DNA from: Lingula anatina
Taxonomy: Eukaryota > Animalia > Brachiopoda
Length of the DNA stretch: 64,000 nucleotides
Reading direction: 5' to 3'
NCBI GenBank assembly: GCA_051362555.1
Contig: CM120644.1
Location: 4,596,954-4,660,953, forward strand
The notes beneath the pieces are model-generated. The model did no database searches and was not told the origin of the DNA. It worked only from the letters and a program-made list of their open reading frames with translations. Shown here piece after piece: positions 1 through 64,000 of the stretch. The position numbers and the translations under genes are program-made. Within the stretch, counting starts at the first letter, position 1, and each line of letters opens with the position of its first letter.

Positions 1-2137
1 ATCGTTGAATAAGACAAAATGTAGAATGGTGGAAAATGTCGGATTCATATATAAACTGTTTTTTTTTTTCTTTACAGCATGAGTAGACCACACAAGAAGA
101 CCAGCAATCAGTTCGATAAATCAAGCTAATAACACGTTCCTTAATATGATAATAGATATAATTGGCGAACAGCTCTGACCTATGCGGAAATCCCTTTAAC
201 GACTAGAAACAAAACCGTGTACGCAGCAAAAATATGAGAATGATAAAACACGAAGGAAGAGCTCAACGACTACGAGCTCAAACTTTTTCATTCCATCGTC
301 TGTTTTTCCGCTGTATTGGACATCTGAAATGCAATTTATGTCACGGTGGTCGCTCAATTAGATACATAATTCCTTTTATGCTTACAGAACGCCAAATTAT
401 GTTAAACCCAATCTTTTCATCAGAGAAAGCTTGGCTTGCAATTAACGATCACGATGCACTGTGTACATTTTTTTGTTTAATATAACCAAATAGTATGATG
501 ATCTTACCTAAGCTCGACAAAAAGTCGAACTGAACGTGTTTTTAAAATCTTACACTCTGTCCCTTTACCCTCCCCCCCTCCCCAATTATATTTGTCCAAC
601 ATTTGCCTTGGATATTTTAAATACTTAAAAGTAATTGACCTCTTGCCTATATTACTGATAATGTGCTAGAGGCATTTATATAATTCATGATAAAAGGGGC
701 CCGAGTTTAGTATCAATAATCCCTCAAATACGTTTTTGCGTTCATTTTTAAAATCAGTTTTAAGTCACATGAGCCACCGTGTTAAGTTTTGATATTGCTT
801 TCAAATGTGATAATTTCCTGTCCTTAAATATCTCCCTTACCCCCCCCCCCCTGCTTTAAACCCTCTGTCGTCCCCTTTTTTTATCCTTTAATACGCCGGA
901 GAACGGATTATGTACGCAAGCTGGGTGTTTAACAAGTCTAGCGAACAGGTAAAAGAGACCCGGCCCGACAGTCGACATATTCCTGACGACTACCTTCACT
1001 GTTTTATATTCATCGGCAGGACCACTGCAATCTCTGTCCTCAAAACGTCTAGGAAGGTTACTCACTTACAACGCAAGGAGAGAACATGTGACCCCCACCC
1101 CTCTCTCCCACCCTTCTCCTCGCCACCCCCCCCCCCCCCCCCTCAATCTAGGCCCTGTCCACGTGCACTAAGCACGACAGAGAACTCTGTCAAAGAACGC
1201 TGCTCGTCCGTGGTAATCTCCCTCGGTACGCTACCTCTGCATTCTGAGTTCCCGGAAGGCGCTGTGAGGTTATAGACTTTAGGTTTCCGCTGACGAGGGT
1301 AATGTAAATCTTAGCACAATCTCTACGATCCATTGATGAGCAGAGAAAGTGTTAATTGATCCCTAACACAAGCGGAGATATCCGGCCGTGAATCGAAATG
1401 GAAAATAACGATCGGTTACTCGAGCGTTTCCGGGTGTCTGGGTCTTTTTACATTGTCGGAGGCAGCCTGTGTCTGAAAGTGGCGCGTCCGCTCGGGGAGG
1501 TGGACTGGGAGCGTTTTCAGGGCAAACCTATCACCCCCCAAGGTGGGGGTCACACGCCTGTGGTATGTCAACAATAACAAACGTGACATCTAGTTCATGA
1601 TCACAGAACCATTATGGGCACGTGTGGAAACCGATGTTATTTTTCCGTTGCATATCTTTTTTATATATATTTCATGTTATAAGATAAATCTTTTATTTTC
1701 TACACTTAATTGATGTGAATAGTGAATAGTGCTCAGTCTCAAAGCAGCACTCACTGAGGAAGGCCGCGCTGTGTAAGGTACAGCTTCAATTAAGTGTAGG
1801 AAATAAAAATTCCATTCTTATAACAATATCTTTTTAATATTTCAGTGTAAGAAACGTTGTGTAACTCAGCCTCCCGTTCATCTGTTATGTTAAATCCCAC
1901 CGTGAAAGATAAACAATATAACATGCTACTCTCAGTGCACATTTCTTTTACGATAAATCAGTCTAGGAGTAACCCGGTTGCTTTTTTGACAAAATCTATT
2001 TGTACAGAGTGGAGGCAGAAAAGTGAATTCACCCGAACTGGCTATAGTTTAACTGATGTCACCAAGGATCCCGATTGCTTATGCCGCGTTCGTATGCATG
2101 AAGACGGCCGCGTTCGTATGCAAGGTGACCAGATTAA

Positions 2138-2579
2138 CACCCCATTTCCATAGATTAGATCGACCTACTTTGGATCGACCTAACTCCCTGGGGGTTCGCG
2201 CTGAATAGCTGTCAGCCGGGCGGACACGAAAGTTAATTGCCCCTTACGGCTTGTAGTGGGCGGGGACGGACACTTAAGGGGGATTATCTGACGGTAGTCT
2301 GGTGAGACTCCCCGCGGTGATAGATCGATCTAAAGTTGTGGGAACAGACCCTTAGGGTGTATTCCCAGAGATTTAGATCGATCCAGGGATTAAGATTTAG
2401 ATCGACCTAACTCCCTGGGGGTTCACGCTAAATTGCAATCAGTCGAGCGCGCACCATAGTTAATTACCCCCTTACAGCTTTCAGTAGGCGGGAGAGACGC
2501 TTAAGCCGGCTAAGCTGTCAGTAATCTAGTGAGACTCCCCACAGGGATAGATCGATCTAAAATCTATGGAAATGGGGTC
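2138..2579. mobile_element. Composite (two-unit) MITE, PIF/Harbinger-like
   Basis: Terminal inverted repeats ACCCCATTTCCATAGAT...ATCTATGGAAATGGGGT flanked by TAA. Two similar internal units (about 2138-2352 and 2356-2579) share AGATCGAC/TCTAA and ACTCCCTGGGGGTTC motifs. A related copy lies at 11489-11736. Superfamily is inferred from the TWA flanks. Confidence 0.7.
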
Positions 2580-2580
2580 T

Positions 2581-5500
2581 AAGACTGGAGTGTTGACCAC
2601 TTCTAGACGGTTGTGTTGACCAGTTGTAGACACCTGTGTTGCACAGTTCTAGACGGTTGTGATGACCAGTTCTAGACGACTGTGTTGACCAGTTCTAGAC
2701 GACTGTGTTGACCAGATCGAGACAGTTGTGATGACCAGTTCTAGACGGCTGTGATGACCAGTTCTAGACGGCTATGATGACCAGTTCTAGACAGCTGTGA
2801 TGACCAATTCTAGACAGTTGTGATGACCAGTTCTAGACGACTGTGTTGACCAGTTCTAGACAGTTGTGATGACCAGTTCTAGATGGCTGTGATGACCAGT
2901 TCTAGACAGTTGTGATGACCAGTTCTAGACGACTGTGTTGACCAGTTCTAGACCACTGTGTTGACCAGTTCTAGACGACTGTGTTGACCAGTTCTAGACA
3001 GTTGTGATGACCAGTTCTAGATGGCTGTGATGACCAGTTCTAGACAGCTGTGATGACCAGTTCTAGACGACTGTGTTGACCAGTTGAAGTCGACTGTGTT
3101 GACCAGTTCTAAACGACTGTGAAGACCAGTTCTAGACGACTGTGTTGACCAGTTCTAGACGACTGTGTTGACCAGTTCCAGACGACTGTGTTGACCAGTT
3201 CTAGATGACTGTGATGACCAGTTCTAGACGGCTGTGATGACCAGTTCTAGTCAGTTGTATTGACCAGATCTAGACGACTGTGTTGACCAGTTCAAGACGA
3301 CTGTGTTAACCAGTTCTAGACAGTTGTGATGACCAGTTCTAGACGACTGTGTTGACCAGTTCAAGACGACTGTGATGACCAGTTCTAGACGACTGTGTTG
3401 ACCAGTTCCAGACAGTTGTGATGACCAGTTCTAGACGACTGTGTTGACCACTTCTAGACAGTTGTGTTGACCAGTTCTAGACGACTGTGTTGACCAGTTC
3501 TAGACGACTGTGATGACCAGTTCTAGACGACTGTGATGACCAGTTCTAGACGACTGTGTTGACCAGTACTAGACGACTGTGTTGACCAGTTCTAGACGAC
3601 TGTGTTGACCAGTTCTAGACGGCTGTGTTGACCAGTTCTAGACGACTGTGTTGACCAGTTCTAGACGACTGTGTTGAACAGTTCTAGACAGTTGTGATGA
3701 CCAGTTCTAGACGACTGTGTTGACCAGTTCTAGACGAATGTGTTGACCAGTTCTAGACAGTTGTGATGACCAGTTCTAGACAACTGTGTTGACCAGTTCT
3801 AGACGACTGTGTTGACCAGTTCTAGACGGCTGTGTTGATCAGTTCTAGACGACAGTGTTGACCAGTTCTAGACAGTTGTGATGACCAGTTCTAGATGACT
3901 GTGATGACCAGTTCTAGACGGCTGTGATGACCAGTTCTAGACGACTGTGTTGACCAGTTCTAGACGACTGTGTTGACCAGTTCTAGACGACTGTTTTGAC
4001 CAGTTCTAGACGACTGTGTTGACCAGTTCTAGACAGTTGTGATGACCAGTTCTAGACGGCTGTGATGACCAGTTCTAGACGACTGTGTTGACCAGTTCTA
4101 GACGACTGTGTTGACCAGTTCTAGACGACTGTGTTGACCAGTTCTAGACGACTGTGTTGACCAGTTCTAGACAGTTATGATGACCAGTTCTAGATGACTG
4201 TGATGACCAGTTCTATACGGCTGTGTTGATCAGTTCTAGACGACAGTGTTGACCAGTTCTAGACAGTTGTGATGACCAGTTCTAGATGACTGTGATGACC
4301 AGTTCTATACGGCTGTGATGACCAATTCTAGACAGTTGTGATGACCAGTTCTAGACGACTGTGTTGACCAGTTCTAGACGACTGTGATGACCAGTTCTAG
4401 ACGGCTGTGTTGATCAGTTCTAGACGACAGTGTTGACCAGTTCTAGACAGTTGTGATGACCAGTTCTAGATGACTGTGATGACCAGTTCTATACAGCTGT
4501 GTTGATCAGTTCTAGACGACAGTGTTGACCAGTTCTAGACAGTTGTGATGACCAGTTCTAGATGACTGTGATGACCAGTTCTATACGGCTGTGATGACCA
4601 ATTCTAGACAGTTGTGATGACCAGTTCTAGACGACTGTGTTGACCAGTTCTAGACGACTGTGATGACCAGTTCTAGACGGCTGTGTTGATCAGTTCTAGA
4701 CGACAGTGTTGACCAGTTCTAGACAGTTGTGATGACCAGTTCTAGATGACTGTGATGACCAGTTCTATACGGCTGTGATGACCAGTTCTAGACAGTTGTG
4801 ATGACCAGTTCTAGACGACTGTGTTGACCAGTTCTAGACGACTGTGATGACCATTTCTAGACGACTGTGTTGACCAGTTCTAGACGACTGTGTTGACCAG
4901 TTCTAGACGGATTAGATGACCGGTTCTAGACGTCTGTGTTGACCAGTTCTAGACGGCTGTGATGATCAGTTCTAGACGACTGTGTTGACCACTTCTAGAC
5001 GCAGTGTTGACAAGTTCTAGACGGCTTAGATGACCAGTTCTAGACGTCTGTGTTGACCAGTACTAGACGGCTGTGTTGACCAGTTCTAGACAGTTGTGAT
5101 GACCATTTCTAGACGACTGTGTTGTTCAGTTCTAGACGACTGTGTTGACCAGTTCTAGACAGTTGTGATGACCAGTTCTAGACGACTGTGTTGTCCAGTT
5201 CTAGACGACTGTGTTGACCAGTTCTAGACGGATTAGATGATCGGTTCTAGACGTCTGTGTTGACCAGTTCTAGACGGCTGTGATGATCAGTTCTAGACGA
5301 CTGTGTTGACCACATCTAGACGCAGTGTTGACAAGTTCTAGACGGCTTAGATGACCAGTTCTAGACGTCTGTGTTGACCAGTACTAGACGGCTGTGATGA
5401 CCAGTTCTAGACGACTGTGTTGACCAGTTCTAGACAGTTGTGATGACCAGTTCTAGACGACTGTGTTGTCCAGTTCTAGACGACTGTGTTGACCAGTTCT

Positions 5501-6279
5501 AGACGGCTGTGATGACCAGTTCTAGACAGTTGTGATGACCAGTTCTAGACGACTGTGTTGACCAGTTCTAGACGACTGTGTTGACCAGTTCTAGACGGCT
5601 GTGATGATCAGTTCTAGACGACTGTGTTGACCACTTCTAGACGCAGTGTTGACCAGTTCTAGACGGCTTAGATGACCAGTTCTAGACGTCTGTGTTGACC
5701 ACTTCTAGACGCCGTGTTGACCAGTTCTAGACAACTGTGTTGACCAGTTCTAGATGTCTGTGTTGACCAGTTCTAGACGGCTGTGATGACCAGTTCTAGA
5801 CGGCTGTGATGACTAGTTCTAGACGGCTGTGATGATCAGTTCTAGACGACTGTGTTGACCACTTCTAGACGCAGTGTTGACCAGTTCTAGACGGCTTAGA
5901 TGACCAGTTCTAGACGTCTGTGTTGACCACTTCTAGACGCCGTGTTGACCAGTTCTAGACAACTGTGTTGACCAGTTCTAGATGTCTGTGTTGACCAGTT
6001 CTAGACGGCTGTGATGACCAGTTCTAGACGGCTGTGATGACTAGTTCTAGACGGCTGTGATGACCAATTCTAGACGCAGTGTTGACCAGTTCTAGACAAC
6101 TGTGTTGACCAGTTCTAGACGACTGTGTTGACCAGTTCTAGATGGCTGTGATGACCAGTTCTAGACGGCTGTGATGACCAGTTCTAGACGACTGTGATGA
6201 CCAGTTCTAGACGACTGTGATGACCAGTTCTAGACGGCTGTGATGACCAGTTCTAGATGACTGTGTTGACCAGTTCTAG
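2581..6279. repeat. 23-bp tandem satellite (consensus GACTGTGTTGACCAGTTCTAGAC), about 160 copies
   Basis: Read directly. Most units contain TCTAGA. Variation is largely confined to GAC/GGC/AGT and GTT/GAT positions, and there are no unique spacers. Confidence 0.97.
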
Positions 6280-6309
6280 GTGGCACGTGACCGTTGTACG
6301 GTAGTAGAC

Positions 6310-6440
6310 TCACAGTCTGAACGTCCAATATGGCCGACCCACTTAAATACTTCCCCACGGGGAATCTATTCTGTGTCTATATATTAGCGGATTAGACGGC
6401 AAGCTTTGTAGTGGGTCGCCATATTTGACCCTCAGATTAG
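6310..6440. mobile_element. Degenerate small inverted-repeat element (MITE remnant)
   Basis: AATATGGCCGACCCACT ... AGTGGGTCGCCATATT imperfect inverted repeat. Confidence 0.35.
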
Positions 6441-9405
6441 TTAGTCCACTTTTCTGAATGCGGCCATTTTGTCCGAATGTTGGCAAAACTTTTAAACCAA
6501 GAATAAACAGTTATAATAAGTGTAATATTTTATTTCTCATAAACCTCCTAAACCTGTCTGTTTTGTTATCCCATACCTCTGTACAACAAGCTATAAATAA
6601 CACATTTATGCCTCTCTCTCAAACCACAAATGCCTGAAGAAGTCTTGAAAAAAATTCTTTGAAAATGACACGCATTTCAATACAGGGAGTCAATGATCTA
6701 ATTACAACGCGTTGGAAATCGTCGCTTGCAGCTTCTGTCATCAAGGGTTTCAGCGGTTTTATGCCAATAACACCCTCAGTGAATGTCAAACCTTTCCTTG
6801 TAATCGCGAGAGCCCCACGGCGTGCCGTTGTGGGCAGACTTAAGTTGTTTTCAGCCCGCGGGAGGTACGCTGGGTGACGGGAGAGGTGTCCTAATTGCCC
6901 GCTGGGACACCTGTGCCTTCACTTTAAGGCCATGTAATGTAGACATACTCGGCGTAGCCCATAGCTCCTTACGATTAAAAAAAAGCGGACGCACAATTCC
7001 AACGCACGGCGCCCGTGAAAATGTAATCTAGGCTTTAATGAGAATATTTGAGCCTTCCCACATCTTATATTTACTATAATAATATAAAAAGACTAGGTTA
7101 TGTTAAAAAAAATTTGGCTAAAAGGCTATCTCAGAGAGAAAGTAAAAAGAGGAATATGTAAGACGCTACTTTTTATCTTCCTCTTGGTTTCATGCAGGTT
7201 TGCAAAGGGAAAAAAGTATTCGAAATCTTGAAAAGGAAACGACGAAAGGTAACACACGAACGCAAGCATACACACACGCGCGCGCACAAGCACACACATT
7301 TACAGACACTTGTAAAGACTCGACTCCCTTAAATAATGCAACAGAATTTGAAAGCGTGCGGCTTCGACCCACGCGCGTCTTACGTAGCACGTCAGTGTCC
7401 GTAACTAACGCGCTGGACAGGGTCTCGGTGACACGGGTGCGTTGACTGACCGGGGTGACGGCTTGGATGGTTACCTGCCTGGCTCGTGCCTCGCCTGATT
7501 ATCCTTTATTAATTATTATCGCTATTCCGCGTACGGCTCATCTTATGTGCGATGCTAACGCAGCGTGCACGGGGAGTAATTAGGCGAAGCCAGGGAGAGA
7601 ATCGGTGCCGCCGTGCACCATCTCGCGCTATTGCTCCGCTGGCGTACGCAAGTTCGGTGCACCGGTTGGTGTGATCTGCATCTCCTGTACGTATAGAACT
7701 GGAGTCACTGGGTTCAAAACTTGACCAGGTTGACGCTGATCCCTGTGGAATTGGCGCATTCAGTCGCTGTAACCTTGAAAAGCTGATGCGAGCCGGGCGA
7801 GGAAGCCCGCGCCGGAGGCAGGTGACATGTCCGTGCACCGTGTTAAACAGTTCACTTTCATTGTCAGCTTCTCGTGCGGATAAATGCGGTGGTAACCGAT
7901 CCCCCACGTCTCCCTCTTTTACTCCGTGACCGCAGGTATGTTGGTTCGCCTCCTCTGACAGTTCTACCTCGATGTTGTTACTTGCTTGGTTACGTAACCG
8001 GGCATCGCTTTCTGCGCCGTATAAAGAGCTGATGACGCAAAGACATTTTTTGTTGTTGGGAGGGTTAAATGTCACGAAGTGCAACAGGCCCTTTTTGAAA
8101 ATATGAATTAAATAGAGATCAATGGCAAGTTGATAGATTTAACGATTAAGCGAAGAAAATATTTTGAATGTAACCGGCATATATCTCCTGCATTAACGAC
8201 ATATCAAAAACCGCACCCTGAATGAAATAACAGAGATAGGAGTTGAACACGTTTAACCAATATTTCTAGGCACGTAACCCCTCTGGGTAAAATTTATCTG
8301 GGTACATGGAGATTTCAAGGTAAAAGGCCCACTTTTTCAGAAATAACCCCCCCTTTTGAAATTGCTAGCCACGGGCCTGCTTTCGAATAACAAAAGAAGT
8401 CGCAAAGAATACGAAAATTTTAACCTCGATTTTACTCCTAAGTTTACAGTCAGCCATACAACGAGCTTTAATTTCCTCGCCGTTTGAAAATGGGATTAAG
8501 ATCTGTTTAATAAAATACAAAAGATAGAATGGCAACTAGCTGTAGTCAGAGTTGATGTATTTTCATTGAATTATATGACCAAATCCCTTACTCAGATACA
8601 TGGACAGAAGACAAGCAGAGTGAGACAGACAGACAGACAGATCCAGAAAACTAAGAGGAGCAGAGCGTCTGATATCAACCAGACGACACACAGCTTATTT
8701 CCACTGCCACTATCGGTCTCCGAAGACAGATTCAACTGGATGCATTGGAATAACAGATCAACCGCTTGTTTCCATTTTATTCGTATAATCACCAGCTTTT
8801 CCGTATTCTACAAAACGCCAGGAGGAGGTGTAGCAATCTCGGTAATCTGTTAAACTGATTGCATTAAGCAAGAGTACCCACGGAGTTGGATCGATATACG
8901 TAGAAGGTAAACGATAGTTTCATTGAGAATGAGGCCAGAGATCCCGAGCTCGCATGCTGCGCCTATGACCAAACGTGTGCATCTAAATCCGTAGGATTCC
9001 GTGCGATTTCGCACGGCCACCGTCTAACTCCGCTCAGACGCCGTACAAAAAGGGTACTACGGGCAGTATACGTGCACCGTACATTTCAAATGTAATCAAG
9101 GCTTAATAGAGGTATTTCCCAGGAAGAATCTGAAGCTGAACACGTCATAGCCAGGTTAATATTGAATGCGTTCGTAAAAAAGAACACATTTGAAATAAGT
9201 CTAGCATGACAAACGCTTATGATACAAGGAGGAGGGTAGCAGTGTCAAGACATTAATGTTAAATTGTGATTAAAAACGGGTCATATTATAATACGAATAT
9301 TTGGAGAGGAAATGACAATACTATTGTCATTTCCTCTCCAAATATTCGTCACACATACACTTTGGCGTATATCAGGGTCACTTCTTGTATCATTACAAAA
9401 AAAAA

Positions 9406-9636
9406 GCTCATTCCCAATGACACTATCGGTCTACGTAGATCGATCCAACACCACGGGGACTCTCGCTGAGTGCAATCAGATTAAGTGAATGACACGTGAC
9501 ACGATCTTCCTGGCATTGAGTAGAATGCAGAAAGGCGATTACACGAGTACGTTGGAAACAAGCGTAGATGCGTGTTAAACTGATTCAACGGAGTTGAATC
9601 GATCTACGTAGACCGATAGTGTCATTGGGAATGAGC
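9406..9636. mobile_element. MITE with about 40-bp TIRs
   Basis: GCTCATTCCCAATGACACTATCGGTCTACGTAGATCGAT ... ATCGATCTACGTAGACCGATAGTGTCATTGGGAATGAGC. Degenerate relatives lie near 8870-8935 and 44258-44340. Confidence 0.8.
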
Positions 9637-9898
9637 CCAAAGAGATTTGTCTCAGTTATTTAGTTGGCATGTTTAAGCTCAACAGCAGTTCTGTTGAGTT
9701 TATAGGGAGTGAAAACAATAAATCGTTTTGTGACCGGGACGGCACTGCGTTAGAAACTGTATTTCAATTCGAACCACTTCGTACAGGTGACAATAGTCCC
9801 ATATACAATATACCTGCAGGGTTTCGCCTCACCCTTAACTGTTTAAATAATATTGGACTTCTGTGCCATGGACTACCAATGCTGTCATTGGGCAAGGA

Positions 9899-9956
9899 AC
9901 AACAATAATAACAACAACAACAACAACAACAACAATAATAATAATAATAATAATAA
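9899..9956. repeat. (AAC)n(AAT)n microsatellite
   Basis: Read directly. Confidence 0.85.
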
Positions 9957-11488
9957 ATTCAGAGCTTAGAATCCATTAAATGTTCCACAGTTTTTACAAA
10001 CTAAAATAAGGAAATCATGGGTGGTATACAGAGTGGTTTACTTCAGTATCTTACAGCAATTGTCCTGAAGTAAACGAGTTAATTGCTCCATTAGTGATGC
10101 TAGAGAAGAACGCCGTGCTTGTGATAAAAAGAAGTTATAATAAATGTTATGGTTAAAATCATACATCAATTTCCTTTAAAAACACGACGTATCCATTTTA
10201 ATCTAGATAGGGTATCTTAAAGACCAAAATAGCCATGCATTTGAAATACAAACAAAACATTGCTGTGTGGTGTCATTTAAAACCACTTCCGTTGCCACGC
10301 GTGTTTAACTGTCGTTAAACGTTTATTTACCAAAACAGTGTTTTAAAAAACATTTATCCACACCACTGTTACCGGTAACATTAAGAATATCATTAGATCC
10401 GATGAACCCACGCACTACTGGTATATCTAGTTATCTCGTGTCGAAACCTCGATCAAAGATACGCTAACTGCTCCTACCCTGCGCTCTTTCATGTGGTAAA
10501 AATGAAATCAATGTCACGAAAAACAGCAGTTTCACCGTGTTTAATGAATCAATTGTAGGCTGAAGGGTCCTTTATGTGGCTTTGAGCCATTAGGCATAAT
10601 CAGGAGAGGAAAAAGTGCGGGGTAATTTTCTCACGATTTGATTTGACTTTAACACTATACTCTTTTATAAGCTGCGTAGTAAAACGTCAGTTATTGTTTG
10701 GTATAAAACAAAGTTAGCAGTCTTCTGAAAGACCCACGGATGCGTGACCGGGCCTCTTTGGGATTCCGGTGTCCTTTTTTTGACAAACATAAAAGCAACG
10801 TTCGTACTCCTCAATTCTATTTATTTACCACAATGCCCTTTTGAAGATTTCCCTATTTTCAAACCACTATTGAACATCCCATCCTCTTCCATAATAACAT
10901 CTCATCATTCTGAAATATTTCATATGCATCAACAAGAAAATATTTTATAATTAGATTTAAACAGCTTAGTTCATTGCTTAAAAAATATGTAGAACTCGGG
11001 ATACGATGCCCGTTCATCTTCTGCCACCGCGGTTCACTGATGTGCTGCCACCTCGCGGGCTTGAGAAGCACTAAAATTCAGCAGACGGTATACGGCCATG
11101 TTACGAAAATAGTGATTATAGGAAGTGTAAATTGAAATGATAAACATGATTAATCAATCTGCCAAATCTTCATTCAAAAACAATTATGTAATTTTCACCA
11201 ACTTTTTGTTGCCTTGAGTAGCCTATGTCAGTAAATTCTGAACACACAGCCGTCAAAATAACGAACAAAGATTAGAATGATAAAAACATGAACGTGAAAC
11301 TTCGTGGTACTCATAACACTGTACAACCCGCAACGACTGATGCACAAAACCAGACGTTTGGCTGGCTTAACCTGTCCTCGCATTTTTTAACGGAGCAGCA
11401 TAACTTTACTGCCTGTTTGGTATTTCTTACTGAGTGGCCACCATCAGCTTTTAGTCACTACGATTTAACCTGTCCTCTTACTGTCTTA

Positions 11489-11736
11489 GACGGCATTCCC
11501 ACAAATTTAGATCCATCCATCTGGAACGTCCTAACTCCCTGAGGGTTCACGCTAAATTGCTGTCAGCTCAAGCGACTTAAATGTCTGTCACGCCTACTGA
11601 ATCAGCTAGGGTAAAGATAATTACCCCCTAACAGCTTTACTAGGCGTGACAGACACTTAAGCCGGCCAAGTTGACAGGAATTTAGTGAGACTCCCCAGGG
11701 CGATAGATCGATCTAAATATCTGTGGGAATGGTCTC
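11489..11736. mobile_element. MITE, same family as 2138-2579
   Basis: CATTCCCACAAATTTAGATC ... GATCTAAATATCTGTGGGAATG with TTA on both flanks. Internal sequence aligns with 2360-2579. Confidence 0.75.
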
Positions 11737-12091
11737 TTAGGCAACAGGTGGCCATAATCATAACTGAGACAGTTTCCGTGGTCACCCATGGCTGCTTTGA
11801 AAACATGCTCATGCAGTAAGGCCTTGCGAACTATAACACGCTACATCTAACAAATGTTTAAAAAATGTTGCCGCTGAATGAAAAAATGAATGAGAGCGTT
11901 TAAGAAATGTGAGTCCCAATTCACAGGCTGTGTCCAATAATGATCATTCTTGGAGGTAGTAACAGTCTGTTGACAGTGATAAATGTCTTTGACGTTCTAA
12001 TATGCTACACACCATTCATTCATTTGGCAGACGTCTATCTACAAGTAAAATATTGCCAATCGTTATCAAATCTCGAAGAAACTTGGTAACG

Positions 12092-12368
12092 CAGGGGCGG
12101 ATCCAGGATTTTTTGAAGGGGGGTCTGCGGATGCGAGGCCGATCCTCCCCCCCCCCTCCCAACACTTGGCGTTGGGTTCGGGGCCCGCCGAAGGGCCCAA
12201 AAAACATTGGTATTTTAGAGGGCGAGTGGTGCCATTTGGTACAGTTTAGAACTATGATTCGGCTAGTCAAAATTCAAATTTCAAGAGGGATCCAGAAATC
12301 GAAGGGAGGGGGGGTGGAGGGGGTCAGGACCCCCTGACCCCCCCCCCCCCCCTCTAACTCTGCCACTG
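12092..12368. mobile_element. hAT-like MITE with 5-bp TSD
   Basis: Ends CAGGGGCGGATCCAG ... CTAACTCTGCCACTG. TAACG is duplicated at 12087-12091 and 12369-12373. Confidence 0.7.
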
Positions 12369-14287
12369 TAACGTGGGAGACGTCATGACTTACCGGTAGC
12401 ATCACTCCATGCAATTTGAAGTGATTACACCATTAATAAAAATTAAAAATAAAAAAGAGCATTTTTGCCCAGGTAACGATCGTCTTCTTTACACAAAAAC
12501 ACGCAAGCTATCAGATTCGGTCATGCTACTGTTGAGGTACAGTCTTTATGAACAAAAAATAAGAAAAAGTCGAGGGTAATTTTCATAATTTATTACTAAG
12601 CATCAATCAATCCCAGTTACAATTAAGTAGTCCGATTTAGTGAGAATACTAAAGTGTAAAGCTAAGTTAGTACATGTAAGTAACTAAGTACCAAATAGTA
12701 AGTGCATTCAAGACGTGTATCGTCAAAGAAAAATATACAATCATGTCATTATATTTAGATTACAAAAATGAATGATTTTCAAACTTCACCTTCAAATCAC
12801 CAATTTGGTAATTGTGTCAATGCTTGAAGAAATATCCTGTACATTCTGCTTCCCAGGGCCTTCCAAGCTTAGCTTATTAACAATGCTGAATTTGGTTATC
12901 TGCCCCTTAAGACTTAATATTAAGCATGAAAAACTTCAAGACAATTTTTAAATTGTATCTAAAAAGACACATCCGTTTAGTTTATCATAAATTCAGATAA
13001 GGCAAAAAATAATTTTACACAAAATATACACAAAGAAAATATTAATATGCCACTGATAGCAATTAATTATACTGAAATTATACAATTTTAGAACCCTTAT
13101 GCACAATAAACATGATCCTAGTGAAAATCAATAAGCTATGGGTTCATCCTTCAACAATTACCAATCCGCTGACATTTTTGTAATAATAATTATAATAATA
13201 TTTATTTTTTAAAAACTGCACTACACTACTACTAGCGCTGTTTACAAATAAAATTATCAGGATTACAACTAATTATATAGATAATAAAAGCTAAGGTTAA
13301 TAAAACTATTTAAACGATTAATGCTGGTTAAAATAGTAATGGTCTCAACAATAAAACTTTTTTCTGATAAAATGAGAAAATATATAGTTTAATGCATTAA
13401 ATTTTAATCGAAATACTGTGCAAATAAGAAAGTTTTCAAGTCTTTTTTAAAATCTTCAACACTATCAATAGTCCGAATGTGTGAGGCTCTATCATGAACC
13501 AAAAAAACTGACCACAAACAATTAAACATAGAGTTGCCTACAGGCCAAGTACATGTGAACTACAAGACCACAGATGTAACAAGCATAAAGTTGAACTGAA
13601 TGGACAGCTATATTTAAATAAAGATGTGTTGACCAATGGTCAGTCTTGCACACTGATACAGTCTGATATTTTTCTGTCAACGGAGTCCCGTGTGGAACAA
13701 ATCACAGTTGAACTTCCCAGCAGTGTATTAAATGATAAACATTATTCTTGAAGCGCATTGGTCTATTTCAACCTCCCTCCAAATTAATACTAATCAATAC
13801 CACATCTAGATGAAACTTGGAGTTTGAAGAAGTTGTGACCTTGTTCAGATTAGCCGATTGTACTTCATTACAATCAAAATTCAAAAAAAACTTTTTTTTA
13901 TTATTTTCAATGGGCTTTGCCCATGTTAATTTCAAAACACTGATTGTTTTTTTTTACAAAAAGACAGTAAACACCATCCTTATGGAAATCAATAGGGTTC
14001 ATCCTAGAGCAATTACCAATCTACTGCAATTTTTTTACAAACAAAATCTCTAAAAATGTGGCCCTGTTGTGAGACAAAACTTTGACCACAAATGAACAGA
14101 CCAATATACTTGGGAAAATTTTCTCACAAGTTACAAGAAGCCACAATCACTTTGAAATATTTTCACAGTAAAAACAGAACAACTGACATTACAAGAGTCA
14201 GATTGCCAACTGAGCCTCCTCAACAAAAGTTTCACACCACAAAGAGAGTACTGCACATGCTCACAAGTTACTGGAAAAGTCCTCTTC

Positions 14288-17200
14288 TCACATGTCAATA
14301 GGAATGTGTCCAGGGTAAAACTCCTCCTGTGACCCTAATTCCTCTTCTTCTCTATTTTGCTCTTCTCCGTTTCTTTCCCTCGTCTCTATTTCTCTTAAGT
14401 CACCTTTCCTCCTGGGTGGTTGAGTCTGGTAACCAGATGTGCTGTCCTCACACTGGGCAGCAGGCTTATAAAACAAGCAATAGTTAATAGGCTTTATACA
14501 AGGAATTCTCAGGTAAAAAGTGATTTCGCCATAAGGCTGGGCTGAGTGTTATAAGTTTGATTGTTGACAATGTTTCTGAAAACAGGCCAACTAGTATGAT
14601 AGGAATGATTAAGTAAAATAGTAAGAATTTTGATCTCTTCTTCAAGAGGGCTAGTATTCAGGGCTATGCACAATGCACGCTTGTGACTGCATAAGTTGTG
14701 ACAGCATGGGCTGTGTTGCATTAGGTGTGACAGTGAGAGGTTGTAATTGATATTGTGTTTGGTGAGAAATACTTTCCAATGCATTTTGGGAGGACACAGA
14801 GAGAATAATCATAACAATAAGTGAGTATATTTTTTTACAGAAAGAAGTGTGGCAAAGAGTTACATGAGGCAAGATTACTATTCATTCCTTTAGGTGTGAC
14901 AGTTTCAATCTCATTGTTTAATCTCAGTGCATAAGCTCACCTCTGTTTGGTCTTGAAGCAGTTGTTGAATATCTGGCAACACACTGGGTACAGAGACTGT
15001 AACTGGAAACATTACGGTGTTAGGTATCAATGAATGAACTGTATTAGGTACAACAGCATGAACATTTCTCTCTAGAATATTAGTCAAAGACCACAAAGAA
15101 TTTTAGCTAAATTGATTGTTATAAGGTATTTACAGCAGTGCTAGTATATCATTTACTAGTCCATATTTTTTGTCAGAGCCTTGACCTTGAGCAAGTTGTA
15201 TTTGTTTCATCAAAGATATTCAATCTTAGAGATTAAAATTGCCCATCTGCACACATCAACTATATTTATGGTCAGCCAATCATATGTAAAACACTGCTGG
15301 GAAATTATCAAAGAGTTGACTTTATATAGCCAGCTATCTGGTTTTAGCAGTCTAATGTAAGACCTACAACCTTAGACATTTTGCGTAACCCATCCTTGAA
15401 TAATGTGGCCTTATGTCCCACACGGGACGAAGAGCATTGATGATCCTTGAATACAAATTTAAATCAAGCACACAACTGTGGAAGGTCATTGTTTATTATG
15501 AAGACACTCACACATACATCAGACTTACAAATCTAGTTACTTCAATTTGCTTGCACCCGTGTATGCAAACAGTCACGCATAAACACACAATAATGCCATT
15601 ACATCAAACAGAAGCTGGTTTGAGGAGTAAGGCAGACCATACCTGTTGTAGGTGTCAACTTTTGAATTTCATTTAGGCAATCCAAGGCACTCCATCGTTT
15701 ACCTGGCACTGGGTTTAGCATGTAACATATTAGATTCTTTAAACGGTAAGTGTACAGTTTATCCTTAGTATCCTCAGCATACTCTACAATATGGCTGCCA
15801 TATGTAGCAATCTGAAACAGGTTGAAATAAGCATTATGTTCACAGCCAGGGTTGGGTCCACCTTGACAAAATTCAAGGCTTCTTTCAAACTGTTATCACA
15901 AATTTGCAGCAGACAGTAGTAAAAATCAATTTCTTGCAACAAGTTTATTAAGTGGGGGTGGGTTGGATGGCGGTGAGGGGTGGGCCAAATTGGGCGATGG
16001 TTGTATGCCAGATGGGACCGAAAATAGGGATTTTGTAACACTATAAATTGCAGTTACATTTCACGCATATTTAAGAATTCAATCTTTACATACATTCAAG
16101 AGCATCTACTAACTAAAGCAGATAAAATGCACAACATTGAACAAATGAATTTGATTTAAACAAGGCAGCAAAGCTGTCAAATTTACAGGCATAAAGCAGA
16201 AAATAACAATACAAAAAATAGGTTACTGTCAATTCTGATGCAAAAGTACATTATGCTTAACTGCAAATTCAACATCAAATTTTAATTATACTCAACAGGT
16301 AATACTCTAGGCCCATGGGGGTTCAAGTTCACATGTTGGAAATGCCAGAATGAGAAAAATAAAAATTTCACACAAAATTGCATAAATTCAACAAGGCAGC
16401 AAAGCTGTCAAATGTACAGACAAAAAGCAGGAAATAACAAAACAGGCTACTGTCAATTCTGATGCAAAAGTGCATTATGCTTAACTGCAAATTCAACATC
16501 AAATTTTAATTATGCTCAACAGGTATTACCAATGTAAGTGAAATGTGTAACAAGCATAAGGCTTCAGGCCTATGGGAGTTTAAGTTCACACTTTGAAAAT
16601 GCCAGAATGAGAAAAATGAAAATTTCACATAAAACTGCTTAAATTCAATAATAAATGATAACCCATTTGAGCTGGCTTCCTTATTTGAACTGCATGCCAA
16701 TCCTACAAATCATATTTGTAAGTTGAAAATAATAATAAGTAACACAGTTTTCTTTTCATAATGTTTGTAGTAGCAGTGCAAAAAGATTTTTGTCAATTTT
16801 GATGTAACATTACATAATAAATTACAGAATAATTATCACCAATTTTTGATTATTGACTATAAATAGCATGGACATGTAGAAAATTTGATTACCATTTGGC
16901 TTCATGTCCATGGGAGCTTCGAGTCCCACAATGAATATGCCAACATGATAAAAATGAATATTTCACTAAAATGTGTAACTTCCAGAAAAAGAAGCCAATT
17001 AGACTGCTTTTCTAACTCAGGCTGCATCTTTCTAACTCAGTCCTGTTTCTTTTTTGAAAGATTGACAATCATAAGTAACATGGTTCTCCCATAATGGTCA
17101 TCATGGCAGCAGCACCCAAAATTGTGTTTTCTTCTATTTTAATGCAATATTACATAATGCTTAACAGCATAATGACCATCAGTTTTTATTAATAAAAGAT

Positions 17201-20200
17201 CCGTATCATGGATTTTCAGAAATGTGACTAGCATGGGTCTTCAAGCCGGTGGAGATTCTTAAGTCACACCTTGAAAATGCCAATATGTGAAAAATTAAAT
17301 TTTCACAAAAAACTGATTAACTGCCAAAAAAATTTACCAAATAGACTGCATTGCCCACTGAAGCTTTATTTAAGTCCCATGTTTCTTCCTGTAAGTTTGA
17401 GAACAGTAAGTGACATGGTTTTCCTTAAATGGTCATCATGGGAGCAGTGTCCAAAATAGGGGTGTCTTCAAATTTTGATGCAATGTTACATAATGTTTAA
17501 CAGGATAATTGCCATCAATTTTTAATAATAAAATATTAGTATCATGGATATTCAGAAAATGTACCTAGCAAAGGTCTTCAGGCCCAAGGAACTTCAAAGT
17601 CACACCTTGAAAATGCCAAAATGTAGACAAGACAGCACTGTCCTGAAATGTGTTTTTTTTTTCATTTTTAACAATTTTTTAACATATAACAAAATTAACA
17701 ATTTACTGCCATTTAAATATGATCAACTAAAAAAATTGATGAGTTGGGAAAAATATCAATAGAACAGTGTTTAATGTCCAATTTCCTCCATTCTGAGTTT
17801 CTGAACATAGTGAATGAATGAATCTGACAAACTGCAATGAGTTTATTTCCATTTTTGAAACTCTATTATACAATACATGATAACAAGTTTACCATAATTT
17901 TTACATAATCAACTAACAATGTTGTAAAGATGCAGGAAATGTCAAACAAACACTTTTACTAATCTTATTAGTTAAATAATGAGACTGTTAACATGCCGAA
18001 GAATTGAATCTGAGGAAATGTGAAAAAACAGCATAACTTATAAAATAATGGCCCGATTATGCTGATTTTCGAACTTGACCTGCATTTTAGTAAGATTGAT
18101 TACTCCTGTGAGTTTCATGACAACAGGTTTATCGGTTTTCCTTGAAATGTGTTAACAGTGTTGCACATATGCTGAAAAGTGAAAAAAACAGCATAACTAC
18201 TAAAATAGTGGCCCGATCATGCCGATTTTCGAACTTGATCTGTGTTTTAGTAAGATTGATAACTCCTGTGAGTTTCATGACAACAGGCCTATCGGTTTTC
18301 CTTGAAATGTGTTAACAGTGTTGCATATATGCTAAAAAGTGAAAAAACAGGATAAATTCTACAATAATGGCCTGATCATGCTGATTTTCGAACTTGACCT
18401 GCGTTTTATGAATATTAGTCAGCTCTGTAAATATAAAGCCAAAAAGTAAAACTGTCTTTCACTTATGGTGTTAACGCTGAAAGTGCACGGCGACGGCGAC
18501 GGCGACATGATCGGCGACGGCGACGGCGACGACAGACGCAGGTGATGGCAATATGTACAGACACATCTGTGTCTGTACATAATAATAAATGATAACCCAA
18601 ATGAGCTGGCTTTTTAATTTGAACTACATGCCAATCCTAAAAATCATACTTGTAAGTTAAAAATAGTAATTAGTAATAGTTTTCTTTTCATAATGTTTGT
18701 AGTAGCAGTGCAAGAAGATTTGTCAATTTTGATGTAACATTTCATAATAAACTACAGAAAAATTATCACCAATTTTTGATTACTGACTATAAATAGCACA
18801 GAAAATTTCATTACCATTCGGCTTCATGTCCATGGGAGCTCCGAGTCCGACAATGAATATGCCAATACGATAATAATGAATATTTCACTAAAATGTATAA
18901 CTTCAGGAAAAAGAAGCCAACTAGACTGCTTTTCCACCTACATTTCAGTCCTGTGTTTCTTTTTTGAAAGTTTGACAATCATAAGTTACATAGTTTTTCC
19001 TGATGGTCAACAGCACCCAAAATTGTTTTCTTCTATTTTGATGCAATATTACACAATGCTTATCAGCATAATGACTGTCAATTTTTAATAATAAAATATA
19101 CGTATCATGGATTTTCAGAAAACATGACTAGCATGGGTCTTCAAGCCCGTGGAGGTTTTAAGTCACACCTTGAAAATGCCAATATGTGAAAATTTAAATT
19201 TTCACAAAAAACTGTCTAATTGCCAGAAAGAATTACCAAACAGACTGCATTGCCTACTGAAGCTGGATTTTAGTCCCATGTTTCTTTCCTGTAAGTTTGA
19301 GATCAGTAAGTGACATGGTTTTACCTTAAATGGTCATCATCGGAGCAGTGCCCAAAATAGGAGTTTCTTCAAATTTTGATGCAACATTACATAATGTTTA
19401 ACAGCATAATGACCATCAATTTTAATAATAAAATATTAGTAACATGGATATTCAGAAAATGTGACTAGCACAGGTCTTCAGGCCCATGGAACTTCAAAGT
19501 CGCAACCTGAAAATGCCTAAATGTAAACAACAAGACAGCACTGTTCTGAAAGGTTTTTTTTTTTTTACATTTTTTACAATTTTTTTACATAAAACAAAAT
19601 TAACAGTTTACTGCCATTTTTATATGACCAACTAAGAAAATTGATGAGATGGGAAAAATATCAATACAACAGTGTTAAATGTCCAATTTCCTCCATTCTG
19701 AGATTCTGAACATAGTGAATGATTGAATCTGACAAACTGCAATGATGAGTTTATTTCCATTTTTGAAACTTAAATACACAACACATGATAACAAGTTTAC
19801 CATCATTTTTACATAATCAACTAACAATGTTGTAAAGATGCAGGATATGTCAAACAAACACTTTTACATATCTTATTTATTAAATAATGAAACTGTTAAC
19901 ATGCCTAAGAAATGAATCTGAGGAAATGTGAAAAAACAGCATAACTTCTAAAATAATGGCCTGATTATGCTGATTTTTTAACTCAACCTGCGTTTTAGCA
20001 GGATTGACCACACCTGTGAGTTTAATGACAATTGGCCAATCTGTTTTTCTTATATTGTGTTTACAGTGTTGCATATATGCTGAAAAGTGAAAAACAAGCA
20101 TAACTGCTAAAATAGTGGCCCAATCATGCCGATTTTCGAACTTGACCTGCGTTTTATGAATATTCATCAGCTCTGTAAATATAAAGCCAAAAAGTAAAAC

Positions 20201-23200
20201 TGCCTTTCACTTATTGTGTTTACAATGTAAGTGCACGGCGCCGGCATCGGCGACGACAGACGCAGGTGATGGTAATATGTACAGACACATCTGTGTCTGT
20301 ACATAAAAAAAATGATACTGCTGAAATAATTCAAATTGAAATACAAATGAATATAATAACAAAATTCCAATGCACAAATTACTCATGCAACCAAATTACA
20401 GGTGTAAAGACCAATCTACCTACAAGCTTCTGCAAGTTCTTTTGATCTTTGGGCAATGGTCCATTTGTCACTGCTCCAATCCTCTTTGGCAGGTATGTCC
20501 AGACTTCTTTTCCTGTCATCAGATATATCACACTGCAGGCCAGAGCCCAGATGTCCATCTTTTCTGAGCAGTTTTGCATATCAGTGCATACCTCTGGGGG
20601 AAGATAGTTCAGTGTAATACCTGAAGTATGGAGATTGTGTTAGTTGAGAATTAGTTTTCATAAAGGGTTTCAAAGTAAAGACAAAGTGTTATAGTCCAAA
20701 TTTTAGCTGTGTTTAAAAAGAGAACAACTCTATAACATGACAACAAAATTAAAATTGAGAATAATTTCAAATTGTTCACCTTTCCCAGGCTTTGAATCTC
20801 TTTTCATTGCACCTCCAAAGTCAATAATCTTGACAATGCCATCATCAGTTATCCCTATATTTGATGCTATAAAGAAAAGGAGAGTCTTATATTGCTACAA
20901 CCGTGCTGATTTTTAGGCAAGCCACAAAAGAAAAAAAAAAAACCTACAGGTGAAACCCAAAAATATTATCAAACAAGAGAATAAGAGAAGGGAGTGACCC
21001 ATGTTAACTAGAGAGTAATCTCTGTTAACTAAAGAGAAATCCATGTTAATTAAGGAGTTATCTTTTAACTGAGGAGTAATTAGTCTCTGCGAACTATGTA
21101 GTAACCTCTGTTAACTAAGAACCCATTCAGAACAGAAGATCTGAGTACTTTCTGATCCATGGTATGCCCTATATGAAAGAAAGGCCAACTATTCTGCTGA
21201 CAGTCACCCCGCCTCAACATGCAGAGATCCAGCAATTAAACCTCAGAGACGTAATTAAATGGTTTAATGGTGTATGTGGAGGCAATTAGACCATCAGCAG
21301 ATTAGTCAGCTCTTCTCTCATGTAGGGTCCACTAATTTTGATCTGTGGCTCAAAAAGTCTTCGGATCTTTTATTCTGAATGGGTTCTAAAGAGGACTTGG
21401 AAAGCTGCTGGTCGATTTTCCGATGAGAAATATTTCTCAGCTTATACAAATGTTCAGAAAATGACCATGCAGCTTGAAGAAAGTTCACTAATCAAAATTG
21501 AAACTGCATACGCTAATACAGAAAAAATTGTGCATTTCTGACCTCAACTTGTCAGTGTAAATAAAGTGAACTGAACACATCGCAAGCAAGCACGTGGATG
21601 CCGCGTTTGAAACTTTGTATCAGACGCTTCATTTTCTTGACAACACAGTGTTTACAATTGGCATGACAGGCAAAACAGCTAAAAAACTCGTCTTTCTGAT
21701 TTTCGTTGATTTTTTGAAGGGCAGTGTTGTTGAGATTTTTCTGGCTATTGGTTGATTTTTGACTTTTTGAGTGGTGCTGGTACATACAACATTAATGAGT
21801 TTTTTCTGTGTGCTGATTTCCCTTTTTTTTGGGGGGGGGGGGTTGGGGGGGGGGGGGTGGTGGGAGCCAAAAAGTCACATTCATATTATATTCATTATAC
21901 TAGAAAAGCACTCCGAGAGCGCAGACCTCCGCCAAGGCAGCAATTTTTTTATCATTATTGATTGTTGATTGATTATTAATTGGTTCTTGATCCGGATCAC
22001 CACCAAAAACTAATCATCTGTTCCTTGGCCCACTTCTGACAGTTCCTGAATATTTCATCAAAATCGGTCCATAATTTTTTGAGTTATACTGATGACAAAC
22101 AAACAGACAAACAGGGGTGAAAACATAACCTCCTTGGCAGAGGTAATAAATAAATAACAACGGCAATAAAATACTTTCACATGCATGACATATTTCCCTC
22201 TTCAATAAATCTGTTGTAAAGTTAATGACTTACACCTTTGCATCAGTATGACAATTCTAAAAAAAAAGCTAGGATGTCTCATCCATGTACTTGAATGTCT
22301 CTCCACACAAACCAAAAGTAAAAATCCAAAATTCGAACATAAGAAAATCATAAAAAACAAGGCAGCAAAGCTGTCAAATGTACAGACAAAAAGCAGGAAA
22401 TAACTATGCACAAAATAGGCTACTGTCAATTCTGATGCAAAAGTACATTATGTTAAACTGCAAATTCAACATCAAATTTTAATTATGCTCAACAGGTAAT
22501 ACCAATGTAAGTGAAATGTGTAACAAGCGTAAGGCTTCAGGCCCATGGGAGTTTAAGTTCACACTTTGAAAATGCCAGAATGAGAAAAATGAAAATTTCA
22601 CATAAAACTGCTTAAATTCAATAATAAATGATAACCCATTTGAGCTGGCTTTCTAATTTGAACTGCATGCCAATCCTCCAAATCATACTTGTAAGTTGAA
22701 AATAATAATAAGTAACATAGTTTTCTTTTCATAATGTTTGTAGTAGCAGTGCAAAAAGATTTTTGTCAATTTTGATGTAACATTACATAATAAATTACAG
22801 AATAATTATCACCAATTTTTGATTATTGACTATAAATAGCATGGACATGTAGAAAATTTGATTACCATTTGGCTTCATGTCCATGGGAGCTTCGAGTCCC
22901 ACAATGAATATGCCAACATGATAAAAATAATTATTTCACTAAAATGTATAACTTCCAGAAAAAGAAGCCAATTAGACTGCTTTTCCAACTCAGGCTGCAT
23001 TTTAGTCCTTTGTTTCTTTTTTGAAAGTTTGACAATCATAAGTAACATGGTTTTCCCATAATGGTCATCATGGCAGCAGCACCCAAAATTGTGTTTTCTT
23101 CTATTTTAATGCAATATTACATAATGCTTAACAGCATAATGACCATCAGTTTTTAATAATAAAAGATCCGTATCGTGGATTTTCAGAAAATGTGATTAGC

Positions 23201-26200
23201 ATGGGTCTTCAAGCTCGTGGAGGTTCTAAGTCACACCTTGAAAATGCCAATATGTGAAAAATTAAATTTTCACAAAAAACTGATTAATAGTCTGCATTGC
23301 CCACTGAAGCTTTATTTAAGTCCCATGTTTCTTCCTGTAAGTTTGAGAACAGTAAGTGACATGGTTTTCCTTAAATGGTCATCATGGGAGCAGTGTCCAA
23401 AATAGGGGTGTCTTCAAATTTTGATGCACTATTACATAATGTTTAACAGGATAATTACCATCAATTTTTAATAATAAAATATCAGTATCATGGATATTCA
23501 GAAAATGTGACTAGCAAAGGTCTTCAGGCCAAAGGAACTTCAAAGTCACACCTTGAAAATGCCAAAATGTTGACAAGACAGCACTGTCCTGAAATGTGTT
23601 TTTTTCCATTTTTAACAATTTTTTAACATATAACAAAATTAACAATTTACTGCCATTTTTATATGATCAACTAAGAAAATTGATGAGATGGGAAAAATAT
23701 CGATAGAACAGTGTTAAATGTCCAATTTCCTCCATTCTGAGTTTCTGAACATAGTCAATGAATGAATCTGACAAACTGCAATGATATGAGTTTATTTCCA
23801 TTTTTGAAACACTATTATACAATACATGATAACAAGTTTACCATCATTTTTACATAATCAACTAACAATGTTGTAAAGATGCAGGAAATGTCAAACAAAC
23901 ACTTTTACGAATCTTATTAGTTAAATAATGAGACTGTTAACATGCCTAAGAATTGAATCTGAGGAAATGTGAATAAACAGCATAACTTATAAAATAATGG
24001 CCTGATTATGCTGATTTTCGAACTTGACCTGCATTTTAGTAAGATTGATTACCACTGTGAGTTTCATGACAACAGGTCTATCGGTTTTCCTTGAAATGTG
24101 TTAACAGTGTTGCACATATGCTGAAAAGTGAAAAAAACAGCATAACTACTAAAATAGTGGCCCGATCATGCCGATTTTCGAACTTGACCTGCGTTTTAGT
24201 AAGATTGATTACCCCTATGAGTTTCATGACAACAGGCCTATCGGTTTTTATTGAAATGTGTTTACGATGTTGCAGATATGCTGAAAAGTGAAAAAAAAGC
24301 ATAACTTCTACAATAATGGCCCGATCATGCTTATTTTCGAACTTGACCTGCATTTTATGAATACTCATCAGCTCTGTAAATATAAAGCCAAAAAGTAAAA
24401 CTGTCTTCCACTTATGGTGTTAATGCTGAAAGTGCACGGCAACAGTGACGGCGACATGATCGACGACGGCGACGACAGGCGCAGGTGATGGCAATATGTA
24501 CATACATATCTGTGTCTGTACATAATAAAATATATGTATCATGGATTTTCAGAAAATGTGACTAGTATGGGTCTTCAAGCCCGTGGAGGTTTTAAGTCAC
24601 ACCTTGAAAATGCCAATATGTGAAAAATTAAATTTTCACAAAAAACTGATTAACTGCCAAAAAAATTTACCAAATAGTCTGCATTGCCCACTGAAGCTTT
24701 ATTTAAGTCCCATGTTTCTTCCTGTAAGTTTGAGAACAGTAAGTGACATGGTTTTCCTTAAATGGTCATCATGGGAGCAGTGTCCAAAATAGGGGTGTCT
24801 TCAAATTTTGATGCAATGTTACATAATGTTTAACAGGATAATTACCATCAATTTTTAATAATAAAATATTAGTATCATGGATATTCAGAAAATGTTCCTA
24901 GCAAAGGTCTTCAGGCCAAAGGAACTTCAAAGTCACACCTTGAAAATGCCAAAATGTAGACAAGACAGCACTGTCCTGAAATGTTTTTTTTCCATTTTTA
25001 ACAATTTTTTAACATATAACAAAATTAACAATTTACTGCCATTTATATATGATCAACTAAGAAAATTGATGAGATGGGAAAAATATCAATAGAACAGTGT
25101 TTAATGTCCAATTTCCTCCATTCTGAGTTTCTGAACATAGTGAATGAATGAAACTGACAAACTGCAATGATATGAGTTTATTTCCATTTTTGAAACACTA
25201 TTATACAATACATGAAAACAAGTTTACCATCATTTTTACATAATCAACTAACAATGTTGTAAAGATGCAGGAAATGTCAAACAAACACTTTTACGAATCT
25301 TATTAGTTAAATAATGAGACTGTTAACATGCCTAAGAATTGAATCTGAGGAAATGTTTAAAAACAGCATAACTTATAAAATAATGGCCCGATTATGCTGA
25401 TTTTCGAACTTGACCTGCATTTTAGTAAGATTAATTACTCCTGTGAGTTTCATGACAACAGGTCTATCGGTTTTCCTTGAAATGTGTTAACAGTGTTGCA
25501 CATATGCTGAAAAGTGCAAAAAACAGCATAACTACTAAAATAGTGGCCCGATCATGCCGATTTTCGAACTTGATCTGCGTTTCAGTAAGATTAATTACTC
25601 CTGTGAGTTTCATGACAACAGGCCTATCGGTTTTCCTTGAAATGTGTTAACAGTGTTGCATATATGCTAAAAAGTGAAAACACAGCATAAATACTACAGT
25701 AATTGCCCAAACATGCTGATTTTCGAACTTGACCTGCGTTTTATGAATATTCATCAGCTCTGTAAATATAAAGCCAAAAAGTAAAACTGTCTTCCACTTA
25801 TCGTGTTAACGATGAAAGTGCACGGCGACGGCGACGGCGACAGGGACGGCGACAGGGACGGCGACGGCGACGACAGACGCAGGTGATGGCAATATGTACA
25901 GACACATCTGTGTCTGTACATAATAATGCTTTAGTGAAAAAACGCCGATTTTCCCATTGATTTGAATGGGGAATAGTGCATTACTAAGGGTGTAATGCAC
26001 TTCAACTTGGCGTAGTTCCCTTATTTGGTCGGTGACCCCCAATTCTTTTGGCAAAATTTAAATGTACTTGGATGCCTCTTTACATAAAAATTAAAAACAA
26101 GGCAGCAAAGCTGTCAAATGTACTGACAAAAAACAGGAAATAACTATGCACAAAATAGGCTACTGTCAATTCTGATGCAAAAGTACATTATATTAAACTG

Positions 26201-29200
26201 CAAATTCAACATCAAATTTTAATTATGCTCAACAGGTAATACCAATGTAAGTAAAATGTGTAACAAGCATAAGGCTTCAGGCCCTTGAGAGTTCAAGTTC
26301 ACACTTTGAAAATGTATAACTTCCAGAAAAAGAAGCCAATTAGCCTGCTTTCCCAACTCAGGCTGCATGCCGATTTTCGAACTTGACCTCCGTTTTAGTA
26401 AGATCAATTACTCCTGAGAGTTTCACGACAACAGGCCTATCGGTTTTCCTTGAAAAGTTGGCAATCATAAGTAACATGGTTTTCCCATAATGGTCATCAT
26501 GGCAGCAGCATCCAAAATTGTGATGCCAAATTACATAATGGTTAACGGCATTATGATCGTCAATTTTTAATAATAAAATATAATAAAATATATGTATCAT
26601 GGATTTTCAGAAAATGTGACTAGCATGGGTCTTCAAGCCCGTGGAACTTCAAAGTCACACCTTGAAAATGCCAATAAGTGAAAAATTAAATTTTTAAAAC
26701 TGTTTAACTGGCAGTAAGAATTACCAAACAGATTGCATTGCCTACTGAAGCTGTATTTTAGTCCCATGTTTCTTTCCTCTAAGTTTGAGAACAGTAAGTG
26801 ACATGGTTTTTCTTAAATGGTCATCATGGGAGCAGTGCCCAAAATAGTTTTTTTTTCAAATTTTGATGCAATATTACATAATGTTGAACAGCATGATGAC
26901 CATCAATTTTAATAATAAAATATTAATATTATGGACATTCAGAAAATGTGACTAGCAAAGGTCTTCAGGCCCATGGAACTTCAAAGTCACAACTTGAAAA
27001 TGCCAAAATGTAAACAAGACAGCACTGTTCTGAAATGTTTTTTTCCCCATTTTTAACAATTTTTAACATAAAACAAAATTAACAGTTTACTGCCATTTTT
27101 ATATGATCAACTAAGAAAATTGATGAGATGGGAAAAATATCAATAGAATAGTGTTAAATGTCCAATTTCTTCCATTCTGAGATTCTGAACATAGTGAATG
27201 ATTCAATCTGACAAACTGCAATGATATGAGTTTATTTCCATTTTTGAAACTTTATTACACAATACACAATATTAAGTTTAACATCATTTTTACAAAATCA
27301 ACTAACAATGTTGTAAAGATGCAGGAAATGTCAAAAAAACACTTTTACATATCTTATTAATTAAATAATGAAACTGTTTACATGCCTAAGAATTGAATCT
27401 AAGGAAATGTGAAAAAAAGCATAACTTCTAAAATAATGGCCCGATTATGCTGATTTTCATACTCAACCCATGTTTTGGTAAGATTGACCACTCCTGTGAG
27501 TACAATGACAATTGGCGTATCTGTTTCTCTTATATTGTGTTGTCGGTGTTGCATATATATGCTGAAAAAAATAAAAAAACAGCATAACTAACATAAAAGT
27601 GGCTCTATCATACTGATTTTCGAACTTGACCTGCGTATTATAAATACTCATCAGTTCTGTAAGTTTCAAACCAAAAGGTAAAACCATTTTCCACTTATCG
27701 TGTTAACGGTGTTGCATATATGCTGAAAAAAGTGGGAAAAAAAGCATAACTTACCTAAAAATGACCCGATCATGCTGATTTTCGAACTTGACCGACGTAT
27801 TATGAATATTCATCAGTTCTGTAACTTTCAAGCCAAAAGGTAAAACGGTTTTTCACTTATCGTGTTTACGGTGTTGCATATATGCTGAAAAAATTGAAAA
27901 AACAGCATAACTTCCCTAAAAATAGCCCGATCATGCTGATTTTCGAACTTGACCGGCATATTATGAATATTCATCAGTTCTGTAACTTTCAAGCCAAAAG
28001 GTAAAACGGTTTTTCACTTATCGTGTTTACAGTTAAAGTGCACGCCAACGGCGACGGCGACGGCGACGACAGACGCAGTTGATGGCAATATGTACAGACA
28101 CATCTGTGTCTGTACATAAAAAAGTGTGGCCTTAACTGAAGGAGAAATCCCTTTTTAACTTGCGTTTTATATCACGGTGCCACCATCCACGATAATGCAA
28201 ATAGTACAGGCCCTCCAGCGCTTGCTTTAGATGGCAAAATATCACCTCTTCCGGGAGACTCACAGGTCTGACCACTCCCCTGGGGTATTTCAGGTGAACC
28301 CAAGTCCCACCTGAAAGTGGAAAATAATTAAAGGGACAAAGTGAAAGATTTTATAAGCCTTTTTCACTTATAAGACCACTTCTTGTCAAACTCATCTTAA
28401 AACTTGTAATACTTTTTGGAAATGATGAAAGAATATGAAAAACCAAACACAGGCACAAAACTTTCATTATCCCAGATTCTTACAAAGTTATGGGGAGTAT
28501 ATGGATAAAGGAATTGTCCAAATAACATAATTTGAGAGTAAACTAGAGGATCAGAGAGGCGATACCGCCTCCGAATATTGTACCACCAGCTGGAGCAAGC
28601 GCATTCGTATAGACCCCCACATACACAAAATAAGGGACACAGCCACCAGTCTTTTGCTTGACAAGCTGTAAAAATGCAATCAACAAGAATTTTCAAAATA
28701 TGCAAAAAAATATATCAAAAGTTCATCAAAAGGTAGGTGAAAGGTCAATTTCACAGTAAGATTGCCAGTATATGACTTCCCATTCAACTTCAAAAGTAAC
28801 TTTGGACCTATCTCTGCCAGTTTGGGAGATAAAAGGGAAGCAAAATTTGCAAAGTTCAGTTCATGGTGAAAAGTAGGTCAACGGTCAATTTCAAGGTCAC
28901 ATTTAGATTGCCAGTGTATGACTTCCTATTCTAGTTCAATAGTAACTATGGACCTATCTCTGCCAGTTTTGGATATGAAAGGGAAGCAAAATTTTCAAAG
29001 TTCAGTAATGGTGAAAAGTAGGTCAAAGGTCAATTTTAAGGTCACATTAAGATTGCCAGTGTATGGCTTCCTATTCAACTTCAATAGTAACTATGGACCT
29101 ATCTCTGCCAGTTTTGGAGATAAAAGGGAAGCAAAATTTGCAAAGTTCAGTTCATGGTGAAAAGTAGGTCAAAGGTCAATTTCAAGGTCACATTTAGATT

Positions 29201-32200
29201 GTCAGTATATGACTTCCTATTCAACTTCAATAGTAACTATGGACCTATCTCTGCCAGTTTTGGATATGAAAGGGAAGCAAAATTTGCAAAATTCAGTTCA
29301 TGGTGAAAAGAAGGTCAAAGGTTAATTTCAAGGTCACATTTAGATTGCCAGTGTATGACTTTCTATTCAAGTTCAATAGTAACTATGGACCTATCTCTGC
29401 CAGTTTTGGAGATAAAAGGGAAGCAAAATTTGGAAAGTTCAGTTCATGGTGAAAAGTAGGTCAAAGGTCAATTTCAAGGTCACATTTAGATTGCCAGTGT
29501 ATGACTTCCTATTCAAGTTCAATAGAAACTATGGACCTATCTCTGCCAGTTTTGGAGATAAAAGGGAAGCAAAATTTGCAAAGTTCAGTTCATGGTGAAA
29601 AGTTAGTCAAAGGTCAATTTCAAGGTCACATTTGGATTGCCAGTATATGACTTCCTATTAAAGGTCAATAGTAACTATGGACCTATCTCTGCCAGTTTTG
29701 GAGATAAAAGGGCAGCAAAATTTGCAAAGTTCAGTTCATGGTGAAAAGTAGGTCAAATGTCAATTTCAAGGTCACATTTGGATTGCCAGTATATGACTTC
29801 CTATTAAAGTTCAATAGTAACTATGGCCCTATCTCTGCCAGTTTTGGAGATAAAAGGGCAGCAAAATTTGCAGAGTTCAGTTCATGGTAAAAAGTAGGTC
29901 AAAGGTCAATTTCAAGGTCGCATTTAGATTGCCAGTATATGACTTCCTATTCAAAATCAATAGTAACTATGGACCTATCTCTGCCAGTTTTGGAGATAAA
30001 AGGGAAACAAAATTTGCAAAGGTTAGTTCATGGTGAAAAGTAGGTCAAAGGTCAATTTCAAGGTCACATTTAGATTGCCAGTATATGACTTCCTATTCAA
30101 GTCCAATAGTAACTATGGACCTATCTCTGCCAGTTTTGGATATGAAAGGGAAGCAAAATATGCAAAGTTTAGTTCATGGTGAAAAGTAGTCAGGCGGCTC
30201 AGTCCAAATTTTATCCAGAATTGTGCAAAAGATGATAACAGCATGAAATTTTCCACGATGAATGACCATTGGGTGTTTGTCAACCCCCTGATCCAAAATA
30301 GATGAACACCCAATGGTTATTCATCGGGGAAAGTTTCATGCTTTTATCATCTATTGCACAATTCTGGAAAAAATTTGGACTGAGCCACCTGACTATACCG
30401 TTCTGCACATTTTGCTTTCACCACCAATATGTAATTTTGATAGCGTAACTCGAAAACCGTTTGGAATACAAAAAAACGGAGACCACCTCCAGTGTTGGGC
30501 TTTACATGCTCTACAAAATGCAAAAAAGAATGGGTCTCTAGCATTAACGGTTCCCGAATTAGAGACAGTTTTCAGTTTCGGCATGTTATGGCCGTTACTC
30601 CAGTGAAAATGCACCGATTGACCCCAAATTCACGGAGATGAAAGATGACCTGAAGGGTAACACTTTCCAATAATATTATTGGTTAAATCTGTGTGGTGTC
30701 TGAATAACAGGGCAAAAAAATTTTTTTTCATAAAAAATATTATTTTTTTGAAAATTTTGGCCCGTTTGACCTTGAAGTAAAGGTCAAAGGTCAAATCCAA
30801 GGGCATATTTGAAATCTACACATATGACTTTTGGAAAGCCGTCTGTAGAAATTTTTCCCATAACCCCTTCCGTAGGGTAGATAATTAGCATTTAATTTTG
30901 CCATTTTTGGACAAGGGTGCATTGCAATGAGTGCCACACCCAGACCCCAATACCGGCAAAGCCCAAATTTTACGTGGAACGAGCTGAGATTATACGTAGG
31001 TGACCTAAATCCAAGAGATGGGTACGGGGGCTCTTACCGTCTAGGAGGAGAAGCGGTAACGGTAGCCGTCCGGCGGAGCTGGCGGAACGATCCGGACGAG
31101 ACCGAAACCACGTGTACCGCCAGCGCTAACGCTGGTGGTACAATTATTTAAGAGGACAAGCGCCACCCCTACAGTTAACAATATCCTGTCAGAAGAAGTA
31201 GATTAACATAATACCTGAGGCGTATTCAAGCAGTAATTCCACCATAGACTCTCTTTTGATCACTCCAAACAGTTTTAGTATATGTTTGTGATGTGCCTGT
31301 AGGAGGATAAGCACCTCATTTATAGAAAACCTTTCTTGATGAATCTACGGCATGTTGAAAATATTAAAAATTAAAATAGTCTGATATTTTATACTGAAAG
31401 CTCACTAATGCCCCTATTTCACACAGACCACGAATCCCACGAATTGCCAGGAATTGACAAATTTCAGGATTCGTGAGATTTTGCAAATTTTCTGGCCTAA
31501 TTTCGACAGGCTCTACGATTCAGTTACAAAACAGGTGCAATAGTGTTATGAATGTCCGTGGGATTCGGATGGAGTCGCACAAATATTGTCATAAATTCAC
31601 TATTATTTTTAAGGAATTGGGAATTTTGAACAGCTCAAAGTTTTTGCCACGAATTCCTGATGGTTCAAGAATTGCAAGAACAGACTACAATTCAACCACA
31701 AATCCTAAAATTTTCAATTTCTGGCGATTCATGGGATTCATGGTCTGTGTGAAATAGGGGCATAAGGATTCAATCATTTTTTTTCTTTTTAAAAATAGCA
31801 TTCTGTCAATATAGAATTGTACTTCATGTATATAAAATTGTAGTTAAAAAAGATTTTTATCCTAAAAACGAAACAAAAAGAATAACATGAGCCAAACATT
31901 CATCTCTAAATATTATTCACAAGCTTTCCATTAACCTCTTTTTGAACAATCAACCTCAATTAATAACATCAACAACTTTGAAAACTGACTTAAATAAAAT
32001 CAAAACATTGTACACCTTTTTGATGACAAAGTCCTGGCGTGTCAAAGAGTCCCAGCAATAGGAGACACGTCCAAATCCACCAGATGAGAGTTGACTGGCA
32101 TAGAAATGACCTCTGCTGCCATCTTTTGACAATTCCTGGTATTTACCATTCTTACAAATAAGATTCTGAAAGTGAAAAAGAACCTTATATCCTTGAAACA

Positions 32201-33986
32201 CCCCTGCTTTTTTATATAATATGTTATAGCATAATATTTTTAGTACAAATAAATTCATTTTTTAATATTAATAAAAAACAAAAATGTGTATTCTGTGGCT
32301 TAATGATTAAAAAAATCATGAGTTATTGACCAGACACAATTTATACAGTAAAATTATTATAAAAAATGCTATTTTCTATGCTTTGATATTAAAGCACTAA
32401 GAAGAAATTCTGGCTTTCCAAAAGATTGACCCCACTTACCTTCCACATCTATGTTAAACATGAAAGTTTTAACAGCAGATAAACCACAAACCACTCTAAA
32501 TTGTTATTTAAAAAAAAATTTTTCACCTTGTTGATAAGAACTCCAATTGTTCCATTTTTGCTCTTGAATTCTTCACTTTTCAGCACAGCAAGCAGCCCCT
32601 CTCCATTCCCTTGATTAATTCCACCACACTGCTGTTCACCTGCACCTTGACTAGCCGCAACAGCCACAAAGGACAAGGAGGCTGATGTGTCCTCTGCCAG
32701 TTCTTCCTCTGTATCATCTGGACTCTTCTTGTCAAGGGCACCTGCATCTGCTCCTTCTCCACTTTCATCTTGGGAAGAATTGGTAGAAATTTCCTATTAA
32801 CAATAAATGACACTGCATTTATAGACTACATTACATGTAGGTCCATATATCAATAAGACTTTTTTCTTTACAGTGAGAATGCTTTTGTTTTAAATAGTAA
32901 GAAAATTTTAAATAGTAAGAAAACATCATTTATCAATCCACTTTACTTAATCTGAAAATGGTTAAATACTCCTTTTAACATTATCATCCGTCATTTGTCT
33001 GCTAAAGGTTGGCATTTTACAATCTTGTATGTTATTTATAATAAATAATCTAAAAAAAATAAAATAAAACAACAGCTTTAAATAAGATAACTGATCACAT
33101 ACGACTGCTAAACATCTGTACTAGTAGACTTTTCTCCTGACTGAAAAACTGAAACTGGCACCTGTTTGTATTTCCTTTTCTTCCTTTGGGCTGCCTTTTT
33201 GTTAACGGTTAGTTTGCGTTTTTTGCATCTCTTGTTGCTGATGGGCCATTGATGGTTGGCATTATTTTCTGTCTTCTTTCTTGTTTGTTTGGTGGGAATA
33301 TCTGGTGGTCTTTTTGGCATTTGTTCATTTCCGGTGTTCTCTGACTGCTCTCTCTCGCTCTTGTCTTGGTACCCACTCTTCTCACAAGGGTGGTTGTTCA
33401 CCAAGTTAGGGCAGGTATTTTGTTCTTCTGCAAGTCCTCCTTGCTTCTCCGATCTTTCTTCCTTTTCTTCTTGTGGTTTCTTATTTTCCTCTTCATCCCT
33501 TTTATCTTTTTCCACGTGCATTGCATCCCCAACCAAAAATTTGCTGTTCTCCTGGACCATTTCCCAGTAGGCACCATGAACATCATTGTTGTTCGTGCTG
33601 CCATCTGACTTAGATAGATCAACATAATTCCCTAAATTGGTCTTTGCTGTCACCACTGTCATGACACGGTCACCAACTTGCTGAACATCAGGGGTAACAG
33701 GTGTCTTCAGACCATAATTTATTTCTTGAGAATTTTTTTCATCACATTGTGGTGGCAACAGTCCATCGACTATCTGGACAGGGTTTCTGCATGGAATGTT
33801 TGCGTTCAGTGGGTTAATCATGGTCAGCATGCTTGTCCCTGTGGTATCTTCAGTAGCAGAATTTATGTCCTGTTTCTCCTTTGGAAACTCTTTATCACCA
33901 TCTTTTGCTATAGCTCTTTCCTTCTCTAAACTTACAAGTACCCCCTGATAAGACATAGCAGTGGTTTCTTGTCTTACTGTAGACAT
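14288..33986 (-). CDS. MAP3K8 (Tpl2/COT)/MAP3K14 (NIK)-family Ser/Thr kinase, about 759 aa, 10 coding exons
   Basis: Exons (minus): 33986-33162, 32793-32527, 32165-32016, 31344-31215, 28310-28164, 20866-20780, 20620-20424, 15811-15643, 15071-14941, 14464-14288. All phases are compatible. Motifs: GVLINKNLICKNGKYQ (recalled as similar to the COT pre-kinase segment GILLNMVITPQNGRYQ), SSGGFGRV, FVIKK, HRDIKPSN, DFG, YLPPE, KMDIWAL, PGKRWSA. The 33162 donor and the last two exons are less certain. Confidence 0.85.
16159..20306. mobile_element. Array of Helentron/Helitron2-type non-autonomous elements (family A) in a kinase intron
   Basis: Left end AACAAGGCAGCAAAGCTGTCAAATGTACAGACA (about 16159 and 16390). 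Right end has (GACGGC)n plus hairpin ATGTACAGACACATCTGTGTCTGTACAT (ending 18580 and 20304). About 160-bp internal subrepeats contain TTTTCGAACTTGACC. Confidence 0.75.
21119..21386. mobile_element. PIF/Harbinger-like MITE
   Basis: TIR GAACCCATTCAGAA...TTCTGAATGGGTTC with TAA on both sides. Confidence 0.75.
21899..22148. mobile_element. Short Helentron-type element (family B)
   Basis: Starts ACTAGAAAAG with subterminal ACCTCCGCCAAGG. It ends with an (ACAA)n/(ACAG)n microsatellite and CCTTGGCAGAGGTAATAA, the inverted partner of the subterminal repeat. Confidence 0.7.
22356..28118. mobile_element. Further family A Helentron-type copies (tandem or partial)
   Basis: Left ends at about 22356 and 26096. 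Terminal hairpins end at about 24523, 25921 and 28117. The body is highly similar to 16390-18580. Confidence 0.75.
28730..30186. repeat. 146-bp tandem repeat, about 10 copies
   Basis: CTATGGACCTATCTCTGCCAG recurs at about 28946, 29091, 29237, 29383, 29529 ... 30113. Confidence 0.92.
30187..30395. mobile_element. Palindromic MITE (TAG...CTA ends) nested in the family C element
   Basis: TAGTCAGGCGGCTCAGTCCAAATTTT ... AAAATTTGGACTGAGCCACCTGACTA. The element is nearly a full foldback. Confidence 0.75.
31409..31762. mobile_element. PIF/Harbinger-like MITE
   Basis: TIR TGCCCCTATTTCACACAGACCA...TGGTCTGTGTGAAATAGGGGCA with TAA TSD. A second copy lies at 44805-45481. Confidence 0.85.
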
Positions 33987-34199
33987 TCTAGTTCATATAT
34001 ATGTATCTGCTCATACAACTGAAAAAAAAAATTTCTTCAGTAGAGATTATAGATTTCAAATGAATTGAGAGAGAGTGAGAGAGAAAGAGAGAGCATGTAA
34101 AATACAACATATAACATGAAATGTAGTAATTTAAATGGACTTTGCCTTCTAGTCTTCAGTAGTACATCTACATTTATCAAATTTAAACAAAAATAATTT

Positions 34200-34880
34200 G
34201 CTCGACGGCCTTTCGCGGGAAAAATCAAGCAAACCGTGCAATATTTGGAGAAAAACAGAATCACCTACCCTGAAAGCAGTAACGAATTGTTTAATTCAAC
34301 CTGAAGTGTGGATTGGACGTCAACAGCTTTTCGTTGAATGAGAAAATGGCTGAAGTTCTTCTTCAAAGGAATTTTTTCGGGTTGGACTGTATCAAACCAG
34401 GGGTTTGGAGTTTTCCAGAATACTGAGGGGAAGCCCCTGGCACACTGTCAAATTAAATATGGCCAGACAGAGCGACGTCTGGGACGAAATTAAAGTACTT
34501 CGAGAGAATATCACTCCGCCTCTCATTAAATGATCCAAATACCTTTAAGTTACTTGTCACTGGTGCCGGAAAGTTGAGGTAACAAATACCAGCTCTGTCC
34601 TCTGAATCAGGACAATACCAAGTTCACACCTCGTAAGGTCAGTGTATACCTTTTAAGGTAAATGAGATCCGGCCGCGCATAAAGTGATGACGTCATTTAA
34701 GACAGGTACATATAATGTAATTATACATTTTTATTCAATTATGTAGCTTAATTATCAAGGAACATTTCTTATTAAAAAAAAATGAAGATAATTAGAAATG
34801 ACAACCCGGGATTTTTTAAAATAAAAATTATTTGCGGAAATAGAAAGAAGGTTTATATCGATGGCAAACCCTTACCCTTT
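34200..34880. promoter_or_regulatory. Probable bidirectional promoter between the kinase and the TFPT-HMG gene
   Basis: Divergent start codons are about 900 bp apart. Motif matches: kB-like GGGGAAGCCCC (34427-34437) and GGAGTTTTCC (34407-34416), CRE TGACGTCA (34688-34695), E2F-like TTTCGCGGGAAAA (34211-34223). A minus-strand UTR donor near 34268 pairs with the acceptor at 34018. Confidence 0.5.
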
Positions 34881-34883
34881 ACC

Positions 34884-37800
34884 ATGGCTGAGGGAGAAGA
34901 ACATGACCCTGGGGCTTTTGAAGCAATGTTTCAGAGCTTTCTGCATCAAAGTTCATACGAAAAGAAATACTTCAGTTTAAAGAGAAAATGCGAGTACTTG
35001 CAGCAGGTAATTTTAACCCCGTAATTGTAACGGAGGGCCAAGAAGATGAAGGAAACGATACTCGGTGAGGGGGGAGGGGGGGGGGAGAGATTCCCAATTT
35101 GGTTAAAATCTTGAGACAAAGGGAAAGGGGTATAATGTACTGTAATCTACAGGTTCTCCCAATTTTCTTTGCTCATCTCAACTAAAACTCGAAGTAATAT
35201 TTTATTTGCATTACTCATGAATACTGTGATTTAAAATTATGTTTTGCATTTTGGTACTTTTGTAGTATACCCCCCACCCTGTAACTTCCTGAAACTTTCA
35301 TTTTTCAAACATTTTTTTACTTTGTCTTTTTCACCCATGTCAAAGCTGTTGAAATAAAATGTTTTTGTAATTACCTGTGGTCTTTTTATTTGTTTTAATC
35401 ACGTTTAATCCACCCCATTGAAATACAATGTGAAAATTTACAATGTACCTGCAGTCAATAACTTGCTGCGTTTTCGTTGGATAACTCTACCTTATTTTAT
35501 GTGAACATAGGATTGATACATTGTATACTTGGACTTCCTCTGTGAAATTATTATGAGCTACTTGTTCACATAAAATTACCTTAGAGTTAGCCAACGAAAA
35601 CACGGCAAGTTATTGACTGCTGGTGTAAATTGAAGATTCTAACATTGTATTTCAATGGGCTGGATTAAACGTGATTAAAACTAATGAAAAGTCCACAGGT
35701 AATTACAAAAGCATTTTATTTCAACAGCTTTGACATAGATGAACAAGAAAATGTAAAAAACTGTTTGAAAAGTGAAAGTTACAGAAAGTTACAGGGTGGG
35801 GGGGTATACTACAAAAGTACCTGCATTTTCACATAATTCTAATTGCCAACCCAGAGCACCTGCAATAACATAAATCCTGCAAGTCCATGACTGGTTGGAC
35901 AGCCAGTATTCCCATTGATCTCTGTCTTTTAAATTAAATTATATTAACTTCAAGTCTCCTGTTATATTTATCAGCAACCCTGTCATCATATATCAGTCAC
36001 TGTGTATTGTAGCGATTTGGGGGGGAGAAAACACCAAGGCTCGACCGGGACTTGAACCTGGGACTCTCGCAAACCGTGCGACCGGTCTTACCTACTGAGC
36101 TACTGAGCCCGGGACAATCCCGGTCAGCCACTACACTCCTCCCCCCAAATGCCGAAAGACGCAAGTCCAACTCCGTCACCGCTGCCACCATTGTAACGAT
36201 TTGGCAGGAGAAAACACCAAGGCTCGATCGGGACTCGAACCCAGGACTCTCGCGAACCGTGCGACTGCTCTTACCTACTGAGCTACCGAGCCCATGACAA
36301 TCCCGGCCAGCCACTACAGTATTATTATTTCTGGTATAAATGATTAAAATTACTTCATATTTATTTTTTTCATAGTTTAACGAAAAATTGGTAAATCGAA
36401 TTCAGCAAGTGAAGAAGATTCTTAAAAAGACAAAGAAAGAGAGAAGGTAGGTTTGCATATATGTCATAAAAACATTTGGAATTTAAGAAGTAAATACTTC
36501 TTAAATTAAGTTAACAGATCATTCTATAAAGAAAGTCACCTTGACAGAGGCCAATAAATTGACTAAACAGCAGGAAGAGAACTTATCTAAGGGATTAAAA
36601 TCCTCTGTCATGTAATTGAACCTCTCAAAGCATATGCTGCTAAGTTGTATGACTAATATGTAATGGTGCTGTGAAGAGCCGTTTACAGTATTGCCATCGA
36701 GGTTAAATAACTTGTTCAAATTCAATTCTGATTTGTTAGTAAATCGCTGTCTTTATCATAAAATAGAGCCATTATTTATAGATGCTGCCAAGCTTTAGAC
36801 TGATGTTTCTCTTCTTAGATTTATGATGGGAAAGCTTGATGAACATGGAGACAACTTCAGAGATGCCATGGTGCCAGCCATGTGGGAGGTGAGACTGCCT
36901 TGTTTATTTTCAATTCACATGTAAGGTCGCTGCAGGGGCCTTGCAAGTAATCATCAAAGCCATGATTTAAAGGGGAATACAAGTCTCTGGGGACCTAAAT
37001 TCAATAAAATCGGACCCCTCTTCTCTCTAGATCTGCCCATCATGTTTTACCCACTGTAAGTGTAAGACTCAGTTTGGAAGGTAAATAATTATCCAGTCAT
37101 AACGTCATTGCCTGAACTCTCTGAAATTGGCCTATGCATTACAATGTGACCTGTAATGCCCTTGCAGGGGTACAACATGTTTACCTCTGAAGACACACTG
37201 TTACTGCCTATGTGACTGTGTAGGTCACTTACATCAACAGAATAGAAATATCTCGGGAATTGAAGCGTATTATTCCATCATTTATAAGCATACGTTGTGC
37301 CTTTATCGTCCAAACGCCTGACTGTGAGGTAATACTATAAAAAACATACGTTTGCAAATAAATGCCGAAATAAGCCTTACAGTATTTTATTTCAATTTTT
37401 TAATACAGTTAGTCACTTTTAAATAATCGTTTAAAAATAGTCCAAGCGCTACTAGGAAGATATGTTTTACATAATCAGAATGCACAAAAGTCCAGGATAA
37501 TGTGTTTCATATTTTGGTATCGTTAAGTGTTTTATTTGTGAGGTAAACAAGTTGTACCCGTGCAGGTTCAGGCAATGACGTCACGACTGGATTTATAATT
37601 ACCTTCCAAAATTATGCTTACACTTACATTGGTTAAAACGTGATGGGTAGATCTAGAGAGAAGAGGTGGGTCGGAGTTTATTGAATTTAGGTCCCCAGAG
37701 ACTTGTATTCCCCTTTAATCCTTTAAAGGTAAAGGCCTGTGCAGAGGCAGAGAGATCATCAGGGGATTAAGCAGCATGCTTTAAAGTTGGATCAGCCATA

Positions 37801-38602
37801 TATATTCAGCAGGTCATCTGTTCTGAATGCTCTTGTAGTAATGACTTATCTCATTTTAGGAGGACCAGATCCTGGATGCCCTTGCCACCAAAAGGGAGAC
37901 CCCACTGCAGTCTCCAGTAGCAACCCCTGCCATGCTGACACCCTCTGGTGGTGTGAACATTCACCACACTCCCACTATAGCTGCCTACCACCCTTACTAT
38001 GCAGGTAACCATAGAAACCAAGAGACAGGCTGTTTGTTTGTTTGTTTTTCTGCATGTGTTAGGAGATGAATTTAATCTTGTGTTTAGCTGCTGCATCTCT
38101 CTACCACAGCTCACTTGGGTATTTGTTTTGGGGAATTATCAGTAAATATGTCTCCCCTACACAACATTATACTTTTTAGGTACTTACGTATTGTAACTGA
38201 TAATAACTATTGTAAACATTGATTGCCCTAAATTCAATTTTGCTTCGTGCCATGATAAGTTACTTATTTTAATATTTCGTAATGCATATATTTCAGTTAT
38301 ATACTGCTACTTAGAAATGAAAATTAGAGATATTTTTTAAGAATAACTTGAATTCATTATTAGTGATTTATTTTCATTCATAACTATATGTCTTTGGCCA
38401 GGGTTGAGTATGTCTGAAGGAATGCCCCAGGGGAAGGGAAAGAAGGTGAAGAGTGAGAAGGAGAAGGACCCCAATGCTCCTAAGAAACCTCTGAATGCTT
38501 ACATCATGTTCTGTAATGAGCACAGAGCTAAAGTGCAGGAGGCATATCAGAAGGTAGGGGGAGAGAGGGGGGGGGTATTTGTGAGAGAGAAAGAGAGGCC
38601 CA

Positions 38603-38636
<34 letters not shown>

Positions 38637-38649
38637 TGTTTTTGTATTG

Positions 38650-38709
<60 letters not shown>

Positions 38710-40700
38710 GTTTTTGTGTGGATTTATGAGAGAGGCACCCTGAGCTTCAGAGATAACTTGACACTAACCTCTTCACTATAGCCTATGTTCATCGTGTCAA
38801 GTTACCTCTGACCACATTCAATTGCCCGCACTGCCCGCCAATCAAATTTAAAGCCGCCCTCAATGACTCATTGAACGATCTAGCCAATGAACGCAAACAA
38901 GTCAAAGCGCTATTTGTTCAAATCCGGACCAATCAAAGATAAGCCTGAATATCAGGGACTTGCCGTAACCTGTGGGCAGCACGCAAAATACATCATCCCT
39001 CAGTAGATAGTGATGCAGGGCCTCAAACTGCTCTGGTTTCAATTCCGATATATTCATATTTTGCTAAGAATCAAGAGATAACTTAACACATTCTTTTAAG
39101 TAGTCACTCGTAGGAGACGCCATGCTTTCTTTGTGTACGGTTATGCACTCGGAACTACTCGGATGTCTTCGCACTCGACAATAACTTTGTTGTTAGTATG
39201 GAGCTTGCGGAATCAGCCGAGGATTGCCGATTGACGGTTATGCGGACGCAACGAAATACAATTTTCTCATTGGACATAATTCTGGACTTTCAACCAATCA
39301 GCATTTTCACCAAACTTTGGTGAAAATTTTTGAAACATGGATTCGATTGGCTTATATAAACTACGTCAAACTATTTTCGTCAGAGGTAACTTGGCACGAT
39401 GAAGAGGTTAGTGTCAAGTTATCTCTGAAGCTCAGGTTGTGAGAGAGGGGGATTTGCATTTGTGTGTGTGTAAGAGAGAGAGAGGTTTTGATTTTGCACG
39501 TTTTAGAAAGTGGGGGAATTACTTTATTTCTTTGAAAGTATGTTTGTGACACACTAGTCTTGTTGCTTTAACCTTAATATAACTGACGTACAGCTCAGTG
39601 GATCGGCTTGTCTTCTTATTCAGTATGTGTATTAATCCCTTCTTGTGTGACTTTTCCACTCTAGGAGCACGGGAAGGACATTGACCACCACGAGCTGACC
39701 AAGCAGCTGGCTATAATGTGGAATAATAAGTCAACAGAGGAAAAAAAGGTGAGTGGATTACTGTAAAAACTTGAACATTTAGTCACTTTAAAATTAATTA
39801 GTATCACATATTATGTGTGAATGGCCATATACTAGGTGACAAACTTTTCAAAATTATTGAGAGGCCCAAGTATGAAAAAATTTTCTAGGTGAAAAAAGTG
39901 ACGTTGTCTGAGCCTTATCTTCTGACAAAATTTTCAAGACCGACTAAATTAAAAAAGAAATTGCTGTAATTGTTAAAGGATGTCTAAACTTTTGGTCTAG
40001 GCTCACACACTATTTCTATCAGATGGTATGGTTGATTTTGACTGAACAGAATTCAAAATATTTGATTATTTGAACAGTGTAACATTTATTTGTGTATGAG
40101 AGATCTGAAAGTTTTGCATGATTTTTGATGCCTTTGAGTTCTGTTTGTTATTTACAAGCTCTCCCGTGCTGAGGACAAGTAAAGTTTTCTGAACATATTT
40201 GCAACGCTTTGGTCCACCATATGACAAAACATTACCATATTCAAAGATACAAGTGTTTTTTACTTTAAAGGGGTTCATTTAATGGTAAATATGAAATTTC
40301 ACATGAAGGGGTTTTTCACCAAATATAAGAGTATAACAAGATTAACATATTCATATATTTGGTTAACATATACTCATATATTTAACAAAATTTGAGTATG
40401 TTAACCTTGTAATTATTTGAACAGTGTATTTAACAAAATATGAGTATGTTAACCTTGTAATACCGATGATGATTGATATGATTATGTTTCAAATGACAAA
40501 TGCATAACAAAAATGAGTAATGTGTACTAGTATGTATAACTTCACCATTATTGGACTTTCAGGTATACTATGGCAAATACGAAGTGGAAAAAGAAAAATA
40601 TGCCAAACAAATGGAAGAATATACAGGGTCCCACCTGGCAGCCAGCAAGGAGGTCAAACAGGAAGTGGTCATCAAGACAGAGCCGCAGACCACAGACTGA
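34884..40700 (+). CDS. TFPT/INO80F-like N-terminal coiled coil plus C-terminal HMG box (Nhp10-like), 260 aa, 7 exons
   Basis: Exons 34884-35006, 36376-36446, 36819-36888, 37860-38004, 38402-38553, 39665-39748, 40563-40700, all GT-AG and in phase. N-terminal YEKKYFSLKRKCEYLQQFNEKLVNRIQQVKK...ERRFMMGKLDEHGDNFR resembles TFPT. HMG box: KDPNAPKKPLNAYIMFC...LTKQLAIMWNNKSTEEKKVYYGKYEVEKEKY. AATAAA at about 41364. Confidence 0.85.
35253..35821. mobile_element. Foldback MITE with 8-bp TSD (Merlin-like GG termini)
   Basis: GGTACTTTTGTAGTATACCCCC ... GGGGGTATACTACAAAAGTACC. The arms pair over about 270 bp, and TGCATTTT is duplicated at 35245-35252 and 35822-35829. Confidence 0.8.
36008..36318 (-). mobile_element. 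Miniature LTR retrotransposon (TRIM) with tRNA-derived LTRs (Helenus-like)
   Basis: Two about 127-bp TG...CA LTRs (36192-36318 and 36008-36135), each with A-box GGTAGCTCAGTAGG and B-box GGTTCG/AAGTCC. PBS TGGTGGCAGCGGTG (36190-36177), PPT GGGGGGAGGAG (36146-36136), 4-bp TSD GTAT. Confidence 0.88.
36971..37714. mobile_element. Kolobok-like non-autonomous DNA transposon
   Basis: TIR AGGGGAATACAAGTCTCTGGGGACCTAAATTCAATAAA and its inverse, extending imperfectly about 150 bp. TTAA TSD. Confidence 0.8.
38584..38705. repeat. (GA)n microsatellite
   Basis: Read directly. Confidence 0.85.
38736..39439. mobile_element. MITE with 9-bp TSD (MuDR-like)
   Basis: TIR CACCCTGAGCTTCAGAGATAACTTGACACTAACCTCTTCA...TGAAGAGGTTAGTGTCAAGTTATCTCTGAAGCTCAGGTTG. 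TGAGAGAGG is duplicated at 38727-38735 and 39440-39448. Confidence 0.8.
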
Positions 40701-43072
40701 CCAATCTCGGGTCATAGACTGACCACTCCTTTATTTAATGCATAATAACTGGGTCATCTACTCAGGGGTGAAGGTCAAGTTGTGGCTTGTCTTGGATCAC
40801 GTGATATGGTCTGTCATTTACCAGCCAGAAGGGTGGAAATTGTTCTCACTAGTGTCATCTGAATAATACCATTGTATTCAGATGGCAAGAAAAGGATATG
40901 GGCTTTAAATTGGAGTTTGAATATCGAAGCTTAACTTAACTGGTGCTGTCCATCTTGTCATGAATGAAAAACACTTTCATTTAAAAAGAGGGTCATGATG
41001 TTTGATGTACAGTTGTGCTGGTTGGACTTTTGAATTACCCTGCCTTGAAAAAAAAGATTCTTTCAAAAAATTACTTGTGTTTTCCTGGACCACCAATTTT
41101 TTTTTCCCTATATATCTGATTTTAGAGCCTAATTTGAATTTGGAGTCATTAAAAAGTAGAAAAACAGTCAAGTAGTATTCATTTGAAAATTAGCAATAAT
41201 ATTTAATATGCTGTATTGAGTGTATTTTGATTAATATGTTATCATTCTAGTGTATAACTTATTTTTGTGTGTGTTTGTGACACATTTTATATTGTTCCTA
41301 TGTTTATGTTTTAGTATCCATCATAGGTTTTCAAAATATCCAGTCTTTTGTTTAACATGTTTTAATAAAATGTTTTTTACTGAAAACACAGAGTTGATAA
41401 AATAGTATATTTATGTGAGGTGTTGGAATGTGATATCATCATGTATTCTTCTAAATTGTGTGTAACCATAAAAATTCTTTATCCTTGCGCATTTGTGAAT
41501 TTCCTTGTAAAAACAACCACTACGAAAAGCCAGGGATACTGTCTTTTTGAACAAGAACAGATTTTTTTTCTTTCTGGGGGAGGGGGGAAAACATCTGAAA
41601 ACAAATATTTAATTTTGGGTCAATTTGTCTCTATTTGATTGTTTTAAAAGGTAAAGTCCGAGATGCATGAACACATTGCACTGTTGGTATCGCTTTTCAA
41701 ATTACAATATATGATGCAAATATAGGTCCAAGGTTTTAACAATATTCAGATAACATTTATTTCAACAAAATGAATCTCAAGCAATACAGTATTCCTAATA
41801 AATAAGATATCCATTTAATATATCCAGTTATATAATGAAATTGAAATCATTCACCATAGCTATATATGGTTTTTCCCGCTGCCTACAAGATCTTGTAGAA
41901 ATATTCTCTGTACATAACTTATAGCAGTACGTAATCTGAAAGCCAATACTATATAGTTGTACAAACAAGCAAAGGCTAACAATGATATGGTGTGGTTGTA
42001 TTCTAGAACCATCCTGAACCCTAGTACAACTATCCCAGTTAAAGGTACACACCATGGGTTTGAAAATCCCCAAAATGCTTATATTATATAATTATCTTTG
42101 CCATCTGCAGCTTCTCATAAAACCTTACATACAGTTTAAAAATGATTTAACCCCTCAAATTATTTATGTATTTATTTTTATATTCTGGAGCCTACCTGAT
42201 GTTGATATTTCCACTGGAGCTAATAGGAAAATGGTTGCTGTTAGTATGACTGGCCAGTCATTTTCGCTAAAATCAGCCTACTTTATAAAAAGTAAAATCC
42301 AAGTGCAGAGAGGGGTTAGATAAATGTGCTGTGAGTATGAGAAAATAGCTCTTTTACCAGGGAAAATTAATTTGGCGGGTAAATCTAATGGACTGTACCT
42401 TAAAGTAATCAAATTTTTGCTTGCTGAGATATGATTTAGGAGATGAATAGGAACTTTTTTTCCACTACCATATATAAAAGATTACCCAATTATATCAATG
42501 TTTGTTTATATCTGGATTAAATAAGACAAATACATAAATCACCTTGCCCATTACTCTTATATTTTTCTTGCAGACGTCTAAATTTAAAGAAATACTTTAA
42601 AGTCCACTTAAGTGTAAACTTGATGAGTAAAACCCAAAGGGTTATGACTGCATGAGTGACTTACTTATAAAACTATAAATATCTGGAAATCAAAAGTCAC
42701 CTTGTATTTAAGAATTCCTAGTTACAAACGTCCTCATTTAAGGTTATTTATCACAGATCTCTTAACTTATGTCAAAGGTGATATTATTAGTTTAAGTCAG
42801 TAGAACCTGCCAACTCCCTATATCTCTCTCTTTTCACTTGTACTAATATCTTCAAACTGTGGTTCATTAGAGTTAAATTAGAAGAACAATTCTAAGCAAA
42901 TAGGGTTACACAATATCCATAATTTGGCTTAGTAGAAGAGGACTGCCACAAAATGCCAGACTCTCATGCCCACTCCCTCTCCACCTCTCTCTCTCCCTTT
43001 CTCTCTCTCTCTCCACAGAAGTAGCCTCCTGAAAGCTGAAGGCTGTGACTGCATTGATGGCTGCCATCCAGG

Positions 43073-44418
43073 TCACTTTCCTTTGAAGTTGTCTTTCTCA
43101 CGTCTAAGAAACCCCATCACTTCCACAGAGTCTGACTTCTTAGCATGCTGCTGTACACTTGACTCCCTGTGGTAAAACATAACAGCAACAATAACTATAA
43201 TAATAATAATAAAGATTGTAATAAAATCATATCATTAATACACACAAAGAAAAAAAACGAATATTTGCAATTTTTTACATGAATTTGTTCAACATGAGTA
43301 CTTTTGCAACATCCAAAGTGTTTGAAAGGTTGGAAATAAAATATTCAAAATTGAAAAAAATGTTTAAAATTTGAAGGAGGCAATTCAGTTCACCAAATAT
43401 TGCCACAAAACTCAATGAAATTTAAAATCTATCTTGTTTCTGGGTTGTCACATTTTCAAAGCTTTACTTACGTTACTCTCATGAATGGATTATACTGGAG
43501 TTCTTCTGCAATTGTTGATGGAACTGTGGGTTCATTTTTGCTTCTTTGGCTCTAAAATTATATCATGCATCTTTGAAATAAAGTTTTAAAAAGACAAAAT
43601 GTGTAAATTTATAGGTGCACAGTGCCACGGTCAAGGATGATTTCAAATACGTTACATTTTTGGCAAAAATAAATAAATAAATAACATTTTTTACATATTT
43701 TGACCAAATGTGGTTATGGCTTAATGTAATTTACAACTTGTACATAAATCTCATGACTCCTTCAACTAATTTTAACGATGCATTTGTAGTCAAAATTTTG
43801 CCATAAAAACCAAACAAATGCGGCCATATAGTTTCCATTAGCATAACTCAAAGAAAACCCAAAGGGCATTGTTTCATATTTCTTGAAAAATGATATTTAA
43901 ACATTCTGAATTTGGCGTATGCAGTTTTAAAATTCTTTTATGGTTGACCTAGCAATTAATTTGGCATAAATGCCTCGGCATGTCGACTTTATTTAAGTCA
44001 TATAATAAACTAGCAGAAGTGGTTTTCATGCAACAAAGGGAATCCTCACTTGCTTCATATATAACTTTAAACATTTGACACAAACATGAGTATCATGTGA
44101 CTGTCATGTGACCAGCTCAGTACAGTGTACACCCACCTGTGCCCAGGCCATTTTAGAGTTCACTGCTTCACTGTTGGGTTCCACATGCAGGGCAAACTTC
44201 AAGTTGCTGACAGTGTACTCGTGGCCACAGTAGACTTTCTGGAATGAAGACAATAAGGGATCATTATCGATGAAACTCTTGTTCTACATGTATAGATAGA
44301 TCCAAGTTCATTGGGACTCTTGCTGAATGCATTCAGATTTACAGATTAACACATCTATTATCATCTATAATCACTAGCTTTTCTGTGTTCTGCTTGAATA
44401 GTGTATTGTCACCTTATT

Positions 44419-44465
<47 letters not shown>

Positions 44466-47233
44466 TTTTCACAAATAAATAAAATTAATATGATTAAAAA
44501 CAATAAGAAGTCTCCACCATTACAAAATGTCACCCTCTGCCAGTAAGGTCTTAGGGCAAACAACTTCTATGTTTCACAATTAATATCTTACTGTTTCATG
44601 GGGCAGCTTTGCCAGTGTTTCCACCAAAGCATGGTGCATTTCCTTGGCAGTCCCTTCAAAAAATTTACCACAGCCAGCTACAAACAGGGTGTCACCTGGA
44701 AAAAATGTAACATCATTTGATTTCAAAAATGGTACATTGAAATTGTTTCAGTTGAAATGAAATGAAAGGTCAGAATTATGAAGGAAGCAGGGTAAGCTGT
44801 GTAAGGCCCCTATTTCACACAGACCACGAATCCCACGAATTGCCAGGAATAGACAAATTTCAGGATTCGTGAGATTTTGCCAATTTTCTGGTCTAATTTG
44901 ACACGCTCACGATTCAGTTACGATACAGGTGCGATAGTGTCACGAATATTTGTGGGATTCGGCTGGCATCGTGAGATTTTGCCAATTTTCTGGTCTAATT
45001 CGACACGCTCTACGATTCAGTTATGATACCGGTGCGATAGTGTTACGAATATTCGTGGGATTCGGCTGGAATTGCACGAATATTGTCCAGAAATTCACTA
45101 CAATTTTTTGGAATCGGGAGTTTGTGGCCAAAACTTTGAACAGTTTAAATTTTTTGCCAAGAATTCCTGATTGATCAAGAATTGTAAGAACTGACTACGA
45201 TTATATACGAATCTGTTAAGAATTTTACGAACCGATTACGATTCAACCACGAATCCTGAAATTTCAATTCCTGGCGATTAGTGGGATTCGTGGTCTGTGT
45301 GAAATAGGGGCATCAAAGTTTTTGCCACCAATTCCTGTTGGTCAAGAATTGCAAGAACTGACTGCGGATACTTACAAATCTGTTAAGAACTTCACGAACT
45401 GATGACTATTCAACCACGAATCGTGAAATTTGTCAATTCATGGCCATTCGTGGGATTCGTGGTTTGTGTGAAATAGGGGCATAAAAGAGGGAGGGTCCAG
45501 AAAAGCATTTTCTTGTATGAATTCCTTGTTACACAAAACACTAGCTATCTAAAATGTGAATCAATAATGGATCAGTTTTTACAAGATATAAAGGAGCAAC
45601 AATGCACTTATTGTACAGTGATGGCTATGATTAAACATTTTGGAGTCTATTTCAGTAAAACACCACCATGACAATAATGCCATCATGGGTCAGATTAATC
45701 AGCTATCAGCATGTAAGTAGGCAATGTACCCTTAGACATAATCTGACAACAGACATTATATTTTGGATTTTTTTTTTTTTAATTTGTATAACTCATATAT
45801 AAATATCACATGAATTAACAGATATATCAGCCAGAGAATATATACTTAAAATACAATAAGTAAGAGAACGTTTTAATAGCCAAATAAGTCGTTACTACAA
45901 AAGTATAAACAACACAAGAGTAAAATACTGCAGGAATTAAGAGATTTATCACGTGTGAAAATAGGCTCAGCACCACTTGGTCCTGTAAAAAGCATATACC
46001 CCCTAGAAGTACATGTACAATACCTGTGAAGACAGCAGGCTCAGTCCCACTGGGTCCTGTGACAAAATAGCAGATGTGTCCAGAGGTGTGACATGGAGTG
46101 AAGAGACATTCCACATTCAGGTTTCCTATCTGAAACAATATAACACAGGTTTCCTATCTGAAACAATATAACACAGGTTTCCTATCTGAAACAATATAAC
46201 ACAGGTTTCCTATCTGAAACAATATAACACATTTGGTTAGAAAATAATTATCACAGTCACATTTCTATCCTGACTACATTGTTGACTGTTATAAAAATCA
46301 AAGGGAGAATCTGATGCCTAGTCATATAATTATACACTGCTGTTACTGATTTGTGTAGAAAAAATGCTTAAAAACTTGGTAATGGTTTCTTTAACATAAA
46401 TCAAATTTACATTTATAGAGTATAATAAACAGTATAATATTCAAATAAAAAAGAACTAAGACATACAGAATATAGATTTAAAATCTTACATTTAAAACTG
46501 AGGAGTGTTGTTCCATTTTAGATACAACTTTTATGCCATTTCTTGACTTTAGGGGTAAATAGGTCCACTGTTTTAGACGCACCCCTTGAAATCCCTGGCT
46601 ATAGGGCTGAACAGACAGACAGACAAGCAGACAGACAGGCGTAAAATACTCAGCAAACCTGAAACTTGTCTCCATGCGTGACTTTATTGGTCAGTGCCCC
46701 TATCCTGCTGTCTCCTCCATATACTGTTAGCTTACCACTGGCTATCTTCACCAGCTCCTCATTTCCCCCTGCATGATCCCTTAAACATAATTGACCAGAG
46801 CAACATGATATATTAACTAATAATCAATATATATATATATATATAATACTATAATAATTATACATAGAAATGTACCTAATGAATGATGCGGTAGGCCCTG
46901 TTCACAACCAGCTGATTTTCAGACTAACTAGTCCCTAGATCAAATATGGTTTGAGCAGTCAGAGCAAAGTCGGTTTGACCAGAACAGCATGACGAATATG
47001 TATAATACTAAATAGAATTGTACCTAATGTATGAAGTGTATGACCAGTGTATACACAGACTGACTAGAGCAAATATTGAAAGCATGCCAAGATTTAATTG
47101 CTCTGCCATTACGGGGACAATGCGGGAGGGAGGTAGAAATTCACTGTCAAGACTTGCACACCATATTTAATCTGTGGACTAGTTACTGTAGTCTGAAGAT
47201 GAACTTATTATGAATGCGACCTCACATTCACTC

Positions 47234-47301
<68 letters not shown>

Positions 47302-50300
47302 TGTAAATGAACAAATGAAAAAATGGTAATTTTTTATATTATAATGTTAAATGTTGATAAACAAACCCCAATGAAGGAACTCGTTCTTTAATAACGAGGA
47401 TCTGTTCAAAATGAATTTATCAACCTAGCTTTTTCCATTGAATAGATTACAGGAAAGCTGGTGATTGTATCGGTACAAAGATGTTGGAAACAGGAAGAAG
47501 CGTGTCAGTCTGTCAATATGATTGCATTCAGCGAGTCTCTATTAGCTGAGTGCACATTAGATAGTTGGATAAATTCATCATGAATGGGTTCTAAAGTACA
47601 CTGAGATAATTTTTTTTAAGTTGCAATAAGAAGAAAAGAACCCCAATGTAAACCTCACCAGTGGTGGTGTGTGGTCAGAACAGAGGTCAGCTTGACACCA
47701 ACTTTATTTACAGCTTCTAGTATCTGGAATAATAATAATTATAATAATAATAATAAGAAGAAGAAGAAGGACAACAACAGCAGCAACAAAACAACATTAG
47801 CAACAATAATAATAACAATAGTAATATTTTCTTAAATTAAATCTGCTTACCCTAAAAGTATCAAATCTGACTGCTTAAAATTCTATTAAAAGCTTTATTT
47901 TAAACCTTTGCAAATTTGCACAACAATATACTACTGGTGCACAGTACTCATTTACCCTTCTTTGTTCAGTATCACATGCCATTAAAAGCTCCCCAAATTA
48001 ATTACATGTCATAGTACCTTCTTAGGTTCTACAGGGTCCACAGCAGCACATTCCTGTGTCACCTCGTCCACCAGGAGATACATGTAGTTGTCCGAGAGCG
48101 CGGGGACCAGGAGAACCTTCATGTCTGCTTGTGTCACTTGGAGAGACTTGGAGTGGTAAGATCTGGCTGACACCAGGGACAGAGTGGCTGGGGACACAGA
48201 GACAAGTGGGATATCAAACACAAATGAGCATGATTTGATGGTAAACATGCCCAAATTGCATGTGCATGTGTAACGTATAGATAAAACTTGTACTGGGCAT
48301 AGTTTCTTTACAAGTCAGATTTGAATGTGGATGATTTGTTGAATTTATGGAAGGACGTACCTAAAACACGGAACAGCGGAACAACGGAACAGACTAAAAT
48401 GCGGAACATTGTTACTGTGGAACACACGACGCAGGAACGGAACAGCATAAAACTTTAAACTTTATTCATTGTAACGTATGCATCTACATGAATAGATGAA
48501 AACGTACAAAGGAATGCAAATATATATAAATATGAATTATGATCAATAGTGATATTGTATGACTCCTTGTATGAAAAATACAAAACATATTTGGCAGAGC
48601 CCAAATGGCTCTACCTACTCAACTGGTTATGGGTGCAGCACAGTCCCTTTTTTGGAAGGCTAACCATAAATACTTGGCAAGAGCATTAATGTGTTCGTTC
48701 TTCTTACCAGTCATTAGTGTTTTAAATTTATCCATTCTGGTAAGGTGCTCAAAGTGACTATGTTGTTTTTTGTATATTGAATAAAGATCATATCGAAGGT
48801 CTGTATAAAGGGGGCATGACACTAGGAAATGGATTTCATCTTCTATTTCACCAGAATGGCACTTTTTGCAAATTCTGTCAGCTTGGGGAATTTTATCATG
48901 TCTACCTGTTTCAATACCTAGGTTGTGTGCACTTATGCGGAATCTGGTTAAAGTGGTGCATTTATCTCTATCTTTAATTGTGTCTAAGTATCTTTCCTTC
49001 ACACATTTGTTCTTGTATTGACAATAAACTTGTAATTTGGACTTGGTGTTAGTTATGTCTCTCTGCCATTCTTGTGTTATTCTGTCCCTGATTCTTTCCC
49101 TAAACTGCTGGATAAAGTTTTTATCATATCTTTGGCCTAGCCACACATCACCAAATCCATTCTCAAAAAGTATTTGTCTCACACCTTCGCACCATGACAT
49201 GTTTTCCTGCTTTATCTCTGTAAGGTTGGATGTGTTTAAAAGTTTGTAATTTTCTATTTCATCTAGGTAGGCCTGTTTCAACAAACTATTATCTTCCGAG
49301 TTTAATATTTTTTGCCAAAATTTTATAAGTTGTGTTTGGATTTTAAAGGACACTGGTAGCCTACCGAGTTCTCCTCTGACAGCTTGGTTTGTACTTTTAG
49401 AATGTACACCTAGGAGTTCTTTACAAAAGCGTAAATGGATTTTTTCTACCGGAGATTTGTCGGTGATTCTAGAGGAGCCCCAGACTTCAACAGCATATGT
49501 AGCCACCGGTATGATCATAGTGTCAAATAATTTTTCTTTAAGTGAGGACGATATACTACTCCAGAGTGGCATATAACTTTTCAGACTAAAGAGCGCTTTC
49601 TGTGCCCTTTCGTATAAGTTCAGTTGAGCAGCTGTGAAATTACCCGATCTTGTAAAGAGAATACCAAAGTACATGTAACTGGGAGCTATTGTTAACTGAC
49701 TGTTATAGAGAAAAAATTTTTCTTTGCACTGCACCTGGTTGTTCTGTACCTTTCCCTTGCTATTGAAGATAATAATTTTTGTTTTTGAAAGATTTATAGA
49801 GAGTCTCCATGTAAAACAGTAAGCTTCAATACGGTTAAGACTGTACTGTAAACCAGAGGCACGAGTTGACAGCAGTACAAGATCGTCCGCATAGAAGAGA
49901 CCTGTGACGGGTTTGTTGTTTATTATGGGAGAATCGCTTTTGACATCATCAATGAGCTTTAACATATCATCCACAAATATATTAAATAAAAAGGGGCTGA
50001 GAGTGTCTCCCTGCTTGACACCTTTCATCGTTGGAAAACAATCAGTTAAGCCACTGGAAGTTTTTACACAAGCTGTAGCCTGATCATACATTGATCGAAT
50101 GTTGGCATAGAACACTCCCCCTACATTGAGTTTCAGTAATTTATAGGGGAGACCTTTCCTCCATACACTATCAAAAGCTTTACTCATATCTACAAAGCAG
50201 GCATATAAACGTTTCCTAGATCTTGTTAACTTTGTGACTATAGATTTCAGGACAAATAGGTTATTGGAGGTGCTATGTCCTTCCATGAAACCAGTTTGGT

Positions 50301-53300
50301 TGGGTTGAGGGACACTCTGTTGTGAGCATATCTTTTTCAGTCTTGAAAGCAGAATGGAATTATATAGTTTTCCTACACAACTTGATATAGAGATACTGCG
50401 GTAATTGTCTACATTACTGGGATCACCAGATTTATGGAGGGGAACAATGAAACTTTTATTCCATATTTTTGGGTATTGTTTACTCAAAAATACTGCATTG
50501 AATAGTTTATGCAGTACCTGTACTATGATTGCCGTACTCGCTTTCAGCATTTCATTGGTGATTCTATCTTCACCCGGAGATTTGCCTGTCCCTAGAGTTT
50601 TGATTTGCTTAAGTATTTCAGCCTGTGTTATTTCATGATCTAAACTGTCAAAATTTGCATTTTCAGCCTCTTTAACTGGCAACTGAGACTCAAGCATTTG
50701 TTTAAAGGTGTCGTCATATTTGCCTAAGTCAGCGCTGCTGCTGAGTTTTTTAAAATGTTCAAAAAATGTTAGCGGATCAACATGTTCTGTAGAATTTGAT
50801 TTGTTTTTACTAGTGTTTAGATCTTGTACAGTTTGCCAAAAAGCCTTTGGATCTTTCCCTTCCATATTTTGAAGTTTTTCGAGGAGGCTCGCCTTATATT
50901 CATAAGAGGCTTTTTTGCAGGTTCTTTTGTATTTATTTAGGGATTTATAAAAAGTCCCCACCACAACTGGGTCATTTGGGTATTTACTTCTAGATTTTGC
51001 TAAAGTTTTTAGTTCTTGTTTCATTTCTAGCAGAGATTTTGTGTACCACACTTTTTTTTCTTACTGACCGTTTCCTTTTCAATTGCCTAGTGCAACAGAG
51101 TGATTTGTCTGCTGCAGATTTCATTATGGCGTTAAATCTAGTTACTAATGTTTCAGGGTTACTGGTTTCATAAAATTTTGAGATCAGTTGTTGGCTTTCT
51201 ATGCTGGAGAGCGCACTTAAAAATTTTTCACCTGAGTCTTTTGACCACCTATATTTTGATGGTATAGGATGTACGTTGCTTGTATGTGAATTTTTCTGGG
51301 TAATATGACAGGGTAAGATGTATTGAAGTAGGCAATGATCTGAGTAAGGGGTCAGGTCCTCTACTTTAAAGAACAAAATACTTCTAGCAAGTTCGGAGCT
51401 ACACACCACATAATCTACTGTGCTGCACCCATTAGGCTGGTAACTAGTGTACCTTCCTACCAGATCTCCTATTTTTGTTCCGTTTAAAATTCTCACATTA
51501 CAAGTTTTGCATAAGTCCAGAAGTTTCTTTCCAAAATCGTTCACCTTGTGAGAGTCCATATTGTTTCTAAAACCTGGTAAATCACAGGAGTAAAACCCAT
51601 TAGCTATGGGTATATGATTAACAGAGTCCTCCTGCACAAAGTCTGGGTGAACATTTGTATAGGCATTAAAATCGCCTTGAACAATCACATGAGAACTGTT
51701 GGCAACTTGAGTTATTTCCTCGTGGAGAGAGTCAAACATGTCTACATTGGTGCGTACACTATAGCTAGAGTTTGCTGGACTGATATATACAGTAAGTAGA
51801 GTGATATCCTTGCACGTATGAAAAAAAGACTTTGTAAGTTTAATACTAAGGATGTTTTCACTTCTACATTTTAGTTTTTCTATACCAGCACTAATGCACT
51901 TTTTAACAAAAACTAACAATAACAATATCGGTCCTCTCTACAATCCAATTCAGGAAATGACGTAACCGCAGAGGTCGCATTGTCCAATGGCATAGCTTCT
52001 TTTTCGTAATGGTAGGTTAGAGAGGACCGATATAAACATCAGAGGTGGAATTTTGATTTACGGTTTGATTGATGCACGGAATTTACAAACGAGCGACGGG
52101 ATGATGTAGCCTGCAGTATTTGCGGTAAGCGTGCCAAGTTTTAGGCCGCTCCGATGCCCGGCAGTATTTTATTTAGATTATTATGTTTAAAATTGTGGCT
52201 TCTTGTTTCAGAAGCTTATTCTATTTTATTGTCTCTATGGAGGTATATGGGGACTTTACGACATTCGGTTTGAAGGCTTTAACCACTTGTTATAGTTTAT
52301 TTTTGCATTGTATTGGATTAATGTGGCAGTGTAAGGTTGTCCTAGGTGGTTTTCAAGTTTATGCACCGGGTTTTAATATCATTTAGCGATTTTACGACAA
52401 CCGTTTACTATCCAATCAAGGTGACAGCCGAGCGTGGTACATTCCAACACCCTATTTGTAGACTTTCCAACGAAGCTGTCTTTTTCATTTTGTCTTTTTT
52501 CTGAATAGATAACATACCCGGCGTCTCATTGACTAGTTTCTATCCTTGTAGTATCCAACTGAATATAAATGTGATCCCGTATGACACAACTTTTTTGTAT
52601 GTGACCTATACTCGTTGACACGCTGAGACATCCTTAGCATTTTGTGAGCTGTATGTCCAGAATGCCATCTCCTTGAATCTGGTTTAATGGGCCTGTATAG
52701 GTGTTGGTTTGGTGTGGAGAAGCGATTGCTATCATTCAAACATTCAATATCATCCTTTCTGAGACCTAACATATGCTTTGTGTGTAGAATTAGTCTAGGA
52801 AGGCCACAGCGATCATTTAGATGAACGACGGAACGTTCATAAAAGACGGAACGTTTAATTGTTGTGACTGCTGGCTTGCGGAACCAACAGTGCGGAACGG
52901 CCTAAGAAAACAAACGCTCCAATAACAGCCAAAGAAAATTGTGACGTCACAGATAACTTAGACTATTAATAAATTATCAATTACAAGTAAACAAAAATCT
53001 GAAAATCTGAGAAATGTCAGCGCTATAGTGCACAGCTCTATTCGGCGGGTGTAAGGCAATAAATAGGTACATAAGCAACAGTCACCACACAAATAACAAT
53101 GCCTCACATCCTTCAGTTTAACGAAATGTAAGTTAAACATTATGTACATGTACTCTAAAGATAAAGTTAAAACTTGCAGTTATCGTGCTTATCAACATAG
53201 ATACCGGTATAACTTTACACCTGTACGATGCGATATTAAGATCTGCCAAAAAAAAAAAAAAAGAGAGAGAGAAAATGTCTGGTGAATACCACCTGCTTTG

Positions 53301-53356
53301 AGTTGTCCAAATATCACTCCTAGTCTACCTGTGCTCTTAAGTGAGTTAGCAAACAT
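43073..53356 (-). CDS. HAGH: Hydroxyacylglutathione hydrolase (glyoxalase II), 289 aa with N-terminal extension, 9 exons
   Basis: Exons (minus): 53356-53329, 48187-48018, 47723-47659, 46779-46659, 46129-46024, 44695-44592, 44238-44137, 43551-43472, 43166-43073. All are GT-AG and in phase. Motifs: [72 protein letters not shown]. Confidence 0.95.
44422..44462. repeat. (GT)n microsatellite
   Basis: Read directly. Confidence 0.9.
44805..45481. mobile_element. PIF/Harbinger-like MITE with duplicated right end
   Basis: Same TIR as 31409-31762. The right TIR occurs twice (ending about 45312 and 45481). TAA flanks. Confidence 0.8.
46118..46231. repeat. 4 x 28-bp tandem repeat spanning the HAGH exon 5 splice acceptor
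   Basis: Unit CAGGTTTCCTATCTGAAACAATATAACA read directly. Confidence 0.92.
47237..47300. repeat. (TA)n microsatellite
   Basis: Read directly. Confidence 0.9.
48619..51051 (-). CDS. LINE ORF2 reverse transcriptase portion (810 aa open frame)
   Basis: RT motifs QG..LSP and YADD, plus a C-terminal zinc knuckle. Confidence 0.88.
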   Translation of the reverse strand: MWYTKSLLEMKQELKTLAKSRSKYPNDPVVVGTFYKSLNKYKRTCKKASYEYKASLLEKLQNMEGKDPKAFWQTVQDLNTSKNKSNSTEHVDPLTFFEHFKKLSSSADLGKYDDTFKQMLESQLPVKEAENANFDSLDHEITQAEILKQIKTLGTGKSPGEDRITNEMLKASTAIIVQVLHKLFNAVFLSKQYPKIWNKSFIVPLHKSGDPSNVDNYRSISISSCVGKLYNSILLSRLKKICSQQSVPQPNQTGFMEGHSTSNNLFVLKSIVTKLTRSRKRLYACFVDMSKAFDSVWRKGLPYKLLKLNVGGVFYANIRSMYDQATACVKTSSGLTDCFPTMKGVKQGDTLSPFLFNIFVDDMLKLIDDVKSDSPIINNKPVTGLFYADDLVLLSTRASGLQYSLNRIEAYCFTWRLSINLSKTKIIIFNSKGKVQNNQVQCKEKFFLYNSQLTIAPSYMYFGILFTRSGNFTAAQLNLYERAQKALFSLKSYMPLWSSISSSLKEKLFDTMIIPVATYAVEVWGSSRITDKSPVEKIHLRFCKELLGVHSKSTNQAVRGELGRLPVSFKIQTQLIKFWQKILNSEDNSLLKQAYLDEIENYKLLNTSNLTEIKQENMSWCEGVRQILFENGFGDVWLGQRYDKNFIQQFRERIRDRITQEWQRDITNTKSKLQVYCQYKNKCVKERYLDTIKDRDKCTTLTRFRISAHNLGIETGRHDKIPQADRICKKCHSGEIEDEIHFLVSCPLYTDLRYDLYSIYKKQHSHFEHLTRMDKFKTLMTGKKNEHINALAKYLWLAFQKRDCAAPITS
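50990..51925 (-). CDS. LINE ORF2 apurinic-like endonuclease portion (5'-truncated, frameshifted from the RT)
   Basis: GDFN, DY and SDH motifs. The frame changes at the A8 run (51059-51052). Confidence 0.8.
   Translation of the reverse strand: MLLLVFVKKCISAGIEKLKCRSENILSIKLTKSFFHTCKDITLLTVYISPANSSYSVRTNVDMFDSLHEEITQVANSSHVIVQGDFNAYTNVHPDFVQEDSVNHIPIANGFYSCDLPGFRNNMDSHKVNDFGKKLLDLCKTCNVRILNGTKIGDLVGRYTSYQPNGCSTVDYVVCSSELARSILFFKVEDLTPYSDHCLLQYILPCHITQKNSHTSNVHPIPSKYRWSKDSGEKFLSALSSIESQQLISKFYETSNPETLVTRFNAIMKSAADKSLCCTRQLKRKRSVRKKSVVHKISARNETRTKNFSKI
51925..52033. mobile_element. Tiny TIR element at the LINE 5' junction
   Basis: 16-bp perfect inverted repeat ATATCGGTCCTCTCTA (51925-51940) / TAGAGAGGACCGATAT (52018-52033). 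Confidence 0.55.
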
Positions 53357-53694
53357 AGGATCACGCCACAGTTAGCCACACACAGTATAGGATGCCGATA
53401 TAGGTCACGAGAAATCTAGGCCACTGCGCAGCCGCTTTCGATCATGTTCAATTTGCTCACCAGAGGGCAGTCAACTCATCAAATGAGACAGTAAAAGCGC
53501 GGACTAAAAGCTATTTTATTGCGTCTAATGCTGTCTCCTTTTTTGATCGCATACTTTCACTAAGCCTTCTTAAAATAACTCATTTGTGTGGTAAAAAAAT
53601 CTCAACTTTATCTTCCTACGTTTCGTCTTGGCATTTTAAATCACGTGATTTGGAAAGAGAAAGTAACTGAGAAAAGTTAGAAAGAGGAACAGAC
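53357..53694. promoter_or_regulatory. Probable bidirectional promoter HAGH / TRIM
   Basis: Divergent ATGs are 338 bp apart. CTCF-like TCACCAGAGGGCAG (53457-53470) and E-box TCACGTGA (53641-53648). Confidence 0.5.
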
Positions 53695-56600
53695 ATGAAC
53701 GAAGAACTTATCTGCCCTGTTTGTTTGGAACTTTTCAAAGACCCTATTTTGCTCCCCTGCTCTCATAACGTCTGTCGTGAATGTATGTGGGAATGGATCA
53801 AGCACGGGGATGGAAAAGGCAGCCTGGCAGGTGGGGACGGAGCAGCTGCAACAACAGTCCCTGGAAACACCACTGTCACCTGTGCTGATCAGTTTGTGTC
53901 GGCAAAACGTTTCCCGAAAAAGGGCAAAACTCCACTGAGCTTCACCTGTCCGTCTTGCAGAGTAGTTCACAAGTTGACCAAGAAAGGGCTTGACGAGTTT
54001 CCTGTTAACCGCGCGCTTCGCAACATTGTTGAAAGTTATGAAAAAGAAAAAGCTAACTCAACCAAAACACAACTAGAATCAAAAGATGTACATGTACATG
54101 TAGCAGAGGCCAGCAGGCGACAGATGCAAAGCAAAGACCAGCAACCTTCGGAGTTTGAAGGTGTCACCAAAGATGACATATTGTGTCATTTTTGTGAGGG
54201 TCAACCGACCAAGGCCACCAAAGGATGTCAACAGTGTCAGATGTTCTATTGCGATGCCTGTTTTGTCAGTGCGCACCCGCTAAAGGGCCCTTTTGCCTTA
54301 CACATCATCAAAACTTCTGAGGAGCTTAAAAACACCAGGCCTCAACCAATGTGTAAGAAGCACAAGAAGATGTTAGAGATTTTCTGCACCCAGTGTATTA
54401 TTCCAGTGTGCCATCTCTGTGCTCTTGTGGGTGAACACAGTGGGCATAAGTTTGGGGAAATTGGCATGGAATTTCAGAAAAAGAAGGTATTTTGAAACAT
54501 CATTTGCCATAATGTGTCTGCGCATTTAACATGTATGCAAATTAAATGTTCATGTTCATATATCAGTGTTAGCAGACTTTGGCTACATGTACATGTACTC
54601 TTCAGTACTATTAAGACATTGGGAAACAGTTGGTCCAACCATTCATGACTTCTTGAAGAACCAGAGGACCAGCAAAATTTTTGAGAATATAGATCCTCTA
54701 AACCAGCAAGAGTTATGTGAAACAAAAAATTGAAATAAATCGCATGTAAACATAGGCTAATGGAAAAAACACTTAATTAGTGCTGACCACCACAGAATTT
54801 GGTAGACGTGAAGATTTCTTGTACTGGGGTAGTGCAGATCTTCACCTTCCCCCATGTCTGAGATATTTATTATATAACATATTTCATTGCTACAAATTGG
54901 TTTTAGTGTGAGCAGTGGATCAAATCATTTTTTATTTTGTGTCAAGACAAAAAAAGTCTTATCTGCCTGCTCACTGTGTCTGACCATGTTAATGCAGTCA
55001 CCATCTGACACTGGTGTTCACCTTAAAACTAAGTAAGGGCCCAGTGGTTGACATATATTTGTTTCTTTATGTCCAGTCTATATCTGAAACATATTGAGTA
55101 AAACATGCAATCATTACCAGTTATATGTTTATAATTTCAGTCAAATGCACAGACATATCTGACCAGACTGGAAGAAAGGGAACAGAGATTTCTAGAGGAA
55201 AACAGGATTCTGGAAAATGGCTTAAAGAAAACAAATGTTTGTATCTTTTGTAAAATATTGCTCCAGAGAACATGTGGATATATTAGAATTTGTAAATTTT
55301 TACTCGTAAGCTGCAGTAAAACTTTTTTTTTTTAATTGTAATGCTAACAATCTTTTTTAGGAAAACTGTGGTAAACTGTGTGAGAAAGTGAAAAGAGAAT
55401 GTGCGGGGATAATTCATCGAGTTCAGAGTAAGGAACTTGAGATGATCTCTGAACTAAAACAGGTGAGAAGGATTCTCAGCCCTGTAGCCCTTGGGGGAGG
55501 AGTCACTGAGAGGGAAGGGGGATGAAAGATCAAGTTTTTTTTTTTTCGACTGGAAGTTAAATGTCTACAAACAATGATAATTACTCGATCTTTTTTAAAT
55601 ACTGCATTTTTTTAAGTCATAAATTCTTGAAATAAGAACATTTCTTTTGAGCAGTAGCTGCATAAGTGAAAAGCAGACCACTTAAATTGTTTTTCTGTTC
55701 TGTACAGTAAAAGAAATACAGGTGGTACAAAGTGAATCCTTAACAGACTTCATGCTGAACTTCAACAAATTGTGAGTAGAAAATAAAATCAGTAGAGCTG
55801 ATTTCCAGGATGAATCAGTTAAGTTGAAGAAAATCGAACAGGCGAAGTTGGCATGTGGCTCAAAGGCAGCTACAACTGGTGATTTGGCAGAAATGACAAG
55901 AAAGATTCTTGAGGAAGAAGACCCAGTGCATTTTCTTATGGTAAGTTTTAGAAAACTTAATATTAATTGCATCTCCATTATCAAAAAAAAAAAAACAAAA
56001 AACTTAAACTATTAACCTTATGTAACCACGCATAGAGATTTTTAAGTGTCTTAATTAAACACTGCACACAGAAAAATAAAACAACTCCTTGATTAACATT
56101 TATTTTGTATTTTAAAAGGGAGCAGACATGCACTTTCCTCCTCATCCAACATCAACCATCTAGATTTTACATTCAACTTTTGTTTTTAGTTGAAATATCA
56201 GCCAAAGATTGTCAGCATGTTATTGATTCTTTCTAGGCACAATAAATTATTGTTATGATATGTTTCTATAGTTAATGGCTACAAAAATATAATATGATAA
56301 AATGTAATTATTGGATAAGAAGCCAAGCTATTCAAATATTAGCTAGAGCCAACATGTATACTATCAGTTTCTCATACAATCCTCCTTTCAAATGGATCCT
56401 GACACCATATGCTTACAGTAACTGTTTGGAAAATATGCTATATGGCTAGAACACAATAAAATAATTAATTTACTTCGCATAAAGTTATATTAACTTCTCA
56501 TCTAAAATTTCTTTTGTTTGTATGTATTTCTGTTGTGTAAAAAAAAAAAGAAGTTTCAATATTTGTTTCATTTTAGGAATATAAGTCTGTCTCTTCAAGG

Positions 56601-57187
56601 TTTGTATTTTACATATTTATACTCTTGATTTTTGTAACAACCTGTATATAACAGGTAAAGCAATAGACTCTCTGATGATCGTCTGGTACAAAATACCTTG
56701 ATAATGTTTATGCAATCTTTTGATGTTAAAGCAATATCAGTTAGCATAGTATAATCTTAGTCTGGTGAGAAATGGCACGACTAAATATCTGCATGCCCAT
56801 AATACTGGGTAACAACAATGGGTTATCATCTTTGAAAGTCTGTCAAAATACTCCTATGTGTTGAATTACAATGGGGGTGTTTTCATGTGAAAGGGGGTGG
56901 ATTTCTCTTACTGACAAACAATTTTGTTTTTCCAAACATTGCTTTGTATTTTTAACTTTTTAATTTTTTAGCCGAAAATGATACTAAAACAACTCTGGGG
57001 CACTGACATACAGTACCAGCTAGTCTGTTAATATTGTTTTCTGTCATATTTAGAGCTGAACAAGAGCTTTCTGAAGGGGTGCAATCCATGAATTTGTTTG
57101 CAGATGAAGTGTCAACATTCAAAAAAGATTTTAAAATCCAGACGGAATTTGTCACGATGCTTCAAAAAACACTGGAGTTGTCTGAAG
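53695..57187 (+). CDS. Tripartite-motif E3 ligase (RING-Bbox1-Bbox2-coiled coil; TRIM9/36/MID1-like class), partial, continues beyond the window
   Basis: Exons 53695-54486, 55141-55236, 55361-55462, 55809-55940, 56577-56599 (23-nt micro-exon), 57054-57187, all in phase with no stop. RING CPVC..LPCSHNVCREC...CPSCR, B-box1 CHFC...CQQC..YCDAC..HP....H, B-box2 CKKH...FCTQC..PVCHLC...EHSGH. Confidence 0.9.
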
Positions 57188-57699
57188 GTACGTGTATGAC
57201 TGAATTGTTTTGAATGAAATATTTTAAGTAAATCCATTCTACTGAGGTAAAATTTTTGTCACAGTGTAATACCAATGAAATAGGCTTCAGGTCCATGAGG
57301 GTTCAAGTTCACACTGAAAATGCCAAAATAAGAAAAATAAGAATTCACAAAAATTTACATAAATTCAGTTAAAAAATTATAATCCAATAGAGCGGGTTTT
57401 CTAATAGAGCTATATGTCAAATTTCAGAATCAATCTTAAAAGTTGAAAAAACAATAAGTAACACAGTTTTCTTTTCATAACATTTGTGGTGGCAGTATTT
57501 TTTTTTTTTTTTTTTTTTTTGGTAAATTTTGATGCAGTATTATATAATGATTAATGGTATTACAATCAATTTTTAATTATCTACCATAAATATCATGGGC
57601 ATTTAGAAAATTAGATTACCATTTGGCTTGATTCCCATTCTTTCAGCATATTTTATCCACCATTATACAGATAACTTGAAAACCATGTAATGTTTTGCT

Positions 57700-57942
57700 A
57701 GGCTGCGTTCACATGAAAAATCTATTTTCTAAAAATCTATTTGCAATATCTTGTGATCACGGTCTGTGCCCTGAATACCCCTCGGTGTAATTACTGGCAG
57801 CGCCAAGAATTAATTACAGCTTTGAAAGTAACTGGCTCGCATTGCCCGTAATTACGCCGTGGGGTATTCAGGACACAGACCGTGATCACAAGATACCACA
57901 AATAGATTTTTAGAAAATAGATTTTTCATGTGAACACAGCCT
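57700..57942. mobile_element. Palindromic MITE (Harbinger-like)
   Basis: AGGCTGCGTTCACATGAAAAATCTATTTTCTAAAAATCTATTTG ... CAAATAGATTTTTAGAAAATAGATTTTTCATGTGAACACAGCCT. Confidence 0.8.
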
Positions 57943-59160
57943 TAGTCTGATTCATAGGACGAATATATAGATCAAGTTTGAAAATAAGCTTGATCAGTCC
58001 AGTTTCGGTTAAGTTATGCCTTTTTTTTTCGTATATATTTTGTTTTTCCTAAGATTCAATTTTTAGGCATGTTAACAGTGTTATTATTGAACTAATTAGA
58101 TATGTTAAAGTGTTCTATTGACATTCTCTGCATCTTAATAATATTGTTGATTATATGAATATGATGGTAAATCTGTCTTTGTTTGTTGTGTTATAATGTG
58201 TCAATAATGGAAATAACTCATACATGTATCATTGCAGTTTGTCAGATTCAATCCTTCGCTTTGTTCAGAATCTCAGAATGAAGCAATTGGACATTTAAAA
58301 TTGCTATGTTGATATTTTTTTCCATCTCAGCAATTTTTTTGGTCGATCATACAACAATGATAGTAAATTGGTTAGTTTGTATCTTATACAAAAGTTTTGA
58401 AAATGGAAGTAAACTCATTTCATTAATATTTTTTTGTGAAATTTTAATTTTTTCACAAATTGGCATTTTTCAGGTGTGACTTACAACTTCCATGGGCTTG
58501 AAGAACTTTGCTAGTCACATTTTTGAATACCCATGATACTTTTAGTATATTATGAAAAATAGTTGGTGATTATGCTGTTAATTAAGCATTATGTAATATT
58601 GCATTAAAATTGAAGAAGTACTTTTTTGGGAATTGCCGCAATACAGAAGATTAAATGAAAAACAATTTCTTATGATTCTCAAACCTACTAAAAAGATTCA
58701 TGGGACTGAGATGTATCTTGAGTATGATTGCATTTTTTTTCTGTAAGGTATGCAGTTATTTGTGAATTTTTTTTCAAATATTGGCATTTATATTGCGGGA
58801 CTAAAAACTACCACAGGCATTCTGTCAAATGGTATTGACATTTTGTGAATGTCAGTGTTTTGTATAGTACATGATTAAAAATTAATGGTGATTATGCTGT
58901 TAATCATTATGTAATATATTGCATCAAAATTGTCAAAAAACTTACTTTGCCACCACAAACATTTTGCTAGGAAAACTGTTACTTATTATTTTGTGATTCT
59001 TTGGAGTGACAAATTGGAAAACCAGCTAAATTGATAGGTTATCATTATTATTATTAAAATGTATGAATTTTCTGTGAAATTTTCATTTTTCTATTTCTGG
59101 CATTTTCAAAGTATGAACTTGAACATCAAAGAGCTTGAAGCATTGAGTTACTTACACATT

Positions 59161-61180
59161 TTTATGTACAGACACAGATGTGTCTGTACATATTGCCATC
59201 ATCTGCGTCTGTCGTCGCCGTCGTCGCCGTCATCGCCGTGCACTTTTACCGATAACACGATAAGTGGAAAACCATTTTACCTTTTGACTTGAAACTTGCA
59301 GAACTGATGAATATTCATAATACGCAGGTCAAGTTCGAAAATCAGCATGATCGGGTCACTTTTAGGGAATTTATGCTGTTTTTTCACTTTTTTCAGCATA
59401 TATGCAGCACCGATAACACGATAAGTGGAAAACCATTTTACCTTTTGCCTTGAAACTTACAGAACTGATGAATATTCATAATACGCAGGTCAAGTTCGAA
59501 AATCAGCATGATCGGGTCACTTTTAGGGAATTTATGCTGTTTTTTCACTTTTTTCAGCATATATGCAGCACCGATAACACGATAAGTGGAAAACCATTTT
59601 ACCTTTTGACTTGAAACTTACAGAACTGATGAATATTCATAATACGCAGGTCAAGTTCGAAAATCAGCATGATCGGGTCACTTTTAGGGACTTTATGCTG
59701 TTTTTTCACTTTTTTCAGCATATATGCAGCACCGATAACACGATAAGTGGAAAACCATTTTACCTTTTGACTTGAAACTTACAGAACTGATGAATATTCA
59801 TAATACGCAGGTCAAGTTCGAAAATCAGCATGATTGGGCCATTTTTAGGGAATTTATGCTGTTTTTTCACTATTTTCAATATAAATACAACACTGATAAC
59901 ACAATATAAGAAAAACGGATTGGCCAATTGTAATCATACTCACAGGAGTGGTCAATCTTACTAAAACGCAGGTTGAGTTCGAAAATCAGCATAATCAGGC
60001 CATTATTTTAGAAGTTATACTGTTTTTCACATTTCCTCAGATTCAATTATTAGGCATGTTAACAGTCTCATTATTTAACTAATAAGATGCCTAAAAGTGT
60101 TTGTTTGATATTTCCTGCATCTTAATAACATTGTTAGTTGATTATATAAAAAACATGGTAAACTTGTTATCATGTATTGTGTAATAAAGTGTCAAAAATG
60201 GAAATTAACTCATATCATTGCAGTTTGTCAGATTCAATCATCCACTATGTTCAAAATCTCAGAATGGAGGAAATTGGACATTTAACACTGTTCTATTGAT
60301 ACTTTTCCCATCTCATCAATTTTCTTAGTTGGTCATATAAAATGGCAGTAAAATGTTTATTTTGTTTTATGTTAAAAAAGTGTTAAAAATGGAAATAAAC
60401 CCATTTCAGAACAGTGCTGTCTTGTTTACATTTTGGCATTTTCAAGGCGAGACTTTGAAGTTCCATGGGCCTGAAGACCTTTGCTAGTCACATTTTCTGA
60501 ATATCTGTGAAACAAATATTTTATAATTAAAAATTGATGGTCATTAAGCTGTTAAACATTATGTAATATTGCACCAAAATTTGAAGAAACCCCTATTTTG
60601 GGCACTGCTTCCATGATGACCATTTAAGGAAAATCATGTCACTTACTGTTCTCAAACTTACAGGAAAGAAACATGGGACTAAAATACAGCTTCAGTAGGC
60701 AATGCAGTCTGTTTGGTATTTTTATTTATTTATTTATTTATTTTGGCAGTTAAACAGTTTTTTGTGAAAATTTAATTTTTCACATATTGGCATTTTTAAG
60801 GTGTGACTTTAAAGTTCCATGATCTTGAAGACTTTTGCTTGTCACATTTTCTGAATGTCCATGTTACTAATATTTTATTAATAACATTTGATTGTCATTA
60901 TGCTGTTAAACATTATGTAATGTTGCATCAAAATTTGAAGAAACCCCTATTTTGGGCACTGCTCCTATGATGACCATTTAAGGGAAATCATGTCACTTAC
61001 TGTTCTCAAACTTACAGGAAAGAAACATGGGTCTAACATACAGCTTCAATAGGCAACGCAGTCTGTTTGGTAAATTTTTCTGGCAATTTAACAGTTTTTT
61101 GTGAAAATTTAATTTTTCACTTATTTGCATCTTTATTTTCTGTTCTTTGTCTGTACATTTGACAGCTTTGCTGCCTTGTA
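59161..61180. mobile_element. Complete family A Helentron-type copy, inverted relative to the copies in the kinase introns, inside older degenerate copies (about 57260-61330)
   Basis: Hairpin ATGTACAGACACAGATGTGTCTGTACAT at about 59164, 4 x 161-bp tandem subrepeats (about 59250-59890), and other end TGTCTGTACATTTGACAGCTTTGCTGCCTTGT at about 61148-61179. Confidence 0.78.
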
Positions 61181-62789
61181 TATACATCCACCTGTTTTGC
61201 ATAATTATTGGTATTTAATTTGCCATGATGCGTAATGTATTATTGCATCAGAATTGACAGTTACCAATTTTGTGCATCATTATATATTGTCTACTTTCTG
61301 TCCGTACATTATACAGCTTTGCTGATTTTTTAAAAATCTGACATATAATAATGCCATTGTAATTCCAAAAACAGGAAAAAAGAGGATCCAAATGCAGCGT
61401 CAAAATAAAAAACCGTCCTTGAGACGAAGCAGATATCTCGAAGAGTTGGAAGATGAACATGAAAATGTCAGATACATGTATTGGTCTGATGAAGAAACGG
61501 ATCTCGAGTTTTAAGTTAAAGGACTCGCTGAGTCTGTTTTAACAGTTAATCCATGGACACATACAGCAGACATGGGGAAAATCCCACCACAGCAACTACA
61601 TGTACTGTTACTCAAAGGCAATTATGCCATTTTCTGTAATGTTCAGTGTTTTGCTATGGACAAAAAGAGGCAAGTTTATAAATCACTTCTGCAATCAAGT
61701 CCATGTCATTGTATGCCTGCAGCATTCTAGATGAGAAAAAAAAAAGGACAGAAAAGTGATGTTAACTTGTATGCTACTTTCTGAGGCTAATTTTGACGTG
61801 AGTGTGTATGACAATTAAATTAAATTAAATTAAACTAAATTAGAGTAATTTCCATGTGCTCTCTACTGCATGTGCAAGTCTGCTAAGTTGACAAGTTAAT
61901 ACTCGTCTCAGTCGTCTGAATATATTTATTGTGTCTAGTAAGTTCTGGTACGGAAAGTAAAAATGTGCTGATAATTGACATAGATATATATAAATAAATA
62001 TATACACACTAGTTCATATAACACCCAAATCCAATATAGAGGTACATTTCACATGCTGAAGTGTCAAAAAATAAAATTGAATGAATTCAAAGTTGTATTC
62101 AATTTTTTAAAACAGTCTATATGTGTATAGAACAAAAATCCACAACTGTCTCAATTTAAATTCAAATTTTTAATTTTTACCATGTCTTAAGGACGCTCTC
62201 TCATATTTCAGATTTCATATTTCTGCCCTAGCGATTTTGATTAAAATTGTAAGACAAAATCTTCTTACCATATGAGTAAAAAATATGAAAAAAAAATTGG
62301 GGGTCACCACGCTCGTTTTCGAGAGGTGGCGTCCCGAAAAACGCTACGTTTATTACATTGCGTTATATGGGGATTTTGCCAAAATGCCCTTAATTTTGCT
62401 GAAAAATGCAGAAATAAAAAAATTCTGCCCTAGCGATTTTAATTTTATGTGGATATGTTATAGATCTTGGTAGACCTCAAAGAAATTTACAAAAAAATAT
62501 GTACCACACCATGCTTGTTTTTGAGCCAGGGCTGCTTGAACATCGATTTTTATCAAATTTACATAGGAATCAATGGAAATTTCCAAGCAAATTTAATAAA
62601 TGTGTTTTGTATCGTGGGTTTTTTAACTCATACATTTATTTTGCTTCCATGAAAATTATATTTATACTTCTCTGCATCAGCTAACCAAATTTCATAAAGT
62701 TTGCTTATCCCATTCATAATAAATAGATATTAATATGTAGAAAGTATCAGTTGGATTTCAGTATGCCTCATGGAATGCCGCCATATTGG

Positions 62790-64000
62790 ATTTTTCATAG
62801 GCTGGACCTACAAGCACATGTATCAATCTCTTGTGACTTTTATCTTCCTATTCCTTTTTTCTTACTGTTTTATACATTTTTAACATTGAGATGGCTGGAT
62901 AGATTGTTTGCTTTGTATATTTTAATATACATTGTTTAAACAATGTATCAATTTCTTACTACTGGTACGTTACATGTAGCCATATTTCTTGACAAACGTG
63001 CTTTGGAAACTAGGTGGCAAAAAAGTTAGAATATTCGTCTAAAGACATCTTTTGGTTATCAGTTTATTTCGATTTCATATTATATTTACAACATGAAATC
63101 AAATAAATATATATAATAAATATACATACATTTTTAAAATTTAGGCATTAAAGACATCCTACATGCATTTTTCATATTACTTTATACATTCTGTTACTCT
63201 TTTTTGTGTTTAGATTAATTTTACATATAGAAGACAATAAAGACCATCTAGACCTCTTTGAAATGACATGTGCAAATGCTGATATATTAAACACGACATC
63301 TTGATTTTCCCCCTAAACATGAAGAAATTATTATTATAAACTAGGTATTATGTAGAATTTGCTAAAGGTTGAACACAGGATTTTGTTTTAAATTAAAATT
63401 GAATGGGATGAAATAAAAAATCAAATAACAGGGATCTTCCTGGGTCAAAATCTGGCTGGGCCATTTTTAAAAAATGTGTGCCTTAAATTTTTTGTGATAA
63501 TTCATTATGTTTCAATATTATTTTTTATTTTAATTTTAATCATATTATTTTTCATAGGCTAGGCAAATTGACCAAAAGCATAATTATATCAATCTCATGT
63601 GACTTATTTTCTTATTCCTTTTTATTTTTATTTCTTTTGTTTCTTTATTTTTCTTACTCAGTACTAAAATATGCACTTTATGGTAAGATAGCTGGATAAA
63701 TTGTTTCCTTTGTATATTAACAATGTATCAATTTCTTACTATGGTAAGTTAGTCATATTTCTTTTCTATATATGGAAGATGGTGACAAAAATACTCATCT
63801 ACAGACATCTTTGATTATCAGTTTATTTCTGTTTCATATTATGTTTACAACATGCAATCAAATACATATCAACAGCATATTAATATGCATATTAATTTTA
63901 AAATTAAAAAAATCATACAATTTTTTTATTACTTTTATGCATTTTGTTACTCGTGGTTTTTTGTGTTTGGATTGATTTCACTGAGAAGAAAATAAAGACC
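62790..64000. repeat. Degenerate direct duplication (about 62790-63245 and 63550-64000)
   Basis: Shared blocks TTTCATAGGCT, TATCAATCTC.TGTGACTT, CAATGTATCAATTTCTTACTA and AATAAAGACC recur about 760 bp apart. Confidence 0.6.

Follow-up and report, generated by a model that had tools for sequence, protein, structure and literature searches.

The window, a 64-kb stretch of Lingula anatina DNA, holds a host gene on the plus strand (34944-38781), two exons of which match the INO80F profile at positions 1-17 (E 0.022) and 19-40 (E 2.8e-7). The upstream exon ends at 35006, as placed by the loose ends of RNA reads, and in stranded RNA reads (26 in each of the two RNA libraries, X12 and X15) 36447-36818 is spliced out on the plus strand, the gene being spliced onward to 36819-36888 and to about 37860. 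These libraries gave 56 (X12) and 99 (X15) reads on 35830-36920, mostly on host exons, and the letters of their exons differ from those of the window, the samples carrying other alleles. Downstream of the INO80F exons, near 38400-38550, a weak match points to a partial HMG-box exon, which may belong to the gene. The intron that follows the upstream exon encloses, in antisense orientation, the small element that is the subject of this report:

35007..36375, plus strand: host intron, GT...AG, 1369 nt, with the element antisense inside it (RNA reads whose loose ends map to the upstream exon)
36376..36446, plus strand: host exon, INO80F (PF24245), 57 nt from the element (spliced RNA reads; Pfam 30.9 bits, cutoff 25.1)

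Read on the host strand, the element contains no GTRAG donor and no AATAAA, and it presents two weak AG contexts.

Anatomy and family of the element

The element occupies 36008-36318 on the minus strand and is listed below in its own 5' to 3' direction, together with its flanking duplications. The matches to the family consensus were counted by eye.

36319..36322, no strand: target site duplication on the element's 5' side, GTAT on the plus strand (flank match; single copy in the empty allele)
36192..36318, minus strand: 5' LTR, 127 nt, TG...CA (LTR alignment; 117/127 to the Helenus-2_LAn LTR)
36220..36292, minus strand: tRNA-like module of the 5' LTR (Rfam RF00005, 40.4 bits; ARAGORN; fold)
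36274..36285, minus strand: box A-like motif of the 5' LTR, LTR position 34, putative Pol III function
36231..36241, minus strand: box B-like motif of the 5' LTR, LTR position 78, putative Pol III function
36211..36214, minus strand: T4 run of the 5' LTR, predicted weak Pol III terminator
36177..36190, minus strand: primer-binding site, 14 nt (complementary by eye to the tRNA-Leu-AAG 3' end with CCA, Fig. S2 of PMC10886601)
36147..36176, minus strand: non-coding spacer, 30 nt
36136..36146, minus strand: polypurine tract, 11 nt, abutting the 3' LTR
36008..36135, minus strand: 3' LTR, 128 nt, TG...CA (LTR alignment; 121/128 to the Helenus-2_LAn LTR)
36037..36109, minus strand: decayed tRNA-like module of the 3' LTR (Rfam 26.5 bits, below the gathering score of 29)
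36028..36031, minus strand: T4 run of the 3' LTR, where the genomic RNA is predicted to end
36004..36007, no strand: target site duplication on the element's 3' side, GTAT on the plus strand (flank match)

Global alignment of the LTRs on the minus strand divides the 311 nt into 127 + 56 + 128. The two LTRs, both bounded by TGT...ACA, are 88% identical, with 14 substitutions and one gap (blastn E ~1e-41), and blastn returned no third LTR copy in the 64-kb window. The 56-nt internal part is composed of a single nucleotide, the 14-nt primer-binding site (PBS), the 30-nt spacer and the polypurine tract (PPT), whose 11 letters are all purines and which lies flush with the 3' LTR. The LTR-PBS-PPT-LTR layout of 311 bp proposed in an initial annotation, made from the letters of the window, is borne out by this alignment and dissection. 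A target site duplication (TSD) of 4 bp flanks the element, GTAT on the plus strand and ATAC on the element's own strand; a 4-mer would match by chance at such spacing in 0.5-0.8% of places. With regard to coding capacity, a stop-free frame across the element had no Pfam match, and the total length is below the limit of about 1 kb for a TRIM of the Helenus kind.

The initial annotation held, in addition, that each LTR folds like a tRNA, which stands for the 5' LTR and fails for the 3' LTR. The 5' module exceeds the Rfam gathering score of 29 by a clear margin, is called by ARAGORN as tRNA-Thr(GGT) at 36219-36293, and takes the form of a cloverleaf in its minimum free energy fold; the 3' module remains below the same gathering score, is left uncalled, and does not fold into a cloverleaf. 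Box A, box B and the T4 run were found in both LTRs by motif search, the T4 run lying 5 nt after the tRNA module in each of them. The anticodon loop of the 5' module is non-canonical, with C at position 33 and T at position 37, the rule for tRNAs being U33 and a purine at 37. Because Helenus copies, the family to which we assign the element below, are miscalled as tRNA genes, as ARAGORN does here, they should be masked in the annotation of the L. anatina genome. A plastid-ycf2 Rfam match on the plus strand (24 bits, gathering score 65.7) was dismissed, since it is the reverse complement of the tRNA. Self-priming by the tRNA-like 3' end of the LTR was also considered and rejected, given that the end of the module (...GAGCCT) pairs with the PBS, by eye, only at TGG and three further bases; PMC10886601 likewise reports not finding self-priming for Helenus.

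Helenus-2_LAn is a published L. anatina family (Kojima 2024, Biology 13:119, PMC10886601, Data S1), for which Table S1 of that work gives an LTR of 127 bp, an internal part of 60 bp, a full length of 314 bp and a TSD of 4 bp. Against its consensus the two LTRs match at 92-95% of positions, as counted by eye. A single LTR difference from the consensus, at position 43, is common to both LTRs; the others are private to one LTR, and six of these private differences are CpG transitions, again by eye. Element and family are the same in LTR length, in the first 15 nt of the internal part, which include the PBS, in the type of PPT and in the 4-bp TSD, and nearly the same in total size (311 here, 314 in the family), whereas they differ in the length of the internal part (56 nt here, 60 nt in the family) and in the private substitutions found in both LTRs of the present copy. 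To judge by these sequence likenesses, the element is a copy of Helenus-2_LAn or of a close subfamily, and, the family and its class having been published in 2024, it is hence of an already known kind. The name Helenus, given in the initial annotation, proved right down to the level of the family, since LTRs, size and TSD all fit Helenus-2_LAn. The internal part is about 85% like the consensus, with some 51 of 60 columns shared with Helenus-2_LAn and 51 of 59 with Helenus-1_LAn (by eye); being equally like both, it does not fix the exact subfamily, and the element may belong to an unlisted one.

Among the relatives in PMC10886601, Helenus-1_LAn and Helenus-3_LAn have the same PBS, PPT and LTR ends, but their LTRs are 132 nt long and carry another U3 and another anticodon arm. 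Loose ends with sequence of the Helenus-1_LAn type occur in the sequencing runs that are used below. The Cassandra and Ajax TRIMs (TRIMp3) are likewise non-autonomous LTR elements with a Pol III promoter derived from a small RNA in each LTR; however, their promoter derives from 5S rRNA, and that of Helenus from a tRNA. As regards the PBS, which had been described as the complement of a tRNA-Leu 3' end, the 14 nt are indeed complementary, by eye, to the 3' end of the A. mellifera tRNA-Leu-AAG shown in Fig. S2 of PMC10886601, a tRNA of the bee and not of the host itself, and the same figure gives this tRNA-Leu PBS type for Gypsy-57_CaAu and Gypsy-130_CGi. In our literature search on TRIMp3, Kojima 2024 was the only work on the topic, and Helenus is mentioned in passing in a 2026 paper. 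A search of metagenome contigs with the exact PPT-LTR junction pattern gave 0 matches, which is uninformative.

Insertion polymorphism and age

An empty allele with a single GTAT is present in the DNA contigs of all five same-species runs, which come from four studies. In X1, X2, X3 and X6, contigs pass directly from 35999 to 36321 without the element; they have one GTAT, with small indels adjacent to it. In X10 the joint connects 35996 with 36319 and holds a single clean GTAT. Since the empty alleles carry a single GTAT, the insertion and its 4-bp TSD are proven, and the duplication reported in the initial annotation is confirmed, its spelling being that of the plus strand. The anatomy and the TSD are those of an insertion made by an integrase. 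X1 and X2 also carry a contig identical to 36135-36411, that is, the filled allele, at a depth close to that of the empty contig (61.5 and 64.4, respectively, in X1; 53.6 and 58.2 in X2), as in a heterozygote; these two runs belong to one study, X1 may be the source of the window itself, and contigs show the presence of an allele and not its absence. A sixth DNA run, X11, is from another organism, and one 39-nt piece of it matched outside the site.

The element type is a dispersed, multi-copy family with common termini. Contigs of X10 with unrelated flanks stop precisely at the ends of the element, four of them at 36008, six at 36318 and four at 36319, and contigs of other copies span LTR, internal part and LTR with 22-29 differences from the present one (record 10 of X2, record 18 of X3 and record 25 of X6). 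The LTRs have a summed contig depth many-fold above that of the flanks, which is not a copy number. The initial annotation had named two findings that would speak against it, other copies devoid of this layout and a locus of two conserved tRNA genes; what was found instead are LTR termini and an LTR-internal-LTR layout common to other copies, and a locus that is an insertion polymorphism. In PMC10886601 the 4-bp TSD is inferred from flanks, and its main text does not report insertion polymorphism, so that the empty allele adds to the published family a direct proof of insertion and of the TSD. The segregating intronic allele would offer a natural comparison, with and without the insertion, for the effect of a TRIMp3 insertion on host splicing.

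The distance between the LTRs (K2P 0.12), which gene conversion between copies could inflate, fits the earlier statement that the insertion is not recent, yet CpG decay accounts for about 6 of the 14 LTR-LTR differences, and the insertion is still segregating. Once polarised by eye with the published consensus, there are about 8 substitutions in 101 non-CpG sites. The enrichment of changes at CpG sites is not significant for the LTR pair alone (5/24 columns against 9/103, p 0.14), and it is modest when polarised in the same manner (6/52 against 8/202, p 0.04). Filled and empty haplotypes differ by 4-9% in their flanks, a figure for the substitutions of allelic contigs against the single-copy flanks of the window at 35822-36846, where indels come in addition. 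Because the LTR distance and the divergence of the flanks are of the same order, the insertion probably took place soon after the haplotypes parted. An allelic divergence of 4-9% is very high under one species label and may reflect old polymorphism or cryptic lineages; a limited literature search on the heterozygosity of the host found nothing usable.

Transcription, replication and rival readings

It is very probable, in our judgement, that the locus holds an old, decayed and still polymorphic intronic insertion of the non-coding Helenus-2_LAn, or of a close subfamily, whose active ancestor likely owed its transcription to Pol III, acting from the tRNA-like boxes A and B, and its copying and insertion to the enzymes of a Gypsy element. 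The present copy is probably inert. Both Pol III transcription and a Gypsy helper are inferred for Helenus, here as in PMC10886601, where Pol III transcription is validated for Cassandra only and for no Helenus. No Gypsy coding sequence was found among the long ORFs of the window.

In the ancestral cycle, Pol III would start near the 5' end of the tRNA module in the 5' LTR. The majority of these RNAs would terminate at that LTR's T4 run as an 82-nt tRNA-like by-product without PBS, and the fraction reading through would end at the T4 run of the 3' LTR as a 265-nt genomic RNA that could be replicated. The LTR would be divided into a U3 of 26 nt, an R of 82 nt and a U5 of 19 nt. A host tRNA-Leu, following the proposal of PMC10886601, would prime minus-strand DNA at the PBS, the PPT would prime the plus strand, and strand transfer through R would rebuild two LTRs, after which a Gypsy integrase would insert the DNA with a 4-bp duplication. 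The present copy has since gained its private mutations, many of them at CpG sites.

Given a T4 run in each LTR, synthesis of the genomic RNA by Pol III would imply leaky termination. In human cells a T4 run terminates 75% of the transcripts from U6 promoters and a T5 run 95% (PMC5725217), figures that hold for human type 3 promoters and not for the tRNA-type promoter of a brachiopod. By eye, 22 of 25 LTR consensuses in part 7 of Data S1 of PMC10886601 contain at least four consecutive T downstream of box B (ten T4, eleven T5 and one T6); in part 9, the corresponding run reaches T6 or more in about five wasp families and is missing from two. These wasp families do not fit a general need for a leaky terminator. 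In the main text of PMC10886601 the string "terminat" occurs twice, both times with regard to Cassandra. The predicted terminator within each LTR raises a small and testable question, namely how Pol III could make the full-length RNA of an LTR element.

The same facts may be read in another way, in which element and family are unchanged and the genomic RNA is made by Pol II, either by read-through from host transcription or from a promoter in U3, the tRNA module acting mainly through its RNA structure, in packaging or in reverse transcription, or giving rise to short Pol III by-products only. In its favour, most Pol III transcripts would end at the T4 run of the 5' LTR without reaching the PBS; the wasp families with T6 or longer argue in the same direction, as do the arrays of Cassandra, which give multi-element transcripts reading through LTRs (PMC7215508). 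In the ~6% of each of the mRNA-type libraries X12 and X15 that was read, RNA depth on the element is 1-7-fold, mostly antisense and from other copies, and the family reads continue into unrelated flanks, as passengers of host transcripts; nevertheless, such libraries select Pol II transcripts and therefore favour this reading by design, being unsuited to short non-polyadenylated RNA. No pile-up of RNA starts or ends was seen on the element in the few reads of X12 and X15. Transcription by Pol II is further disfavoured by the predicted U3, which at 26 nt leaves little room for a Pol II promoter, and by the conservation of boxes A and B, which exceeds that of all other parts among Helenus families (PMC10886601, section 3.5), and we regard it as improbable.

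Readings that deny the retrotransposon itself fare worse. Two tandem copies of a tRNA-derived SINE or of a tRNA pseudogene might have been inserted by a LINE, the motifs resembling a PBS and a PPT being due to chance. tRNA heads are typical of SINEs, where one such head would be expected together with an A-rich or repetitive 3' tail and a TSD of variable length, and a LINE with endonuclease and reverse transcriptase (RT) frames is present in the same window. However, chance would have to account for TG...CA termini, for 14 nt complementary to tRNA-Leu placed 1 nt after the 5' repeat and for a purine tract flush with the 3' repeat; there is no A-tail, and the proven 4-bp TSD, the empty allele and the termini common to other copies refute this origin, which we consider very unlikely. 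The idea of two genuine host tRNA-Thr genes, least credible of all, draws on the ARAGORN call and on the 40.4 bits of the 5' module, but the locus is missing from other alleles, the second copy is below the Rfam threshold and the anticodon loop has neither the invariant U33 nor the purine at 37. To our knowledge, Thr anticodons with G34 are not normally used in eukaryotes.

The tRNA-like module can be compared with those of oysters. The bivalve Helenus-3_CGi group has a tRNA-like module about 80% like the present one (59/74 columns, by eye, Fig. S1A of PMC10886601), including the odd start of the anticodon loop (A, C, then GGT), while it differs in its tRNA-Lys PBS, its 120-nt internal part and its oyster hosts. 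Compared by eye, the stems of Helenus-3_CGi and of the present module show three double-sided compensatory changes. The likeness of these two sequences hints at a common origin and at selection on the fold, although a similar picture could arise if the two modules came from different tRNA or SINE heads, and PMC10886601 favours multiple origins of Helenus. A wider proposal, which we put forward as speculative and on balance doubtful, would be that Helenus replicates by means of a deliberately leaky Pol III terminator, the same T4-T5 run being passed over in the 5' LTR and heeded in the 3' LTR. This would fix the R/U5 border and fill the cell with large amounts of an 82-nt RNA mimicking a tRNA; the cloverleaf would itself be under selection, and brachiopod and bivalve Helenus would represent one old lophotrochozoan lineage, or horizontal transfer, and not separate births.

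Neighbouring repeats and genes

Within the same INO80F intron, 35253-35821 is occupied by a nearly palindromic element of 569 bp, whose terminal inverted repeats match perfectly over 23 bp and which is flanked by a TSD of 8 bp. It has a very high summed depth in the DNA runs and is absent from the haplotype lacking Helenus in X1, X3 and X6, where a joint connects 35219 to 35822. This element is a non-autonomous DNA transposon, whose ends starting with GG and 8-bp TSD may point to Merlin. About two thirds of the intron consists of these two polymorphic insertions. Further downstream, at 36967-37500, lies another dispersed repeat. Its left end is sharply defined at 36967 by many contigs with unrelated flanks, and some joints skip parts of it.

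Elsewhere in the window, a LINE-type element on the minus strand (48619-51937) has an endonuclease frame (PF14529) and an RT frame (PF00078, E 4.6e-34), and it is probably frameshifted, since the two frames overlap. An exon of a RING/B-box (TRIM-type) protein is located on the plus strand at 53671-54495. A 3.7-kb satellite at 2590-6279 is built from about 161 copies of a 23-bp unit, with 86% matches. A 1.4-2.2-kb repeat that contains 160-bp tandem units and (ACGGCG)n tracts occurs several times, in either orientation, in the regions 16300-28100 and 57300-61300; it may be a non-autonomous Helitron-like family. Finally, a tandem array of about 10 copies of a 146-bp unit, with 93% matches, extends over 28751-30189.
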